A DNA stretch of 64,000 bases. It comes from Candidatus Latescibacterota bacterium. GTDB lineage: Bacteria > Latescibacterota > UBA2968 > UBA8231. A program made the translations under genes and the position numbers. Positions within the stretch are counted from its first letter, which is position 1, and each line of letters starts with the position of its first letter. Below the pieces are notes generated by a model. The model was not told the DNA's origin and did no database searches. It worked only from the letters and a program-made list of their open reading frames with translations. Shown piece after piece: positions 1-64,000 of this stretch. The DNA is taken from assembly GCA_965248355.1 (NCBI GenBank), contig OZ252098.1, positions 3,456,001 to 3,520,000 on the forward strand, written 5' to 3'.

Positions 1-680
1 ATGCGCCCCGACGGGGTGCGGTGAATGGCGGGCTCGCTGAAGTGGGCCACCGGGTCCTCGGCGATGCGGCCGCCGTACTCCCAGGTTTCCCCCATGTCGC
101 GGGAGACGCGGAGCATGCCGAAGCAGGGGTAGGCGCCGCCCGGCCGGTCGGTGGCCTTGCTCGGCAGCAGCAGCCGGCCATCGGGGAGCACCAGCAGCCC
201 GCTGCGGCAGACGCCGGAGTGCTGGGCCGGGTGGCCCCAGATGGCATCGGGCAGGGGCGGGAACCTCCGGGGCGCCGTCCAGGTGCGGCCGTCGTCGCGG
301 GAGCGCACCCAGAAGGGCTTCCCCGGCCGCGAGATCCAGTGCTGGCCGTGCACCTCCGCCCCCTCTGCGGGGACCAGCTCGTTGCACGAGGCGTGCAGGA
401 ACAGGCTGCCGTCGGGCAGGGCGTGGAGGCCGCGGTCCATGACCCCGCCCATGGGGTCGGCGGTCAGCAGGGCCGCCTCGCTCCAGGTGCGGCCGTCGTC
501 GCGGGAGCGGCAGGCCATGACCTGGAACAGCGGATGCTCGTGGTGGTCGTAGCCGAGGTGGGGGGCGCGCTGGAAGCCGACCAGCAGGTCCCCGGAAGGG
601 GTGCGCGTCACCGTGGGGGCGAGGGCGTACATGCCGGCCTCGTGGTAGACCGTGACGCGGTCGGCGACCTGCCAGCTCAT
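1..680 (-). CDS. BNR/Asp-box repeat sialidase-like (exo-alpha-sialidase family) protein, 3' end outside window
   Basis: Not in ORF track. Manual translation from ATG 680 gives MSWQVADRVTVYHEAGMYALAP... with three Asp-boxes (SRDDGRTW x2, SRDMGETW). ATGA overlap with the GNAT stop; open to the window edge. Confidence 0.8.
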   Translation of the reverse strand, partial: MSWQVADRVTVYHEAGMYALAPTVTRTPSGDLLVGFQRAPHLGYDHHEHPLFQVMACRSRDDGRTWSEAALLTADPMGGVMDRGLHALPDGSLFLHASCNELVPAEGAEVHGQHWISRPGKPFWVRSRDDGRTWTAPRRFPPLPDAIWGHPAQHSGVCRSGLLVLPDGRLLLPSKATDRPGGAYPCFGMLRVSRDMGETWEYGGRIAEDPVAHFSEPAIHRTPSGR

Positions 681-1231
681 ACGAAGCAGCCGAGGATCAC
701 GGTGTCGGCGTAGCTCCCATCCTCGAACTTCATGTCGCGGGCGGCGCGGCCTTCCTCGACGAATCCGTGCTTCTTGTAGAGAGCGACCGCCGCTTCGCTG
801 GTGGAGAACACGAACAGGCCCAGCTTCTCGATCCGTGGGCAAGCGCGCCCCCAGTCGACCAAGGCCTCCACGAGGGCATCCGCGACACCGGCCCGGCGGC
901 GTTGCCGGCAGACCCAGACGGAATGCACGTCGGTGAAGTGCGCCGTGCGCCGGTAGGCGCCCCCCTCGGCCCGGGCCGTGCCCACGATCCGCGAGTCCTC
1001 GCAGGCGACCAGGTAGAGGGAGCCGCCATCGGCGTTGAGTCGATCGATCTCCTCGGCTTCTTCCTTCGCCGTGAACCGTCGTTCGTCGGCCTGGGCCAGG
1101 GTCCAGCGCCCGTCGGCGGTGATCTCCCGATGCAGGCTGACGAGGCCCTCCGCGTCCTCCCGCCCGGCGGAGCGGATCACGGCCTGGCCGCCGTCGCCCA
1201 AGGCGCGCGTCCGTGGCTCGAGGATGGACAC
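677..1231 (-). CDS. GNAT family N-acetyltransferase
   Basis: 184 aa; acetyl-CoA motif 'VWVCRQRRRAGVADAL' and C-terminal 'AVALYKKHGF'. Confidence 0.9.
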   Translation of the reverse strand: MSILEPRTRALGDGGQAVIRSAGREDAEGLVSLHREITADGRWTLAQADERRFTAKEEAEEIDRLNADGGSLYLVACEDSRIVGTARAEGGAYRRTAHFTDVHSVWVCRQRRRAGVADALVEALVDWGRACPRIEKLGLFVFSTSEAAVALYKKHGFVEEGRAARDMKFEDGSYADTVILGCFV

Positions 1232-1352
1232 GGACTACCAGTCGGCGGCGTGTCTGGGAGGCTCGACGAAGACCATGCGTGGGAATATATCCCATCGAGG
1301 CAGCCTTCCCTGCACCGGGGTGCCCCGTCTTCTTATTCTACCCGCCCCCCGG

Positions 1353-3964
1353 ATGCTGCTCTCCCGATCACATGTCGCGATCCTGACAGGGCTGATGATG
1401 GCCGCCGACGCAGACGCCGACGACCGGCTGGCCGCGGCCGTGCAGCCCGTGCTGGCGTTGTCGGAGGCCGAACTGCTCGCCCTGATCCCCGAGCGGGCGG
1501 GGCTTCGCTTCGTCGGCTGTCCCAACTGCGACGGGGGCACCCAGGAGAACCAGCTCGGGTGGACGATCGAGCGCCCCCTCGAGGTCCACTGCCGGTTCTG
1601 CGGCATCCGCTACCCGAACGACCGGTATCCCGACGACGAGATCCTGCGGGTCACGAACCCCCTGGGCGAGGTGCAGGAGTATCCCTACTGGTCCGACGCC
1701 GACGGCTACCGCCACTTCTTCCGGGCCCGCGCGTGGTTCGAGGCCCGCGAGTACTTCGCCCGCCGGGCCCTGGACCTGGCGCGCCTGCACGCCGCCACCG
1801 GCGACCGCCTCCCGGCCCGCCGCGCCGCCCTGATCCTGTCGCGTTTCGCCGAGGTCTACCCGGGCTACTGCGTCCACTACGACTACCCCTTCCGGCAGAA
1901 GATCTTCTTCGAGGGGGACCGGACCTTCCCCTGGCCCGTGCCCGACTACCGCGCCGCCAAGTGGGACTGGTGGGCCTACATGGACATCCCCGAGGACCTG
2001 CTGCAGGCCTACGAGCTGGTGCGCCCGAGCGGCGTCCTCGACGAGACCGCCCAGCGGCGGATCGAGGCCGACCTGTTCCACGCCAGCGTCGCCTTCGTGC
2101 GCTCCTACCCGCCCGCCCTGACCAACATGGACCCGACCCTGCTGCGGGGGCTCATCACGGCCGGCCGCGTCCTCGGGGAGCCGGAGTACATCCACGACGC
2201 CATCCGCCGCATCGAGCTGCTGGCGCGGCGCCAGTTCTTCGCCGACGGGGTCTGGCGCGAGGGGGCGGTCTCCTACCACAACCAGACGGTGCGCGGGCTG
2301 GACATCCTCGGCGGCCTGCTGCGCGGTTACACCGATCCACCCGAGTCCGTCCCCCCGGCGGGCGAAAATCGCCTCGTCGAGTTCGACCTCGACGCGCGGC
2401 TGCCCATCCTGGCCCGGGCGCGGGAGGTGCCGGCCCTGCTGCGCTACCCCAATGGCCGCGTCGTCGCCTTCCACGACACCTGGGCGAGGGAATCCAGCGA
2501 GCCCATGCCGTCCTCGCCGTCGATGCTGCTGCCGGCCTTCGGACACGCGCGTCTGGGGAGAGGCCGCGGCGGCGACCAGGTACAGGCGCACCTGCACTTC
2601 TCCGGCGGCTACGGCCATCAGCACGGCGACGTGCTGGCCATGACCCTCTTCTCCCGCGGCCGCGAGCGGCTCGGCGACATCGGCTACACCCATACCCGCT
2701 TCCGCCGATGGACGATCTCGACCCTGTCCCACAACACCGTCACCGTCGACGGCATGGACCAGCACCTGGGCTCGGAGTCCGAGCCGAGCGACGGCGACCT
2801 GCGGCTCTTCGTCCCCGGCGACGGCGACCTGCTCGCCGCGGTGGAAGCCTCCGGCGAGCGCGCCTATCCCGGCCTCGTCGACGAGTACCGGCGGCTGCTC
2901 CTCCTGGTCGAGGCCGGAGACCAGTCCTACGTGGTCGACTGGTTCCGGGTCCGCGGCGGCGGCCGGCACGAGTACGTCCTCGCCGGCGACGCCGACCACG
3001 AAGGCGATCTCGTGCACGATCTGGAGATGTCGCCGTACGGAGAGATGCTGCTGCCCCCGGGCACACCGGTGCGGCTGCCGGCGGGGGAGAGCACCCCGGG
3101 GGAGGCCGGGGGCCACAACCTCGGCTACGCCTTCATCCGCGGCGTGCGGCAGGCCGCCGTCGACGGGCCCTGGCAGGTGGGGTTCCGCAGCCCCGGCAGC
3201 GACGCGGGCGTGTGCGTCCACGGCGCGGGCCTTCCGGGGGACCGGCTGTTCACCGCTTCGGCGCCCTCCATCCGGGAGCCGCCGAGGACGACGCCGCCCT
3301 CGACCGGCACACCATGCCCATGCTCGTCCACCGCCGCGAGGGGCAGGACCTGCGCAGCGACTTCGTGGCCGTCCTCGAGAGCCACGGCGCCGGGGGCCCC
3401 TTCCTCCGCGAAGTGCGGCGACTCCCGGCCGAGGGCGAGGGGGTGGCCCTGCGCATCGCCTGGGACGACGTCGTCGACCACGTGCTCCTGTCGCGCGGCG
3501 GCGGCCATCTGCGGTCCGATGGCGTGAGCCTCGACGGCCGGCTGGGGTTCGTGCGCCGGCGGGACGGCCTGGTGGAGGCGATGCGCCTCGTCGGGGGGCG
3601 TCAGCTGCGGGCGGGCGGCGAGGTGCTGCCGGGGTCGGGAGTGCTCACCGGCGGGGTGACGGGCGTCCTGCGCCGCGAGGCCGGCGACGACGTGGACGGG
3701 CTGATCACCGATCTCGCGATCCCGGACGGAAGCGGCACTCAGTTGCAGGGCTTGTGGGCGGTCGTGCGCGACGGCGCCGGGTTCCGCCGCGGACACCGGA
3801 TCGACCGCGTCGATATCCGCCCGGACGGGACCGTCCTGGTGCTGGCCGACGACCCCGGCTACGAGCTGAGCGGCAGCGGCGGCCGGCTCCTGTTCTTCCC
3901 GGGCCGCGAGTGGACGGGGCCGTCGACCGTGGAGATCGCCGCCGCCGCGGCCTGGAATCGCTGA
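1353..3964 (+). CDS. Heparinase II/III-family polysaccharide lyase-like protein with N-terminal CxxC-CxxC motif; frameshift at ~3274-3276
   Basis: Motifs 'DGVWREGAVSYH', 'GHQHGDVLAMTL', 'DIGY', 'STLSHNTVTVDG'. The frame switches at tccGGGagcc: one extra G joins ...APSIR to GAAEDDAALDRHTMPMLV..., ending at 3964. Confidence 0.75.
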
Positions 3965-3970
3965 GAGAGC

Positions 3971-5812
3971 CTAGTCGTCCTCGCGGTCGCTGAGCATCTC
4001 GCCCCGCTGCAGGCGCTCGGCGTTCTCCGTCGACCAGAGGATGTTCTTCATCACCTTCTGGGCGGTGATGTAGCGCGTCGCCGCCAGCAGGTGGATGCGC
4101 CGCTCCTCCGGATCGCCGGACAGGTCGTGGTGGCGGAAGGCCGCCTCCAGCACCTGGAACATGTGCAGCTCGGCGTCCTCCCGCAGCAGGATGTGGGCGA
4201 GGGCGTGCTTCAAGGCCGTCACGTCGTGGCCCTCCTCCACGTACTGGTTCACCAGGATCCCGGCCTCGGCCACCTTCTGGAAGTCGGCGAACTCCTGCAG
4301 GCGGTCGAGCATCTGCCGCGGCGACGAGAACGACTCCTCCCCTTTCAGCCGCTGTCCCGGCCGCGGCACCCGCGCCGCCGGCATGTTGAGCCAGCGCAGG
4401 TAGGTGGTGAACACGGCGCCGTGGAACAGGGCGCGCAGGAGCTGCGCCGACGGCGCCAGCTGGAAGGCGCGGTAGAGGGCGTGGGCGTAGGAGTAGAGGT
4501 TGGCCACGTCGTGCCAGTCGCCCTCGTTCTTCAGGTGGAACCGGACGGTGCGCACGGCGCCGGCATAGGTCATGGCGCGGCAGAGATCGAGGGGGGAGAC
4601 GCCGTTGCGCAGCTCCGCCTCCAGCTGCTCGACGATGGGCTCGAAGTCGTCGCCGAGCATGACCTGGGCGAAGGCGCTCACGTCGAGGCTTGCCGGCTCG
4701 GCGGCCTGGTTGGCCTCCCAGATCTCGTCGATGCGGCCGAAGACCGCCTCGAGCACGGGCACCGCGTCCTGCCAGCGCGAGGTCTCCTCGTGGCGCGTGC
4801 GGCTCACGAGGTCGACGACGATGGGCCGCAGGATCTCGTGGGCGCCCTGCCAGTCCACGTAGTCGAGGCCCTCGAACATCTTGTTGGCGAAGTCGAGGGC
4901 GTGGCCGTCGCCGGTGAAGTAGAAGTCGGTGGCCGCGGTGAAGACGAAGTCGGCCAGCACCTGCGGCGGCTGGCCGCGGTCGTGCAGGGTGAGCAGGATG
5001 CGCTCGGCCGCGCCGCGGTCCCGCAGGTCGACGTAGCGCCGGAACCAGCGCTTCAACGTCGTCAGGTCGGGGTCGGCGCCGGACCGCGGGAAGGGGAAGC
5101 GCTGGCGCCGGGAGCTGCCCGCCGTGCGGCTGGCGATCTGGGACAGCCCGTGGACGAGGAACAGGTTGTGGTCCTTCGGGTCCACGTCGTCCCAGAGGTT
5201 GGCGCACAGGGTGAGGACGGCCACGCCCGAGGACCAGCCCTCGCTGGTCTTGTGGGCGCCGAAGAACAGGCCGTGCTGGATGATCTCCCGGGGCGTGGCG
5301 CCGGCCTCGCGCAGGGCGGTGACGGCCTTGGCGATGAGGAAGCTGGAGCGGTCCTTCAGCCCCTGCTCCAGGGCCCGCTTGCCGCGGTCCACCAGGCGCT
5401 GCCGGGCCGCCTCGCGGGCCCCCTTCGGGATGCCCACGTAGAGCAGGCCGCCGCGCTCCTCCACCGGGAAGCTGGCCACGTCGTCGCCGAAGGTCAGGAA
5501 GCAGCCCCCCGACTTCAGATCGAACTCCCAGTGGTGCCAGTGGCAGATCAGCACGCCGTCACGGACGCTGCCCTCCGAGAGGGGATAGCCCATGTGGGGG
5601 CAGCGGTTGTCGCAGGCGTAGTAGCCGTCCTCGTAGCGGAACACGGCCAGGTGGGTGCTGTCTACCGTGAAGGGCTTGCCCGCGCCCTCCTCGAGATCGG
5701 CGGCCGGGCACAGCTCGTGGAAGACGAGACTGTCGGGGTCGAGTCCGGGAGGCGGCTGCGGCGTCGAGTCGCCGTCGTAGACCGAGATGGGGGAGGAGGT
5801 TTCCACGGTCAT
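3971..5812 (-). CDS. Rieske [2Fe-2S] domain protein with large C-terminal alpha-helical region (613 aa)
   Basis: Rieske ligands CPH...CHWH; start refined to ATG 5812 (MTVETSSP). Confidence 0.85.
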   Translation of the reverse strand: MTVETSSPISVYDGDSTPQPPPGLDPDSLVFHELCPAADLEEGAGKPFTVDSTHLAVFRYEDGYYACDNRCPHMGYPLSEGSVRDGVLICHWHHWEFDLKSGGCFLTFGDDVASFPVEERGGLLYVGIPKGAREAARQRLVDRGKRALEQGLKDRSSFLIAKAVTALREAGATPREIIQHGLFFGAHKTSEGWSSGVAVLTLCANLWDDVDPKDHNLFLVHGLSQIASRTAGSSRRQRFPFPRSGADPDLTTLKRWFRRYVDLRDRGAAERILLTLHDRGQPPQVLADFVFTAATDFYFTGDGHALDFANKMFEGLDYVDWQGAHEILRPIVVDLVSRTRHEETSRWQDAVPVLEAVFGRIDEIWEANQAAEPASLDVSAFAQVMLGDDFEPIVEQLEAELRNGVSPLDLCRAMTYAGAVRTVRFHLKNEGDWHDVANLYSYAHALYRAFQLAPSAQLLRALFHGAVFTTYLRWLNMPAARVPRPGQRLKGEESFSSPRQMLDRLQEFADFQKVAEAGILVNQYVEEGHDVTALKHALAHILLREDAELHMFQVLEAAFRHHDLSGDPEERRIHLLAATRYITAQKVMKNILWSTENAERLQRGEMLSDREDD

Positions 5813-6139
5813 GGGGATGGCTCCGGTGTGGGGGAGTCGGGGCGGGTGGGAAGTTACGGTGCGGAGCCGGGAAGGTGAAACGAGATCCGTGCGCCGAAGG
5901 CCGGGGCGCCGCCGTTGCCGCAGGCGGCGGGTAGTGGTATCGTCCGGCAGGCGGTTGCGGCGATCACCCCCGTGAAGAAGGGCGGCGAAGAGCCGGCGGC
6001 GGCGGATCGTGGATCCCGCCGGACGACCATGACCAGACCCCGCGACGAAGGGCGGCGACGCCGGATGGGGCTGAGCCGTCCTCCCGGGGCCGGGAAGCAC
6101 ATGAGGCGAACACGACTCTGGCGGCCGGACTCGGCGATC

Positions 6140-7000
6140 ATGAAGCGAACGCGACTTCAGTTGCGGGCCCCGGCGCTCCATGGCGCCGCGATCCTCGCAG
6201 CCGCGATCCTGGCCTCCGCGGGCCTGGGCGGCTGTGCCTCCTTCCGCCAGGTCCTCGGGTACGGGCTGGTGCCGGTGCAGACCGAGATCGACCTCGGCCG
6301 CCGGCTGGCCGCCCAGGTCGAGGCCGAGCACCGGGTCCTGCGCGACTCCCGGATCCAGCGCTACGCGCGCTTCCTGGCGCAGCCTCTCATCGAGAAGGCC
6401 TGGCTCGACCGCCCCGGCATCGACTACCGGGTCACCGTCCTCGACGACCCGGACCAGGTCAACGCCTTCGCCCTGCCCGGCGGCCCGACCTACGTCTTCA
6501 CCGGCCTGATGCTCCTGGCCGGCGACGAGGCCGAGCTGGCCGGGGTGCTGGCCCACGAGCTGGGCCACGTGGTGGCCCGGCACTCGGCCGAGCAGCTGGC
6601 CGCGAACCTGGGCCTGCAGGTGGTGGCGGCCATCGCCCTCGGACAGGATCCGGAACGGCTGGCCGCCGCCGCCGCGGACCTGACCGCCGGCGGCGTGATG
6701 GCCCGCTTCAGCCGCGACGACGAGCGCGAGGCCGACGACCTCGGGCTGCGCTATCTCATCGCCGCCGGCTACGATCCCCGCGGAATGGTGCGCATGTTCC
6801 AGCGCCTGCAGTCGGTCGAGCGGGGCTCGCCCGGCCCCCTGGGCGGGCTGCTGGCCACCCACCCGGCCACGGCGGAGCGCATCGAGCGCCTCCAGCGGCG
6901 GATCGACCGGGCCGGGGACGAGCTGCCGCGGCGCCGGCAGGCGGACCGCTACCGGGAGATGACGGCTTCCATGCGGAGGACGGCTCTCCTGCGGCGGTAG
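6140..7000 (+). CDS. M48 family zinc metallopeptidase, probable lipoprotein
   Basis: 'VNAFALPGG', HELGH zinc motif, 'FSRDDEREAD', 'THP'; lipobox-like LGGC after a hydrophobic stretch. Confidence 0.9.
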   Translation: MKRTRLQLRAPALHGAAILAAAILASAGLGGCASFRQVLGYGLVPVQTEIDLGRRLAAQVEAEHRVLRDSRIQRYARFLAQPLIEKAWLDRPGIDYRVTVLDDPDQVNAFALPGGPTYVFTGLMLLAGDEAELAGVLAHELGHVVARHSAEQLAANLGLQVVAAIALGQDPERLAAAAADLTAGGVMARFSRDDEREADDLGLRYLIAAGYDPRGMVRMFQRLQSVERGSPGPLGGLLATHPATAERIERLQRRIDRAGDELPRRRQADRYREMTASMRRTALLRR

Positions 7001-7206
7001 GACCCCCCTTCGGCGGCCCCGCCCACCTTGCCCGGGTCCAGGGGGCCGAGTATCGTACTCCCGTATCCGGTCCCTCGGTCGGCCCGGCCCCCTCCCCTGC
7101 CCCGCGGCAGCCAGCCTTCTGGACAGATCACCCAGACCTTGCGCGAGCCCCGCGGGGGCCGCGGTCCCCGGCACCGGCCCTTGGCGGGCTCACGCCGCAG
7201 GCCGCC

Positions 7207-7835
7207 ATGGCTCCAGGAGGCTCCGGCCGTCCAGGCGGTTCCGGGTACCCCATCTCCCCATCCTCCTCCTGCTCGCCCTCTCCGCCGCCGGCGCCCAGCC
7301 TCTCGTGGTCGAAACCCCGCCCCTGCCCGCCGGGCTGTTCCTCACCGCCGGCCTCGGGGTGGTCGACATCGAGCCCGGCACGGGCCTCGACATCCCCCTC
7401 GGCCTGACCGCCATCTCGCCGCGCCACCACGTGATGGCCACGCTCACCTTTGCCGACTTCGCCCTCCTCCAGTCCCAGCAGATCCGCTACCGGCTCCGCT
7501 ATTACCGGGGTTTCGGCGATCTCTGCGTCGACACGGTGACCGGACAGCTGGCCTCTTACAACCTCTGCAGGGGCAAGACGAATGCCCTGCGCTCCTTCTC
7601 CGTCGATCTCAACCTGCTGCCGGTGGAGATGATCTACGTCGCCGACCGGCCGGGCGTTCTGCACCTCGGCCCGGGCTGGCGCGGCCAGGAGCCGCGCACC
7701 GTGTACGGCACCATCGGCATGTTCTTCCCCTCCCAGTCCGGCAACGCCATCGGCGCCCGCCTGGCCATGGGCCGGGAGTTCATCTTCCTCGGCTTCACCT
7801 GGGGACGGGACCTGCGCCGCCTCCCCGGGCTCTGA
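7207..7835 (+). CDS. Hypothetical exported/outer-membrane protein; probable 1-bp frameshift right after the start codon
   Basis: One added G at 7209-7210 gives MGSRRLRPSRRFRVPHLPILLLLALSAAGA|QPLVVETPP..., a typical signal peptide in frame with ORF 7305-7835, which has beta-strand-like alternating residues. Confidence 0.55.
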
Positions 7836-7855
7836 GCCGCGCCGATCTCCGGCCG

Positions 7856-8305
7856 TCAGGCCGCGGTCACGTAGCGCAGCACCTCCACCACCTGCTCCGG
7901 CTCCTCGGCCACGGCCAGGGCCGCGGCGTCGACCTCCTTCAAGGGGTGGGTCAGACCGGCGTCGTGGAGGACGATCAGCGGCTTGCCGAGGGCGGCCGCG
8001 AAGCCGGCGTCGAAGGCGGCGTTCCACTGCCGGTACCGGTCCCCGAATCGCACGACCACCACGTCGGCCCGGCGGATCAGGGTGCGGGTGCGGATGGCGT
8101 TGAGGCCGGCGCCCTTGCGATCCTTCCAGAAGGCCTTCTCCTCCGTCCCCAGGATGGCGACCCCGCAGTCGTCGCTGGCGCCGTGATCGGTGACCGGAGT
8201 TGTGAAGTCGGCCGGCAGCCCGGCCTCTTCGGCGCCGGCCACGATCCGCTCCCGCCAGTCGCTGTGGATCTCGCCGGACAGGTAGACTTCCCATCGGTGA
8301 CTCAT
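7856..8305 (-). CDS. ytoQ: YtoQ family protein (nucleoside 2-deoxyribosyltransferase-like fold)
   Basis: 'VYLSGEIHSDWRE', 'NAIRTRTLI', 'YRQWNAAFDAG', 'HPLKEVDAAA'. Confidence 0.85.
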   Translation of the reverse strand: MSHRWEVYLSGEIHSDWRERIVAGAEEAGLPADFTTPVTDHGASDDCGVAILGTEEKAFWKDRKGAGLNAIRTRTLIRRADVVVVRFGDRYRQWNAAFDAGFAAALGKPLIVLHDAGLTHPLKEVDAAALAVAEEPEQVVEVLRYVTAA

Positions 8306-8395
8306 GGCTCAAGCTCCTTTCAATCCCTTGAAGGTAGTCCTCGTCCTCAATAGTTTCAGCGGCCCTCCAACCGAAGCGCGAGCGGAGAGACGGTG

Positions 8396-8692
8396 ATGAA
8401 ATCAGCACTCGAGCTGGCCCTCGAAAGGTCGGATTCCCTCCTCGACAAGGACCGCGCCAGGCTCACCCCCGAGCAGATCGCCGCCATCGACGAGGTCCGC
8501 AAGACCTACGAGGCCAAGTGGGCGGAGCAGGAGATCGTGCTCCGTCAGCGGATCGACAAGACCGCTACCGAGGCCGATCCCCAGGCCGCCGCCGGGCAGC
8601 GGCGACAGTTGCAGGAAGAGATGCACTCCGTCCGCGACAGCTTGTTCGCCGAGCGCGACGAGAAGATCGAGGCCATCCGCCGCGGGGAGTGA
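8396..8692 (+). CDS. Conserved small coiled-coil hypothetical protein (MKSALELALER N-terminus)
   Basis: RBS GGAGAG upstream, helical charged 98-aa sequence, good codon bias. Confidence 0.7.
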   Translation: MKSALELALERSDSLLDKDRARLTPEQIAAIDEVRKTYEAKWAEQEIVLRQRIDKTATEADPQAAAGQRRQLQEEMHSVRDSLFAERDEKIEAIRRGE

Positions 8693-8720
8693 TCGGCCGC
8701 AGGCCCACGGGCGAGGCGGG

Positions 8721-8758
8721 GAACCGGGGACGGCGGCTGCGGCGGCCGTCCCCGGTTC
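8721..8758. terminator. GC-rich hairpin between convergent genes (putative bidirectional terminator)
   Basis: Perfect 14-bp inverted repeat GAACCGGGGACGGC / GCCGTCCCCGGTTC. Confidence 0.55.
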
Positions 8759-11700
8759 TTAGTACGAGGGCCGGCGGGCCACGACGAACGCGGAACGACG
8801 GTGGAAACGCTCGCCGCCGGCCTTCGCCGTCAGCACGTAGAGGTAGGTTCCGTTGGCCAGAAGCCGGCCCGCCTCGTCGCGGCCGTCCCAGGGCAGCTGG
8901 CCGAAGCCGGCGTCGAAGGGAAGGGGTCCCAGGCGTCGGATGCGGCGGCCGCTGAGAGCGTAGAGCTCGACGCCGACCGCGGCGGCCCTCGGCAGGAAAA
9001 AGGTGAAGGCGGCGCCCTCCCGGACTACCGGATGGGGATGCACGAGGACGTTGGCGGCCACGAGGCGGGGGCTGACAAAGAGGTGGATGCGCGCGGCGGC
9101 GAACTCTCCCCCGTCGTCCACCAGTCTCGCCTCCACCTCCTGAAAGCCCTCGGCCGGCCGGTAGAGGGCGCTCGCGCCATCGGCGGTCCACGTCGAGTCC
9201 GCGGTCACCGGGACCCCGTCCACAGTCACCTGAATGCGGCCCGGACGGTCCGCCTCGATCCACAGAGCCTGGCTGCCGAGGATGTCCCCGCTCTGCAGCC
9301 GGTGGCCCCCCGGCCAGGCCCGGAAGATCAGCCTGGGACCCAGGCCGGCCAGAAGGACGGCGTCGTTCCCCGGGTCGGCGTCGGCGCCCTTGTACAGCAC
9401 GCGCACCCGGTCGCCCGCCCGCAGAGGCCTCAGCGAGTCGAAGACGGCGGCCACCAGCGCCCCGGCGGACAGGGCCGGCAACCGGCGCTCCCGAAGCGGC
9501 TCCCCATGCGCCCCCTCCAGGCGGAGGAACGCCGGCCCCGAGAGGACCACCCCGCGGTTGCGGACGGCCGCCCGCACCACCCCCTCCCCGGCCTCGGCGG
9601 CGACCACCTCCAGGTCCGCCAGACCCGTGTAGCCCACCTGCCAGCCGGACAACCGCGCGCCGGCGGCGGTATCGATCCGGGCCGCCAGGCGCAGCCGCCG
9701 GAAGCGCTCCGCGTCGATGGCGGAGAGGTCCGCCGAACCGGGCGCCGCCACCGCCAATCCGGGAAGCTCCGACCAGCCGCCATCTGTTGAGGCGCCCTCG
9801 ACGCCCACCTCCACCCCGGCCCCGTCCACGCTCAGGGTCCCCCAGGCGGCGGCCGGTCCGATGGGGGGCGACCACAGGCGGGCCGGCTGCCTGCGGCCGC
9901 GGCGGCCGTAGCGGAAGAAGGACGCGCCGGTCTCTTCCAGCGGCTGCCCCGGCCGCACCACCGCGCCGAGGTCGGCCAGCCAGACGCGGTCGTTCACCCA
10001 GTCGTACTGGCCGGCGAGGATTCCCGTCTCCTCCTGGTCCGAGGTCCACTCGTCGATGAAGGCGCCGTCCGCGGCGCTCACGGCGCGGATGCGGCGGCGG
10101 CCGCCGTACTCCATCAGGTAGAGGCGCTCGCCGTCGGCGAAGAGGCCGTCCGTCCACAGGTAGGTGAAGCCCGTCTCCGTGGGCGGCGCCACGAACTCGC
10201 GCACCAGCCGCCAGCCGGCCCGGGGCTCGAAGACGCGGACCCTCCAGCCGACGCGCATGCCCACGGCGGAGCTCATGGAGGCGTTGTACACGTAGCGGCC
10301 GTCGGAGGTGATCAGGGTGTGGATCACCTGGCCGGGCGCCGGTTCGTCCACGACCCGCCCCGTCTTCCAGTCCACCAGGCCGTCGGGGACCCGAACCGTG
10401 TCGACCCGGCCCGTGCCAGGGTCCAGGCGTTCCAGCTCGAAGGTGCGTCCGGCGTCGCAGTAGAGATAGCCGTCCGAGTGGCCGGTGGCGGCGATCCCGC
10501 CGGAGGTCGAATCGGGCAGGAACCCGTAGAACCGGCCGCGCTCGGTGCCGCCGAAGCCGGTGCCGATGCGGGCGAGGAAGTCGGTGCCGGCGTACTGGGT
10601 CGAGGGATCGTTGAACCAGCGCTTGGCGTAGAGGTACTTCCCGTCCGTGGCCACGATCCCGGCGCCGTCCAGCTCGTTCACGGTGAAGCCGTCCTCGCGG
10701 GTGGCGGCCGAGGGCCGGAAGGCCGGCCGGCGGGAGGAGACCACCACCGCCTCCCCCTCGGCGGCGAGATCGCCGTCGGACTCGCCGAGGGCCAGGAGCT
10801 GATCCGCGCGGACCCTCCACAGACCCTCCGCAGGACCGGGCGGTGAGGGCTCCAGCGAGAAGGTCCGCACCGGCGACCAGGGACCCGTGACGGCGCCGTC
10901 CACGAGACGCACCCGCCAGTAGAGCGGGGTCCCGGCCATCGCCTCGAAGGCATGCTCCGCCCGGCCCTGCTGCGCCGGGACGAGGGGCGACCAGGCCGTG
11001 GCCGAGTCGGGGAAACCGGGGTCGGTGGTGAGAGCGAACTCGCAGGCCAGTCCGGCCGACTCGCCCCAGGCGTCCACCGGCGTGAGCGCTGCCAGCTCCG
11101 GGGCGGCGGCCAGGCCGCCGTCCGCCGGATGGAGAGGATCGGCCGCGCGGGCGTCGAGGATGTGCAGGGACAGGTCGAGACGGTTGTCGCTCTCGTCGGC
11201 CTCGTCGACCTGATCCGCGGCGTCGATGACGAGGGAGAGGCGGTACGGCCCGCGGCGGTCGCCCACGGCCCAGTCGAAGCGCAGGCTGTCGCTGCCGGCG
11301 AAGGGGCCGCGCCGCTGCAGCCACAGGGTGTCGGGCGCGGCGCCGGGCGCCTCTCCGAAGAGGGCGACGGTGAGGCTGTCGGCGCCGAGGCGCGTGTTGT
11401 TTCGCACCCGGCCGGTGAGCGTCACCGTGGCGCCCGTGGTCACGCTCCCGCCGTGCACGGCCAGGTCGACGGCGGCGTAGTCGGCGCCCGGCGGCAGGGC
11501 CAGCTCCTGGGCCGGATCGCCGATGAGCTGCATCGTCTCCACCACGTCCCGGTAGCTGGAGTGGGCCGCCAGGACCCGCGCCTTGGCGGCGTCGAGGACG
11601 GGACCGAACCGCAGCCGGCCTTCGGCGAAGAGCTGGCTGTAGAACTGATCGCTCAGCAGGCGGTTCTGGGCCGTCCTCGACAGGGCGGTGGCGGAGATGA

Positions 11701-14335
11701 AGGCGATGGCGCCGCCTTCCTCGTGCTCGGTCATGAGCTCGCTCAGGGCCTCGACCGTGGGCAGGGTGAAGAGCCCGTTCAGGCAGGAGAGGGCCATGAT
11801 CAGGGGCAGACGGCCGCCGTTGCGCACCTGGTTCAGGTACTCCCAGTCCGGGAAGCCGGTGGAGAACAGGAACTGCATCGCCCCGGCCGCGCCGTGGCCG
11901 GAGAAGTTGACGATCAGGGCCCCGTCGTTGAGGGCGTCGAGGAAGGCCTTGCCCCGGGGGTTCGGCAGGGGAGCCTCGTCCGGCGCGTAGATGCGCACCG
12001 ACTGCAGCCCCGCCGGCTCCGTGTAGCGCGCCGCGAGCGAGTCGAGGGGGCCGGAGAACTCGTCCTTGGCGTGCCAGTTGGCGGCGAAGACCGAGCGGCT
12101 GCGCCAGTCCCCCGGCTCAGGGTTGGAGTCGTAGGCGATGATCTTGTCCACCACCCGCTCCGCCTCCGCCGCCGAGTCGACGGTCAGCCGCCCCACGGAC
12201 AGGTCGGCCAGCAGGTCATCGCCGTCTACCAGGGCGAGGTGGTAGTCGGAGGGCGAGAACCCGCGCTCCCGCGCCAGGTAGTAGCGGGTGGGCACGAGCG
12301 CCTGGTCCCGCCGGCCGGTGTAGATCCCGCGGTAGTCCCAGGTCGCGTCCCCCATGAGGGTGACGTACGCCGGCCGCGGCACCCAGGTCCGGTAGGCGTG
12401 GCCGATGAAGTCGGCCACCGCCTGGCGCTGGACCCGGCCGAAGCTGAACTCGTCGTAGAGGTCCTCGATGGATACGACCGCCACCTGCAGCCCGTCGCCG
12501 CGCCGGTGGCCGGCGAGACGCCGGGCGGCGCCCAGGAACTCCGGGTGGGAGATGATCACGTAGTCGGCGCCGTGGGCGCCGGAGCGCCAGTCGGAGGGGG
12601 TATCGGGAACGCCCTCCGGCTCCCTCAGGGAGAGGCTGTCCACGGCCACGTAGAGCGGCGGCGCGGCGGGAGCGTCCTCGAAGGTGACCCGGAAGGTGCT
12701 GTCGGCGGAGGTGACCGCCGCCCCCGTCAGCAGCGTCCCGTCAGCGACGTCGAAGAGCAGCACCCGCGGGTGCCGGAACCCCTCCACGGTGATGCGATGG
12801 CCGTCCGGGGCGGCCTCGGTGGGCGCCGCCAGGAACCCCGGATGGGCGTGGAACCGGCGGCGGTAGGTGACCCGGAACCAGTTGAACCAGATCTGGTCGA
12901 CCTTGATGCGGTCGGCGTAGCCCTGCAGGAGCACGCGATTGCGGGGCCGCAGCCAGCCGGAGGGCACGGCGGCGGCGATGACGCGCGGCACCTGTCCGGC
13001 CCAGTAGGCCTCCTCCAGGATCCGTGAGCCGGCGCCGGCCCAGTTGAAATGCACCACCGTGTGGTGCTCGCCGAATCCCTCCCCCGTCCGCCCCTGGAGG
13101 GCGACCTCCACCCGCGCCTCGTACTCCTCCTCGTCGTACATGGCGGTGATGTCGCCGGCGAAGGTCTGGCTGGAGGGCTTGTCCGGATGCGTGACGAAGA
13201 GCGCGTCCTGGGGAGGCTGCCAGAACCAGCGGTCGAGGTGCGGGTCGGTGGCGAACCCCAGCTGATCGAAGCTGCGGTCGATCTCGTGATGCGCCGCGTG
13301 AAGGTACCACTCTCTCTCGGGGTAGCCGCGGTCCGGGGCGGCGTCGCGCCCCTCGTAGCGCCGGCCCGGCGCGCCGCCCCAGGTGAGCCAGTAGGTCTCC
13401 AGGGGGCCGTACTCGCTCTCGTGGTCGCGCTCCTCGCCGGCCATGAGCGCGCGCCGGTAGCGTCCGTAGAACAGGAACTCGTCCCCGGCGTCGAAGGACC
13501 CGTCCTCGCCGCCGCTCACGACCAGGGGGATCTCGGCGCCGGCGTGGAACATGCGGAACGTGCGCGGGTCCACCGGGCCGGGGTCGAGGTCGGAGAACGG
13601 CTCCCACCCCGGGGTGATGCGGTACACGCCGTCGGCCTGCACGAGGACCTTCATCCACGGTTGCGCCGGATCGTACCAGCCATCGGCCGCGGCCGGCCGA
13701 GCCGCCGGCAGGGGTGCCTCTCCGGCGGCGGGGGGCGGGTTGATGAAGGCGCCGCGCAGGAAGTCGCCGTGGGGATCGCGAAGAGCGGCGGGCCTGCTCG
13801 CCTCCCCGCCGTGGAAGGTCACGTCCACGACGAGCCGGCGGTGCACGCGGACCCGCCCGGAGAGCGGATCGACCTGCCACGGGAACAGCCACAGCCGGTG
13901 GGCGGGCGTGCCCCTCAGCCGGCCGAGGGGCTCGGTGTGGGCGAGGGCCTCGACCTGGCGAGGGTCCAGGCCCTCGGCCTGGCTGTCCGCGGCGGCCGGC
14001 TCCACGCCGAAGAAGTCCTCGTGGAACTCGGAGACCACGGACAGCCGCAGACGCGCCCCCGGTGGAGCCGCCACCAGGGCCGCCACGTAGGGCAGATCCA
14101 CGCCCCCGGGACCCGCTCCCCTGGGCAGCCCCGGAGCCTGGATGGGCCAGCTCCCACGACCGGCGCCCCCCGGGCCGATCCCGGCTTCGACCTCAAGCAC
14201 GAGGCGCAACCCACCGGCGCCGGACTCCACCACCCGCAGCCCGGCGCCGGGCGGGGCGGCGGCGGCCTGCGGCGCCAAGGCGCAGGCAACGCCCACCGCG
14301 GCGAGGACGAGCAAGGGTCGCGGGCGAAGGGTCAC
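8759..14335 (-). CDS. C25 family cysteine peptidase (gingipain/PorU-like) with propeptide, CARDB domain, propeller-like region and C-terminal FlgD/T9SS-like Ig domain (~1858 aa)
   Basis: Signal peptide from GTG 14335; 'ADYVIISHPEF', 'EDLYDEFSFG', 'YVTLMGDA', 'LSVGRL'; catalytic 'NFSGHG' and 'ALSCLNG'; CARDB 'DAADQVDEADESDN'; C-terminal 'HPHP...YALSGRRIR...WDGRDEAGRLLANGTYLYVL'. Confidence 0.85.
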   Translation of the reverse strand: MTLRPRPLLVLAAVGVACALAPQAAAAPPGAGLRVVESGAGGLRLVLEVEAGIGPGGAGRGSWPIQAPGLPRGAGPGGVDLPYVAALVAAPPGARLRLSVVSEFHEDFFGVEPAAADSQAEGLDPRQVEALAHTEPLGRLRGTPAHRLWLFPWQVDPLSGRVRVHRRLVVDVTFHGGEASRPAALRDPHGDFLRGAFINPPPAAGEAPLPAARPAAADGWYDPAQPWMKVLVQADGVYRITPGWEPFSDLDPGPVDPRTFRMFHAGAEIPLVVSGGEDGSFDAGDEFLFYGRYRRALMAGEERDHESEYGPLETYWLTWGGAPGRRYEGRDAAPDRGYPEREWYLHAAHHEIDRSFDQLGFATDPHLDRWFWQPPQDALFVTHPDKPSSQTFAGDITAMYDEEEYEARVEVALQGRTGEGFGEHHTVVHFNWAGAGSRILEEAYWAGQVPRVIAAAVPSGWLRPRNRVLLQGYADRIKVDQIWFNWFRVTYRRRFHAHPGFLAAPTEAAPDGHRITVEGFRHPRVLLFDVADGTLLTGAAVTSADSTFRVTFEDAPAAPPLYVAVDSLSLREPEGVPDTPSDWRSGAHGADYVIISHPEFLGAARRLAGHRRGDGLQVAVVSIEDLYDEFSFGRVQRQAVADFIGHAYRTWVPRPAYVTLMGDATWDYRGIYTGRRDQALVPTRYYLARERGFSPSDYHLALVDGDDLLADLSVGRLTVDSAAEAERVVDKIIAYDSNPEPGDWRSRSVFAANWHAKDEFSGPLDSLAARYTEPAGLQSVRIYAPDEAPLPNPRGKAFLDALNDGALIVNFSGHGAAGAMQFLFSTGFPDWEYLNQVRNGGRLPLIMALSCLNGLFTLPTVEALSELMTEHEEGGAIAFISATALSRTAQNRLLSDQFYSQLFAEGRLRFGPVLDAAKARVLAAHSSYRDVVETMQLIGDPAQELALPPGADYAAVDLAVHGGSVTTGATVTLTGRVRNNTRLGADSLTVALFGEAPGAAPDTLWLQRRGPFAGSDSLRFDWAVGDRRGPYRLSLVIDAADQVDEADESDNRLDLSLHILDARAADPLHPADGGLAAAPELAALTPVDAWGESAGLACEFALTTDPGFPDSATAWSPLVPAQQGRAEHAFEAMAGTPLYWRVRLVDGAVTGPWSPVRTFSLEPSPPGPAEGLWRVRADQLLALGESDGDLAAEGEAVVVSSRRPAFRPSAATREDGFTVNELDGAGIVATDGKYLYAKRWFNDPSTQYAGTDFLARIGTGFGGTERGRFYGFLPDSTSGGIAATGHSDGYLYCDAGRTFELERLDPGTGRVDTVRVPDGLVDWKTGRVVDEPAPGQVIHTLITSDGRYVYNASMSSAVGMRVGWRVRVFEPRAGWRLVREFVAPPTETGFTYLWTDGLFADGERLYLMEYGGRRRIRAVSAADGAFIDEWTSDQEETGILAGQYDWVNDRVWLADLGAVVRPGQPLEETGASFFRYGRRGRRQPARLWSPPIGPAAAWGTLSVDGAGVEVGVEGASTDGGWSELPGLAVAAPGSADLSAIDAERFRRLRLAARIDTAAGARLSGWQVGYTGLADLEVVAAEAGEGVVRAAVRNRGVVLSGPAFLRLEGAHGEPLRERRLPALSAGALVAAVFDSLRPLRAGDRVRVLYKGADADPGNDAVLLAGLGPRLIFRAWPGGHRLQSGDILGSQALWIEADRPGRIQVTVDGVPVTADSTWTADGASALYRPAEGFQEVEARLVDDGGEFAAARIHLFVSPRLVAANVLVHPHPVVREGAAFTFFLPRAAAVGVELYALSGRRIRRLGPLPFDAGFGQLPWDGRDEAGRLLANGTYLYVLTAKAGGERFHRRSAFVVARRPSY

Positions 14336-14502
14336 GGGAGAGGCCGAGAGCTTATCGTAAGCGCATGGGAGACAAGAGCATGCCCAGGGGCCAAGGTACG
14401 GGCGCCGGGACCGGCGAGCCAGCCGGCGACACCGGGGGTGGAGGCCTCCGTCGGGGGCGACCTCCGCGGCGGGGGCGATCCCCCGACGGCGACGCGCCCG
14501 GC

Positions 14503-15981
14503 TCAGCCCCCGGCCCGGAACTGAAAGGCGTAGAGCTTCATCCCCCGCATGACGAAGCGCAGCCGCACCGGCGCGCCGGCCTGCGAGGCGAGGTCCCCGC
14601 CGCGCCAGGTCACGTGCTTGTGGAGGCTGTTCCCGCGCACGGTCCCGCCCTCCGCCAGGCTCAGCCCGGGCAGCGGCCGGCCGTCCTCGCCGAGCACCTC
14701 CGCCTGCAGCCAGCCGCCGGCGCTGCCGTCGCAGTTCACCTCCAGCCGATCCCCCTCGAAGGTGAGCGGCGGCGTGGTGAAGGTGCCGCCGCCGTAGCCG
14801 GCGTCGGCGGAGACGAAGCCGTCTCGGCGCAGGCTGGCGCGGAAGATGCCGCTGCGGCGGGCCAGGGCGGCGGCGTCCACCCCGGGCGGCAGGTCGCGGT
14901 GGAGGCGGACGGTGCCGGCGTAGTAGAGCCACAACTCCTCGCCGACCGGGATCAGCCAGGGGTTGGCGTAGATCATGCCGCTGGTGGGGCTGTCGTCGAA
15001 GCCCTGGCGCAGGAACGGCTCCCTCTCCCCGGCCCGGCCCCAGCTGACGCCGTCGCGGCTGGTTAGCAGCTGCACGTCCAGGGTGGCCGGGAACTGCTTC
15101 CGGCCCCAGTGGTAGTAGACCGCCGGCAGCATCAGGTACACGTCTTCCGCCCACGGGTACTTCATGGCGCAGCTCGTGTAGATGTCGACACAGGGGCGCC
15201 CGGACTCGTTCTCCCCCGGCAGCGGCATGCCGAGGTCGGCGGCATCCGCCTCGAACACGATCTGCAGCGGCGTCCAGTTGCGGAAGTCGGTGGAGGTGAC
15301 GCGTCCGACGCTGCGGTACGGCTGGCCGCCGGCCTCGGCGGCCTCGTCCCGGTGCTGGGTGGCGCTCACCCGCGTGTAGCCGACATAGCAATGGAGCCGG
15401 TCGTCCACGAACAGCATGTTCTGCGTGTCGCAGGCGCCCCGGGGATTCGGCTGGCCGTCGTAGCAACTCCAGCGCAGGCCGTCGGGCGAGTGCATGGCCC
15501 ACAGACCGGGCTCGACGCCGGCCTCCATCTCCTCGTCCGTGGGCCGGTACTTCGTCCACAGCTTGTAGCGCTCCGCCTCGGGGGCGGCCTCGTCGCGCAG
15601 CACGGTGGCGCCCTGCATCGACTGCCGCTCCACCTGGGGAGCGACGATGTTGTTGGCCCTGGCGCCGCCGAACTCGATCAGGCCGAGGTCGGGTTTGGTC
15701 CAGGCGAGACCGTCCGCGGACTCGGCGTAGCAGAGGCGGCGGGCGCCCTCGGCGGGCAGGCCGCCGATGACACAGGCGTCGTACCACAGCCGGAAGCGGC
15801 CGTCCGGCTCGAGCATGGCCGTGTTGTAGGCGCCGATGCCGTGGGACTCCCAGGGCCGGTCGGGTACCAGAACGGGTTCGGGATGCTGAACGGGGGGGTT
15901 CATGCACAGGCGCACGCCCTCGGAGCGCTCGATGAAGCGCTCGTCGACGAACAGCTGCCGTCGGGTGCCGACGTTCCACAT
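14503..15981 (-). CDS. Uncharacterised glycoside-hydrolase-like beta-propeller protein (492 aa)
   Basis: Start MWNVGTRRQLFVD with RBS AGGAG; motifs 'YAESADGLAWTKPDLGL', 'SPDGLRW', 'SRDGVSW'; paralog of 33344-34837. Confidence 0.75.
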   Translation of the reverse strand: MWNVGTRRQLFVDERFIERSEGVRLCMNPPVQHPEPVLVPDRPWESHGIGAYNTAMLEPDGRFRLWYDACVIGGLPAEGARRLCYAESADGLAWTKPDLGLIEFGGARANNIVAPQVERQSMQGATVLRDEAAPEAERYKLWTKYRPTDEEMEAGVEPGLWAMHSPDGLRWSCYDGQPNPRGACDTQNMLFVDDRLHCYVGYTRVSATQHRDEAAEAGGQPYRSVGRVTSTDFRNWTPLQIVFEADAADLGMPLPGENESGRPCVDIYTSCAMKYPWAEDVYLMLPAVYYHWGRKQFPATLDVQLLTSRDGVSWGRAGEREPFLRQGFDDSPTSGMIYANPWLIPVGEELWLYYAGTVRLHRDLPPGVDAAALARRSGIFRASLRRDGFVSADAGYGGGTFTTPPLTFEGDRLEVNCDGSAGGWLQAEVLGEDGRPLPGLSLAEGGTVRGNSLHKHVTWRGGDLASQAGAPVRLRFVMRGMKLYAFQFRAGG

Positions 15982-16197
15982 GTCTGAGGCTCCTGCCGGG
16001 GGGATCACCGCAAGGGGGAGGGGCAAAGGTAGGCACGGAGAGGAGTTGCGGATCATTCGGGTTGGCGCCGGCGTCGAGCAGGATCTGCCAATACCGGGCT
16101 CTCCCGTGAGGCGGGAGCGACGCCCGCGCCGGGCCTGACCCGCCGGCGACCGACTATCTTGGAGAACGGCAGGACCTGACGCGACAGGAGGCAGAGC

Positions 16198-17172
16198 GTG
16201 GAATCCGATACCGTCCTCTACCTGAACCGCCAAGACGTGGAACGGGTCGACCTGGGGATGCCCGCCATCATCGACGCCCTGGAGGCGATGTTCCTCGAGA
16301 AGGGGCAGGGCCGCGTCGAAATGCCGCCCAAGCCCGGCATCCACACCCGCTCCGACGCCTTCATCCACGCCATGCCCGCCTGGATCCCGAGCTTGAAGGC
16401 GGCCGGCGTGAAGTGGATCTCGGGATATCCGGGCAACCAGGCCCGGGGGCTGCCCTACATCAACGGCCTGCTGATCCTCAACGATCCCGAGACCGGCCTG
16501 CCCACGGCGATCATGGACGCCACCTGGATCACGGCGCAGCGCACGGGCGCGGCCACCGCCGTGGCCGCAAGGCACCTCGCCCGTCCGGAGAGCGAGTCGG
16601 CGGGCATCATCGCCTGCGGCGTTCAGGGGCGCAGCAACCTGGAGGCCCTCGCCTGCCTCTTCGACCTGCGCGCCGTGCGGGCCTTCGACATCCACCGGGA
16701 GGTGGCCGAGGACTTCGCCGCGGGCATGTCGGAGAAACTCGGGCTCGATGTGGAAGTCGTGGAGGAACCCCGAGAAGCGGTGACCGGCGCCGACCTGGTG
16801 GTCACCAGCGGACCGATCCGCGAGGAGCCCGAACCGGTGATCGACGCCGGCTGGCTGGCGCCCGGCGCCTTCGCCTCCCCCGTGGACTTCGACGCCTACT
16901 GGACGGGCGCCGCCTTCGCCGAGGCGGACAAGCTGGCCACCGACGACCTCGGGCAGTTCGGCTACTACCGGCAGCAGGGGTACTTCCGAGACACGCCCGA
17001 GCCGCAGTCCGACCTGGGCCAGATCGTGGCCGGCCTGAGACCCGGACGGGAAGGCGAGGACGAGCGCATCATCGCCGTCAACCTCGGGATCGCTCTCGAG
17101 GACATGGCCACGGCGATCCTGGTCTACGAGCGGGCCGTCGAGATGGGCATCGGCGCGCCCCTGCCACTGTAA
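16198..17172 (+). CDS. Ornithine cyclodeaminase/mu-crystallin family protein
   Basis: 'HAMPA', 'GVKWISGYPGN', 'DPETGLP', 'ITAQRTGAATAVA', 'GIALED'. Confidence 0.92.
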   Translation: MESDTVLYLNRQDVERVDLGMPAIIDALEAMFLEKGQGRVEMPPKPGIHTRSDAFIHAMPAWIPSLKAAGVKWISGYPGNQARGLPYINGLLILNDPETGLPTAIMDATWITAQRTGAATAVAARHLARPESESAGIIACGVQGRSNLEALACLFDLRAVRAFDIHREVAEDFAAGMSEKLGLDVEVVEEPREAVTGADLVVTSGPIREEPEPVIDAGWLAPGAFASPVDFDAYWTGAAFAEADKLATDDLGQFGYYRQQGYFRDTPEPQSDLGQIVAGLRPGREGEDERIIAVNLGIALEDMATAILVYERAVEMGIGAPLPL

Positions 17173-17201
17173 CGCCGCCACCAACAACAAGAGGAGCCGC
17201 C

Positions 17202-17777
17202 ATGATCGACAACCAGTTCACCCGCGGGCCCGAGGGCTGGTGCTCCTACGACTACCACGCCAGCATGGTCACCGGCACCAACGTCTTCATCCTGGCCACC
17301 TGGAGCCAGGACGGCGGCGTCGAGGACGGCGGCTGCGTGTGGTCGGACCACACGCGCTGGAGCGCCGACACCCCCGAGAAGCCGCTGTCGATCCTGCCGC
17401 TGCTCCACTACCGCGGCTGGGTGGACGACGATCCCGTCGACCTGCGTAACGCCGAGGTCTCGGTGTACCTGCGCGGGGACGACCTGAATCTCGACGGGGC
17501 CCGCTGCTACTTCTGGGCGCACGTGACGCGCACGCGCTGGCACCTGACCAGCGCGCCCCTGCGGATCGGCGACGGCGCCTGGACCTCGGAGCCGAACCGC
17601 TTCCGGCTGACGCCGGACGAGAGCCTGTGGCACAACAGCTGGACGTCCGATCCGGACGGGCCCCGGCGCCTCGAGCCGCTGCTGGCCGAGGCGGAGAGCT
17701 ACGGGATCTCTTTCGTCGGGTTCTCCGGCGAGGTCACCGGGAGGCTGTCGATGTCCCGGTTCTCGATCGCGCGCTGA
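17202..17777 (+). CDS. Hypothetical Trp-rich protein (191 aa), possibly jelly-roll/carbohydrate-binding fold
   Basis: RBS GAGGAG at 17191-17196, ATG 17202, strong GC3 bias. Confidence 0.7.
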   Translation: MIDNQFTRGPEGWCSYDYHASMVTGTNVFILATWSQDGGVEDGGCVWSDHTRWSADTPEKPLSILPLLHYRGWVDDDPVDLRNAEVSVYLRGDDLNLDGARCYFWAHVTRTRWHLTSAPLRIGDGAWTSEPNRFRLTPDESLWHNSWTSDPDGPRRLEPLLAEAESYGISFVGFSGEVTGRLSMSRFSIAR

Positions 17778-17781
17778 GCCC

Positions 17782-19095
17782 TCAGTCGTCGAGGGCCCGG
17801 TCCACGGCCTCGACGAGACCGTCCACGTGCCCGGCCTCCATGGGCAGGGACAGGGCGTTCATCGACATGGAGTGGCTCAACAGGCAGCCCTGAAGGAGCA
17901 CGGAGAGGAAGACGCGGGAGCCGCGCTCCCTGTCGGCGCGCGCCATCTCGCGCCAGGTGCGCAGCGGCGGCTCGACGAAGTGGATGCTGAAGAGGGATCC
18001 GGCGACCACGGGCTCCGCCGCCACGCCGCGGCGCTCGAAGACCTCGCGCAGGCCCGACTGCAGCCGCTGCCCGAGATCGTTGAGATGGGCAAACGCCCCG
18101 GGCGTGAGCTGCCGCAGGGTGGCCAGGCCCGCCGCCGCGGTCACCGGGTGGCCGCTGAAGGTGCCGCTCTGGGAGAACCCGGTGGGCTCACCGGTGTTGT
18201 CGAAGCGTTCCATCAGGTCGGCGCGCCCCCCGAAAGCCCCCACGGGGAACCCGCCCCCTACGAGCTTGCCGAAGGTTGTCACGTCGGGATCGATGCCGTA
18301 GTGGGCCTGCAGGCCTCCAATGCCCATGCGGAAGCCGACGATCTCGTCGAACATGAGCAGCATGTCCAGGTCGCGGGTGATCTCGCGCACGAAACGCACG
18401 AAGGCCGGCCGCTGGGGCAGGATGCCCGCCTTCGGGTCCAGCAGCACGCAGCCGACCTCGTGGCGGTGGGTCTTGAGCAGGGCCTCGACGGCGGCTTCGT
18501 CGTCGTAGGGCAGGATCAGGGCCTCGGCCACGGCCCCCGGCGAGATCCCGCCCGTGCCGGGCACGGCCACCGGCGCCGAGGCCGGTCCCGCCTTCTCCAG
18601 CGGCGGCGCGACGCTGATCTCCACGGCGTCGTGGCTGCCGTGGTAGCCGCCCTCGAACTTGGCCACCCGCGGGCGTCCGCTGACCCCGCGCAGCAGGCGC
18701 ACGGCGTGCAGGGTGGCCTCGGTGCCGGAGTTCGTGAAGCGGATGCGCTCCACCGAGGCGACGCGGCGGCACATCTCGGCGGCCAGCTCGGTCTCCGCGC
18801 CGGCCGGCGCCCCGAGGACGGCACCGCGCTCCAGCTGCTCCTCCACCGCGGCGCGCACGGCGGCGTTGCCGTGGCCGAGGATCTGGGCCGTGTGATGGTT
18901 CTGGAAGTCGACGTAGCGATTGCCGTCCACGTCGACGACGGTGCAGCCCTCGCCCCGGGCCATGGAGAGCGGCCAGGGCGAGTGGAAGTAGGCCCCCTTG
19001 ACGGCCCCCGCCGTCGAGGCGCGGGCGGCCTCGAAGCGCAGGCGCGAAGTGGGGGTGGCGGCGCGGTAGCGCTGCTCCAGGTCGTCGGAGTTCAT
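17782..19095 (-). CDS. Class III PLP aminotransferase (glutamate-1-semialdehyde aminomutase-like)
   Basis: 'RFTNSGTEAT', 'KFEGGYHGSHD', 'MFDEIVGFR', 'TTFGKLVGGGFPVGAFGG', 'SGTFSGHP'. Confidence 0.9.
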   Translation of the reverse strand: MNSDDLEQRYRAATPTSRLRFEAARASTAGAVKGAYFHSPWPLSMARGEGCTVVDVDGNRYVDFQNHHTAQILGHGNAAVRAAVEEQLERGAVLGAPAGAETELAAEMCRRVASVERIRFTNSGTEATLHAVRLLRGVSGRPRVAKFEGGYHGSHDAVEISVAPPLEKAGPASAPVAVPGTGGISPGAVAEALILPYDDEAAVEALLKTHRHEVGCVLLDPKAGILPQRPAFVRFVREITRDLDMLLMFDEIVGFRMGIGGLQAHYGIDPDVTTFGKLVGGGFPVGAFGGRADLMERFDNTGEPTGFSQSGTFSGHPVTAAAGLATLRQLTPGAFAHLNDLGQRLQSGLREVFERRGVAAEPVVAGSLFSIHFVEPPLRTWREMARADRERGSRVFLSVLLQGCLLSHSMSMNALSLPMEAGHVDGLVEAVDRALDD

Positions 19096-20084
19096 GGAAA
19101 GCTCACGATCCGGCCGCTGTCGGCCGACTCTCGCGCCAGCAGGCAGGCCCGGGTCATCTCGATGGCATCCTCGGGTCCGAGAAGGGCCTGGGACCGGCCC
19201 GCCGCGGCGTCGACGAAGTCGGGGAAGATCTGCCGGTCGCAGGAGGTCTCGAGGCGCTGCTCGCCATCCCCCCCGGCGCCGATGAGGACCACTTCGCCGC
19301 CGAGCACGTCGAGGACGCCCTCGCTGCCGACGATGTGCAGACGGTCGTCGCCGTGGCTCGGAGCCGCGTCAGGCCGCAGGTAGTCGATGCTGACCGACGC
19401 GTAGACATCGTCCTCGAGAGTGAAGTGGCACAGCGCCGAGACCTCGAGCTCGCCGTGGCCGCGGTTGTGGGCGGCGGAGTGGGTGGCGTACACGCTTCGG
19501 AAGGACTTCCCCGAGGTGTACCAGCGGATCCAGTCGACGGCGTGGCTGCCGACCCAGGGGATGGTGCCGCCGTAGGTGGCCCGCTCCTGGTAGAAGGGCG
19601 CCCGCCGGCCCAGGCGGTAGGACTTCCGGGCGTTGAGAAGACGGACCTCGCCCACGGCGCCCTCGCGGACCCTCCTCCAGGCGGTGTGGAAGGCGGGGTC
19701 GTAGCGCAGCCCCATCATGGCGGCGAAGTGCACGCCCGCGGACTCCCGTGCCTCGGCGACCTCCTCGAGTTCGTCCAGAGTGAGGGCCACCGGTTTCTCG
19801 CAGAAGACGTGGATACCGCGCCGGAAGGCCTCCACGCAGATCTCGGCGTGGCGGTGGAAGGGGCCGGCGATGGAGACGAGTTCGGGCCGCACGGCGTCGA
19901 GCATCTCCGCCGGCTGGTCCCAGACCCGCGGCTCGTGCCCCAGGTCCCGGCACTTCGACAGCAGGCCCCCCGGGTCGTCCCCCTCGGCGGCCGTGCACAG
20001 GCCGGCGACGCTCACGTCCGTCAGCGGCAGTCCGGACAGGACGTAGCTGTTGTGCCCCCGGACCCCGACCATGCACAGCTTCAT
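19092..20084 (-). CDS. Gfo/Idh/MocA family oxidoreductase
   Basis: 'HVFCEKPVA', 'GGTIPWVGSHAVD'. Confidence 0.9.
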   Translation of the reverse strand: MKLCMVGVRGHNSYVLSGLPLTDVSVAGLCTAAEGDDPGGLLSKCRDLGHEPRVWDQPAEMLDAVRPELVSIAGPFHRHAEICVEAFRRGIHVFCEKPVALTLDELEEVAEARESAGVHFAAMMGLRYDPAFHTAWRRVREGAVGEVRLLNARKSYRLGRRAPFYQERATYGGTIPWVGSHAVDWIRWYTSGKSFRSVYATHSAAHNRGHGELEVSALCHFTLEDDVYASVSIDYLRPDAAPSHGDDRLHIVGSEGVLDVLGGEVVLIGAGGDGEQRLETSCDRQIFPDFVDAAAGRSQALLGPEDAIEMTRACLLARESADSGRIVSFP

Positions 20085-20088
20085 GCGG

Positions 20089-20499
20089 TCACCGGAGGCC
20101 GACCCCCGGCCACTGGTCGTCGCTGGAGGTGACGTCGACGGTGATGCCGTCCGGGTCCTCCACCTTGAAGGCCGTATCCTCGATGTTGTGCACGTCCACG
20201 GGGACCTTGCCGGAGAGGCCGTCGGAGAAGATCTCGTAGCCCATGTCCAGCAGGCGTTGGGCCGCCGCCTCGAGATCGGGCACGCGGACGCCGATGTGCA
20301 GGTAGTCGAGCATGCCGCTCACGTGCCCGGGGCGCTCGGGGCCCTCGTGCTGGAAGACGCGGAAGTTGTGATGGCCGTCGCTCAGGTCGAAGGAGGTCCC
20401 GCGGTCGGCGACCACGGGCAGGCCGAGGCCGTCACGCCAGAACCGGATGGTGGCCCCGATGTCGGAGGCGCGGACGCCGACGTGGACGAGCGTGGTCAC
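20089..20499 (-). CDS. VOC/glyoxalase family protein
   Basis: 'HVGVRASDI...FWRDGLG', 'HIGVRVPDL', 'EDPDGITVD'. Confidence 0.85.
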   Translation of the reverse strand: MTTLVHVGVRASDIGATIRFWRDGLGLPVVADRGTSFDLSDGHHNFRVFQHEGPERPGHVSGMLDYLHIGVRVPDLEAAAQRLLDMGYEIFSDGLSGKVPVDVHNIEDTAFKVEDPDGITVDVTSSDDQWPGVGLR

Positions 20500-20539
20500 G
20501 GTCGATCTCCTGGTTGTGGGGTGGGTGGCGGTCCGGTAA

Positions 20540-22084
20540 TCAAGCCCAGATCGAGGCCATCGGCCAGGCGTCGAGGGATCGCAGGCGGCTGTTTGCCCCC
20601 TGGGACCGGAAGGAGACCCCGAGGCTGTCGCCGCGCTCCGGGTAGACCCGGGCGGCCACGCACTGGCGGCCGTTGACGAAGACCTCGACGACGCTCCGGT
20701 CGACGAAGACGCGCAGCTCCAGGGGCTCCTCCGGGGCCAGCCACACCGGGGCCGTCTCCGGGGCGCGGCAGGTCACGTCCGCGGCCACCGAGGAGTACGA
20801 CGTCTCCAGGGTGACCAGGCTCCGCCGGCCGCCGGCGCCGAAGCGGTCATGGAAGCCGCGCTCGCGGAAGAAGGCGATGCGGGTGTGCTCCTCCCGGTCC
20901 GGCGAGCGCAGCACGTTCATCTCCACCATGGGCGCGGTCACCGGATCGAGGCAGGCCCGCAGCTCGATGGCGTTGCCCCGCACCGAGTCGATGAGGACCT
21001 CCTCGTTGGCGGGCAGGTCCACGTCCTCCACGCGCACCCCGTCGCAGCGCAGCGACTCGACCGCGGCCACCGGCTCCATGGACAACTCGTCGCCGTCCAC
21101 GGTCAGCCGCCGGGGCAGGGTCATGATCTGGTTCCACCCCTTCGTCGGCTTGCCCGGGTTCATGTTGAAGATCACGATCAGCCCGCCCTCCCCGTCCGGC
21201 GTGGCCGACGGCGCGTGGACCCCGCAGGGGACGGAGGCGCCGAAGTTGAACTTGCCGCCGTGGGTGACGACGAACTTGTCGCGCCCGGTGTCGTAGTCGC
21301 CGAGGAGGTACTGGCCGCCGCTCATGTGGCTGAAGAACAGGAGCACATGGCGGTCGCCGATGGGCCAGAAGTAGGGACAGGCGCCGTCGTCGCCGACCAG
21401 GGTGTAGTGGTCGTCCTCGACGAAGGGATGGAGGTACTCCCAGTGCTCCAGATCGGGCGAGCGCAGCAGGAAGTTGGCGCGCACCGGCTTGCCGGCGGGG
21501 CCCGCCGGCCGCGTCCCGGCCGACAGCGAGTAGTAGTGATCGCCCTTCTTCCAGATGCAGGGGTCGAAGACCCGGTAGGGCAGGGCCGAGCCGTCGGGCG
21601 CCGTCATGGGGACCACGGCGCGGCCCCCGACCTTCTCCCAGTTCAGCAGCAGCGGATCGCTCGACACGGCGACCATGTTGCCCGCCTCGGTGCCGTGGTA
21701 CATGGCGATGACCCGGTCCTCCTCGACCCAGGTGGCGCCCGAGAAGCACTTGTCCTCCGGTCCGGGGTAGATGCAGTAGGGCAGGTCGCGCCAGTGGACG
21801 AGGTCGTCGGAGACCGCGTGGCCCCAGTGCTGGCGCGTGTCCTCCGGCGGATAGGCCTGGTAGAACAGGTGCCAGCGCCCCTGCCAGCGGCACAGGCCGT
21901 TGGGGTCGTTCAGCATCGCCTCGGGGTTGACGTAGTGGTAGAGGGGCCGGTGGCGGTCGCCCTCGTAGGAACGGCGGGCCTCGTGCAGCCGCTGCAGGAG
22001 CGGGTTGGCCGCCAGGGCCGCCTCCTGCCCGGACAGGGTGTCGGGGAAGGTGTACTTCGGTACGAGCGACGTGGTGCCGGTCAT
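20540..22084 (-). CDS. Glycoside hydrolase family 32-like protein with divergent catalytic motifs
   Basis: 'LNDPNG', 'WHLFYQ', 'WGHAVSDDLVHW', 'FSG', C-terminal 'LRVFVDRSVVEVFVNG'; start refined to ATG 22084. Confidence 0.85.
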   Translation of the reverse strand: MTGTTSLVPKYTFPDTLSGQEAALAANPLLQRLHEARRSYEGDRHRPLYHYVNPEAMLNDPNGLCRWQGRWHLFYQAYPPEDTRQHWGHAVSDDLVHWRDLPYCIYPGPEDKCFSGATWVEEDRVIAMYHGTEAGNMVAVSSDPLLLNWEKVGGRAVVPMTAPDGSALPYRVFDPCIWKKGDHYYSLSAGTRPAGPAGKPVRANFLLRSPDLEHWEYLHPFVEDDHYTLVGDDGACPYFWPIGDRHVLLFFSHMSGGQYLLGDYDTGRDKFVVTHGGKFNFGASVPCGVHAPSATPDGEGGLIVIFNMNPGKPTKGWNQIMTLPRRLTVDGDELSMEPVAAVESLRCDGVRVEDVDLPANEEVLIDSVRGNAIELRACLDPVTAPMVEMNVLRSPDREEHTRIAFFRERGFHDRFGAGGRRSLVTLETSYSSVAADVTCRAPETAPVWLAPEEPLELRVFVDRSVVEVFVNGRQCVAARVYPERGDSLGVSFRSQGANSRLRSLDAWPMASIWA

Positions 22085-22247
22085 CGGTCCTCGCGGGCGG
22101 GAGCGGGAGATAGGGGTCTGCCGGGGGGCGAAAGATCGGCACCGGCGCGCAGGTACTCCAGTCAAGGGTCGATCGAGCGGGCCGATCGAACGCCGTGGAA
22201 GCAGCCGCAACGTACATTTGCGGGCCGCCCATCCTGAGGAGAGGACG

Positions 22248-23102
22248 ATGATCGACTTCGAGCGCTCCCACTTCACCTGGAAGCACCGCCCGTGGACCCA
22301 CGACCCCCACTACCGCTACGCCGGCGGCTTCGTGGGCGAGGAGGGCCAGTCCTACCACGTGCGCTTCCGCCTGGAGGCCGGCTGCGAGATCCTCGACCCG
22401 GCCGCGGGGAAGGTCACCCGCCTCTACGCCGGCGCCCCGTGCCGCACCGAGTACACCATCGCCCGCCGCAACCTCTTCCAGGTGCCGAGCTCCGAGTGGC
22501 GCCTCGTCTTCAGCGACGAGGACCGCGTCGGCATCGCCCGGCGCCCCAGCTGGGAGCCGGAGCCGGGGGAGCGCAGCCCCCTGTCGGAGTCCTTCGCCGA
22601 GACCCGTCTGGACCTGCGGGAGCACGACCCGCACAGGGTGCTGGGCGAGGGCGGCGAGATCGTGAAGGCGACGCTGGCCGGCGACCTGATGAACGCGCGC
22701 TCCTCCTACGAGGACGAGGAGCGCGGCCTCACCGTCACCGTGGAGTACCCCGTGAACCTGATCAACATCCACGAGGAGGGCGGCGAGTTCCAGGTCTGTA
22801 CCGGCCCCGTGCTGCTGCCGGACCTGGCCACCTGGGACGGGACCGGCGTGTCGCGCGTGTTCCTCGCCGACGTGGCGATCACCGCCTTCGACCGGGTCGA
22901 GTTCATCCTGCGCCGGGAGGTGGAGGCGGCGGAGTCCGAGCGCGAGTGGCTCGACCGGCCCCGGGGCCGCGACCGCCAGGAGCTGTGGGATCCAGCGGTA
23001 CGGCCCGAGGGATATCCGGAGCCCCGCCCGAAGCCCACGGTCTACAACGAGATCTGGGAGCTGGAGGCGGCCAACGTGGTGCTCGCCGCGGCCAACGCCT
23101 AG
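22248..23102 (+). CDS. Hypothetical protein (284 aa)
   Basis: RBS GAGGAGAGG, ATG 22248, strong codon bias; no family recognised. Confidence 0.75.
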   Translation: MIDFERSHFTWKHRPWTHDPHYRYAGGFVGEEGQSYHVRFRLEAGCEILDPAAGKVTRLYAGAPCRTEYTIARRNLFQVPSSEWRLVFSDEDRVGIARRPSWEPEPGERSPLSESFAETRLDLREHDPHRVLGEGGEIVKATLAGDLMNARSSYEDEERGLTVTVEYPVNLINIHEEGGEFQVCTGPVLLPDLATWDGTGVSRVFLADVAITAFDRVEFILRREVEAAESEREWLDRPRGRDRQELWDPAVRPEGYPEPRPKPTVYNEIWELEAANVVLAAANA

Positions 23103-23108
23103 ATGGGC

Positions 23109-24116
23109 TTACTCCGGCTTGCGGGCGCCGATCAGATGGTAGTACCCGTGGCTGGCCGTGGACTCGAAGCCGACGAACCCCGCCGTGGCCAGCATCTCCT
23201 CGAGCTCGGCCAGGGTGTACTGCTTCCCCTTCTCGTGAAGCAGCATGGCCACCGAGAAGCAGGCCACGGTGAGCGGTCCGTCGCGGCCGTCGGCCAGGGG
23301 CATCTCGTGCAGGAGGATGCGGCCCCCCGGCTCCAGGGCCTCGAAGGCCCGGCGCGCCAGGCGCGCGCACGAGGCCGGATCCCAGTCGTGGAAGATGTTG
23401 CCGAAGAGGGCGGCGTCGTGGCCGGTGGGCAAGGGGTCCCGGAACATGTCGGCCGGGCAGGTGATCACGCGGTCGGCCAGGCCGTAGCCGGCGATGTTCT
23501 CCGCGGCGATGGCGCAGACCTCCGGCAGATCGAGGAGGGTGCAGCGCACCCCGGCATGGACCGCGGCGACCGCCGCCGACAGCGACCCCGAGCCGGCGCC
23601 CACGTCCAGAAGCCGGCGCACGCCGGCGAAGACCGGCTGCCGGGCCAGGCTGGCGGCGGCGGGCAGGGTCAGGGCGTGCATGCGGCCGATGAACTCGCGC
23701 ACCTCCGCGGGCGGGAGGGCCGCCATGGCCACGGCGAAGGGCGCCGGAGGTTCCCCGGAGCGGAAGGCGGCGCGAAGCTTCCGCAGGGTCGGGTCGTCCT
23801 CCGGACAGAGGCGGCGGCGGAAGGGGCTGGCCGGCAGCAGGTAGGTGCCCCCGAAGTCGGTCAGGGCGAAGCGGCCCCCGCCGTCATGACGGGCGAACCC
23901 GAGGGCGGCGGCGACGGCGACCATGGCCTCGGCGGCCCGGGGCGTCACCTCCAGGAAGCCGGCCACCTCCGGGATGGTGCGCGGCCCCTCCAGGAGCAGC
24001 TCGCACAGACCGGCCTCCTGGGCCAGGGCCGCCATGGGCGCGGCGAAGCGCTGGTACTGCAGGTCGTAGAGGGCGCGGTCGCCCACGGGCGGCGGAACTG
24101 GAAAGGTCCGGATCAT
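23109..24116 (-). CDS. SAM-dependent O-methyltransferase (Methyltransf_2 with dimerisation domain)
   Basis: 'LLDVGAGSG', 'LDLPEV', 'ADMFRDPLP', 'NIFHDW', 'LEPGGRILLHE'. Confidence 0.9.
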   Translation of the reverse strand: MIRTFPVPPPVGDRALYDLQYQRFAAPMAALAQEAGLCELLLEGPRTIPEVAGFLEVTPRAAEAMVAVAAALGFARHDGGGRFALTDFGGTYLLPASPFRRRLCPEDDPTLRKLRAAFRSGEPPAPFAVAMAALPPAEVREFIGRMHALTLPAAASLARQPVFAGVRRLLDVGAGSGSLSAAVAAVHAGVRCTLLDLPEVCAIAAENIAGYGLADRVITCPADMFRDPLPTGHDAALFGNIFHDWDPASCARLARRAFEALEPGGRILLHEMPLADGRDGPLTVACFSVAMLLHEKGKQYTLAELEEMLATAGFVGFESTASHGYYHLIGARKPE

Positions 24117-24256
24117 GAGCCAAACCTGGCTCCGCGAGGCGTGAGCAGCCAAGTCGGCGGTCCGGGGACCGATCCCGGCGCCGACCGCTGGGGATCCACG
24201 TCCGGGCGCCCGGCGCTGGCCGTCTCCCAGTCCCCGCCCCGAATCGGCCGCCTCCG

Positions 24257-25378
24257 GTGAAGATCCTCCACACCTCCTACGACGACCCCCGCAACCCGTG
24301 GCTCGGGGGCGGGGGCGCCACCCGCACCTTCGAGATCTGCCGGCGCCTCGCCGGCCGCCACGAGATCACCGTGGTCTGCGGTTCCTATCCCGGAGCCGCG
24401 CCCGAGGAGGAGCGCGACGGCCTGCGGGTCCTTCATCTCGGCAGTCCCCGGTCGTACGCCCTCAGCCGGCTCACCTGGTCGGCCCGCGCCAGCCGCTTCG
24501 TGGCGCGCTCCGATGCCGACCTGTGGGTCTACTCCTTCTCGGCCTTCGCCCCCCTGTGGGCCCCTGCCGAGCGCCGCCGCGCGGGCGTCCTCGAGTTCTT
24601 CCACCTCATGCAGGAGCACGCCACCCGCAAGCGCCCCGTCCTCGGGCTGCCGGCCGCCTCCATCGAGCGCGCCACCCTGCGCTCCTTCGATCACGTCATC
24701 GCCATCTCGCCGAGCGTCGCCGAGGGCCTGTCCTCCATCCGCGGCGGCCGGGGCCTCCACCTGGTCTACACCGGCGTCGACGACAGCTGCTTCGTGGAGG
24801 ATTCGACCGAAGGGGACTACATCCTCTACTTCGGCCGGCTCGACACCTACACGAAGGGGCTGGACCTGCTGTTGGAGGCCTTCGGGCGCGTTGGCCGCCA
24901 GCAGAGCCGGGCTCGCCTCGTGGTCGCCGGCCGCGGTACCCCGGAGCGAATCGCCGAGCTGAAGGCCCTGGCGCGGCGCACCGGGGTCGAGGAGCGCATC
25001 GAGTTCACGGGGCCGGTGCTGGCGGAGCGGAAGACGGATCTGTTCCGGCGGTCCCTGTTCAACATGGCGCCCTCCCGCTACGAAGGCTGGTGCATCGCCG
25101 CCGTGGAGGCCTCGGCCGCGGGCAAGGCGGTGGTGGGCACGCGCATCCCGGGCCTGATGGACGCCGTGCGCGAAGGCGAGACCGGACTGCTGGCCGGCCC
25201 CGAGGACGTGGAGGGGATCGCCCAGGCCATGCTGCGACTTCTGCGGGAGCCGGGGCTGCGCGCCGAACTGGGCGCCGCCGGCCGCCGCTGGGCGCAGAGC
25301 TTCCGCTGGGACCACATCGCCGCCGAGCAGGAGAAGGTCTACGAGGAGGTGGCCGCCGCCCGCGGCGCCGGAGCATAG
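24257..25378 (+). CDS. Glycosyltransferase family 4 protein
   Basis: 'LYFGRL...KGLDLLLEAF', 'PSRYEGWCIAAVEASAAGKAVV'. Confidence 0.92.
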   Translation: MKILHTSYDDPRNPWLGGGGATRTFEICRRLAGRHEITVVCGSYPGAAPEEERDGLRVLHLGSPRSYALSRLTWSARASRFVARSDADLWVYSFSAFAPLWAPAERRRAGVLEFFHLMQEHATRKRPVLGLPAASIERATLRSFDHVIAISPSVAEGLSSIRGGRGLHLVYTGVDDSCFVEDSTEGDYILYFGRLDTYTKGLDLLLEAFGRVGRQQSRARLVVAGRGTPERIAELKALARRTGVEERIEFTGPVLAERKTDLFRRSLFNMAPSRYEGWCIAAVEASAAGKAVVGTRIPGLMDAVREGETGLLAGPEDVEGIAQAMLRLLREPGLRAELGAAGRRWAQSFRWDHIAAEQEKVYEEVAAARGAGA

Positions 25379-25472
25379 GGCCGGCGGGAGGCTACTCTGG
25401 CCACTGGAGGGTCAGGAGCACCAGGCCCGCGAGGCACTCGGCGGCCGCAGGCGCCCTGGCCGCTGGGCGCGG

Positions 25473-26267
25473 TCAGGAGGTTTCCAGGCCCTCGAACAGG
25501 CCGCTCACCGGCATGGGCGGAAAGCTCCCCCGCAGGCCGCCCAGGGAGTAGTGCTCCACGGCCATCATGTGCGGCCGCTTCCCGACCTGGGCCCGCACCC
25601 TCTCCTCGGTCCCGAACTGCGAGGCGTGGGCGCAGATCGCCGCCAGCTTGCGCTCACGGTGGCGGCTGATGTCGATGGTGGCCGCCACCGAATCGCCCGA
25701 GACCCCGTGGAGATCGGCGTCCACGTCAGCCATGGGCGCGCCGGGTTCCTCCAGCGGATAGGCCGGGTAGTAGAGGCGCCGCGGCGCCGGCTGCACGACG
25801 CTGCCGGCCGACCAGAAGGCGGCGGCGGCGCCGCGGTGGATGGTGACGTGGTCGATGTGGGGATAGAGGCCGTGGGGGTCGAAGGTGAGCATCACCTCCG
25901 GCTTCAGATCGGCGATGATGGGCAGGATCTGCCGCTCGAGAGCGGTCACGTCCTGGTTCATCAGCGCCCGCGGATTCCGCCGCCCCACCTCGATGGGGAA
26001 ACCCGAGTCGCAGTGGTCCAGCCAGATGGGCGGGTGGATCCCCATGGCGGCGCAGGCCCGCTCCAGCTCCCCGGCCCGCAGCCGCCCCCGGGCCGCCCCC
26101 TTGGGGTAGCGGTCCGCGTCGATCCCGAGGTGGACGATCTCCCCCTCTTCCCCGCGGGTGGCGCAGACCAGATGGACGTCGTGCCCTTCGGCCCCGGCTC
26201 CGGCCAGGGTCCCCCCGCAGATGAAGGACTCGTCGTCGGGATGGGCGAAAATCGCAAGCAGGTTCAT
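25473..26267 (-). CDS. PIG-L family deacetylase (MshB/BshB-like)
   Basis: 'AHPDDE', 'ATRGEEG', 'YPHIDH', 'AHASQ'. Confidence 0.92.
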   Translation of the reverse strand: MNLLAIFAHPDDESFICGGTLAGAGAEGHDVHLVCATRGEEGEIVHLGIDADRYPKGAARGRLRAGELERACAAMGIHPPIWLDHCDSGFPIEVGRRNPRALMNQDVTALERQILPIIADLKPEVMLTFDPHGLYPHIDHVTIHRGAAAAFWSAGSVVQPAPRRLYYPAYPLEEPGAPMADVDADLHGVSGDSVAATIDISRHRERKLAAICAHASQFGTEERVRAQVGKRPHMMAVEHYSLGGLRGSFPPMPVSGLFEGLETS

Positions 26268-26270
26268 CGA

Positions 26271-26315
26271 TTGACCGATTGTATAGCGGTTCCGATCCGG
26301 GAGTACTATATATTG
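26271..26315. promoter_or_regulatory. AT-rich divergent promoter/operator region upstream of the TonB-dependent receptor
   Basis: AT-rich patch in ~70% GC context with imperfect dyad GTATAG-N19-CTATAT and TANNNT hexamers. Confidence 0.35.
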
Positions 26316-26395
26316 TGCTGCGTCCGCGCGGGGGACGCGCCGGACGCCAAGCTACGCAAGCAACCTTCGCACCGCTTCACAAGGGAGGCCCTCAG

Positions 26396-28453
26396 ATGAA
26401 GCGCACTTTTCTCCTCCTGCCGCTGCTGTCCGTCGCCATCGGCGCCGGACCGGTCGCGGCCGAAGATGTCTACGAGATGGAGGAGGTCATCGTCACCGGC
26501 TCCAAGCTGCCCCAGACGCCGGGGAACGTGACCCAGAAGATCTCCATCATCACCGTCGACGACATGGGCTCGCTGGTCCAGGGCAACGGCAACCTGGCGG
26601 AGCTCCTCTCGTACAGCCCGGGCAACTTCGCCAACGTCCTGTCCCGCAACGACGCCAACTGGGGCTCCTCCGGCGGCCTGGCCCACACCTACAAGGGCTA
26701 CATGCTCGACGGCCTGCCCATCGACGCTTTCGTCGATCTCCAGAGCCTCGACCCCTGGGCCTTCCAGCGCGTGGAGGACCAGCGCGGCTCCGCCTCCGTC
26801 CTCTATCCCACCTACCTGGCCATGGACTTCGCCGGCAACCAGTCGCCGCTGGCGGGCACGGCCAACTTCATCCTCAAGGAGCGGGTCCGCAGCACCCGCA
26901 CCCGCGCCTCGGTCTACGGCGGCTCCTACAGCACCGTGGGCGGGCGATTCTTCCACCAGCGCGCCGCCGGCAACCTGCACCTGTTCTTCGGCGGCCACCA
27001 CGAGGCCTCCGACTACACCTACTACGGCACCTTCGACGAGGACGGCAATAGAAACTCCTGGCTGAACATGCTCGAGGACGATTCCCCGAACTACGAGAAG
27101 ACCAAGATGTACATGCGGGGAACCTACTACCTCAACGACAGCGGCCAGCGGGTCTCCCTCTATGCCCACCGCACCTGGCACACCGGCGACGGCGGCCGCC
27201 CGAACCGGGACTTCGGCCACACCTACACCACCCTGAACGCCGGATACATCCACCCGGTCTCCGACAAGATCACCGCCCGCGCCAAGGTCGGCTACCGCGA
27301 CTACGTCCGTCGTTGGGAGGAAGACAACTTCGCTCGCGATTCGGTTGGGGTGGTCATCCCCGAGAGCCTCGCCCTGCGCTCCGAGGACGGCGTCGACCAG
27401 TCGGTGATGCCGGCCGATCTCTCCGTCTCCGTCATCACCCGCGAGTCGGACGTGCTCACCGTGGGCGCCGACTACCAACTCGCCTCGTACAAGAACACCT
27501 CGGAGGCGGGCGTTCTGAACACCAACAACGAGGGCACCGCCACCGGCCTGGGCCTCTACGCCCAGGAGGAGTTCCGGCTGAACAGCCTCACCCTGCGGGT
27601 CGGGGCACGCTTCACCAGCATCGCCCACGACATCGAGCTGTTGAGCGGCGCTCCTCCGGGAGAAGAGAGCAACTCCTGGAACAAGCTCCTCTCCAGCGCC
27701 GGGGCGCGCTACAACCACAGTGACGACCTGTCCGTTTACACCAATTTTGGCACCAGCTTCAAGGCTCCTTCCCAGAAGTCGGTGGGCGGCACCGTCCCCG
27801 TGGGTAGCACGGACAGCGGCCACCTGCCCAACCCGGACATCCTGCCGGAGTCGGGCACCAGCATCGACCTGGGGGTGAATTACCGGCCCATGGAGGACCT
27901 GCAGGTAGGCCTGCGGGGCTTCAACATCGTCATCGACGACCAGATCGTGCAGATAGAGGTAGAAGGCGCCCCCCAGTCGCAGGACATCAACGCTGGCAAC
28001 ACCGCCACGAACGGCGCCGAGTTGGAGGTCACCCACCGCCTTAGCGAGATGGTGGAGTGGTTCGCCAACTACACCTACACCAACGCCGAGGTGAAGGAGC
28101 ACGAGAACGAGGATCTGATCGGCGCCAAGATCAACTTCGTTCCCGAGAGGGTTATCGGCCTCGGCGTCCACCTGACCCTGGCCAAGGGCCTGCGGGCGAC
28201 GATCACGGCCCAGTCCTACAGCGGCATCTACTCGGATATCAGGAAGGATGATCCAAACAAGGACGATGACGACCCCCTCCCCGGGTACAACCTGGTGAAC
28301 GCCCGGGTCCAGTACGCCGTCAGCACCCAGGACGGGTACGATCTGACCCTCTTCCTCGAGCCCTACAACCTCACCAACCAGACCTTCGAGATGCCCTGGG
28401 GCTTCCAGGATCCCGGATTCTCGGCCAACGGCGGCCTGATGGTCAGCTTCTAG
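26396..28453 (+). CDS. TonB-dependent receptor (685 aa)
   Basis: Signal peptide, TonB box 'EEVIVTG', plug 'RGSASVLY', 'PNPDILPES', C-terminal Phe; RBS GGAGG. Confidence 0.92.
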   Translation: MKRTFLLLPLLSVAIGAGPVAAEDVYEMEEVIVTGSKLPQTPGNVTQKISIITVDDMGSLVQGNGNLAELLSYSPGNFANVLSRNDANWGSSGGLAHTYKGYMLDGLPIDAFVDLQSLDPWAFQRVEDQRGSASVLYPTYLAMDFAGNQSPLAGTANFILKERVRSTRTRASVYGGSYSTVGGRFFHQRAAGNLHLFFGGHHEASDYTYYGTFDEDGNRNSWLNMLEDDSPNYEKTKMYMRGTYYLNDSGQRVSLYAHRTWHTGDGGRPNRDFGHTYTTLNAGYIHPVSDKITARAKVGYRDYVRRWEEDNFARDSVGVVIPESLALRSEDGVDQSVMPADLSVSVITRESDVLTVGADYQLASYKNTSEAGVLNTNNEGTATGLGLYAQEEFRLNSLTLRVGARFTSIAHDIELLSGAPPGEESNSWNKLLSSAGARYNHSDDLSVYTNFGTSFKAPSQKSVGGTVPVGSTDSGHLPNPDILPESGTSIDLGVNYRPMEDLQVGLRGFNIVIDDQIVQIEVEGAPQSQDINAGNTATNGAELEVTHRLSEMVEWFANYTYTNAEVKEHENEDLIGAKINFVPERVIGLGVHLTLAKGLRATITAQSYSGIYSDIRKDDPNKDDDDPLPGYNLVNARVQYAVSTQDGYDLTLFLEPYNLTNQTFEMPWGFQDPGFSANGGLMVSF

Positions 28454-28457
28454 GTTC

Positions 28458-29528
28458 ATGTCCGCCGAGGTTTGCGGCCCCGCGGCGCCCTCCCGACCGG
28501 GAGCGGCCGCCGCGGGGCGTTTGTTTTTTCTCTCCCTCCTCCTCTCCGGCGGCCCCGCGGCCGCCGAAGGGGTGGCGGCCACCGACTTCCGCGGCAAGCG
28601 CATCGAGCTGGACAAGCCGGCCGAGCGCATCATCTGCCTGCTGGAAAGCGCCCTCACCGGCCTCTACATGCTCGGCGCCGAGGACCGGCTCGTGGGCATC
28701 TCCACCAACGTCTACCAGGGCAGCGTCTTCCCCTACTACGCGGCCATGGACGAGCGCATCCGCGAGCGCACCCTGGCGACGCCGGGCAACTGGGACTTCG
28801 TCAACATCGAGAGCATGGTGGCCCTGCAGCCCGACCTCGTCATCGTCTGGTCGGGGCAGGAGGAGTCGATCGCCGCCCTCGAGGAGAAGGGGATCCCCGT
28901 CTTCGGGGTCTTCATCGAGCGCTTCGAGGACATCCACCGGGAGATCACCGCCCTCGGCGAGCTCACCGGCACCCGCGAGCGCGCCGCCGAGCTCGTGGCC
29001 ATCGCCGAACAGGAGCTGGAGACGGTGCGCAACAAGCTCGCCCCCGTGGAAGGCGAGGCGCCCGACCCGCCGCGGGTCTACTTCATGTGGGCCCAGGGGC
29101 CGCTGCAGACGGCCGGCCGCAACAGCACGGTGCAGGAGCTGATCGATCTGGCCGGAGGCACCAATGTGGCCGCCGGCAGCGAGCTGGAGGCCCTGCTGGT
29201 GAACCTGGAGCACGTCCTGGTCTGGAACCCGGAGCTGATCGTCATGTGGTGCAACGACCGCCTCGGGCCGGGGGACCTGGACGAGATGGCCGGCTGGCGC
29301 TCCGTGGCCGCCGTGCGCGGCGGGCGGGTGCACGAGCTGCCCGATCCCTTCTCCTGCGACTTCTGGACCCTCAAGTACATCTTCACCGTCGATCTCGTGG
29401 CCCGCTGGAGCCATCCGGACCGGTTCCCGCGGGACGACGCCGAGACCCTGCGCGCCAGCCTGCTCAACAAGCTCTACGGGGGGCGCCTCGGGGAGCTGCC
29501 CCCCCTGCCCGGTTCGGACGGCGGCTGA
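28458..29528 (+). CDS. ABC transporter substrate-binding protein, BtuF/FecB (Peripla_BP_2) type
   Basis: 'TDFRGKRIELDKPAERII', 'NIESMVALQPDLVI', 'LIDLAGGTNVA', 'WNPELIV', 'AVRGGRVH'. Confidence 0.9.
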   Translation: MSAEVCGPAAPSRPGAAAAGRLFFLSLLLSGGPAAAEGVAATDFRGKRIELDKPAERIICLLESALTGLYMLGAEDRLVGISTNVYQGSVFPYYAAMDERIRERTLATPGNWDFVNIESMVALQPDLVIVWSGQEESIAALEEKGIPVFGVFIERFEDIHREITALGELTGTRERAAELVAIAEQELETVRNKLAPVEGEAPDPPRVYFMWAQGPLQTAGRNSTVQELIDLAGGTNVAAGSELEALLVNLEHVLVWNPELIVMWCNDRLGPGDLDEMAGWRSVAAVRGGRVHELPDPFSCDFWTLKYIFTVDLVARWSHPDRFPRDDAETLRASLLNKLYGGRLGELPPLPGSDGG

Positions 29529-29538
29529 GCCGAGGCAG

Positions 29539-31062
29539 ATGGCGGCCCCAACCGCCGACAGTCTGATCCGGACGGTCGCCGGCCACGCCGGCGCGGTTCT
29601 GGAGCGGTGCGCCGACCGTTACAGCGGCCGCGGCACGCCGATGCTGGCCGACCACATCGACCTGTCGACGGGGGAGCCGGAGCGCTGGGAGGGCCGCACT
29701 CTGTCCAACCTCGCTCGGCAGCAGCACTTCCTGCGGGTCCTGGCGGGGCTGGAAACGCTGGGCGAGGGCCGCTTCGGGGACGCGGCGAAGACCTGGATCG
29801 AGCACGCCCTGGGGGCCGTGACCGACAAGGGCGGCCTGCTCTACTGGGGCGGCCACTCCACGTACGGCCTGAACGAGGACGCGCCGCTGCCGGGGAACCA
29901 CGAGCTGAAGTGCGTCTACCCCTTCTACGACTATCTCTACCAGGTCGACCCCGAGCGCACCCGCCGCTTCGTGGAGGCCTTCTGGCAGCGGCACGTGTGG
30001 GACTGGTCGACCCTGCTCTTCAACCGCCACGGCGACTACGGACCGTGGGACCGGTCGCGGGTCTGGGAAGAGGCGGAGTTTTCCGGCGGGCCGTTGCCGA
30101 TCGTCGAGCAGACCGCTCTCTCCTTCATCAACACCGGCAGCGACCTGATCTACGCGGCGGCGGAGCTGTTCCGGCTCCACGGGGAGGAGCGGGCCCTGCG
30201 CTGGGCCGCGAACCTGATCTCCCGCTACGACCAGGTGAGACACCCCCGGACCGGGCTGGGCGCCTACCAGTTCAACCACCGCGAGCCCTGCCGGGTGCGC
30301 GAGTCCTTCAAGCCGCCCCTGGGCGAGCGGCCCGACGTCAACGAGGCGACGGTGCTCACCTCGGGGACGATCACCACCCGGGGCCAGCGGGCGGCCCTCA
30401 CCTTCCTGAACCTGTACGAGGGCCTCGGCGAGGATCACGGGCGGCCGTTCCTCGACGTGGCCCTGCGGGACCTGCGGGCCCTGAGGGACTACAGCTGGGA
30501 CGCCGCTCTGGGCTGCTTCCACCCGGTCCTCTACGACGGACAGCGGCTCCGCGAGCAGGACGCCGAACAGCGGGGCTACTGCCCGCCGGCCAAGCTGCTC
30601 AGGGTGCGGGCCGACGGCGGCGCCCTGCTGACCTGGGCCCGGGCTTACCGCGTCTCGGGCGACGAGGACATGCTGGAGATGACCGCGGCCGTGGCCGGCG
30701 CCATGGGCTGGACCGGCAAAGGGGGCGCGGTCGCCGTGCCGGCGGCGGGGGAGCCGACCCCCGATCCCACCTCCGCCGTCTTCGGCCTGCTCGATCTGCA
30801 CGAGGCCACCGGGGAGCCAGCCTACCTCGAAGCCGCTGCCGCCCTGGGCCAGGCCCTTGCGGCGGAACGGACGCGGGACGGGATGCTTGCCGGCAATCCG
30901 GCCGCCGCCGGAGCCGCCAGCCAGGACAACGTCCTGGCCCTGGCGCTGCTGCACTGCGCCGCGGCCCGGGACGGGCGGCGGGGCCTGATGCCGCCCTACT
31001 ACCCGGGCGGCAATCCGTGGGACCCGAAGATCGTGGTGCGCACGGTTTTGGGTCGTGTCTGA
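29539..31062 (+). CDS. Polysaccharide lyase family 2 (PelP/PelW-type pectate lyase)-like protein
   Basis: PL2-type motifs 'SNLARQQHFLR', 'LLYWGGH', 'HELK..YPFY', 'FW..HV.DW..L.FNRHG', 'LSFINTGSDLIYAA', 'TGLGAYQF'; no clear signal peptide. Confidence 0.75.
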   Translation: MAAPTADSLIRTVAGHAGAVLERCADRYSGRGTPMLADHIDLSTGEPERWEGRTLSNLARQQHFLRVLAGLETLGEGRFGDAAKTWIEHALGAVTDKGGLLYWGGHSTYGLNEDAPLPGNHELKCVYPFYDYLYQVDPERTRRFVEAFWQRHVWDWSTLLFNRHGDYGPWDRSRVWEEAEFSGGPLPIVEQTALSFINTGSDLIYAAAELFRLHGEERALRWAANLISRYDQVRHPRTGLGAYQFNHREPCRVRESFKPPLGERPDVNEATVLTSGTITTRGQRAALTFLNLYEGLGEDHGRPFLDVALRDLRALRDYSWDAALGCFHPVLYDGQRLREQDAEQRGYCPPAKLLRVRADGGALLTWARAYRVSGDEDMLEMTAAVAGAMGWTGKGGAVAVPAAGEPTPDPTSAVFGLLDLHEATGEPAYLEAAAALGQALAAERTRDGMLAGNPAAAGAASQDNVLALALLHCAAARDGRRGLMPPYYPGGNPWDPKIVVRTVLGRV

Positions 31063-32378
31063 CGGCCGCAGCGTCCTGCTGCTGATCGCCGACGACTGGA
31101 GCCCGCTGGCCGGCTGCTACGGCAGTCCCGTCATCCGCACTCCCCACGTGGACGCCCTGGCCGGCCGCGCCACGCGCTTCACCAACGCCTTCTGCACCTC
31201 GCCGTCGTGCGCGGCCAGCCGCGCCAACATCCTCACCGGCCACTACAGCCACACCCACGGCCAGTACGGGCATTCGCACGCGGTGCACAACTTCCACACC
31301 GCCGCCTCCATGCCGTCGATCCCGAAGCGGCTCGGCGCGGCCGGATACGCCACCGGCATCATCGGCAAGCTGCACACCCAGCCGGCGAGCGTGTACCCCT
31401 GGACCCACGACCTGCAGCAAGTGCCCGGCGGAGGGCGCAACGTCACCGCCATGGCGGACCAGGCCGCCGGCTTCCTGGCCGACATCGGGCGGCAGCCCTT
31501 CTACCTGCACATGGGCTTCGCCGATCCGCACCGCGACTTCGGCAACCGCCGGAGCTACGAAGGCGTCGAGGAGACCCGCTACGATCCGGCGGAGGTGCCG
31601 GTCCCCGACTTCCTGCCCGATCACCCGGAGGTGCGGGCCGAGCTGGCCGAGTACTACCAGGCGATCTCGCGGCTGGATTTCGGCTTCGGGCTGGCGATGC
31701 AGGCCCTGGAGGCGGCCGGCCGCGCCGACGAGACGATGGTCATCGTCATGAGCGACCACGGCATGCCCTTCCCCGGCGCCAAGGCCTCCTCCTTCGACTC
31801 CGGCCACCACGGCCCGCTGCTGATCGCGCGCCCAGGGGCCCGGCCGGTCGAGTGCGACGCCCTCGTCAACTGGTCCAGCATCGCCCCTACCGTCTTCGAC
31901 TGGTGCGGGGTGGAGCCTCCCGGCGGCCTGCCGAAGCGCTCGCTGATGCCGATCCTCGACCAGGGGCACCCGCCGGGATGGGATGAGACGTTCTTCTCCC
32001 ACACCTTCCACGAGGTGACCAACTACTACCCGTACCGCGGCCTTCGGGGGCGCCGCTACGTACGTGCGCAACCTCTACCCCGAGCTGACGCGGCCCCTGC
32101 CCAGCGACCTGTGGGCCTCCCCCACGTGGAAGGCCGTCGAGGGCGAAGGGATGGAGATGATGGGGAAGCGCCCGACGCAGGCCTTCCTGCACCAGCCGGC
32201 CGAGGCGCTCTTCGACCTCGAGGCGGACCCCGAGGAGTCGACGAACCTCATCGACGAGCCGGCCCTGCAGCCGGTGGCCGGGGAGATGCGGAACAAGGTG
32301 AAGGAGTTCCGGGTACGGACGCGGGATCCGTGGGTGCTGGCCTCGCGGCAGATGGGGGAGACGGGGCTGGAGGGCTGA
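31055..32378 (+). CDS. Sulfatase, N-sulfoglucosamine sulfohydrolase (SGSH)-like; frameshift at ~32060
   Basis: 'LLIADD', 'CAASRANILTG' formylglycine motif, 'GKLH', 'DPHR', 'SDHGMPFP', 'HTFHEVTNYYPYR'. Restoring tac[aa]gtacgtg gives RRYKYVRNLYPE and joins ORF 32064-32378. Confidence 0.8.
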
Positions 32379-32403
32379 CAGCCCCGGGGGATCCGGCGGC
32401 CCC

Positions 32404-33312
32404 TCAGGGCTGGTAGGGTGTGCCCGTTCGCCGCAGTCTTTTTGTGATGGCCAGCTGCACCGTGCAGTAGTCGCCGATGTACTCGGTGGCGAACCCGGGC
32501 CGCGCGTCGGCGATCGTACCGACGATCATGTTGGCGTACTCGTAGGTCGTGTCGTAGCGGTCGATGATGAGGGCCACCATCTCGATCCAGGCCTTCTTCA
32601 GCGCCTCCCCCCAGTTCGGTCCGATGCCGCCCGTGAGCCACTCCTCCGCCTCTTCCACGTGGCGCGTCTTCTCCACCACGGGGCTGGCGTTCGGGAAGCC
32701 GGGGGAGCGGTCGACGCGGATGGTCACCGCCGCGTCGATCTCCACCCCGGCGGCGGTCAGCTCGCCCTCGCCCATGCGGGCATGGGTGTCCCCCATCGAC
32801 AGGTAGGCCCCCGGCTTCTGGGCGCGGATGTGGACGGTGCTGCCCGGCTGGATGGAGTTGAAGTCCATGTTGCCGCCGTGGTCGATGGGATGGGGGGCCA
32901 CCGACGCCAGCTGGATGACGCCGACCATGGGCCGCACGGGCACCACGAAGTCCGGCGGGAAGTGGATGAGGCCGTCCCGCACCGGGGCCACCGCCCGCCA
33001 GTAGCCCCAGTGGGGGCCGGCGTTCCGGTAGAACCCGTAGGGCCCGCACTCCATGTCGAGGATCTCGATGGCGACCCAGTCGTCGGGCTCGATGCCCTCG
33101 ATGATGAAAGGCCCGCCGTGGCGGGAGTGCCGCGGCGTGTCGGCGGCCACGATCATGCCGGCGCGGGTCTCGCCGGCGGCCTCGTAATCGTGGTCGGCGC
33201 CGCCGACGGTCTCGACGACTACCGTCTCGCCCAGTTCCAGGGTGCCGCGGGGCTGACCGCGCTCGGGGTCGTCAGGTCCGGAGTAGCAGGGGGTTCGGGT
33301 GAAGCTTCGCAT
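32404..33312 (-). CDS. Acetamidase/formamidase family protein
   Basis: 'GPFIIEGIEPDD', 'RPMVGVI', 'HGGNMD', 'LSMGDTHARMGEGE'. Confidence 0.88.
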   Translation of the reverse strand: MRSFTRTPCYSGPDDPERGQPRGTLELGETVVVETVGGADHDYEAAGETRAGMIVAADTPRHSRHGGPFIIEGIEPDDWVAIEILDMECGPYGFYRNAGPHWGYWRAVAPVRDGLIHFPPDFVVPVRPMVGVIQLASVAPHPIDHGGNMDFNSIQPGSTVHIRAQKPGAYLSMGDTHARMGEGELTAAGVEIDAAVTIRVDRSPGFPNASPVVEKTRHVEEAEEWLTGGIGPNWGEALKKAWIEMVALIIDRYDTTYEYANMIVGTIADARPGFATEYIGDYCTVQLAITKRLRRTGTPYQP

Positions 33313-33343
33313 GTGCTTATCCTGTGTGAGAGGTCAGGTCATC

Positions 33344-34837
33344 ATGCAACCTCAACCGACGCCCTTCCTCGACTGGTACGGCATCTGGCCCTCCCACCGC
33401 AAGCTCGAGGAGGACGGCACCGTCTGGTCGCAGGACCCGCCCCGGGGCATCGAGCTGACCCCCGAGTTGGCGCGCAAGTCCGAGGTCTTCTTCCACAAGG
33501 AGCGCCCCTGGGAGCAGGGAGCCAACCTCCACGTCAACGCCATGCTCCACACCGAAGGGCGCTACCGCCTCTGGTACGGAGTCCAGCGCCTGGAGGACCT
33601 GGCGCGCTCCTATGTCTGCTACGCCGAGAGCGACGACGGCTTCGCCTGGCGGCGGCCGGAGCTGGGACTGTGCGAGTACGAAGGCTCCACCCGCAACAAC
33701 ATCATCAGCGCCGGTCTCGACCATCCCCTCGGCTGGGTCTTCATCGACCCTGCCGCCCCGCCCGCCGAGCGCTACAAGGCCGTCGGCCCGGGGGCGCGCT
33801 ACTTCCGCGGCGGCCGGCCCGACCCGGAGATGGACGCCGCGCGCTTCAAGGCCCTGCTGGCGGCCCGGGACCTGGGGGATGTGTCGGCCGGAGAAAAGGC
33901 CCGGGGCATCGAGATCCGGCAGCAGCTCCTGGGCGCGACCTCCCCCGACGGCATCCACTGGCACAACCTCGGCGCCCCCGTCTTCGATGCCGGCGCGACC
34001 CAGCTGGATACCCACAACCTCTGCGTCTACGATCCCCACCAGGGGCAGTACGTGGCCTACCTGCGCGGCCATCTCGACCGCCGGCGCCTGGTGCGCCGCG
34101 TCTCGGGCCCGCGCTTCGAGTCCCTCGCCGAGCCGCGCCCCTGCCTCTTGCCCGACCCCCTGGACGCGCTTGACGACGACCTCTACAACCCCTGCTACAC
34201 GCCGTACCCCGGCACCCGGCCGCGCTACCTGATGTTCCCGTCGGTATACCATCGAATCGCTTCTACGGTCGATGTCCAGCTCGCGGTCAGCCGCGACAGC
34301 CACCAATGGATCCGGCCCTTTCGCCAGCCCATCGTCGACCGCGCCTATGAGGGGGGAACGTACGGCCAGCTCTACGCCAGCCCGAATCTCATCGCCGCCA
34401 ACAGCATCTGGCGGCTGCCTTTCAGGGGCTATCAACGCCGCCACGACTTCCTCCGCCGCGGCGCCACCTACCCCGAGGACGGGGAGTTCCGCTGGGCGTG
34501 CTGGGACCCGGACCGGCTCGCGGGGATAGAGGCCAGAGGCGAGGGGCGGGTCACGCTCATCGAGCGGCCGTGCTGCGGCCGCCAGCTGCTGCTCAACTTT
34601 CGCACCGCCCCGGACGGCTGGATCAAGGTCGAAATCGTCCGGACCATTCACACGCCTCCCCGGCCCGTAGAAGCTCACCCCGGCTTCTCCCTCGACGAGG
34701 CCGATCCCCTCACGGGCGATTCCATCTCCGAGGCGGCGCGCTGGCGGGGCCGGTCCGACCTGGCAGTCCTGGCGGGCGAGTCCGTCGGCCTCCGCTTTCA
34801 CCTCTACAAGGCCAAGCTGTTCTCGGTGTCGATCTGA
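33344..34837 (+). CDS. Uncharacterised glycoside-hydrolase-like beta-propeller protein
   Basis: 'YAESDDGFAWRRPELGL', 'SPDGIHW', 'DTHN', 'VQLAVSRD', C-terminal 'GWIKVEI...LRFHLYKAKLFS'; paralog of 14503-15981. Confidence 0.75.
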   Translation: MQPQPTPFLDWYGIWPSHRKLEEDGTVWSQDPPRGIELTPELARKSEVFFHKERPWEQGANLHVNAMLHTEGRYRLWYGVQRLEDLARSYVCYAESDDGFAWRRPELGLCEYEGSTRNNIISAGLDHPLGWVFIDPAAPPAERYKAVGPGARYFRGGRPDPEMDAARFKALLAARDLGDVSAGEKARGIEIRQQLLGATSPDGIHWHNLGAPVFDAGATQLDTHNLCVYDPHQGQYVAYLRGHLDRRRLVRRVSGPRFESLAEPRPCLLPDPLDALDDDLYNPCYTPYPGTRPRYLMFPSVYHRIASTVDVQLAVSRDSHQWIRPFRQPIVDRAYEGGTYGQLYASPNLIAANSIWRLPFRGYQRRHDFLRRGATYPEDGEFRWACWDPDRLAGIEARGEGRVTLIERPCCGRQLLLNFRTAPDGWIKVEIVRTIHTPPRPVEAHPGFSLDEADPLTGDSISEAARWRGRSDLAVLAGESVGLRFHLYKAKLFSVSI

Positions 34838-34859
34838 GACGGCCGTCCCGCCGCTCTCC

Positions 34860-35093
34860 CTACGGAGCGTACGGATCCTCCGCATCGAGGATCTTGCGCA
34901 GGGTCTCGTCGTCACCGAAGCGGTTGATCTCGTCCTCGTAGTTGCTGTTCTCCGTGCGCACCTGCTTGACGTGCCAGAGGATCCACAGGGCCACGCCGAC
35001 CACGACCATCAGGCCTTCCAGACCCACGAAGGGATAGAGGGGGCCGATCTCGGAGATGTTGCCGCCCCAGCTCTCGATGTTTCCAGTAGCCAT
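34860..35093 (-). CDS. Small single-TM membrane protein downstream of the ammonium transporter
   Basis: 77 aa, 'IGPLYPFVGLEGLMVVVGVALWILWH'; RBS AGGAGAG. Confidence 0.75.
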   Translation of the reverse strand: MATGNIESWGGNISEIGPLYPFVGLEGLMVVVGVALWILWHVKQVRTENSNYEDEINRFGDDETLRKILDAEDPYAP

Positions 35094-35127
35094 GACTCTC
35101 TCCTGTGCGTTCCGAAGCGGTTTCGGT

Positions 35128-36495
35128 TCAGGCCTTGCCGAGCTCCTCGCGCTCAGCGTCGATGATGCCCTGCTCCTCCTGGGCCCGGTCGTAGGCGTTG
35201 GCGTAGTCGAGACCGGCCAGCTCGATCTGGCGCGGGATGCGGAGGATCCCCGCGCGGTTGAGGATCTTCGCGGCGATCCAGCCGGGGATGAAGCCCAGCA
35301 CCAGGAACATGATCACGGCGCCGGCGATCTGCCCGAGGGGATTGATGCTGGCGAAGCTCGCGTCCGGCGAGGAGGGATAGCCCCAGAGCACGAACCCGCA
35401 AATGACGACGCCGAAGAAGCCGGCGTACCCGTGCACGGCCACGGCGCCCACCGCGTCGTCGATCTTGAAGCGGCGCTCCACGAAGTAGTGGACCTTGTAC
35501 ATGAACAGGACGCCCAGGGCGGCGATGATCATGGCCTGCACCGGGTGGTAGAGATCGTTGCCCGCCGAGGCGGCGATGATCCCGGCCAGACCCGAGGAAT
35601 AGGTCCAGTAGGCGTCTCCCCTGGAAATGATGTAGCCGGCCAGCAGCCCGCCGGAGAGAGCCATGAGGAAGTTCACGGTGATCGCCGACAGGGTCGTGGG
35701 CGCCAGGTAGATGTTGGTGGCCGAGAAGAAGGTGCCGTCGCCGCTCTGCACGTCCCACATGGGCACGTTGCAGGCCACGTAGAACCCCCAGAAGCCGGTG
35801 TAGATCAGGAACAGGCCGATCGTCACCAGCCACGGGTTGCGGGGATTCAGGCTCCGCGGGGTGCCGTCGGCGGCGAACTTGCCGATGCGCGGACCCAGGA
35901 CCACCAGCACGCCGAGGGCGAAGCCCCCGGCGATGGCGTGGATCACGCCCGAGGCATAGGCGTCATGGTAGCCGAGGATCTTCACCATCCAGCCTTCGGC
36001 GTGCCAGCCCCAGGCCGCGTCGATGACCCAGAACACGGACCCGATCAGGATCGCCAGGATCCAGAAGGCCGAGGAGCGGATCCGCTCGATCACCGACCCT
36101 GAGACGATGGAGGCCGCCGTCCACGAGAACAGGAGGAAGGCCGCCCAGAACACCCCGTTGATCCGCGCCCAGCCGTCCGGATCTCCCGCGCCCCCCATGT
36201 GGGGCCCCATGAGCTGGCTCCAGGCCACCGCGTGGGGCGCTTCCACCAGCCCGCCGGTGATGCCCGGGCCGTTGGGGAGGGCGAAGTAGATCCACCACCC
36301 GAAGAAGAAGAAGGTGATCGTCACCAGCGGGATCAGCATCGTGTTCTTCATGAGGGTGTGCATGTGGTTCTTGTGCCGCGAGACCCCCACCTCGTACATG
36401 CAGAAGCCCACGTGGATGAAGAACATGAGCACCACCGTGATCCAGTAGTAGAACTCGGTGAAGATGACGCTGAGGGAACCCAGCTCGGTGGTCAT
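35128..36495 (-). CDS. amt: Ammonium transporter (Amt family)
   Basis: Multi-TM; 'IVSGSVIER', 'SGVIHAIAG', 'LGPRIGKF', 'IDDAVGAVAVHG' (twin His retained). Confidence 0.93.
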   Translation of the reverse strand: MTTELGSLSVIFTEFYYWITVVLMFFIHVGFCMYEVGVSRHKNHMHTLMKNTMLIPLVTITFFFFGWWIYFALPNGPGITGGLVEAPHAVAWSQLMGPHMGGAGDPDGWARINGVFWAAFLLFSWTAASIVSGSVIERIRSSAFWILAILIGSVFWVIDAAWGWHAEGWMVKILGYHDAYASGVIHAIAGGFALGVLVVLGPRIGKFAADGTPRSLNPRNPWLVTIGLFLIYTGFWGFYVACNVPMWDVQSGDGTFFSATNIYLAPTTLSAITVNFLMALSGGLLAGYIISRGDAYWTYSSGLAGIIAASAGNDLYHPVQAMIIAALGVLFMYKVHYFVERRFKIDDAVGAVAVHGYAGFFGVVICGFVLWGYPSSPDASFASINPLGQIAGAVIMFLVLGFIPGWIAAKILNRAGILRIPRQIELAGLDYANAYDRAQEEQGIIDAEREELGKA

Positions 36496-36697
36496 GCTCT
36501 TCCTCCGTGTTGCCTGGGGATGCTGCTTACCCGGTTGCGGGCAATAAACGGCGGGAGGGGCGGGGGGATCAAGAGGAAAGTGGCACGAGGGTCCGGCAGG
36601 GGGTCAGAAGGGCACGTTGCCCCCCCCAACGGAGAAGACCCGGTTGCTCCGACAAGGGGTCCCGGTCCTCCTTCAGCACCTGCCTCAATCCTTGGGC

Positions 36698-37402
36698 CTA
36701 GCCATTCGGCCCGGGAGGCGTTCCAGCAAGTTCCAGCCAGCGCCGGAAGTGCGGGCATGCGGACCGAATCGCGTCGAGCCCGACTTGGATAGAGGCCAAG
36801 CTACCCATCAACGGCTTTTGATACCCGGGCACAAGCTCGGCCACGCGCTTCGAAGGTGCAGTGTCCGGCGAGTCATCGATTTCTTCCGGACTGGCGAATT
36901 GGTCTCGAATCTCCTGGAACCTATGTGTCAGTTCGGGGCGCCCGATTCCTTGGCCGAATCGGTCACAATCACTGAATAGCAGGGCTTCGAACTCGTGCAT
37001 TGCCACATACGCTATGAATCGCTTCTGATCGAAGTCCGAGCCCATTTCAAAGGCGATGTCCTTCGAGAGCGCATCTTCGACTGTGGACGCTCTCTCCGAT
37101 GAAGATCCGTGCCTGGTAGCTTGCAGGCGCCCAGGCCATGCCCTTGGACCAGTTTCCGGCATCCCGTAGTAGTCCACCATTGTGGTGGCAAGGCACCCTG
37201 GATCTTCCTTCAGGTGATTTGCGATCTCCCTTCGCACCGTGCTCCACGCCCTGGCTCCGCCACGCCGGTCCCGCTGGCGAGCGTTTCCAACCAGACGTGC
37301 GCCGACTCTGGAAAACCCATGACCATAGAGATGCGGCGCCAGCAGTTCGTTGACGAATTGCTCTTCGGTCTGGCCCTCGACATGGACAAGCAGCCGGTTC
37401 AC
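36698..37402 (-). CDS. DUF4276 family protein (TOPRIM-like partner of AAA ATPase)
   Basis: GTG 37402 overlaps the ATPase stop (GTGA); 'LVHVEGQTEEQFV', 'TTMVDYYG', 'MHEFEALLFSD', 'PEEIDDSPDTAPSKR', 'CPHFRRWL'. Confidence 0.85.
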   Translation of the reverse strand: MNRLLVHVEGQTEEQFVNELLAPHLYGHGFSRVGARLVGNARQRDRRGGARAWSTVRREIANHLKEDPGCLATTMVDYYGMPETGPRAWPGRLQATRHGSSSERASTVEDALSKDIAFEMGSDFDQKRFIAYVAMHEFEALLFSDCDRFGQGIGRPELTHRFQEIRDQFASPEEIDDSPDTAPSKRVAELVPGYQKPLMGSLASIQVGLDAIRSACPHFRRWLELAGTPPGPNG

Positions 37403-38932
37403 GGTGAGAATCCACGGTTGTCCTCCTGCGAAGGACGTCCGCCGATTTCGTTCTTTTCCCAAAGCTGACCCAGGCTGTACTCCTCCAACCAGGCTGCGAG
37501 GTTCTCGCCGTCCAGCCTTCGGAGCGTCGTTGCCCCCTCCACTCGGTCGGCCACGATCACGTCTTCTGGCTCGAAATGATCCAGCAGCACCGGCGACTGC
37601 GTCGCGACGATGATCTGCGATTCCACGGACGCCTGCTTCAGCATGGAAGCCAGCAGAGTGATGGCAAAAGGATGCAGTCCCAGCTCCGGTTCATCCAGAA
37701 GAACTACGGAAGGCCGAAGCGAAGCCGGCTGAAGCAGGAGAGTGGTCAAGGCGATGAACCTCAGCGTGCCGTCGGACAGGGATGACGCGTCGAAGTAGGC
37801 GTCCGATCCGGAATGCCGCCATTCGAGACGGATCGTGGCTTCGTTCAGAGCCTGAGGTTCAAGGGCGAAGTCATCAAGGAAGGGCGCCGCCAATTGAACG
37901 GTGCGAAGGATCTGCGTGTAGGATCCGCCATGCTTCTCTCTGAGAAGAAACAAGAACGCAGCGAGATTCGAACCGTCAGGGCGAAGGTACCGATTGTCAT
38001 TCACCTCGGCGGTCGCTTTCATCGGCGACGCAGAGCCGGTGTCGTGAAAGTGGTAAAGCTGCAAACCTTCGATGAGTCGGCGAACGTGCTCCGGCGGTAG
38101 AGGATAACTCCCTGAATCGTCCCAATTCACTTGCCCTGTTTTCTCGCCAGGGAGACCAGACGGATGGTAGCCCATGATACCCACAAAGAGCCCATCGGAA
38201 TCGTTTCTGCCCAATTCGATTGCATACCCGGCCCTGTCTTCGTCAAAGGAGACTTGCATCTCGAGTTTTGAGGTCGGGCAAGTCCCATTCTCAGTTGAAA
38301 CGTAGCCCAGGCTCGAGTGGATGAGTCAGCCCGTCATCGCGAGCTGCTGGATGCCGAGTTCGGCTTGGAGCGCTTGCCGGAGCATCGGCAGGTGGTGGTA
38401 GCCGTTGACCCGGCGGAGGCGAGGTTCGATGTCAAGCAACGCCGTGGCGACCCAGCGGTGACGCTGCGACGAGTTGGTCCAGCGCCGCACGTTGTGCGTC
38501 AACTGCTCCAGGAGACTGTTGACGTTCTCGATACAGTTGGTGGTACGGAAGGAGGCCTTCAGCATCGGCATCAGGCCCAGGCGGTGGAGCGTGAGGGTTT
38601 CTTCCTGGCCTTCCTCCAAGCTGCGCAGGGCCGACTGGTTCATCAACTGCAACCCCGGTTTCAGCGCCTCCAGGGCGGCTTGGGCCTCCTCGTACGTCGA
38701 GTGCCCATACGCCGCTTCCAGCTTTCGACGAAGGCCGGCCTGCTCGCTCTTGGGCAGGTACGAGACCACGTTCTGGCGCTTGTGATACTGGCATCGCTGC
38801 ACGCAGGCATGGCCTTGAAGCACCGACCGCACCGCCTTGTACACCCTCTGGTTGCATAAGAACAGGGCTTTTTCCTCCTCCGAACGGCCCATTGTCACTT
38901 GCGGCGCCCTCTGAAAAAGGGGTATTTGATAC

Positions 38933-40488
38933 GGGTGTAGCCTCGGTTTTACGCAGCCGTCTTGTCGGTCTGTTGTGTAGTCTGATGGAGGTACCAGTTC
39001 CAGAAGGCCTCCCATCGTTGGGATTGCACGTGGACTCGTAGATTGAGGATCTGCTGGCCTCCTTGGCGGGTCCAGCGCATGCCGCTGCGTTTGAGTCGAT
39101 GGCCGACCAGGGTCTTGGCGGCGGCCTCCACGGGACCACTGGAGAGGATCAACCCCGAAGCGCGATAGCGCGCGTAGTCCATCTTGTCCCGGTTGTTCCG
39201 GAAGTAGCCCAGCTCGGTGGTCACCTGACGATGGCGTTGGGAGCCGGGACGAAGGTTGCGGCGGTGGTAGGCCAGGGAGCGGATCAGGCCCTGAACGGCC
39301 CCGGGCTCATGACGCAGTTTGTGCCGCCAGGATCGGTACCAGCGAGCCGCTTTCGACGACCGCTTGCCGAAGAGGGGCTCGGCGGCCTTTGACAGGTGGT
39401 GGGCCGCGTGATAGAAGTCGAGAATCCGGGTGAAGCCGTCGAACACCGGCTGCCGATCCACGCTGCGCCAGATCTGGCGCTGGCCGTCGGCCAACACCAC
39501 CCGGTGGTCATACTCCCCCCGCTGCAGGGCCCGGGCCGTCTCCTCCACCAAGCCGTGGACCAGGGTCTTCATCTTGGGCTCCGGCATGCGCGCGGCGTAG
39601 CGCACATCGACGCGTTGGGGGTCTTCCGTCGCCGGGTCCAGCGGCGTCCCATACGTGGCGACCATCCCTACCCCGGCCTCCTTCCAGGCGGTGGGCGCGC
39701 GGTCGGGGTCGGGATCCGTCGGTCGTTCGGCGGGCCGTCCGCGTTTCGGCGCCGGCTCCCGCAGCGGCACGGTGACGCCGTCCCAACTGACCACCAGGGT
39801 GTCGCCCTCGGTCTTTAGGGGCGCCGCCTCCTGCAAGGCCAGCTCGAGTTGCTCGGCGTGGTCCTCGGCGTACTGACCGACGGTGGTCAACAGATGCTGA
39901 ATGGCGGTGCGCGACGGGGACGCCGGCAACAGCTCGGCCAAGCTGGCCTCGACTTCGGCCGGGACCAGGCGGGCGCCCAGAAAGGCCGTGAAACGCTCCA
40001 GCGCCGGCACCATGAATCGGTGGACCATGCCGCAGCGCTCATCCAAGGGCACCCGGCTGGGGCCGCCCCGATCGGGCTGATACAGCCGACGCGGCACCTG
40101 GACCTTGCCCCACAGGGTCATCCATTCCTTGTGGACCACTTGCTTGAACCGGTAGACCCGACCGTGGTGGACCACGGTGTCGTCGGCGATCTCGCACGCC
40201 TGCGCCAGCCGTTGGAAACCGATTCGACCGAGGTCGTCCAAAGCATCTCGCAACTCGCTCACCCTCTCGCGAAAGTCCTCCGGGCCGGCCTCCGGGGATT
40301 GCGGGCGATGCTCCCACTGGAGGACATTTTCCTCGAACTTTGTCAGGCGAGCGTGAAAATCCTTCGTATCTTCCATCAGGGACCCCTTTCCGGGTTTGGG
40401 CGTAAGTCCTTACACCCAAAGATACATTCGTGCCCGGACTTGGGGTCCCCCTTTTATCGACAATCTGCGTAAAGTGAAGGCTACACCC
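38933..40488 (-). mobile_element. ISKra4-like insertion sequence (innermost; 1556 bp)
   Basis: 24-bp TIRs GGGTGTAGCCTCGGTTTTACGCAG / GGGTGTAGCCTTCACTTTACGCAG; 8-bp TSD TTTGATAC at 38925-38932 and 40489-40496. Confidence 0.9.
38949..40376 (-). CDS. ISKra4-family (UPF0236-like) DDE transposase
   Basis: 'VSWDGVTVP', 'LADGQRQIW', 'LDFYHAAHHL', 'SGPVEAA.K..VGHRLKRSGMRW'; stop codon lies inside the TIR. Confidence 0.88.
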   Translation of the reverse strand: MEDTKDFHARLTKFEENVLQWEHRPQSPEAGPEDFRERVSELRDALDDLGRIGFQRLAQACEIADDTVVHHGRVYRFKQVVHKEWMTLWGKVQVPRRLYQPDRGGPSRVPLDERCGMVHRFMVPALERFTAFLGARLVPAEVEASLAELLPASPSRTAIQHLLTTVGQYAEDHAEQLELALQEAAPLKTEGDTLVVSWDGVTVPLREPAPKRGRPAERPTDPDPDRAPTAWKEAGVGMVATYGTPLDPATEDPQRVDVRYAARMPEPKMKTLVHGLVEETARALQRGEYDHRVVLADGQRQIWRSVDRQPVFDGFTRILDFYHAAHHLSKAAEPLFGKRSSKAARWYRSWRHKLRHEPGAVQGLIRSLAYHRRNLRPGSQRHRQVTTELGYFRNNRDKMDYARYRASGLILSSGPVEAAAKTLVGHRLKRSGMRWTRQGGQQILNLRVHVQSQRWEAFWNWYLHQTTQQTDKTAA

Positions 40489-40541
40489 TTTGATACTGTC
40501 GACCAAGACATGTATCGACCCCTTTCAGAAGGACACCGCAA

Positions 40542-41915
40542 GTGAGGTTCAGAAAAGAAGACATTTTGGCCCGTTTTCACAAGCTCCCGCATCTTCGCTT
40601 CGAGGATCAACAGCTGACTTCCTTTGCGGGAGCCATCGTTTTTCAACTGCTCTTCCGGCGCCTGGATCTGAAGACTCGGCTGAAGTCGTGCTTCCCCGCC
40701 AAGAGCTCCGCGATCTTTGGTCCCCATCTCATGGTGTTGTTGCTCATCGTGCATCTGCTGCTGGGCTTCCGGCGGCTGCGAGACATGGACTATTACCGGG
40801 ACGATCCGGTGGTGCTGCGTCTGTTGGGCTTGCGCCGCCTGCCGGACGTGGCCACCCTCAGTCGCGCCCTCGCAAGAATGGGCCGTTCGAGTATCGAAAA
40901 AGTGCGCCACCTGTCTTCGGTCCTGGTGGTGCAGGCGCTCCAGCGCGAGCGGTTCCCCCGTCTGACCCTCGACTTCGACGGCTCGGTGATCTCCACTTGT
41001 GGTCATGCCGAAGGGACCGCCGTGGGCTATAATCCGAAAAAGAAAGGGGCGCGCAGCTATTACAACCTGTTCTGTACGGTGGCGCAGACCGGACAGTTCT
41101 TCGATGTCCTTCACCGCCCCGGCAACGTCCATGACAGCAAGGACGCCCATGCGTTCATGATGGACGCCTTCGATCGGGTGCGCGACGCGCTGGCGCCTAC
41201 CGTGCTCGAGTCCCGACTCGACAGTGCCTTCTTCAGCCAGGACACGCTCACGCTCCTGGACCTGTATGGCGTCGAATGCACGATCAGTGTCCCTTTCGAA
41301 CGCTTCCCCGTACTCAAGGACCAGATCGAAGCGCGCCAGCGCTGGCGCTTTCTCGATGAACACTGCGCCTATTTCGAGAGTGACTGGAAACCCCAACGCT
41401 GGCCCGCCTCGTACCGATTTCTCTTGGTCCGCCGTGCGGTCGCGCGTCAGACCAAGGAACCGCTGCAACTGGATCTGTTCGAACCCCGGCCCATCGATCA
41501 TGAGTACCGCGTTCTGGTGACCAACAAGAGGATCTCGGCCCGCCGCGTGCTCCTCTTCCACTATGGCCGCGGCGCCCAGGAAGGGATCTTCGCCGAGGCC
41601 AAGCAACAGGCCGGGCTGGATCTGATCCCCACCCGGCGGCTGCTCGGCAACCAGATGGTGACTTTGTGTGCGATGATGGCCCACAATCTGGGACGCGAAA
41701 TGCAGATGCGGGCGCAGGCGCGATCCAACTATTCGCGCGCCAAACGCCCGGCGGCGTGGACCTTCCAGACCTTGGACACTCTGCGTCATCGCTTCATTCA
41801 GCGCGCCGGGCGCCTCACTCGGCCCAAGGGCGAGTTGACCCTGACCCTGAACTCCAATCCAAAAGTGGAAAAAGATCTGTTGCATTTCCTCGAAACACTG
41901 AAGGATGCCGCCTGA
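40542..41915 (+). CDS. IS1380-family transposase
   Basis: 'LTSFAG', 'TLDFDGSV', 'RPGNVH', 'SRLDSAFF', 'GRGAQEGIFAEAK', 'TLRHRFIQRAGRL'. Confidence 0.9.
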   Translation: MRFRKEDILARFHKLPHLRFEDQQLTSFAGAIVFQLLFRRLDLKTRLKSCFPAKSSAIFGPHLMVLLLIVHLLLGFRRLRDMDYYRDDPVVLRLLGLRRLPDVATLSRALARMGRSSIEKVRHLSSVLVVQALQRERFPRLTLDFDGSVISTCGHAEGTAVGYNPKKKGARSYYNLFCTVAQTGQFFDVLHRPGNVHDSKDAHAFMMDAFDRVRDALAPTVLESRLDSAFFSQDTLTLLDLYGVECTISVPFERFPVLKDQIEARQRWRFLDEHCAYFESDWKPQRWPASYRFLLVRRAVARQTKEPLQLDLFEPRPIDHEYRVLVTNKRISARRVLLFHYGRGAQEGIFAEAKQQAGLDLIPTRRLLGNQMVTLCAMMAHNLGREMQMRAQARSNYSRAKRPAAWTFQTLDTLRHRFIQRAGRLTRPKGELTLTLNSNPKVEKDLLHFLETLKDAA

Positions 41916-43055
41916 TCACACCACCGCCTTCAAACAGATTTATGCAACGTTAGGGTACAGGCCCTTGCCTCCATCGATCACCACGAGCAGCCCGGCTTCG
42001 TATTGCAGGCCCCGCTCGACCAGCTCCGCCAGGAAGCGGCGACAGACGCGCTCGTTCTCGGTGGCCGCCTGCACGAAGCCCAAGGGCACCTTCTGGCCCT
42101 CCAGAGTCACACCCAGGGCGATGAGGATCTCCTCGTCGGCGAAGCTCTTGCCGTCCAGAAACAGCGCCACCAGGTCGTAGCCTTCCAAGGATCGCTGCTG
42201 GAATTCGGCCAGCTTGCGCGCCGTGCCTTTCACGTACCGGCGAGAGACCGAGGAACGGGACAGACCGAAGGCTTGCGGGACGGTCTCGGCGCAGGCCTCG
42301 TAGTTGCGCGTGGCCAAGCCCTTCAGCACCCGCAACAACAGCCCCTGGTCCATCTGCCTCGGCGTCTGCAGGGCCTGATAGGCCTCCAGCGGGACCTCGG
42401 TGCCGCGGACCACATCGCGCACGCGCGGCACCTCGACCGGCAGTTTCTGATCGCCCAGGTACACCGACCCGGCCTGCGCCCCCCAGCGGCGCAACGCCTG
42501 ATCCGGACCCTTGCGCTGATACCGAGGTCCGGCCAAGGCCTCGACCGACTGCTGCAGCTCCTCCGAGACCGCCTGCAGACCCAAAGGGATCAGCAGCTGG
42601 ATGACCTCGATGCGAGTCTCCAGATCGTCCATCGACGCGGTGGCTTGGCGGTTCACGGGGCCGATGGCCACGGTCCGTTTGACGCCCTTCTTCCGTGCTT
42701 GTAGCTTGCTCATGGCAGGCTCCTTGGGTTACCGATACGAGGCTTCTTGGGGATTTCTCGTATCAAACGTAACGATGGGAGCCTGTGCTATTTCAACTAA
42801 GATCGGGACAATGCCTTGAGGTCGCCTTGGACCCGAAGTGCAGGATCCTGTCGGCTCCGCCCGCTTGTTTGACGTAGCGTTCCAACTGCCCTTGCACGAT
42901 AGTGCGCAAGAACGAGATGGCATCAATGAAGTTGGACTTGCCCGATCCGTTAGCCCCGATAAGCACGTTCAGAGGACGCAGCTTCAGCATGGTATGGCCA
43001 ATGCTCTTGGACCCTTCGACTACAACCCCATCAAGTCTGGACATGGCTCGTTTGC

Positions 43056-45995
43056 CTACACCCGGAACACCTTCATCACCTCGTCCCCGAGGTGGTTGAT
43101 CACCTTCACCGCGATCCGGCCCGACGCCGGCTTGGGAAAAGGCCGGGAGGTGTCGCTGTGCAGGGTCTCCCAGGCTTCCTGGTTGATCTCGGCCTTCAGC
43201 GTCGTCCGCAACGCCTTGTAGGGATCGCTGGCGCCCAGGAAGTAGGCGTGGCGGACGAAGAAGCTCTCCTCGTTGTAGTCGCTGTCGACGAACCAGCAGG
43301 CGATGCCGTCGGCGTTGTCGCTGCGGATTTCTCCGGTGTTGGGGTGGAACACGTCGACGCCGTTGACCTTGACCTGGATCTGTCCGTCCTCTGCGTCGAG
43401 CAGGTCGATGTCCGGCTCGCCGAAGATGACGAAGAGGTTGCCCTTGCCGGTGTTCTTGAGGTCGTCGGCCATGTGGAGGTCGGCGTTCATGCGCGCCTTG
43501 AGGACCGGGACGCGGCCGAGCTTGCTGAACTCCGAGGCGTGGGCGTCGTAGTTGAAGGCGCAGGCGACCAGCACGTCGAAGTCGGCGTCGGCGGCCTCGC
43601 GCACCGCCGACACGAGATCGGGGCGCGAGACGGTGCCGAACTCCGGGCCGATGAAGATGCCGGCGCGTCTCTGGGGCCCGGAGTCGCCGTTGCCGTCGAG
43701 GTAGGTCCCCTCGGCGCAGACGAGGTCGCCGGGCCAGGGCCTGATCCCGGAGAAGGAGATGCGGTCCTCCTTGTGGGCCTGCTGGACGCCGGTGGTCTTG
43801 AGGTTGTCGAGGATCATCCCGGCGAAGTCCTGCTTTTCGCCGTACCCAAGGCTGGCTTCGGCGATGTTGTCGATGAGCTCGTCGTTCTCATTGACACCGA
43901 GCAGGCGGTGCGGAGAGAGGCTCTCCACGGTGAAGGGACCGGCGACGCGGACCTTCCTGTTGTCCTCGTAAGGCTTGTCGTAGAGGTATTCGTAGTCGGC
44001 CTTGGCGGCGATGGAGGCGTCGATCTCCTTCTGCCGGGCGATGCGCTCCTCCCACCAGAGGCTGTGAAGGTCGGATGCCTCCGCGGCCCAAGGGTCGCGC
44101 GGCTGGGCGGGAACGTCCTCGAGGGCGTACTCCCGGCCCAGCGCCCTGTTCAACTCGCGCAGGGCCGAGGACTTCTCCCCGTCCGTGCGCGCGGCCTGGA
44201 CCCTGCCCCAGGCCCGGGTGGCCGCCTCCGGCCACGGGTCACCCACCTCCCGGGGAATCTCCCACTCCTCCCACTCCTGGTACAGCGCCGCGTTCAGCTC
44301 TTCCCTCAGCGGCTCCAGCCTCTCCTGGAACTTCTCCCAGATCACGTCGATCTCGGCGTTGTTGGCGATGGACTTGAGGGTGATGTGGGGGACGCGCTCG
44401 TACACGAAGCCCTGGCGGATGTCGTTGTACGTGGGCGCTTCCGAGGGGGCCTTGCGGGAGATCTCGCCTTCCTTGACCTGGCCGTCGCGGCTGTCGGCGA
44501 GCAGGTAGTAGGGATAGCGGGCGCCCATGATGCGGGCGCGGGCGAGCGCGAGGGCGACGCGGGAGGTGTCGATGGTGATCCAGCGGCGGCCCCACTGCTC
44601 GGCGACGTAAGCGGTGGTGCCGGAGCCGCAGGTGGGGTCGAGGACGAGATCTCCGGGGTCGGTGGCCATTAGGATGCAGCGTTCGACAATCTTGTGCGCG
44701 GTCTGAACGATGTAGAGCTTATCACCGCCCACGCTGCTTCCAACATCTGACCAGATGTTGGTAATTGCCTTCACAGGAAAATCTCGGATGAAACGGACAT
44801 AGTTCAGAGTTCTTCTCCCCTTCATTAAGCGGTTGGCAAATAATAACCGCCTCATGCCCTCTTCATTTGTCTTCCATCGAGCCTTAATGCTTGGTCGAAT
44901 CTCTGCACCCTCAATGGATACGGGAAACCAAGACGCAGCCCCCTCACCTTTATCACGCCCCATGCTCTGGCTTGTCATGTCACTTAGACGAAAGTAATGA
45001 CCTTCGGATAATTCGAGCCCTTGACGCACAGCCTCCATCTCACGCAATCGTTGCCCGTCAGCAAACTCTATGAACTGATATGCCTGCCCACCCGAGCCAC
45101 CCGGCGCTTTCTCAAGGTGTTGAGTACGATACTTTAACTGTCGATGATCTTTTGCATACCATAGAAGGAAGTCAGCGGTGTTTGACAGGTAATCCTGAGT
45201 CGAACTACTCGTTTTCGTGACAGTAATCAGACTTACAAAATTGCCGTCACCCATAGTTTCGTCCAACAACGCCCGCACCCGATGCACATTCTCGTCCCCA
45301 ATCTGCACGAAGACCGACCCGCTATCAGTCAACAAATCCCGCGCCACCGTCAGCCGATCCCGCAGATACGTCAGATACGAATGAATCCCGTCCCGCCACG
45401 TATCTCGGAACGCCTTCACCTGCTCCGGCTCGCGCGTGATGTGCCCGGCGTTGCCGTCCTTGACGTCGCGGCTGGTCGTTGACCACTGGAAGTTGGAGTT
45501 GAACTTGATGCCGTAGGGCGGGTCGATGTAGATGCACTGCACCTTGCCGCGCAGCCCTTCCCGCTCCGCCAAGGACGCCATCACCTGCAGGCTGTCCCCG
45601 AGGATCATCCGGTTCGACCAGTTGGCGTCGTGCTGGTAGAACTCCGTCTGCGCGTCCCCCGCCGGCAGCCCGTTGAAGTCCGCGAACAGGTCGGCCTGGT
45701 CCTCCATCTCCCTGGTCCGCTGCCGCAGGTCGTCGATCAGGACCTTCGGATGCACTTTCTCCTGGATGAACAGCGGCGGCGCCTGCACCACCAAGTCCGA
45801 CCAGTCCTGCTCGTCCTTGCCGCGCCAGACAAGCTGCGGGTCGAGGTCCGGGTTGCGCCGCTCATACGCGACCCTGACCGGATTGCGGTCGTCCTCCGCC
45901 ATCACCGCCTGGTACTCGGCCGTGGGGATGTTCTTCCGCGATGCCTCCTGGTGCCGCAGGCTCTCGACGGTCTTCGTCGACTTTCGTTTCGTCAT
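43056..45995 (-). CDS. mod: Type III restriction-modification DNA methyltransferase (Mod, beta-class N6-adenine)
   Basis: Catalytic 'IYIDPPY', SAM motif 'VLDPTCGSGTT', central variable region; linked to res. Confidence 0.92.
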   Translation of the reverse strand: MTKRKSTKTVESLRHQEASRKNIPTAEYQAVMAEDDRNPVRVAYERRNPDLDPQLVWRGKDEQDWSDLVVQAPPLFIQEKVHPKVLIDDLRQRTREMEDQADLFADFNGLPAGDAQTEFYQHDANWSNRMILGDSLQVMASLAEREGLRGKVQCIYIDPPYGIKFNSNFQWSTTSRDVKDGNAGHITREPEQVKAFRDTWRDGIHSYLTYLRDRLTVARDLLTDSGSVFVQIGDENVHRVRALLDETMGDGNFVSLITVTKTSSSTQDYLSNTADFLLWYAKDHRQLKYRTQHLEKAPGGSGGQAYQFIEFADGQRLREMEAVRQGLELSEGHYFRLSDMTSQSMGRDKGEGAASWFPVSIEGAEIRPSIKARWKTNEEGMRRLLFANRLMKGRRTLNYVRFIRDFPVKAITNIWSDVGSSVGGDKLYIVQTAHKIVERCILMATDPGDLVLDPTCGSGTTAYVAEQWGRRWITIDTSRVALALARARIMGARYPYYLLADSRDGQVKEGEISRKAPSEAPTYNDIRQGFVYERVPHITLKSIANNAEIDVIWEKFQERLEPLREELNAALYQEWEEWEIPREVGDPWPEAATRAWGRVQAARTDGEKSSALRELNRALGREYALEDVPAQPRDPWAAEASDLHSLWWEERIARQKEIDASIAAKADYEYLYDKPYEDNRKVRVAGPFTVESLSPHRLLGVNENDELIDNIAEASLGYGEKQDFAGMILDNLKTTGVQQAHKEDRISFSGIRPWPGDLVCAEGTYLDGNGDSGPQRRAGIFIGPEFGTVSRPDLVSAVREAADADFDVLVACAFNYDAHASEFSKLGRVPVLKARMNADLHMADDLKNTGKGNLFVIFGEPDIDLLDAEDGQIQVKVNGVDVFHPNTGEIRSDNADGIACWFVDSDYNEESFFVRHAYFLGASDPYKALRTTLKAEINQEAWETLHSDTSRPFPKPASGRIAVKVINHLGDEVMKVFRV

Positions 45996-46367
45996 CTATA
46001 CGGAGTCCTCGTTGGTCGTACTCAGCAGGGTTCGCAACTCTGGCAGCAGATCTGGAATCGCATCTTGAATGAGTGTCCAGATGATACCGTTACTGATGCT
46101 CAGATAGCTGTGGGCCAAGCGGTTGCGCGTCCCCACAATCGCATGCCAGGGAATGTCCTGGTACGCCTCACGCACCTCGCTCGGAATATGGGTTGCTGCC
46201 TCGCCGATCAGTTCCAGATTGCGCAGGGTGGCGTCATAGGTGAGTCCATCCGCGATGAACGCGTCCTGATCCAGGCCCTCGGTATAGGTCAGCACCTTCT
46301 CGCTGAATTCGATCATGTCCTGAACGTAGAACCGCCATTCTCGCGCTCCTTGCTCAGCATCAGACAT
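45996..46367 (-). CDS. HEPN (DUF86/HepT-like) ribonuclease toxin
   Basis: 'RNLELIGEA' and RX4HXY motif 'RNRLAHSY'. Confidence 0.9.
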   Translation of the reverse strand: MSDAEQGAREWRFYVQDMIEFSEKVLTYTEGLDQDAFIADGLTYDATLRNLELIGEAATHIPSEVREAYQDIPWHAIVGTRNRLAHSYLSISNGIIWTLIQDAIPDLLPELRTLLSTTNEDSV

Positions 46368-46650
46368 TGATCACCTCCCGCTCCACGTAGGGGCGAATCT
46401 CGGCGCGAAGGTCCTGATTGGTTGCCAGGTCCACGGGCCGCCCTAGTAGCTCTTCCAAGTAGCCTTGAGCTCCGAAATAGCGTTGCCAATTTGGGGGCAT
46501 GCCGAACCGCACCAGGACGTCGACGTCGCTGTCGTCGGTAGCCTGGTCACGCGCGAAGGAACCGAACAGGGCGAGTTCGGTGACGCCAAAGCGTTCGGAG
46601 AGTGTCGCCTTGTGGGTTCTGAGCACCTTCAGGACTTCATCCCTGTTCAT
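46360..46650 (-). CDS. Minimal nucleotidyltransferase (MNT/MntA-like) antitoxin
   Basis: GSX10DXD motif 'GSFARDQATDDSDVD'; ATG 46650 with RBS GAGGG; overlaps the HEPN start. Confidence 0.9.
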   Translation of the reverse strand: MNRDEVLKVLRTHKATLSERFGVTELALFGSFARDQATDDSDVDVLVRFGMPPNWQRYFGAQGYLEELLGRPVDLATNQDLRAEIRPYVEREVINV

Positions 46651-46681
46651 TGACCCTCTCCCTTCCGTGCCAGTCGTCGGA

Positions 46682-46870
46682 TCATCCGATCCGTGGAACG
46701 GCGAGGTTCGCGCAGATCTCGCGGACGAGCAAGTTGTCCACTTCCACGTGGCGCGGAATGGCCGTCTGCCGGTCACCACGAGCGTTCTGCCAGATCGAAT
46801 GCCGGCGACCTGCGCGTAACAGCGTGCAGCCGTGCCGCCGCAAATGCCTGAGAAGCGTCGTGCGCTTCAT
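46682..46870 (-). CDS. hicA: HicA family mRNA interferase toxin
   Basis: 62 aa, 'GRRHSIW', 'IPRHVEV'. Confidence 0.88.
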   Translation of the reverse strand: MKRTTLLRHLRRHGCTLLRAGRRHSIWQNARGDRQTAIPRHVEVDNLLVREICANLAVPRIG

Positions 46871-47076
46871 GCAACGGAGATCTTTGCCGTCTCATAGCCG
46901 TCCCCGGCCGCCGATCGGGCCGCCTGGCGTCTGATCTCCAACATCTCCCCGAGCGTGACGGCGAGCGTGTCCACGAGCTCTTCGCGGGTGCGTTCCTGGC
47001 AGGTCACGCCGGGTACTTCCTGGATCCAGCCGATCCACCATTCGCCCCTGCGATTCACGATTGCCGTGTATTCCAT
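46867..47076 (-). CDS. hicB: HicB family antitoxin (short, no C-terminal DNA-binding domain)
   Basis: 'YTAIV..GEWWIGWIQEVPGVTCQERTREEL'; ATGA overlap with hicA. Confidence 0.88.
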   Translation of the reverse strand: MEYTAIVNRRGEWWIGWIQEVPGVTCQERTREELVDTLAVTLGEMLEIRRQAARSAAGDGYETAKISVA

Positions 47077-47311
47077 GTTCGTTCCTCTCTCGACTTCTGA
47101 ACTTCCTCACTGGGCATTGGAGTTCCCTTGGCACTTCCGACGCCTCTCTGTCCCCTCTCGCAATTTGTCAAGTGCCACGGTCTTTCCGGTGCAAAGGTGG
47201 TGCTGTATTCCGGAGCCGAGTGGCTAAAGCCTGGTGGTCTGTTCCTACGCACCATTTGCGCGACCTCCTCTCTCAGATTTTGGGGCGCTGTACCCGCCAC
47301 GGAGTGGCTAG

Positions 47312-50300
47312 TCATTCGCTGGCCTGGATCTCCACTTCGGAGCGAAGCTCCTCAACCAAACGATTGAACGCAGCTTCCACCTCGAAGACATCCGTAAACT
47401 CGGCAAATACCCAGCGCCCGTAGTCCCCGTGGTTGTTCACCCCGGGGACCCAGTAGGTGTCCATGGTCGCCTTCTTGTCCCTGGCGTCCTCCCCCCGGTA
47501 GCCCTTGATCTCGACGACCAGGTGCAGGAGATCTTCCTCGCCTTGGCCGTCGTCGACGAGGACGATGAAGTCCGGCAGGTAAGTCCGCGTTTCGGAGCCG
47601 GAACGGTAGGGGACCTCCAGGCCGAGGTTGTGGTTCTTGACGTAGGCCCTGACCTGCGGGTGGGACTCGGCGACGCGGCAGAACTCCGCCTCCCAGTCGC
47701 TGTCGAGGACGACCCAGTTGATGTGGCAGCGGCGGGAATCGGTCTGGTACCGGCTGGTTTTGGTGGTGGTGAAATTAACGTGGGCCGTGGAACCGACGGG
47801 ATTGTATGGATCGAGTACGGCCTTGACTGGGCGACGGTCAATTCCCGCTTGCGTGATGGCCGCGGCGATGCGCTCGCAGGCCGTGTCGGCCAGTTCCTGG
47901 TACATGAGTTGGGCGGGATACGTGCCCCCCTTGCAGACGAGATAGCCGTTGAGCCACTGCCTGGTGATCCGCTTGAGCTGTCCGAAGAGATGGAGCTTCG
48001 GCTCCTCGCCCGGGTCGCGGTATTTCGTGTAGAGGAGGCGCTGGGTCAGGTGGAACAGCAGGGTCGAGGTCCGCAGGCCGTCGGTGTGAACGAGGTTCAG
48101 GTCGACCCCCTCGCCGATGATCCCCTGGTTTCTCGTGATCGAGGGACCGACCACTTCGGGGGTCAAGCTGAACTCCGAGACTTCGTTGAACTCGGCTTCG
48201 AGCCGGTCCTCCGGCAGCTCCACCCGGTACCCGGCCACCCGGGGGAAACGGATCTCCAGCGCGTCTCGTTCCGGGCGCACCGCCCGCACGTGGACCGTCG
48301 GTCTCGGCGGCTTCGCCGGGGCCAGGACTGGCTTGGCGGTAAAGTCGAAGGGGATCCCCAAGACGTCGGCGTACTCGACGTCGAACAGGCCGTCTTCGTT
48401 GAGGTCGTATGACTGCCGCCGCAGGGCGCGGCCGACGACCTGCTCGCAGAGCAGCTGCGTCCCGAAGGCACGGACGCCGAGCACGTGGCTGACGGTGTTC
48501 GCGTCCCACCCTTCGGTCAGCATCGACACCGACACCACGCAGCGGATCGAGTCCCCGAGCCGATCCTCCTTGCCGACGGTGTTCATGACCTCCCGGAGGA
48601 GGTCCTGGTCGGTGATCTTCTCCGCCTGGCGGAGGTCGCCGGTGCGCTCGACGATCTCCCTGCGGAAGCGCTCGATCTCGTCGGCGGCCATGTCGCGGAA
48701 GTTCCTGTCCAGCGCCTCCCCGGACTCCAGCTGCTCGCTGTCGATCAGAAGGGTTCGGGGCCTCGGGAGTCGAGTGCCGTCCTCGTCGAAGTTGCGGAAC
48801 AGCTCGAGGCGCCCGTTCTCCAACGTCGTCGGGCGGTTCTCGTTCTCGCGGTGGAAGCCGGAGATGTAGTCGTAGACCAGCTTGGAGGTCGAGGTGTTGT
48901 TGCAGACGATGATGAAGCAGGGAGGCACGGAAATGCCGGCCTCCTGCATCATTTCAAAGGTTTTGCGGTAATGGCCGTACAGCGCCTCCAGAGCGGTCTG
49001 CAGCTCAACGGGCAGGCTCAGGGGATCGAGGTGACTAACCTTGCCCCGCCCCTTCTTCGGCATGTCCTCGCGGATATGCTCCCACAGGTTGCGGAACTTC
49101 GGCATGTCGCCGCCGGGGATGTTGTCGGCCACCGGCACCCGGGGCAGCTTGACGATGCCGCACTCGATGGCATCCATGAGCGAGAAATCGCACATCGTCC
49201 ACGGGAAAAGGGTGCCTTCGGCGTAGCCGGACCCGCGCAGAAAGAAGGGGGTCGCCGAGAGGTCGAATACCCGGTTGATGCCGAGCTTTTCGCCGACGGT
49301 TTCCAGCCCCGAAATCCACAAGCGGGCGGCCTCCGTGTTCTTCTCGGCCTCCTTCCTGTCGTCTCCCTTCAGCGTTTCTTCCTCGACCTCTCCCGGCTTC
49401 TCGCGGTAGCAGTGGTGGGCCTCGTCGTTGAGGACGAGGACGTTCTTCATGCCCATGAGCTCCGGCATGACCCGCTGCAGCATCTGCCCCTCGGTCTCCA
49501 GGGTCGCCAGCGACTCGCCCCGTCCCTGGAGCAGGGAACGGCCCCCCTTGGACAGCTCCATGCGCTCGCGCAGCTTGAAGGCGTGGTAGTTGGTGATGAC
49601 GATCTTCGCCTTCTCCAGGTCGGAGCGCATGTCGTTGGGGACCAGCTCGCGGCCCTGGAAGTAGCTGTCGGGGTCGTTCGGCTGCAGCACCCGCAGGCGG
49701 TCCTTGATGGTGATGCCCGGGGTGACGACGAGGAAGCCGCGGGTGAAGCGGCTGCTCTGGGGCCGGCGCACCGCGTTTATGGTCTGCCAGGCGATCAGCA
49801 TCGCCATGACCGTGGTCTTGCCGGCGCCGGTCGCCAGTTTGAGGGCCAGCCGCGGCAGGTCCGGGTTGGCCTCTTCGTTGGCGTTGGCCAGATGGTCGAG
49901 GAAGTCGCGGCCGGCACGCGCCCTGGGCGCCACCTCGGTGAGCCAGATGGCGGTCTCGGACGCTTCGAGCTGGCAGAAGAAGGGGCGGATGCCGCTGAAG
50001 TGGTGGTGCCGCCAGTGCCGGAGCAGGCGGGCTGTCTCCGGGGTCACCTGCCACTGGGCCTCCGGCAGCTCGCGCCAGCGGTCGACCTGCTGGCGGACCC
50101 CGTTGATGATGGCGGTCAGGTCGTACTGCTGGCCATCGGTCCCGAGCTTCTGGGCCTTCTCGTCGAATACGAGCCTGGCCTGCTGCGCCGAGCCTTTGCG
50201 CTTCCGGGGCTTCGGGATCGGCGTGATGAACTCCGCCTGCCGGCGGCTCTCGATGGTCTTATGGGTCGGCTGCCCGGTCTCGTCCAGCTCCCATTGCCGG

Positions 50301-50356
50301 GACGGCCGCTCGTAGGGAGAGTTGAGAATTGGTCCTTTGAAGAAAGCTTCAGTCAT
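47312..50356 (-). CDS. res: Type III restriction endonuclease Res subunit (SF2 helicase + PD-(D/E)xK nuclease)
   Basis: Walker A 'LATGAGKT', 'NDEAHH', 'LSATP', 'MLTEGWDA', 'EQVVGRALRR', nuclease 'PDFIV...VEIKG'. Confidence 0.92.
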   Translation of the reverse strand: MTEAFFKGPILNSPYERPSRQWELDETGQPTHKTIESRRQAEFITPIPKPRKRKGSAQQARLVFDEKAQKLGTDGQQYDLTAIINGVRQQVDRWRELPEAQWQVTPETARLLRHWRHHHFSGIRPFFCQLEASETAIWLTEVAPRARAGRDFLDHLANANEEANPDLPRLALKLATGAGKTTVMAMLIAWQTINAVRRPQSSRFTRGFLVVTPGITIKDRLRVLQPNDPDSYFQGRELVPNDMRSDLEKAKIVITNYHAFKLRERMELSKGGRSLLQGRGESLATLETEGQMLQRVMPELMGMKNVLVLNDEAHHCYREKPGEVEEETLKGDDRKEAEKNTEAARLWISGLETVGEKLGINRVFDLSATPFFLRGSGYAEGTLFPWTMCDFSLMDAIECGIVKLPRVPVADNIPGGDMPKFRNLWEHIREDMPKKGRGKVSHLDPLSLPVELQTALEALYGHYRKTFEMMQEAGISVPPCFIIVCNNTSTSKLVYDYISGFHRENENRPTTLENGRLELFRNFDEDGTRLPRPRTLLIDSEQLESGEALDRNFRDMAADEIERFRREIVERTGDLRQAEKITDQDLLREVMNTVGKEDRLGDSIRCVVSVSMLTEGWDANTVSHVLGVRAFGTQLLCEQVVGRALRRQSYDLNEDGLFDVEYADVLGIPFDFTAKPVLAPAKPPRPTVHVRAVRPERDALEIRFPRVAGYRVELPEDRLEAEFNEVSEFSLTPEVVGPSITRNQGIIGEGVDLNLVHTDGLRTSTLLFHLTQRLLYTKYRDPGEEPKLHLFGQLKRITRQWLNGYLVCKGGTYPAQLMYQELADTACERIAAAITQAGIDRRPVKAVLDPYNPVGSTAHVNFTTTKTSRYQTDSRRCHINWVVLDSDWEAEFCRVAESHPQVRAYVKNHNLGLEVPYRSGSETRTYLPDFIVLVDDGQGEEDLLHLVVEIKGYRGEDARDKKATMDTYWVPGVNNHGDYGRWVFAEFTDVFEVEAAFNRLVEELRSEVEIQASE

Positions 50357-50402
50357 GGATTGTCCAGCCAGAATCTACTGTCGGCCGCCCCCCACCGCAG
50401 AC

Positions 50403-51212
50403 TCAATCCCAGGGATCCACCCCCGCCAGCTTCCGCCCAAGGCTGGTCAGCTCGGCCGTCTTCCCTTCGCGGGCCTCCCGTTCCTCGGCGTAGCGCCCCA
50501 GGCCGGACAGCCGCCGCTGCCAGAAGTCCGTGCGCTTCCGCCGCGCCTCTTCGCCATCGCCGGCGGGACCCATGGTGATGTACTGGGCCACGCGGGGACT
50601 GTCGCCGCGGTTGAGGCTCGCCGTGTGCGGCAGGGCGGTACGCCAGATGACCAGGTCCCCCGCCTCGGCACCGATGCGCCGCGTTCCCAGGGCCAGCAGG
50701 TCCTGCGCGCGGGGATCGGCCCCCTCCGGCAACTCGTCGAGCCACGCCTCCAGGCGCTGGTGGAACCCGGGCACGCAGACGAAGGCGCCCTGCTCGGCGG
50801 GCGTGTCGTTCAGATAGAGAACACCCTGCACGCCAAATGACAACGGACGGTTATCCAGGGACGCGTCCCAGTGCAGACCGTGCTCGGGCGCATCCTTGTC
50901 CGGGGCCGGCGGACTGATGCTGGCCCGGTCGTGGCTGACCCACAGCTTGTCCGTGCCCCAGATCTGGCTGAAGGCCCGGTGGACCCGGGGGGCCGTGCGG
51001 TTGTCCCACATGGTCTGGTGCTGGTAGATCTCGACCATGATGCCGGGCCGGTCCTCCGGGTACCAGGTCCCGGGATCGTCCGGGTCCATGCCCGTGAAGG
51101 CCCACACCGCCCGCGCGGTGCGCTCCGCCTGGTCGCGGTCGATCACCTGACGAGCGACGACATACCCCTGTTCGGCAAAGGAATCGAGCTCTTCACTGCT
51201 CAGGACATCCAT
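50403..51212 (-). CDS. Phytanoyl-CoA dioxygenase (PhyH) family protein
   Basis: 'LHWD', 'QGVLYLND', 'GAFVCVPGFH', 'AGDLVIW...PH...N...PR'. Confidence 0.9.
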   Translation of the reverse strand: MDVLSSEELDSFAEQGYVVARQVIDRDQAERTARAVWAFTGMDPDDPGTWYPEDRPGIMVEIYQHQTMWDNRTAPRVHRAFSQIWGTDKLWVSHDRASISPPAPDKDAPEHGLHWDASLDNRPLSFGVQGVLYLNDTPAEQGAFVCVPGFHQRLEAWLDELPEGADPRAQDLLALGTRRIGAEAGDLVIWRTALPHTASLNRGDSPRVAQYITMGPAGDGEEARRKRTDFWQRRLSGLGRYAEEREAREGKTAELTSLGRKLAGVDPWD

Positions 51213-51293
51213 GGGTTCTCCCTCGCTATGCGCTCGTGGAAGTGAGCCCCTCGAGCTCCGGCTTCGAGCGCGGGGTCGGCCGTCGCTGGTCGC

Positions 51294-51977
51294 TCAGGGC
51301 CCTGCGGCCTCGGGTCTCTTCGCCAGCTGTTTCAGGACTTCCCTCTCCAGTTCCTCGTAGTCGATCTTCCCCGTCCACTGGGCCACGATCCGGCTCTCTC
51401 CATCGAGCAGATACATCGCCGGAATCGCCTTCACCTTGAACTGGTACCAGGCGGGCGTCTCTTTGGCGTCCACAAAGATGGGATAGGTGATCTCCAGCTT
51501 GCCCACCATCCTCCTGATCTTCCTGACCCGGTTTTTCTCTTCGTCGATGGACACACCCCACACGTCGAACCCCCTGTCGGAATAGGCGCCGTGGAGCTCC
51601 TGCAACCGGGGCATCGTCTCGAGACAGGGCTTGCACCATGTGGCCCAGAAATCCACCAGCACGACCCTGCCCTTCATGTCCTCCAACGCCATGTCCCCGC
51701 CGTCCAGCATTTCAACAACGCAGTCTGGTGCGGGTCGTGGAAAGACCGGTGGCAGGTAGGCCACGGGATCCGAGTCGAACTCCACTTTGCACTCTTCAGA
51801 GCAGAAGTAGTACGCCTTCCCGTCATGTTCCGAATGGGCCTTGACCTTCTCCAACTCCGTCTCGCCCCCTCTCAGTGCACAGACAGTGCAAAGGGCCTTG
51901 TCGGGAACCTGGACTTCGGCCATAAGCGCGGCCGAACCCGCCAGGACAATCGGAAACAGGAACCTCCAGTAGCGCAC
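51294..51977 (-). CDS. Exported YHS-domain + TlpA-like thiol-disulfide oxidoreductase fusion
   Basis: Signal peptide; 'CTVC' and YHS 'GKAYYFCSEECKVEF'; redoxin 'VDFWATWCKPC', cis-Pro 'AIP'; RBS GGAGGA directly after the upstream stop. Confidence 0.9.
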   Translation of the reverse strand: MRYWRFLFPIVLAGSAALMAEVQVPDKALCTVCALRGGETELEKVKAHSEHDGKAYYFCSEECKVEFDSDPVAYLPPVFPRPAPDCVVEMLDGGDMALEDMKGRVVLVDFWATWCKPCLETMPRLQELHGAYSDRGFDVWGVSIDEEKNRVRKIRRMVGKLEITYPIFVDAKETPAWYQFKVKAIPAMYLLDGESRIVAQWTGKIDYEELEREVLKQLAKRPEAAGP

Positions 51978-51986
51978 GGATCCTCC

Positions 51987-52655
51987 TCACCAGAATCCAA
52001 GAGAAAGGGAGAGGCCCATGGTCTCGAGCCACACATACATCAGGCTGACACCGTATTGGGCGGCGAAATAGTTCAGCAACAGATGTCCCCGGTCGCCATC
52101 GTACATCGGTCGAAGTGAAAAGCCCTTGCCCAGTTCAACCCCCGCGCCAACGGGGAGATTGAACTTCCCATCCCATTCCGAATAGTTCAGACTGCCGTAG
52201 AGGGACGTGCGCACCCAGGGTATGTACTTGCTGACAGTGGCGAACCAGGACTGCTCTCCCGCCGGCGAGCCGATTCGATCCGAGCTCGTGCCCAGGAAGA
52301 GCGCAGGACGCCTCTCCGTCTCGGTCAGCAGGAACAGGGTCGCAAGCGGTCCCGCCTCTCTGGCCTTGGGATTCACCTCGACGCCGACCTGCAGGCGTTC
52401 GTGCAGGCGGTAGTTGGCGGTGAACCGCCACTGGGGACGGTCCATTGAGGTATCAACATACCGTCCCGATAGCGTGACCTTCCTGTGAATGCCGCTCCCC
52501 CGGAGCGGTGCGCCTTCGCCGGGTCAGCCCACTCAGGTGGGCGTCATCGAGAAGACCGGCCGTTCGCTCCGCGTAGAGTCCTCTGGCGCTTCCAGGGCAA
52601 GGACAGGCGACGTGCCCAGGTATGGGAATAGAAGAAACAGGAGACTGAATCTCAT
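51987..52655 (-). CDS. Candidate double-selenocysteine (UxxU) outer-membrane beta-barrel protein, 222 aa
   Basis: ATG 52655 with RBS GGAG; signal peptide MRFSLLFLLFPYLGTSPVLA; in-frame TGA at 52535-52533 and 52526-52524 (T-U-V-G-U-P); same frame as ORF 51987-52445; amphipathic strands ending GLSLSLGFW. Confidence 0.72.
52492..52508 (-). promoter_or_regulatory. Putative bacterial SECIS hairpin
   Basis: mRNA CCGCUCC-GGG-GGAGCGG (7-bp stem, G loop); loop starts 22 nt after the second UGA and 31 nt after the first. Confidence 0.6.
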
Positions 52656-52686
52656 CAATGATGCTCCGCTGTGTGGAAGAGTCCGT

Positions 52687-53490
52687 TCATGGTTTGTTGA
52701 GGGACGCGCCCTTCGCCTCCCGCCGCCGCCTCGCCGCCTCCCGTTCCCCCTCGCGCCAGGCCCGGTACGCGGGCGTGTCCACGTGGTCGTGCAGAGTCGC
52801 CCGCGTGCGGTAGGGGACGTAGCTGCCGATGTGCCACAGGGTATTCCGGTAGAGGCAGAAGTCCCCGGCCCCCAGGTGCAGCTGCCGGGCGCCGGGCAGG
52901 GACCGGCAGTACTCCAGGCAGGCGCGCTCCCGCTCCGTCGAGGTGAGACCGTCCAGCTCCGGCCGGGGCACGGGCCGTTCGGGGAAGCGCGCCGCCTCCC
53001 GGGGCAGGTCGGGCCGCAGGTGGGACCCGGGCACCACCCAGGTGGAGGAGTCCTCGTAGAGGGCGCAGTTCAGCTGGTTGAAGAGCGCCGGGTCGCGGTA
53101 GTCGGCCTCCCAGCGCTCGCGGTCGAGGTCGATCACGTTGTCGCGCCAGTCACGGTGCCAGTGGGTGCACCAGGGCTCGTCGGCCGGCTCCAGCAGCACG
53201 CCGAGTTCGCGCCGGCCGTAGGTGTGCTCCGGCGACAGGGTCCGGTGGACGGCGTCCACCAGCTCGGGAAGCTCGGCGAAGTCGGTGAAGGGCCCGTGGT
53301 CGAGATCGTACTCGAAGACCGGCTGCAGACGCTGGGCCTGAGGGCCGGAGCGCTCGCGGGCCAGCTCCCGGGCCCGCCGGCAGACGCGGCGCAGGTCGGA
53401 CAGCAGCGACGGCGGCAGGATCCCGGCGAAGACCGTGTACCCCAACATGCCGTGCTCCTCGATGTGGCGCTCGCTCCAGGTCCAGGACAT
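52687..53490 (-). CDS. PhyH family dioxygenase
   Basis: 'HWHRD', 'WVVPGSH', 'AGDFCLY...WH', 'RATLH'. Confidence 0.85.
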   Translation of the reverse strand: MSWTWSERHIEEHGMLGYTVFAGILPPSLLSDLRRVCRRARELARERSGPQAQRLQPVFEYDLDHGPFTDFAELPELVDAVHRTLSPEHTYGRRELGVLLEPADEPWCTHWHRDWRDNVIDLDRERWEADYRDPALFNQLNCALYEDSSTWVVPGSHLRPDLPREAARFPERPVPRPELDGLTSTERERACLEYCRSLPGARQLHLGAGDFCLYRNTLWHIGSYVPYRTRATLHDHVDTPAYRAWREGEREAARRRREAKGASLNKP

Positions 53491-53491
53491 G

Positions 53492-54199
53492 TCAGCCCAT
53501 CTTCAGGGAGATCCAGCCGGTCACGAGCTCGACCATTGGGGCCGGATCGTCGCTGAAGACGTGATCAGCGCCGGTCTCCGCCACCAACTCCGCCCGCGGG
53601 GAGACGATGTCCTGCGAGTCCTGCAGCGGGACAACGTCGTCCTCGGTCCCGTGATAGAGCAGCCACGGCACGGTGACGGCGGCGCCCTTGTCCACGACCG
53701 AGCCGATGGCCGCCATGTCCCGCATCCAGGCGCTGGATAGCGGGCAGTCGGGCTCGTCCCACATGCAGCCCTCGTCGGGCGTGACGTCGCCGAACTCGCG
53801 CTCGGCGAAGGCCCGGGTGTGGACCATGCCGGCCAGGGAGACGAGCCAGCCGATGCGGCGGTCGAAGCTCGCCCGCAGCACCCCCACGGCCCCGCCCATG
53901 CTGTGGCCGACGTAGCACAGGGGCCGCTCGCCGACAGCGGCGAGGACGCTGCCCAGATCGTCGACCTCCTTGGAGATGGTGCAGTCGGCGAAGCGTCCCT
54001 CGGAGTCGCCGTTGCCGGCGAAGGAGAACCGCAGGGCGTGGATGCCGGCCGCCGACAGCCCCTCGGCCAGGGCCGCCACGAAGGGCCGGTCCTTGTTGCC
54101 GGTGACGCCGTGGCCGATGACGACGAGGCCCTCGCCGCGGCCGTCGTGAACGGTGTAGTCGAGCCTCTCGCCCCGGGCGTTGCGGATCTCGCCGAACAT
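53492..54199 (-). CDS. Alpha/beta fold hydrolase
   Basis: 'GHSMGG' nucleophile elbow, 'HGTEDDVV', 'GADH'. Confidence 0.9.
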   Translation of the reverse strand: MFGEIRNARGERLDYTVHDGRGEGLVVIGHGVTGNKDRPFVAALAEGLSAAGIHALRFSFAGNGDSEGRFADCTISKEVDDLGSVLAAVGERPLCYVGHSMGGAVGVLRASFDRRIGWLVSLAGMVHTRAFAEREFGDVTPDEGCMWDEPDCPLSSAWMRDMAAIGSVVDKGAAVTVPWLLYHGTEDDVVPLQDSQDIVSPRAELVAETGADHVFSDDPAPMVELVTGWISLKMG

Positions 54200-54214
54200 G
54201 GGTCGTCCCTTCCT

Positions 54215-55291
54215 TCAGCCGCTGCGCACGACGATGTCGCGGTCGGCGCCGGACAGGGGCAGCTCCACCCAGGCGCCGCCGGCGCGGTGGGAGGCGTGGA
54301 AGGCGACGATCGCCTCCAGGGTGCGCACGGCTTCGGAGGCGTCGTAGGAGAACGGCCCCGCCCCGTCGAGCCAGTCGACGATCTCGGCCACGGCGCGGTC
54401 CATGCCGCTGTCGGCGGAGTCGTCGGGCAGCAGCTCGCGGTCGTCGCCGCGCACGATCTCGATGTCGCGCTGGCGGCAGACGGCGTAGCCCTCGGTGCCG
54501 TGGTAGCGGTGGCGCGCCGGCGCGGTGCCGTAGTCGGCGCCGTCAACCGTGCAGATCAGGTCCCCGCTCGGCCCCTCGCCGTCCCAGGGCAGGTCGCGCC
54601 CGAGGCGCAGCAGGCCCCAGCCGCCGGGATCGGCGAAGTCGGACCCGCGGCAGTCGGGTTTCCCCGACAGGTCGAGGGTGCCCGAAACCGCCGTCACCGG
54701 CAGGCCGGTGACCATCTGCAAGCCGTCGAACTGGTGCGTGCCCACGTTGCCGAGGCGGCCGGAGGTCCACTGGAGCGAGGCCGAGGTCAGGGTGCCGAGG
54801 GCGCCTTCGGCGATGCGGTCCCGCAGCTTCCGGTAGCCGGGGTGGAAACGCAGGTTGTGGTTGACCAGCAGCAGGGTCCCGGCCCTGGCGCAGGCGGCCA
54901 GCATCGCCTCGGCCTCGGTCAGGGTCGCCGCCACCGGCTTCTCGCAGTAGATGGCGCGGACGCCTGCTTCCACCGCCGCCTCGGTGATCTCGGCGTGGGC
55001 GGGGGTGTAGGTGGCCACCGAGAGGATGTCGAGGGGCGCCGCCTCGCGCAGCATCTCGCCCCAGTCGGCGAAGACGGGCGCCCCGTAGCTGGCGTGGAAG
55101 CGCTCCCGGCGGCCCTCGTCGCGGCTGCTGCCGCCGACCACATCGACCCGGGGGTGGCCGCGCAGGGCCGCCACGTGGGTGCCGTCGAGGTCGACCACGC
55201 GCTGGCCGACGCCGTCGCCGGAGACCTGGTCGGCGCCCCCGATGAAGCCCAGCCCCACGATCGCCGAGCGGTACCTCGTCTCTGCGGACAT
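54215..55291 (-). CDS. Gfo/Idh/MocA family oxidoreductase
   Basis: 'IVGLGFIG', 'IYCEKPVA', 'NVGTHQFD'. Confidence 0.9.
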   Translation of the reverse strand: MSAETRYRSAIVGLGFIGGADQVSGDGVGQRVVDLDGTHVAALRGHPRVDVVGGSSRDEGRRERFHASYGAPVFADWGEMLREAAPLDILSVATYTPAHAEITEAAVEAGVRAIYCEKPVAATLTEAEAMLAACARAGTLLLVNHNLRFHPGYRKLRDRIAEGALGTLTSASLQWTSGRLGNVGTHQFDGLQMVTGLPVTAVSGTLDLSGKPDCRGSDFADPGGWGLLRLGRDLPWDGEGPSGDLICTVDGADYGTAPARHRYHGTEGYAVCRQRDIEIVRGDDRELLPDDSADSGMDRAVAEIVDWLDGAGPFSYDASEAVRTLEAIVAFHASHRAGGAWVELPLSGADRDIVVRSG

Positions 55292-55315
55292 CGCTCCTTC
55301 TCCTCTGTAATGGAT

Positions 55316-56479
55316 TCAGGTTTCCGCCTCGCCGCCGAGACCGAGGACGCGGGCGCAGGCGCCGCCCATGATCGCGGCCCGGTCTTCGGCGGAGAGGAAC
55401 TCGCAGTACTCCTCGATCCAGCGGCGCGACTGGCGGTAGGTGCAGAACCGGTTCTGGAAGGGCATGTCCGTGCCCCACAGCAGCCGCCCCGCCCCGATGC
55501 GCTCCACCATCTGCTCCAAAGTCGGCCACACCTCCCGGTAGGGGTAGTCGAAGAGGTCGCCCAGGCGCACGGGGAAGCAGACCTCCAGGCTCAGGTTGGG
55601 GTTGTCGAAGGGCGCCCAGACCCCCTCGGGCAGCTCGACCCGCGTCGGGGAGCCCGAGGGCTCGTCGTCGAGGAACAGGCGCCACGGGAAGCCGTGGGTG
55701 AGGCTGCAGAGCACCTCCGAGTAGCGGTCCATCCAGCGCGCCAGGATGCCCAACTCGGCCAAGTAGCCGCGGCGCCGGCTCTCCAGACCCTGGGACACCG
55801 AGGCCTCGCCGGGACCGGTGCCGAGGGTGAAGAACACGGGCACGCCGAGCCCGGCCACGGCCTCCCAGAACGGCCGCAGGTGCTCGCCGTCCCACGGGTC
55901 GGAGCGGTAGTAGTAGGCGTGGGGCGGGTTGAACTTGATGGCGTGCAGGCCGTGCTCCTCCACGGCGGCCACGGTCTCGGCGATGACCGCGTCCAGCTCA
56001 CCGGCCAGCCGCCACTCGTCCACGGGAGCCATGGAACAGATGCGCCCGGGATCGGCGGCCACCGCCTCGGCCTGGAAGGCGGGATCGCGGCCGAGCATGG
56101 CGTCCACGTGGAGCAGGACCTTGTCGACGCCGGCGTAGTCCATCTCGGCGATCAGGTTGTGTGGCGTGTACTCCAGATGCGCCAGGTTGGGCGGGTAGAA
56201 CTGCTTGGTGTAGTCCTCGCCGCCGAGGGTCCACACGACCCGCCCCTTGTCGTGATCGACGCGGAAGTCGACGTCGGGCAGGTTGTCGAAGTCCATGACG
56301 CCGCCGGGGGCGGCCAGCACCTCCGAGGAGGCCGGCGCGCGGTCGCGGATGCGCCAGGCCGGCTGGTGGTGGGAGGCCTGGCCTCCCTGGACCCACTTCA
56401 GGTGGTCGGGGGCCGAGGCGTGGCCGGCGGCCGAGTCGGCGGGCGGGAAGCAGTAGGCGTGGGAGTCGATGATGCTCAC
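55316..56479 (-). CDS. Amidohydrolase_2 family protein
   Basis: GTG 56479 overlaps the GNAT stop; 'IIDSHAY', 'EMDYAGVDK', 'GAGRLLWGTDMP'. Confidence 0.85.
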   Translation of the reverse strand: MSIIDSHAYCFPPADSAAGHASAPDHLKWVQGGQASHHQPAWRIRDRAPASSEVLAAPGGVMDFDNLPDVDFRVDHDKGRVVWTLGGEDYTKQFYPPNLAHLEYTPHNLIAEMDYAGVDKVLLHVDAMLGRDPAFQAEAVAADPGRICSMAPVDEWRLAGELDAVIAETVAAVEEHGLHAIKFNPPHAYYYRSDPWDGEHLRPFWEAVAGLGVPVFFTLGTGPGEASVSQGLESRRRGYLAELGILARWMDRYSEVLCSLTHGFPWRLFLDDEPSGSPTRVELPEGVWAPFDNPNLSLEVCFPVRLGDLFDYPYREVWPTLEQMVERIGAGRLLWGTDMPFQNRFCTYRQSRRWIEEYCEFLSAEDRAAIMGGACARVLGLGGEAET

Positions 56480-57381
56480 GACAGTTCCCGCGTGAACTCG
56501 TAGGTCCAGTCCACGACCCGGAAGCCGTGGTTGGTATAGAACAGGAAGGCGCGGTCGTTGCGAAGGGCGGTGCTGATGGCGCCGTGGCGGTAGCCGCGCT
56601 CCCGGGCGAGGTACATGGCCTGCGCCAGCAGGAACCGTCCGAGCCCGTTGCCCTGGTGGTTCTCGTTGACGCCGAGCCAGTCGCAGAAGGCGAAGTCGTG
56701 GGCCTCGTCGGCGGGTGAGGACTCGGCGCCGCTGACCAGGACGCACTCGCCGATGCCCTCGCCGTCCTGGAGGGCCCGGAGCCGCAGTCCCGGGCGGCGG
56801 CCGGCGCCCGGGCGGTCCTCCACGCGCAGGTCGAAGTCCAGGCCCTCGGGGCCGGCGGCCGGCTCGGGCCGCATGTCGGGCCAGTCGAGGAAGACCTCGC
56901 CGCCCGAACGGGTGTAGCCGCGGAAGCGCACCAGGGCCTGCACGTGGTCGAGGCGGTCCGACAAGTAGGCGTGGGGGAAGGCGTAGAACGGGTAACGCCA
57001 GGACTGCGGCATGACGGCGCTGTGCCGCAGCTCCCGTTCGGCCATCCAGGATTCGGCCGCTGCAAGCAGAGCGTCTCCCAGGGCGCGCTGCCCGCGGCGG
57101 TAGGCGAGGAAGCGGATCACGCCCACCTCGTGCTCCTGCCACTTGTGGACCGCCTGCCGGCCGACGTGGACGAATCCGTCGGCTCCCGTGCCCGCCACGA
57201 GGACGGCCTGCTCGAGCAGCCTCACCCCCTCGAGCTCGACCTCGCCTTCCCGCAGCGTCCCGTCCAGGGCGGACGGCGCCACCGGCCAGCAGTGGGGGAC
57301 GCGGCCCACGACCAGCGCGTGGTAGAGGTCGAGGACGCCGGGCAGGTCGTCCGGATGATAGGGTCGGACCGGAATCGTCAT
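56476..57381 (-). CDS. GNAT family acetyltransferase (tandem domain)
   Basis: ATG 57381; 'LGVNENHQGNGLGRFLL', 'NDRAFLFYTNHGF'. Confidence 0.85.
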   Translation of the reverse strand: MTIPVRPYHPDDLPGVLDLYHALVVGRVPHCWPVAPSALDGTLREGEVELEGVRLLEQAVLVAGTGADGFVHVGRQAVHKWQEHEVGVIRFLAYRRGQRALGDALLAAAESWMAERELRHSAVMPQSWRYPFYAFPHAYLSDRLDHVQALVRFRGYTRSGGEVFLDWPDMRPEPAAGPEGLDFDLRVEDRPGAGRRPGLRLRALQDGEGIGECVLVSGAESSPADEAHDFAFCDWLGVNENHQGNGLGRFLLAQAMYLARERGYRHGAISTALRNDRAFLFYTNHGFRVVDWTYEFTRELS

Positions 57382-57657
57382 GGCGGCCAGAAAGAAGAGT
57401 ATGCGAGGCGGCGGGCTCAACTGCCGCTGCGGTCTCGAGCCGGGTGCAGATATTGCATCGGACTCCTCGTGCGGTCCTGCACACACTCCGGGTGCAGGAG
57501 TTCCCACGACCGGGGCCGGACACCGGGATCGTCGCCCGCCGCGCGGATGCCGGTGCCAGCAGCCGTGGAAATCTGAGATCCGTCTCAGGAATTGCCCGGG
57601 GGCCGTCCGAAGCCCCATATCGCCCGAACCAGCCGCAAAACTCCTCCCCAGTTCTCG

Positions 57658-57670
57658 CAAGTGATTGATT
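57658..57670 (-). promoter_or_regulatory. IHF-binding consensus site
   Basis: Minus strand AATCAATCACTTG matches WATCAANNNNTTR exactly. Confidence 0.45.
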
Positions 57671-57826
57671 GGGACGGGGTTGCGAGAGAGTTGCTGCGAC
57701 GGACCCGCCCCCTCGGAAGGGCCGTGGACCGATGCGTCACCTCCGGAGGCGCCGTGGGAAGGCCACCGCCGCCCCTTTCGGCGAACCTCCAGGGGCCGAT
57801 CGGCCTCGATCCGGGGCTCCAGAGGT

Positions 57827-57843
57827 CTGGCACGGGTTTTGTA
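57827..57843 (+). promoter_or_regulatory. Putative sigma-54 (-24/-12) promoter
   Basis: CTGGCACGGGTTTTGTA vs consensus YTGGCACGRNNNTTGCW (one mismatch at -12), ~50 bp upstream of ORF 57892. Confidence 0.5.
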
Positions 57844-57891
57844 TGTGTTCTGGGGCGAGACTGAGTGCTGAGGCAGCGAAGGGAGGAAGCG

Positions 57892-58131
57892 ATGTCCAAC
57901 TACCGGTACGCAGGAGCCAACGGCAGCGCCGACGAGATCACCGTCATCGAGGACAAGGGCATGTTCGTCAAGGACGGAGACGGGAACTGGTCGCCGGGCT
58001 TCCAGTTCATCGACAGCCGCACGGTGAAGGCCCACCCCTTCATCATCGACGCCCTGATCCAGGATGCCGAACGCCTGTGGTCCCTGGACGAGATCCTCGC
58101 CGAGTTGGAGACCGGTACCCGCAAGTCCTGA
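57892..58131 (+). CDS. Small hypothetical protein (79 aa)
   Basis: Strong RBS GGGAGG, ATG 57892, good codon bias. Confidence 0.7.
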   Translation: MSNYRYAGANGSADEITVIEDKGMFVKDGDGNWSPGFQFIDSRTVKAHPFIIDALIQDAERLWSLDEILAELETGTRKS

Positions 58132-58198
58132 GGTCCCGGGGCCTTCCTCCGGCCCGGCGCCGCCGGGCCGGAGCCGCGCCGGATCCAGCTCGCACCTT

Positions 58199-59242
58199 TC
58201 ACCCCCGCTTCACCATCGGCAGCATCTTCTTCCACGCCAGGTCGGCGTAGAACCGGTGCCCCTCGCCGCCCACCACTAGATGGCAGCGGTCCTCGGCCCC
58301 GGCGGCCTGGTAGATCTCCTTCAGTCGGCGGAAGGCCTTGCGCACCCCGCGGATGGGGAAGATGGCGTCCTCCCGGCCGGCCACGCAGACCACCGGCCGC
58401 GGCGCGAAGAGTCCCATCACGTCGGCCATCTCCGCATCCTGCAGCAGGCCCGGCACGTAGTTGTCGGCGCAGTGGTAGATGGACATGATCGAGTCGCGGA
58501 AGGTGCAGAAGTAGCAGGAAGGCATGGCGAAGCGCAGGCGCGGCAGGGTGGCGGCGGCGAAGAGGCTGATGGTCCCGCCCCCGGAGTTGCCCATGACGCC
58601 GACGCGCTTCCAGTCCACGTCCGACCGCGTCTTCAGGTAGTCGAGCCCCCGGTCGACGTCGAAGACCCGCTCGCCGATCAAGGTGCGGCCGAGCATCAGG
58701 GCGTGCATGGCCGCGTCGTGGCATCCGTGCTGGGAGATCCTCTCCTGGTGCTGCTCGCGGCGCTCGCCGAAGGAGCGCTGCTCGATGCACAGGGCGGCGA
58801 TACCCCGGCGCATGCAGCCCAGGCCGAAGTCGCGGTCCCCCGGCACCTCCATCTCCCGGGTCTCGTCCTCGCGCTCGACCCCGATCGAGAAGTGGGCTCC
58901 CGTCGTGTGGCCCTGGACGCAGACGAACCACGGGAGCGGCCCGTCCACACCCTCCGGCAGGCAGACATAGGCCATGACGTCGGCCCGAGGCTCCGCGCGG
59001 AAGAGGATCTTCTCGATCGTGCCCAACTCGTGCCGGCGCCTCCACAGGGAGCGCACCCGCAGGGGCTCGCGCTCACCCGAGGGCCATCCGATGCGCTCCC
59101 GCACCCGGCGGCGCAGCCGGCGCTGCCAGACCTTCAGGTCGCCGCCGTCGAAGGCGAGGGCCGGCTCCGTGCGATCCATGAGCCAGCGGTGGTGGAGAGA
59201 AGGCGAGAGCTGCGGAGCGGAGGAGCGGGGGCTTCTTGTCAC
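58199..59242 (-). CDS. Alpha/beta hydrolase (dienelactone hydrolase/acetylxylan esterase-like)
   Basis: 'VQGH', 'GVMGNSGGG', 'HCADNYVPG', 'APRP', 'GREDAIFP', 'GHRF'; GTG 59242 with RBS GGAG. Confidence 0.88.
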   Translation of the reverse strand: MTRSPRSSAPQLSPSLHHRWLMDRTEPALAFDGGDLKVWQRRLRRRVRERIGWPSGEREPLRVRSLWRRRHELGTIEKILFRAEPRADVMAYVCLPEGVDGPLPWFVCVQGHTTGAHFSIGVEREDETREMEVPGDRDFGLGCMRRGIAALCIEQRSFGERREQHQERISQHGCHDAAMHALMLGRTLIGERVFDVDRGLDYLKTRSDVDWKRVGVMGNSGGGTISLFAAATLPRLRFAMPSCYFCTFRDSIMSIYHCADNYVPGLLQDAEMADVMGLFAPRPVVCVAGREDAIFPIRGVRKAFRRLKEIYQAAGAEDRCHLVVGGEGHRFYADLAWKKMLPMVKRG

Positions 59243-59300
59243 GGCAAGGATCTCCGGGTGAAGCGGAGGAGCGGGCGATGGCGGTTGCGAGCCGGCGGCG

Positions 59301-60938
59301 CTACCCGGCTGGGCCGCCAGACCTGCCGGCCGCGGCCACTTCGTCGGCCGACAGGGAGCGGTCGTGGACGCGCACATCGGCGAGCCACCCCCGCAGACCC
59401 GCGTGGCAGCCGCCGCCGATGCGCAGCGGCACCCCGGCGTCCACGTCGTAGTCGCCGGGAGAAAAAGCCGCCGAGGGGCCGGTGGGCTCGCCGTCGACGA
59501 ACAGCTCCAGCCGCCCCGAGCGGCGCACCGCGGCCAGGTGGTGCCAGCCGGGGCTCAGCACGTCGTCGAAGGTCGCCATGGCGCCGGCGCGCAGGCTCCA
59601 CACCCGGCCGGAGGGCAGGGTGCCGGCGAACAGTTGTCCGTCGTACACGGACATGGACCACACCCGCCGCAGGGTCACGCCCGGAGTGGCGTCCAGGGTG
59701 CCCACGAAGGTGAAGGCGTCGCCGCCGCCGGCCGCCGGGTCGTGGCGGTAGACGCTGCCCATCGGCAGTCCCCCCACGTAGAGCTTCTGGTTGCACACGG
59801 CCATGGCCATGATCTCGCGCTCGTAGCCCGGCCGCGTCAACTCCGTCCAGCGTCCGTCCTCGCCGCGGCGGTGCACGGTGCCGACCGGCCAGGTGCCCAC
59901 GTGCAGGCGGTCGCCGTAGACCGCGGCCGAGTAGGTCTGGGTCGAGCCCTCCGGATGGCCCCACGGCTCCCAGCTCTCGCCCCCCGCGTAGCGCAGCACC
60001 GGCCCCCCGTTGACCAGGGCCAGCAGGTTCCCCTCGTAGACGGCGAAGGAGATGAGCCGCTCCCGGGGCCCGACGTAGCGCCAGTCCCGGCCGCCCTCGT
60101 ACACGAAGGCGCCGCGGCGGTGGAAGCTGGTGCAGTAGAGGCGCCCCTCGAAGACGGTCAGCGCCGAGGCCTGATCGGCCTTGCCCGTGTCATAGCCGGG
60201 CACCTCCACCTCCTCCGGCGTGGCGTCCTCCCCGCCCGGCCGCCCGCAGTCGACCCAGCCGCCGTCGCCGTCGACGCGCCACACCGTCCCGCCCGGCCGG
60301 CTGTTGCGCACCGGCCCCAGGGCGGAACCGAAGGGCATGTAGCGCCCGGTGCCGCAGTAGAGGCCGCCGTCGAAGCGCGCGATGGTATCGACAATGCTCG
60401 ACCCGTCCGGCGCTCCGCCGAGGTCGTGCCAGAGGTCGCCGCCGCCGTAGCGCCACAGGTGTCCGCGCTCGCCGGCCTCGATCTCGAAGGTGCCGGCGAA
60501 CAGGTCGCCCCCCGAGGTGTGCAGGGCGGCCACGTGCACGGCGGCGCCGGGGCGGCCGCGGTCGATCCACGGCGTGGGCTGCAGGATCAGGTCGCCCGCC
60601 GGCTCGGCGGCGTCGGGCAGCCGTCCCGCGTCGATGCCGAACTGAAGTCCGCGCAGATTCGCCTGGCTCGTGGAGGTGACGCCGCTGTTGCTGACGCAGG
60701 AGAGGGCGAAGCCGCGGCGCGACACGGGATCGAAGCGCGACACCAGGTCGCCCACGGTGCCGCCGTCGTCGTCGGCGTGCAGCCACAGATCGATGCTGAA
60801 GTCCCCGCTGCCCAGCGCCGGGGTATCCGCCGCCGGCAGGGTCAGGCCCTCGCCTCCGTCGAAGCGTCGCGCCCGCGCCGGCCCCCCCGGCGGCGCCTCG
60901 GTGTCGTCCAGCGGCAGGTGCAGGACCGGATCACTCAT
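59301..60938 (-). CDS. LamG-like jelly-roll protein with inserted beta-propeller repeats
   Basis: N-terminal 'GSGDFSIDLW'; C-terminal 'GWHHLAAVRR..LELFVDG..LRIG..G.LADVRVHDRSLSADEV'; central repeats 'FDGGLYCGTG', 'YGDRLHVGT', 'YDGQLFAGT'. Confidence 0.8.
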   Translation of the reverse strand: MSDPVLHLPLDDTEAPPGGPARARRFDGGEGLTLPAADTPALGSGDFSIDLWLHADDDGGTVGDLVSRFDPVSRRGFALSCVSNSGVTSTSQANLRGLQFGIDAGRLPDAAEPAGDLILQPTPWIDRGRPGAAVHVAALHTSGGDLFAGTFEIEAGERGHLWRYGGGDLWHDLGGAPDGSSIVDTIARFDGGLYCGTGRYMPFGSALGPVRNSRPGGTVWRVDGDGGWVDCGRPGGEDATPEEVEVPGYDTGKADQASALTVFEGRLYCTSFHRRGAFVYEGGRDWRYVGPRERLISFAVYEGNLLALVNGGPVLRYAGGESWEPWGHPEGSTQTYSAAVYGDRLHVGTWPVGTVHRRGEDGRWTELTRPGYEREIMAMAVCNQKLYVGGLPMGSVYRHDPAAGGGDAFTFVGTLDATPGVTLRRVWSMSVYDGQLFAGTLPSGRVWSLRAGAMATFDDVLSPGWHHLAAVRRSGRLELFVDGEPTGPSAAFSPGDYDVDAGVPLRIGGGCHAGLRGWLADVRVHDRSLSADEVAAAGRSGGPAG

Positions 60939-61765
60939 GGCGCCTGCACCTGGGGCTCCCGGGGCAACAGCTCCAGGGGCTGCACGATCTTGCGGCGCTC
61001 CGGTGTCAGCCGCTCCAGCAGCTCCGGCGACGGCGCGTACCCGAGCCGGAAGTTGCCCCACGACGGGCCGTAGCGGTAGACGCAGACGCGCCGCTCCCCC
61101 GGTTTGCTGCGACGGGCCGAGCCGTGGGAGATGCCGTCCACGAAGATGAGGACGTCGCCGGCGGCGATGTGCACCTCCTCGGCGGCCTCGACGCCCTCCA
61201 CGGTGGCGCCGCCGGGTTTCATGTGGTGCCGGTGGAACTCCGGGTGCTGGAAGTTCGACTTGTGACTGCCCGGGATCAGCATGGTGCAGCCGTCGCCCGG
61301 TCCGATATCGGTGAGAGCCATCAGCACGTTCACCTGGCCGCACATGAAGCGCCCGCCGTGGAAGCGGAACTGGTTGCGGTGGATGGGCGGATGCCCGCCC
61401 GAGTGCAGGCCGATGGCCTCGCCCGGGCCGCGGAAGCCGGCCAAGCACTCGTCGATGAAGAGCGGGCCGTGGTGGTAGTCGAAGGTGCCCGCGCCGCCGA
61501 CGAAGAGCTTGACGTGCTCGATCCAGGAGGGGTGGTCGATGAGCCGCTCGAAGGGCTCCCCGGCCTCGTAGATCTGCTGGTAGTTGAGGCCGTCCAGGGT
61601 GCCGTAGGTGTGGCCCTGGACATGGCCGTACCACTGGCCCGGCTCCAGGCGCGGGATGGCGTCGAGGCCGGCGTTGCAGGCGGCGACCTCCGCCGGCGAC
61701 AGGGCGCCGGGCAGATGGATGTAGCCGCGCAGGTCGAAGAGGTAGACGTCGAGATCGGGGACCAT
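60935..61765 (-). CDS. PhyH family dioxygenase
   Basis: 'LHSG', 'ALTDIGPGDGCTMLIPGSHK', 'AGDVLIFVDGISHG', 'RR...YRYGP'. Confidence 0.88.
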   Translation of the reverse strand: MVPDLDVYLFDLRGYIHLPGALSPAEVAACNAGLDAIPRLEPGQWYGHVQGHTYGTLDGLNYQQIYEAGEPFERLIDHPSWIEHVKLFVGGAGTFDYHHGPLFIDECLAGFRGPGEAIGLHSGGHPPIHRNQFRFHGGRFMCGQVNVLMALTDIGPGDGCTMLIPGSHKSNFQHPEFHRHHMKPGGATVEGVEAAEEVHIAAGDVLIFVDGISHGSARRSKPGERRVCVYRYGPSWGNFRLGYAPSPELLERLTPERRKIVQPLELLPREPQVQAP

Positions 61766-61774
61766 GTCGGGCCT

Positions 61775-62161
61775 TCAGGCCGCCCGGGGCAGCTGCGGCA
61801 GCCGGTCGAAGTGGGCGTCGCGGGAGAGGAGGTGCACGTCGTTCTCCACGACCAGCGCAGCGATCCACAGGTCGTTGGTGGGGATCGGCGTCCCCTGGGT
61901 GCGCAGCTGCAGGAAGAGCTGTGCGTACTGGCGCGTCGTGGCCGCGGTCGGGAAGAGGACCTCGACTCTCGGCGAGGAGAGGAACCGATCCAGCACGCGC
62001 TCGTTCTGCCCAGTCCGAGAGCCGGCCAGGAAGCCGGCGCGCAGCTCGCCTAGTGTGATGAAGGGCAGGTAGACGCGCTCCGCTCGCTGCACCAGGTCGA
62101 GGCAGGCGGGATCACCCGCGCAGAAGTCCCGGTAACGATTGGTGTCGATGGCGATCCTCAC
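61775..62161 (-). CDS. vapC: VapC PIN-domain toxin
   Basis: 'IAIDTN', 'ITLGEL', 'IPTNDLWIAA', 'SRDAHF'. Confidence 0.92.
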   Translation of the reverse strand: MRIAIDTNRYRDFCAGDPACLDLVQRAERVYLPFITLGELRAGFLAGSRTGQNERVLDRFLSSPRVEVLFPTAATTRQYAQLFLQLRTQGTPIPTNDLWIAALVVENDVHLLSRDAHFDRLPQLPRAA

Positions 62162-62418
62162 GACCAGGATTCTTCGTCGATCACGTCCATCTCCGCGATC
62201 GCCTGGTCGAATCCGGGGTCTTCGACCCAGGTTCCGGCCAGGTGGTCGAGGTCGTGGAACCGCCTTTCTACCCGCTCCAGCCCAAGCCCCTGCTCAAGGG
62301 CCTCCAGGGCGACCCGGTTCAGACTCCAGCCGTAGCTCGCCGCCCTCTCGCGGAGGGCGCGGTCGACGTGATCGGGAACGCCCCGAAGGGTGTACTGGGC
62401 TTTGTGCCTGCTGTTCAT
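62158..62418 (-). CDS. Ribbon-helix-helix antitoxin (VapB/FitA-like)
   Basis: 'QYTLRGVPDHVDRALRERAA..G.SLN', 'DLDHLAGTW'; GTGA overlap with vapC. Confidence 0.85.
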   Translation of the reverse strand: MNSRHKAQYTLRGVPDHVDRALRERAASYGWSLNRVALEALEQGLGLERVERRFHDLDHLAGTWVEDPGFDQAIAEMDVIDEESWS

Positions 62419-62453
62419 GCCTGCAAGGTAGGCATCATTGTGCATGCCCACAA
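62417..62453 (-). promoter_or_regulatory. Sigma-70-type promoter and overlapping operator palindrome of the vapBC operon (leaderless start)
   Basis: Minus strand TTGTGG-17 nt-TACCTT-6 nt-ATG; dyad ATGCCTGC-AAG-GTAGGCAT at 62417-62435. Confidence 0.5.
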
Positions 62454-62470
62454 GTGGGGACGGGACCGCC

Positions 62471-63481
62471 TCAGCCCACCCGGTACTTCTCCACGGCCGC
62501 CTTGTCCAGCTCCACCCCCAGGCCCGGCGCCGTCGGCACCTCCACCATGCCGTCCTTCGGCGTCAGGGCGCCGCCGATGAGGTCGCTCTCCCGGGTGAAG
62601 TGCAGGGAATCGGACGGGATCGTGGCGTTGGGGATCACGGCGTGCACGTGGGTGCCGTAGGCGCCCGAGACCCCCAGGCCCAGGCCGACCACCTGCAGCC
62701 ACACCGGCAGGCCGGCGGCCCCGGCCATGCCGGCCATGACCTGCACGCTCTCCACCGAGCCGCCCAGGTTGAAGGCGTCGGCGGCGTCGGCGCGGATGGC
62801 GCTCATGACCTGCTCGGGGTCGTGCAGGTGGGGCGCCAGGGGGATCGTCGAGTGTTGCCGGAAGTGATGGTACTGGTGCCAGCCCGGCCGGTACCGGAAG
62901 GGATCCTCGAAAGCCTGGATGTTGTAGCCCTCCAGTTGCCGGGCCAGCCGCAGGGAGGTGGCGAGGTCCCCGAAGGAGAAGTTGGGATCGACGATGATGC
63001 CGTAGTCCGGCCCGGCGATCTGGGTCATGAGCTCGACCGTCTCGACGATGCTCCAGGGACGCGCCTTCAGCTTGTGGGTCTTGTAGCCGAGCCTGGCTCC
63101 CTCCTCCGCCATGGCCGCGAACTCGGCCGGCTCCAGGGGCGGCGACCACCAGCCCACGGGGACCGCGCTCCAGTGCCTGGCCCCCATGAGGCGGCAGGCG
63201 GGCACGCCGTAGGCCTTGCCGGCGATGTCGTAGCAGGCCATGGCCATGGCGCCGCCCATGGACGCCAGATCCACGGCCAGGGGATCCCTTCCCACCCACT
63301 CCTTCTCGACGCCTTCCATCAGGTCGCCGCGCCCCCCCTCGCCGAGGCCCGTGAGTCCCTCGTCGGTGCGCACCTCGACGATGGTGATCGGGCTGTCCCG
63401 GTACTGGCCCGGCCGGCTCTTCTCGATGGCGGGGATGTGGGGAACGGCGGTGACGTAGCGCTCGATGCTGGTGATCTTCAC
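62471..63481 (-). CDS. Mandelate racemase/muconate lactonizing enzyme family (enolase superfamily)
   Basis: 'VEVRTDEGLTGLGE', 'DIAGKAYGVP', KxK 'HKLK', 'DPN', 'EDP', 'PTAPGLGVELD'. Confidence 0.9.
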   Translation of the reverse strand: MKITSIERYVTAVPHIPAIEKSRPGQYRDSPITIVEVRTDEGLTGLGEGGRGDLMEGVEKEWVGRDPLAVDLASMGGAMAMACYDIAGKAYGVPACRLMGARHWSAVPVGWWSPPLEPAEFAAMAEEGARLGYKTHKLKARPWSIVETVELMTQIAGPDYGIIVDPNFSFGDLATSLRLARQLEGYNIQAFEDPFRYRPGWHQYHHFRQHSTIPLAPHLHDPEQVMSAIRADAADAFNLGGSVESVQVMAGMAGAAGLPVWLQVVGLGLGVSGAYGTHVHAVIPNATIPSDSLHFTRESDLIGGALTPKDGMVEVPTAPGLGVELDKAAVEKYRVG

Positions 63482-63505
63482 GGATGATCTCCTCTGTGGG
63501 GCCTC

Positions 63506-63994
63506 TCAGGCGGCGGCCCGGGAGGCGTTCCCGGCCTCGAGCTCCAGGAGAAAGCGCTTGATCCGGAGGCCGCCCGCATAGCCCGTCAGGGACCCGCCGG
63601 CGCCGATCACCCGGTGGCAGGGGACGACCACGGGCAGGGGGTTGCGGTGGTTGGCGCCGCCCACGGCGCGCGCCCCCTTCGGCCGGCCGAGGCGGCGGGC
63701 GATCTCCCCGTAGGTGCTCGTGGTTCCATGGGGGATCTCCGCCAGGGCCCGCCACACGCGGCGCTGGAAGGGGGTGCCGCAGGCGTCGAGGGGCAGGTGA
63801 AACTCGACCCGCTCACCGGCGAAGTAGGCGGCCAGCTGCTCGCCGGCGCCGAAGGCGGGCTCGGGCCGGTGCTGCCACTCCGCCGGCACCGCCGGCGCGG
63901 CGTCGGCGCCGACGAACCAGATGCGGCGCAGGCCGGCGGCCGACCAGGCCACCCCCAGGCGGTCGAGGGGCGTGTCCATCACCGCGTAGTTCAC
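63506..63994 (-). CDS. ogt: Methylated-DNA--protein-cysteine S-methyltransferase
   Basis: 'GTPFQRRVW', 'TYGEIA', 'RAVGGA..RNP', active site 'PCHRV', 'GYAGG'. Confidence 0.95.
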   Translation of the reverse strand: MNYAVMDTPLDRLGVAWSAAGLRRIWFVGADAAPAVPAEWQHRPEPAFGAGEQLAAYFAGERVEFHLPLDACGTPFQRRVWRALAEIPHGTTSTYGEIARRLGRPKGARAVGGANHRNPLPVVVPCHRVIGAGGSLTGYAGGLRIKRFLLELEAGNASRAAA

Positions 63995-64000
63995 TGAGCT

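Follow-up and report, generated by a model that had tools for sequence, protein, structure and literature searches.

The window considered here is the whole 64-kb stretch of DNA (64,000 nucleotides) of a Candidatus Latescibacterota bacterium. Its minus strand holds a single frame of 222 codons plus a stop codon (51987..52655), which runs from an ATG at 52655-52653 to a TGA at 51989-51987. The sole internal stops are two TGA codons, namely codon 41 (52533..52535, minus strand) and codon 44 (52524..52526, minus strand), and the region around them reads MTPT-TGA-GTG-GGC-TGA-PGEG. Both codons are proposed to specify selenocysteine (Sec, U); the read-through product would consist of a signal peptide, a U-x-x-U tail and a 12-stranded barrel, all as predicted. 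A ribosome-binding-site-like GGAG (52664..52667, minus strand), recognized by reading the sequence only, lies 8 nt 5' of the ATG. Codons 1-20 (MRFSLLFLLFPYLGTSPVLA; 52596..52655, minus strand) form a hydrophobic, signal-peptide-like N-terminus, the cleavage site being placed by eye. Judged by a Kyte-Doolittle heuristic, 78 of the 80 copies compared begin in frame and continue with a hydrophobic segment. The exceptions are loci L012 and L058; locus L012 looks damaged.

Under translation table 11, as well as in public gene calls, only a short ORF of 152 aa is read here (51987..52445, minus strand). It begins with MDRPQWRF and has no hydrophobic N-terminus. The database homologues are of the same kind: 118 of the best 120 are 130-166 aa long and begin past the second TGA. 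The sequence-only reading had claimed that the 152-aa ORF lacks a signal peptide, that its frame extends upstream to an ATG with a ribosome-binding site and a signal peptide, that the two TGA codons are the only interruptions of the extended frame, and that standard annotation shortens the gene. All four points were borne out.

Genes of the Sec machinery (selA, selB, selD and the tRNA-Sec gene) were not found in the 64-kb window. Pfam analysis of 31 further window ORFs did not reveal Sec machinery either, and ARAGORN detected no tRNA of any type, be it in the window or across 60 loci. To look for further selenoprotein candidates, the window was scanned for TGA-joined coding frames by a rough GC3-based method, which yielded only three ordinary same-frame gene boundaries.

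Conservation of the in-frame TGA codons

The family is represented by 708 database clusters at E ≤ 0.01, and relatives occur in 183 species genomes. These were fetched using peptide patterns specific to the subfamily (GTSSDRIGS and the NYSEW motif), and the best 80 of the 183 were taken. Eighty readable copies were obtained, namely 79 of the 80 fetched loci and the window; locus L027 ends at a contig edge. TGA occupies both positions in 80 of the 80 readable copies, a count which, with subfamily-specific patterns and the best 80 of 183, is silent on the other 103 relatives. The copies share the motif PT-TGA-x-[G/A]-TGA-PGEGAPLRGSG. The frame is kept in 79 loci, and in 74 of 79 the first UGA and the real stop are 181 codons apart. 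Conservation of TGA at positions 41 and 44, as well as conservation upstream of Met71, had been singled out beforehand as what homologues should show, and both were found. Judged on the sequences compared, the double-TGA pattern is far beyond chance.

The source MAG labels of the best 80 of the 183 relatives span more than 10 phyla: Poribacteria (22), Latescibacterota (17), Acidobacteriota-type (10), Eisenbacteria (8), Gemmatimonadota (6), unclassified (8) and other groups (9). Many of the carriers are MAGs without a cultured representative.

A pseudogene, or stops arising from sequencing errors, would have to account for the same two codons in all 80 copies, which were assembled independently, and for purifying selection throughout the gene. 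Beyond the stops themselves and the damaged look of locus L012, nothing speaks for such an origin, and its probability is close to nil.

The TGA codons could also be real stops, in which case the locus would encode a 40-codon leader peptide and a separate 152-aa protein, the conserved stretch between them being a regulatory RNA. Gene callers read the locus in this way, as seen from the 118 short entries among the best 120. However, 3-4 synonymous codons are used for each of the residues that never vary, namely P and T ahead of the stops, those lying between them, and P, G, E, G and A behind them, which means that these segments are translated and under selection at the protein level. From the second TGA to the first downstream Met, the amino acids are invariant while the third positions vary, which is a signature of translation. 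The position of the downstream start is not conserved, the starts of the database entries being scattered over several residues. The short form would, moreover, give a barrel that lacks a signal peptide, and relatives with Cys run through the motif unbroken. Real stops are thus very unlikely, and the selenocysteine reading is retained below.

A general reassignment of TGA does not apply to these genomes, since the real stop of the gene is itself TGA in 36 of the 80 copies, the window gene among them. Among the large ORFs of the window, chosen greedily and some of them possibly spurious, 23 of 41 end with TGA. Both counts agree with the earlier claim that no global recoding is involved.

Cysteine-type relatives and tryptophan-bearing entries

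Distant relatives of the family have the sequence PT-C-A-G-C-AGEA, in which Cys stands opposite both UGA codons. The motif [PA]TCAGCA is present in 11 library representatives (P0146, P0148, P0151, P0152, P0154, P0158, P0164, P0165, P0170, P0179 and P0224) and corresponds column for column to PT-U-x-G-U; the alignment with the UGA positions covered 6 of the 11, and the comparison was made on the proteins. A further representative, P0132, may be an intermediate of the CxxU or UxxC type. Cys-type and UGA-type proteins are 25-30% identical. Cys at positions 41 and 44 of homologues had also been predicted, and it is in these distant relatives that it occurs, at both positions. No Cys form was seen among the 80 readable copies of the close subfamily.

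The Cys-type sister subfamily (PTCAGCAGEA) shares with the UGA type its barrel, the place of the dithiol motif and the invariant residues R, E, D-R and P. Its barrel, like that of the UGA type, belongs to no Pfam family. It differs in having Cys and not Sec, and its motif is followed by AGEAR instead of the hairpin-encoding PGEGAPLRGSG of the UGA type. Both subfamilies are linked to the YHS domain, the Cys type by fusion and the UGA type by gene neighbourhood: YHS domains precede the CxxC-barrel in 5 of the 7 long Cys-type forms scanned.

Homologues with Trp had been named in advance as evidence against selenocysteine, and three database entries (P0030, P0068 and P0220) do carry W at both positions. 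They could indicate that the UGA codons are read as Trp by near-cognate tRNA-Trp or through a local change of the code. In every case C comes directly after the second UGA, and UGA with a following C is a leaky stop context. Entry P0068, however, coincides in 229 of 233 residues (98%) with the table-4 reading of locus L076, whose DNA has TGA at both places. The W residues of this entry were thus most plausibly introduced by the gene caller. By extension from P0068, the one case demonstrated, the W residues of P0030 and P0220 are probably table-4 gene calls too; P0030 and P0068 come from short contigs of 1.0-1.5 kb. TGG was found in 0 of the 80 copies, the same genes end with TGA in 36 of 80, and the distant relatives carry Cys rather than Trp. 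Reading as Trp is thus highly improbable, and Sec remains the preferred assignment of both codons.

SECIS-like hairpin

Downstream of the two TGA codons lies a SECIS-like hairpin, CCGCUCC-GGG-GGAGCGG (52492..52508, minus strand; loop at 52499-52501), within the codons for A-P-L-R-G-S-G. A SECIS-type element past the TGA codons had been expected, and this candidate has a 7-bp stem with covariation. The loop of 3 nt is GGG or GUG, and the UGA-to-loop spacings are 22 and 31 nt. The hairpin positions are paired in 98.9% of pair cells, a value matched in 0 of 500 shuffles, although this control overstates the significance because the sequences are interrelated. Two pairs covary, namely 42/54 (GC 50, GU 14, AU 10) and 45/51 (CG 51, UA 24), and both fall on third-codon, synonymous sites. 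RNAalifold recovered the same helix. The hairpin codons P-L-R-G-S are restricted to 2-3 codons each, with an entropy of 0.64-0.94 bits versus mostly 1.2-2.1 bits for other invariant residues.

Folded on its own, the hairpin has a free energy of -12.6 kcal/mol. According to the legend of Fig. 2 in PMC13188914, a bacterial SECIS has a loop of 3-9 nt with G in its two initial positions, a stem of 4-16 bp, a UGA-to-loop distance of 16-37 nt and a free energy of -7.5 kcal/mol or lower. The candidate passes all four rules (loop, stem, spacing and energy) as quoted there. When 60 nt beginning at the first UGA are folded alone, they adopt a different minimum-energy structure that is no stabler than its shuffles (z -1.18). 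This alternative, stronger fold of the window sequence is a point in favour of real stops flanking a regulatory RNA. Support for the proposed SECIS rests on comparative evidence and not on the folding of a single sequence. A search of the window against Rfam returned nothing at gathering scores, with hits around the site at chance level only.

Recoding dependent on a SECIS could, in principle, insert Cys at one or both UGA codons via a SelC*-like tRNA-ReC, which would yield CxxC or a mixed Sec/Cys pair. As described in PMC13582414, tRNA-ReC decodes UGA as Cys given a downstream SECIS, and the Cys-type relatives indicate that CxxC is functional in this barrel fold. Against this, Cys insertion can hardly account for the strict retention of TGA at the two sites in all 80 copies: TGC or TGT would be neutral, and neither was seen. 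We consider Cys insertion unlikely.

At present, it appears very probable that both UGA codons are recoded as Sec and that the gene product is an exported protein of 222 residues, comprising a signal peptide, a tail and a barrel, and not one of 152. By the usual computational criteria of the field, it would count as a selenoprotein predicted with high confidence, not as a proven one.

Predicted fold of the barrel domain

Codons 60-222 (51990..52478, minus strand) encode a predicted 12-stranded beta-barrel ending with GFW. AlphaFold2 returned 12 long strands (pLDDT 84.8, pTM 0.81), in line with the outer-membrane-type barrel that the sequence-only reading had anticipated. The N-terminal tail bearing U-x-x-U is modelled at a pLDDT of 57-76 only, and its placement relative to the barrel is something we infer. 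An aromatic C-terminal residue, the beta-signal of outer-membrane barrels and also claimed earlier, recurs among the copies: 75 of the 80 end with F, and the window protein ends with F-W.

Foldseek matches to the barrel model include FapF (5o68, E 1.7e-5), KdgM (4fqe, TM 0.56/0.62), NanC (2wjr, 0.52/0.49), VhGalP, OEP21 and designed transmembrane barrels. Among the matches listed, those with E ≤ 0.001 are all transmembrane barrels (outer-membrane proteins and one designed barrel). The KdgM/NanC porins, VhGalP, FapF and OEP21 are small 12-stranded channels matching the predicted fold, whereas their sequence identity to the barrel protein is only 7-14%, with no PDB profile or Pfam match. None of them is known to have a Cys or Sec pair in an N-terminal tail.

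Profile searches did not assign the protein to a known family. The read-through protein of the window matched 0 Pfam families and, at E ≤ 0.01, 0 NCBIfam families, and a sequence-profile search of the PDB gave no match. Among 49 members, Pfam produced only isolated stray matches (E 0.06-0.26). Membership in the KdgM/NanC porin family or another Pfam barrel family was considered and rejected, no significant profile match being found. The resemblance to YjbH-type barrels (PF06082) suggested earlier was not confirmed, with 0 of 49 members matching at E ≤ 5; the only lead to YjbH was a look-alike cluster from a language model (Atlas; rank 9, score 0.95).

Partner gene and neighbourhood

A second gene (51294..51977, minus strand) starts 9 nt past the barrel stop. 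From Pfam, NCBIfam and its translation, it encodes a protein with a signal peptide, a YHS domain and a TlpA/ResA-like thioredoxin fold with the active site WATWCKPC (general form WATWCxPC). This partner gene is linked to the barrel gene in 53 of the 80 loci and in the window, and in 50 of 53 cases (52 barrel-bearing loci and the window) no more than 150 nt separate the barrel stop from the start of its tblastn match. Across 44 sequences, the active site does not vary. ORF clustering over the 80 loci, noisy in GC-rich genomes, showed the YHS-TlpA gene to be the sole neighbour conserved across phyla. None of the 22 Poribacteria loci has it; they share unrelated PhyH-like and GFO/IDH/MocA-like neighbours instead.

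Comparison with known selenoproteins

Two UGA codons three codons apart are likewise found in the known UxxU selenoproteins, i.e., Prx-like proteins, the NF041115 metal-binding family, FmdB and the UXXU-type group 4 [NiFeSe] hydrogenases. In these proteins, as in the barrel family, the UGA codons align with the CxxC of Cys homologues and one downstream hairpin has been proposed for both (PMC13188914, Table 1; PMC2398784; PMC13582414). For the UXXU hydrogenases, a single SECIS for both UGA codons is proposed in PMC13582414, which also reports the Sec-type forms and the frequencies of selABCD in phyla including Poribacteria and Acidobacteriota. The decoding mechanism is not new. However, no sequence relationship links the barrel family to the UxxU selenoproteins (0 Pfam and 0 NCBIfam families), and its motif is located in the tail of a membrane barrel, in contrast to the thioredoxin fold, metal-binding domain or hydrogenase of the known cases.

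The view that no selenoprotein is known among outer-membrane barrels is outdated: two predicted ones, GSU2204/MtrB-PioB (NF041027) and the FCYXU-type TonB-dependent receptor (NF049945), appear in Table 1 of the 2026 review (PMC13188914). Both are large barrels with one Sec each, whereas the present barrel has about 160 residues, 12 strands and two Sec, and the read-through protein did not match either NCBIfam model. Among the 119 selenoprotein families of the 2026 list, no row of Table 1 fits the barrel family (PMC13188914). The texts searched did not describe the family, which may nevertheless appear in supplementary candidate lists, e.g., those of the deep-Sep or groundwater-MAG surveys cited in PMC13188914. 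Most likely, it is a widespread family absent from the catalogues checked (Pfam, NCBIfam and the 119-family list).

Proposed function and implications

In the proposed mechanism, codons 41 and 44 would both be decoded as Sec, the two insertions being directed by a single mRNA SECIS hairpin read by SelB and tRNA-Sec. The product would comprise a signal peptide, a flexible tail of about 40 residues with Pro-Thr-Sec-x-Gly-Sec-Pro-Gly-Glu-Gly, and a compact 12-stranded outer-membrane beta-barrel. A barrel with an even number of strands would have both termini in the periplasm, so that the Sec pair would sit where the channel opens on the periplasmic side. In this place, it could offer a site of two very soft ligands or work as a diselenide/diselenol couple in redox reactions; a diselenide bond between the two Sec may form. 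The thioredoxin domain of the partner would keep the pair reduced, and its YHS (TRASH-type) metal domain might exchange a thiophilic metal, e.g., Cu(I) or Hg(II), with it. The TlpA reductase of Bradyrhizobium, which acts in the periplasm on the Cys pairs of its partners ScoI and CoxB, offers an analogy.

As to the role of the protein, our guess is either thiophilic metal binding or redox activity. Metal binding by the barrel family is something we infer only from the YHS association, and we hold a metal-handling function of the Sec pair to be plausible but a little short of probable. Sec replaces Cys in soft-metal pairs of several proteins listed in Table 1 of PMC13188914 (MerT-like proteins, a cation ATPase, CopZ-like proteins and SO_0444 efflux proteins), although these Sec variants are not homologous to the barrel protein. 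A further-reaching proposal is tentative and, taken as a whole, rather doubtful: an obligately double-Sec family of outer-membrane channels, in which Sec-x-Gly-Sec on the N-terminal tail guards the opening of a minimal 12-stranded pore, either gating it as a diselenide/diselenol pair or trapping soft metals, or in which the tail threads the pore like a miniature autotransporter, serviced by the dedicated periplasmic YHS-thioredoxin partner. If the proteins were such gated or trapping channels, many uncultured phyla (Latescibacterota, Poribacteria, Acidobacteriota, Eisenbacteria and Gemmatimonadota) would rely on selenium for the traffic of Cu, Hg or chalcogens in their envelopes, and one bacterial SECIS would routinely decode two UGA codons 9 nt apart.

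If the read-through reading is right, the public gene calls encountered for this family are all wrong, as they either show no more than the barrel or wrongly place Trp at the two sites. Roughly 119 prokaryotic selenoprotein families have been catalogued; the present family would then extend that list as a rare two-Sec case, and one that belongs to the cell envelope, not to a cytoplasmic redox enzyme. It would also tie the use of selenium to an uncharacterised module of barrel, YHS and TlpA domains in several poorly known phyla. The locus offers a compact natural UGA-x-x-UGA-SECIS cassette, in which the ability of one hairpin to serve two codons can be tested.

Probable recoding of two in-frame UGA codons

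The barrel gene, one minus-strand frame of 222 codons (52655..51987), very probably encodes an exported outer-membrane barrel with selenocysteine (Sec) at two UGA codons. As read from the sequence, its ATG is preceded by GGAG at 8 nt, and the N-terminus (MRFSLLFLLFPYLGTSPVLA) is hydrophobic and signal-peptide-like. The frame is interrupted only at codon 41 (52535-52533, minus) and codon 44 (52526-52524, minus), in the context MTPT-TGA-V-G-TGA-PGEG. Under translation table 11, the sole ORF is a 152-aa product (52445..51987, minus) starting with MDRPQWRF and lacking an export signal. The sequence-only reading had described this frame accurately and was also right that TGA is an ordinary stop elsewhere, with no global recoding: TGA terminates 23 of the 41 large window ORFs (greedy selection), as well as the barrel gene itself.

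The GC content of the cassette formed by the barrel gene and its downstream partner (51294-52655) is 0.59-0.62 versus 0.66-0.73 on either flank, and the window barrel shares 77-78% identity with those in Gemmatimonadota-labelled MAGs (loci L010 and L015). Horizontal transfer or binning errors could lie behind the low GC or this likeness.

A word-indexed protein search with the read-through product (E<=0.01) matched 708 proteins. Among the 120 best matches, 118 were 130-166 aa long and started at varied residues just 3' of the second TGA, as is expected of gene callers where the stops are conserved. A scan that covered a single genome for each species gave 206 pattern matches and 183 confirmed relatives, the best 80 loci being retained; its patterns (GTSSDRIGS and an NYSEW motif) are specific to the barrel's own subfamily. 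All 80 loci are from MAGs, and their group names are the submitters' labels: Poribacteria (22 loci), Latescibacterota (17), Acidobacteriota-type (10: Thermoanaerobaculia 6, Acidobacteriota 3, Holophagales 1), Eisenbacteria (8), unclassified (8), Gemmatimonadota (6), Calditrichia (2), and Krumholzibacteriia, Planctomycetota, Deferribacteres, Fibrobacteraceae, Cytophagia, Deltaproteobacteria and Multivoradales (1 each).

The motif PT-stop-x-[G/A]-stop-PGEGAPLRGSG was found in the window and in 79 of the 80 loci. Both stops, whose conservation as TGA the sequence-only reading had proposed to check, are TGA in all 80 readable copies (L027, cut by a contig end, was left out of this count). Neither TGC, TGT, TGG, TAA nor TAG occurs at either position in any of these copies. 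SECIS-dependent insertion of cysteine by tRNA-ReC is plausible in principle according to PMC13582414, but it would make TGC and TGT neutral and is quite improbable given their absence. A pseudogene or sequencing error has a negligible probability. In 74 of 79 loci, the real stop lies exactly 181 codons from the first TGA. Of the 80 copies, 36 use TGA as this stop, 30 TAA and 14 TAG, so TGA also functions as a terminator in the same genes.

The invariant Pro and Thr 5' of the first TGA and the invariant Pro, Gly, Glu, Gly and Ala 3' of the second are each encoded by 3-4 synonymous codons, which indicates purifying selection at the protein level before, between and after the stops. In 78 of 80 copies, a hydrophobic stretch follows a start codon in the same frame, and the conservation sought upstream of Met71 was found. 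Real termination, yielding a leader peptide and a separate short protein, is contradicted by selection on the protein sequence in the stretch from the stops to the first Met and is very improbable. In the L012 copy (6019-6618), the frame closes 19 codons 5' of the first UGA and the hairpin described below is mismatched; this copy could be a pseudogene or reflect faulty assembly. The L058 copy (5893-6570) has the hydrophobic segment and no standard in-frame start codon.

SECIS-type hairpin

The hairpin CCGCUCC-GGG-GGAGCGG (52508-52492, minus) lies within the codons for A-P-L-R-G-S-G, 15 nt 3' of the second UGA. In an ungapped alignment of 79 sequences, its seven pairs were formed in 98.9% of cells, against 29-70% when the 3' partners were shifted by 1-3 columns. 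None of 500 shuffles reached the observed pairing, a significance that is overstated because the aligned sequences are related. Two pairs between third-codon positions covary: Pro3/Ser3 (G-C 50, G-U 14, A-U 10, unpaired 3) and Leu3/Gly3 (C-G 51, U-A 24, U-G 1, unpaired 1). The same helix was obtained independently with RNAalifold. Codon usage in the hairpin is narrow (Leu CTC/CTT, Ser AGC/AGT, Arg CGG/CGT and Gly GGG/GGA only; Pro CCG/CCA with two CCC), and codon entropy is 0.64-0.94 bits in five hairpin codons versus mostly 1.2-2.1 bits for the same amino acids at other invariant sites.

In all four of its rules, the bacterial SECIS consensus quoted in the Fig. 2 legend of PMC13188914 agrees with the hairpin; these rules include a UGA-to-loop distance of 16-37 nt and an energy limit of -7.5 kcal/mol. 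It has a 7-bp stem, a 3-nt apical loop beginning with GG or GU, UGA-to-loop distances of 22 nt (second UGA) and 31 nt (first UGA), and a folding energy of -12.6 kcal/mol in isolation. However, when 60 nt of the window were folded on their own, the result was a different structure that was no better than shuffles (z -1.18), which counts against the hairpin. An Rfam search of the window and the site gave no match to this region. In V-G type copies (Latescibacterota-like), the first UGA lies in the 4-nt loop of a further small hairpin, GCCCAC-CUGA-GUGGGC (window 52527-52542, minus). By eye, some copies show apparent compensatory CCU/GUA changes in it, and copies of the S-G and S-A types lack it; RNAalifold does not predict it.

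Cysteine-containing relatives and tryptophan entries

A profile of 49 read-through sequences, run against 1.84 billion representatives, matched 229 proteins (E<=0.001). Eleven inspected representatives (P0146, P0148, P0151, P0152, P0154, P0158, P0164, P0165, P0170, P0179 and P0224) run continuously through the motif as [PA]T-C-A-G-C-A, and P0207 reads S-C-A-L-C. In the alignment, which included six of the eleven, the two Cys occupy the columns of the two UGAs; homologues with Cys at positions 41 and 44, which the sequence-only reading had proposed to look for, do exist. Cys-type and UGA-type proteins share 25-30% overall identity, with R65, R77, E93, D126-R127 and P168 invariant in both. They differ after the motif, where the Cys type has AGEAR and the UGA type PGEGAPLRGSG; this is to be expected if the latter peptide is shaped by the hairpin that it encodes.

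Trp stands at both UGA positions in three database proteins (P0030, P0068 and P0220), a form that the sequence-only reading had regarded as adverse. P0068 corresponds to locus L076 (5854-6552) read with table 4 (229/233 identical), and at both sites the DNA of L076 reads TGA. The contigs that carry P0030 and P0068 are 1.0-1.5 kb long. The Trp forms are therefore read as table-4 gene calls, as shown for P0068 and as is presumed for P0030 and P0220. Genuine read-through with Trp is extremely improbable, being contradicted by TGA in 80/80 copies, by Cys in the relatives' columns and by the P0068/L076 match. Table-4 switching by gene callers on short contigs can disguise selenoproteins as Trp proteins. 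The divergent relative P0132 (PACVGWPGEG), in which Cys stands at the first of the two positions and W at the other, is perhaps a CxxU intermediate translated with table 4. Further relatives, for example P0134, P0145, P0163, P0230, P0234, P0251, P0253 and P0254, lack the motif altogether, so the barrel family is wider than its Cys/Sec-bearing part.

Predicted fold and relation to known selenoproteins

AlphaFold2 with the 49-sequence alignment (mean pLDDT 84.8, pTM 0.81) predicted 12 long strands from construct residue 28 to the C-terminus, and the Sec pair lies in the preceding 27 residues, for which no regular structure was predicted (pLDDT 57-76). The top Foldseek matches in the PDB were transmembrane barrels, almost all of outer-membrane type. 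Among them are the 12-stranded FapF (5o68, E 1.7e-5), VhGalP (8xua), KdgM (4fqe, TM 0.56/0.62), NanC (2wjr) and OEP21 (7bgh) and a designed 12-stranded barrel (9fdg, TM 0.57/0.60). All six resemble the predicted barrel in fold, with sequence identity of only 7-14%. Of 80 copies, 75 end in Phe. Structure prediction hence agrees with the outer-membrane barrel proposed earlier. The resemblance to YjbH claimed at the same time was not borne out: in an Atlas look-alike search, a cluster with the automatic name "DUF3570" scored 0.98 and a YjbH cluster came ninth with 0.95, and since none of the 49 members matched DUF3570 or YjbH in Pfam, both are leads only. No sequence-level match to the barrel protein was found in PDB, Pfam or NCBIfam.

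Table 1 of a 2026 review (PMC13188914) holds 119 prokaryotic selenoprotein families. UxxU occurs there in a Prx-like family, the metal-binding protein NF041115 and the FmdB family, and outer-membrane barrels are represented by an MtrB/PioB-type protein and the FCYXU TonB-dependent receptor; none of the families fits the barrel protein, nor do NCBIfam and Pfam models. Full-text searches yielded no description of the family, which supplementary tables could still contain, and none was found in passages from BSepDB (PMC13326102) and the GOS study (PMC2398784). From this comparison of families and literature, we class the barrel protein as a putative new selenoprotein family with a known decoding mechanism, unusual in its location and its double Sec.

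Partner gene and possible function

The partner gene (51977..51294, minus; 227 aa) starts 9 nt 3' of the barrel stop. Its product combines a signal peptide with a YHS domain (PF04945 in Pfam; C-x-x-C ... F-C-S-x-x-C) and a TlpA/ResA-like thioredoxin fold with WATWCKPC (Pfam AhpC-TSA and Redoxin; NCBIfam ResA/TlpA under the cut-off). By tblastn, it is present in the window and in 53 of 80 loci and was not found in any of the 22 Poribacteria loci or in L036, L044, L052 and L080; L005 ends too early to be informative. The match begins within 150 nt 3' of the barrel gene in 50 of 53 cases (52 barrel-bearing loci and the window), the exceptions being L002 (barrel copy at 8463-9143; partner 1.8 kb downstream), L020 (partner 304 nt downstream) and L068 (barrel copy at 879-1523; partner upstream). 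Across 44 sequences, neither WATWCxPC nor any of the four YHS cysteines varies, and the partner contains no in-frame TGA. In five of seven long Cys-type relatives scanned, 1-3 YHS domains are fused N-terminally to the CxxC-barrel. Neighbourhood and fusion agree in suggesting that the Cys/Sec pair works with the YHS domain, a TRASH-type domain presumed to bind metal.

The comparison shows that both UGAs are conserved, as is the covarying hairpin, which lies at a distance usual for SECIS elements. It further shows Sec/Cys pairs, translation throughout and an export signal, together with the predicted barrel and its linked partner. Both termini of even-stranded barrels face the periplasm, which would place the Sec-bearing tail there. 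SelB and tRNA-Sec would decode both UGAs from the single hairpin, as is also proposed for UXXU hydrogenases in PMC13582414. The Sec pair might undergo diselenide/diselenol cycling or bind a thiophilic metal; the partner's thioredoxin domain would keep it reduced, and the YHS domain would hand metal to it or take metal from it. Metal handling is tentatively suggested as its role, and a purely redox role is somewhat less likely, neither being more likely than not.

Other features of the neighbourhood

ORF clustering of the 80 loci revealed no neighbour conserved across phyla other than the partner. Poribacteria loci (e.g. L031, L042, L043 and L062) have in common an oxidoreductase gene of GFO/IDH/MocA type immediately upstream (15 loci) and a PhyH-like gene, whose ORF cluster spans 29 loci, labels based on resemblance to annotated genes of the window and on sequence reading. 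PhyH (50403-51212) and GFO/IDH/MocA (54215-55291) genes also lie near the cassette in the window. ARAGORN found no tRNA or tmRNA genes in the window (1-64000) and L001-L060 (~640 kb in total), which is below expectation; these loci are homologous neighbourhoods and hence non-independent samples. The window likewise contains no selA, selB or selD gene.

Directly downstream of the cassette, a minus-strand region (36698-50356) has the look of a defence or mobile island. It comprises DUF4276 and AAA_21 (36698-38259), ORFs at 38949-41885 with a Mutator-transposase fragment on either side (38326-39015 and 41940-42713), an N6/N4 DNA methylase (43056-45995) and, at 45996-46779, a toxin-antitoxin pair of HepT/nucleotidyltransferase type. 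A ResIII helicase that also contains an endonuclease domain follows at 47312-50356; all are on the minus strand. In a 2425-aa ORF (8759-16036, minus), residues 1159-1510 form a gingipain-type Peptidase_C25 domain.
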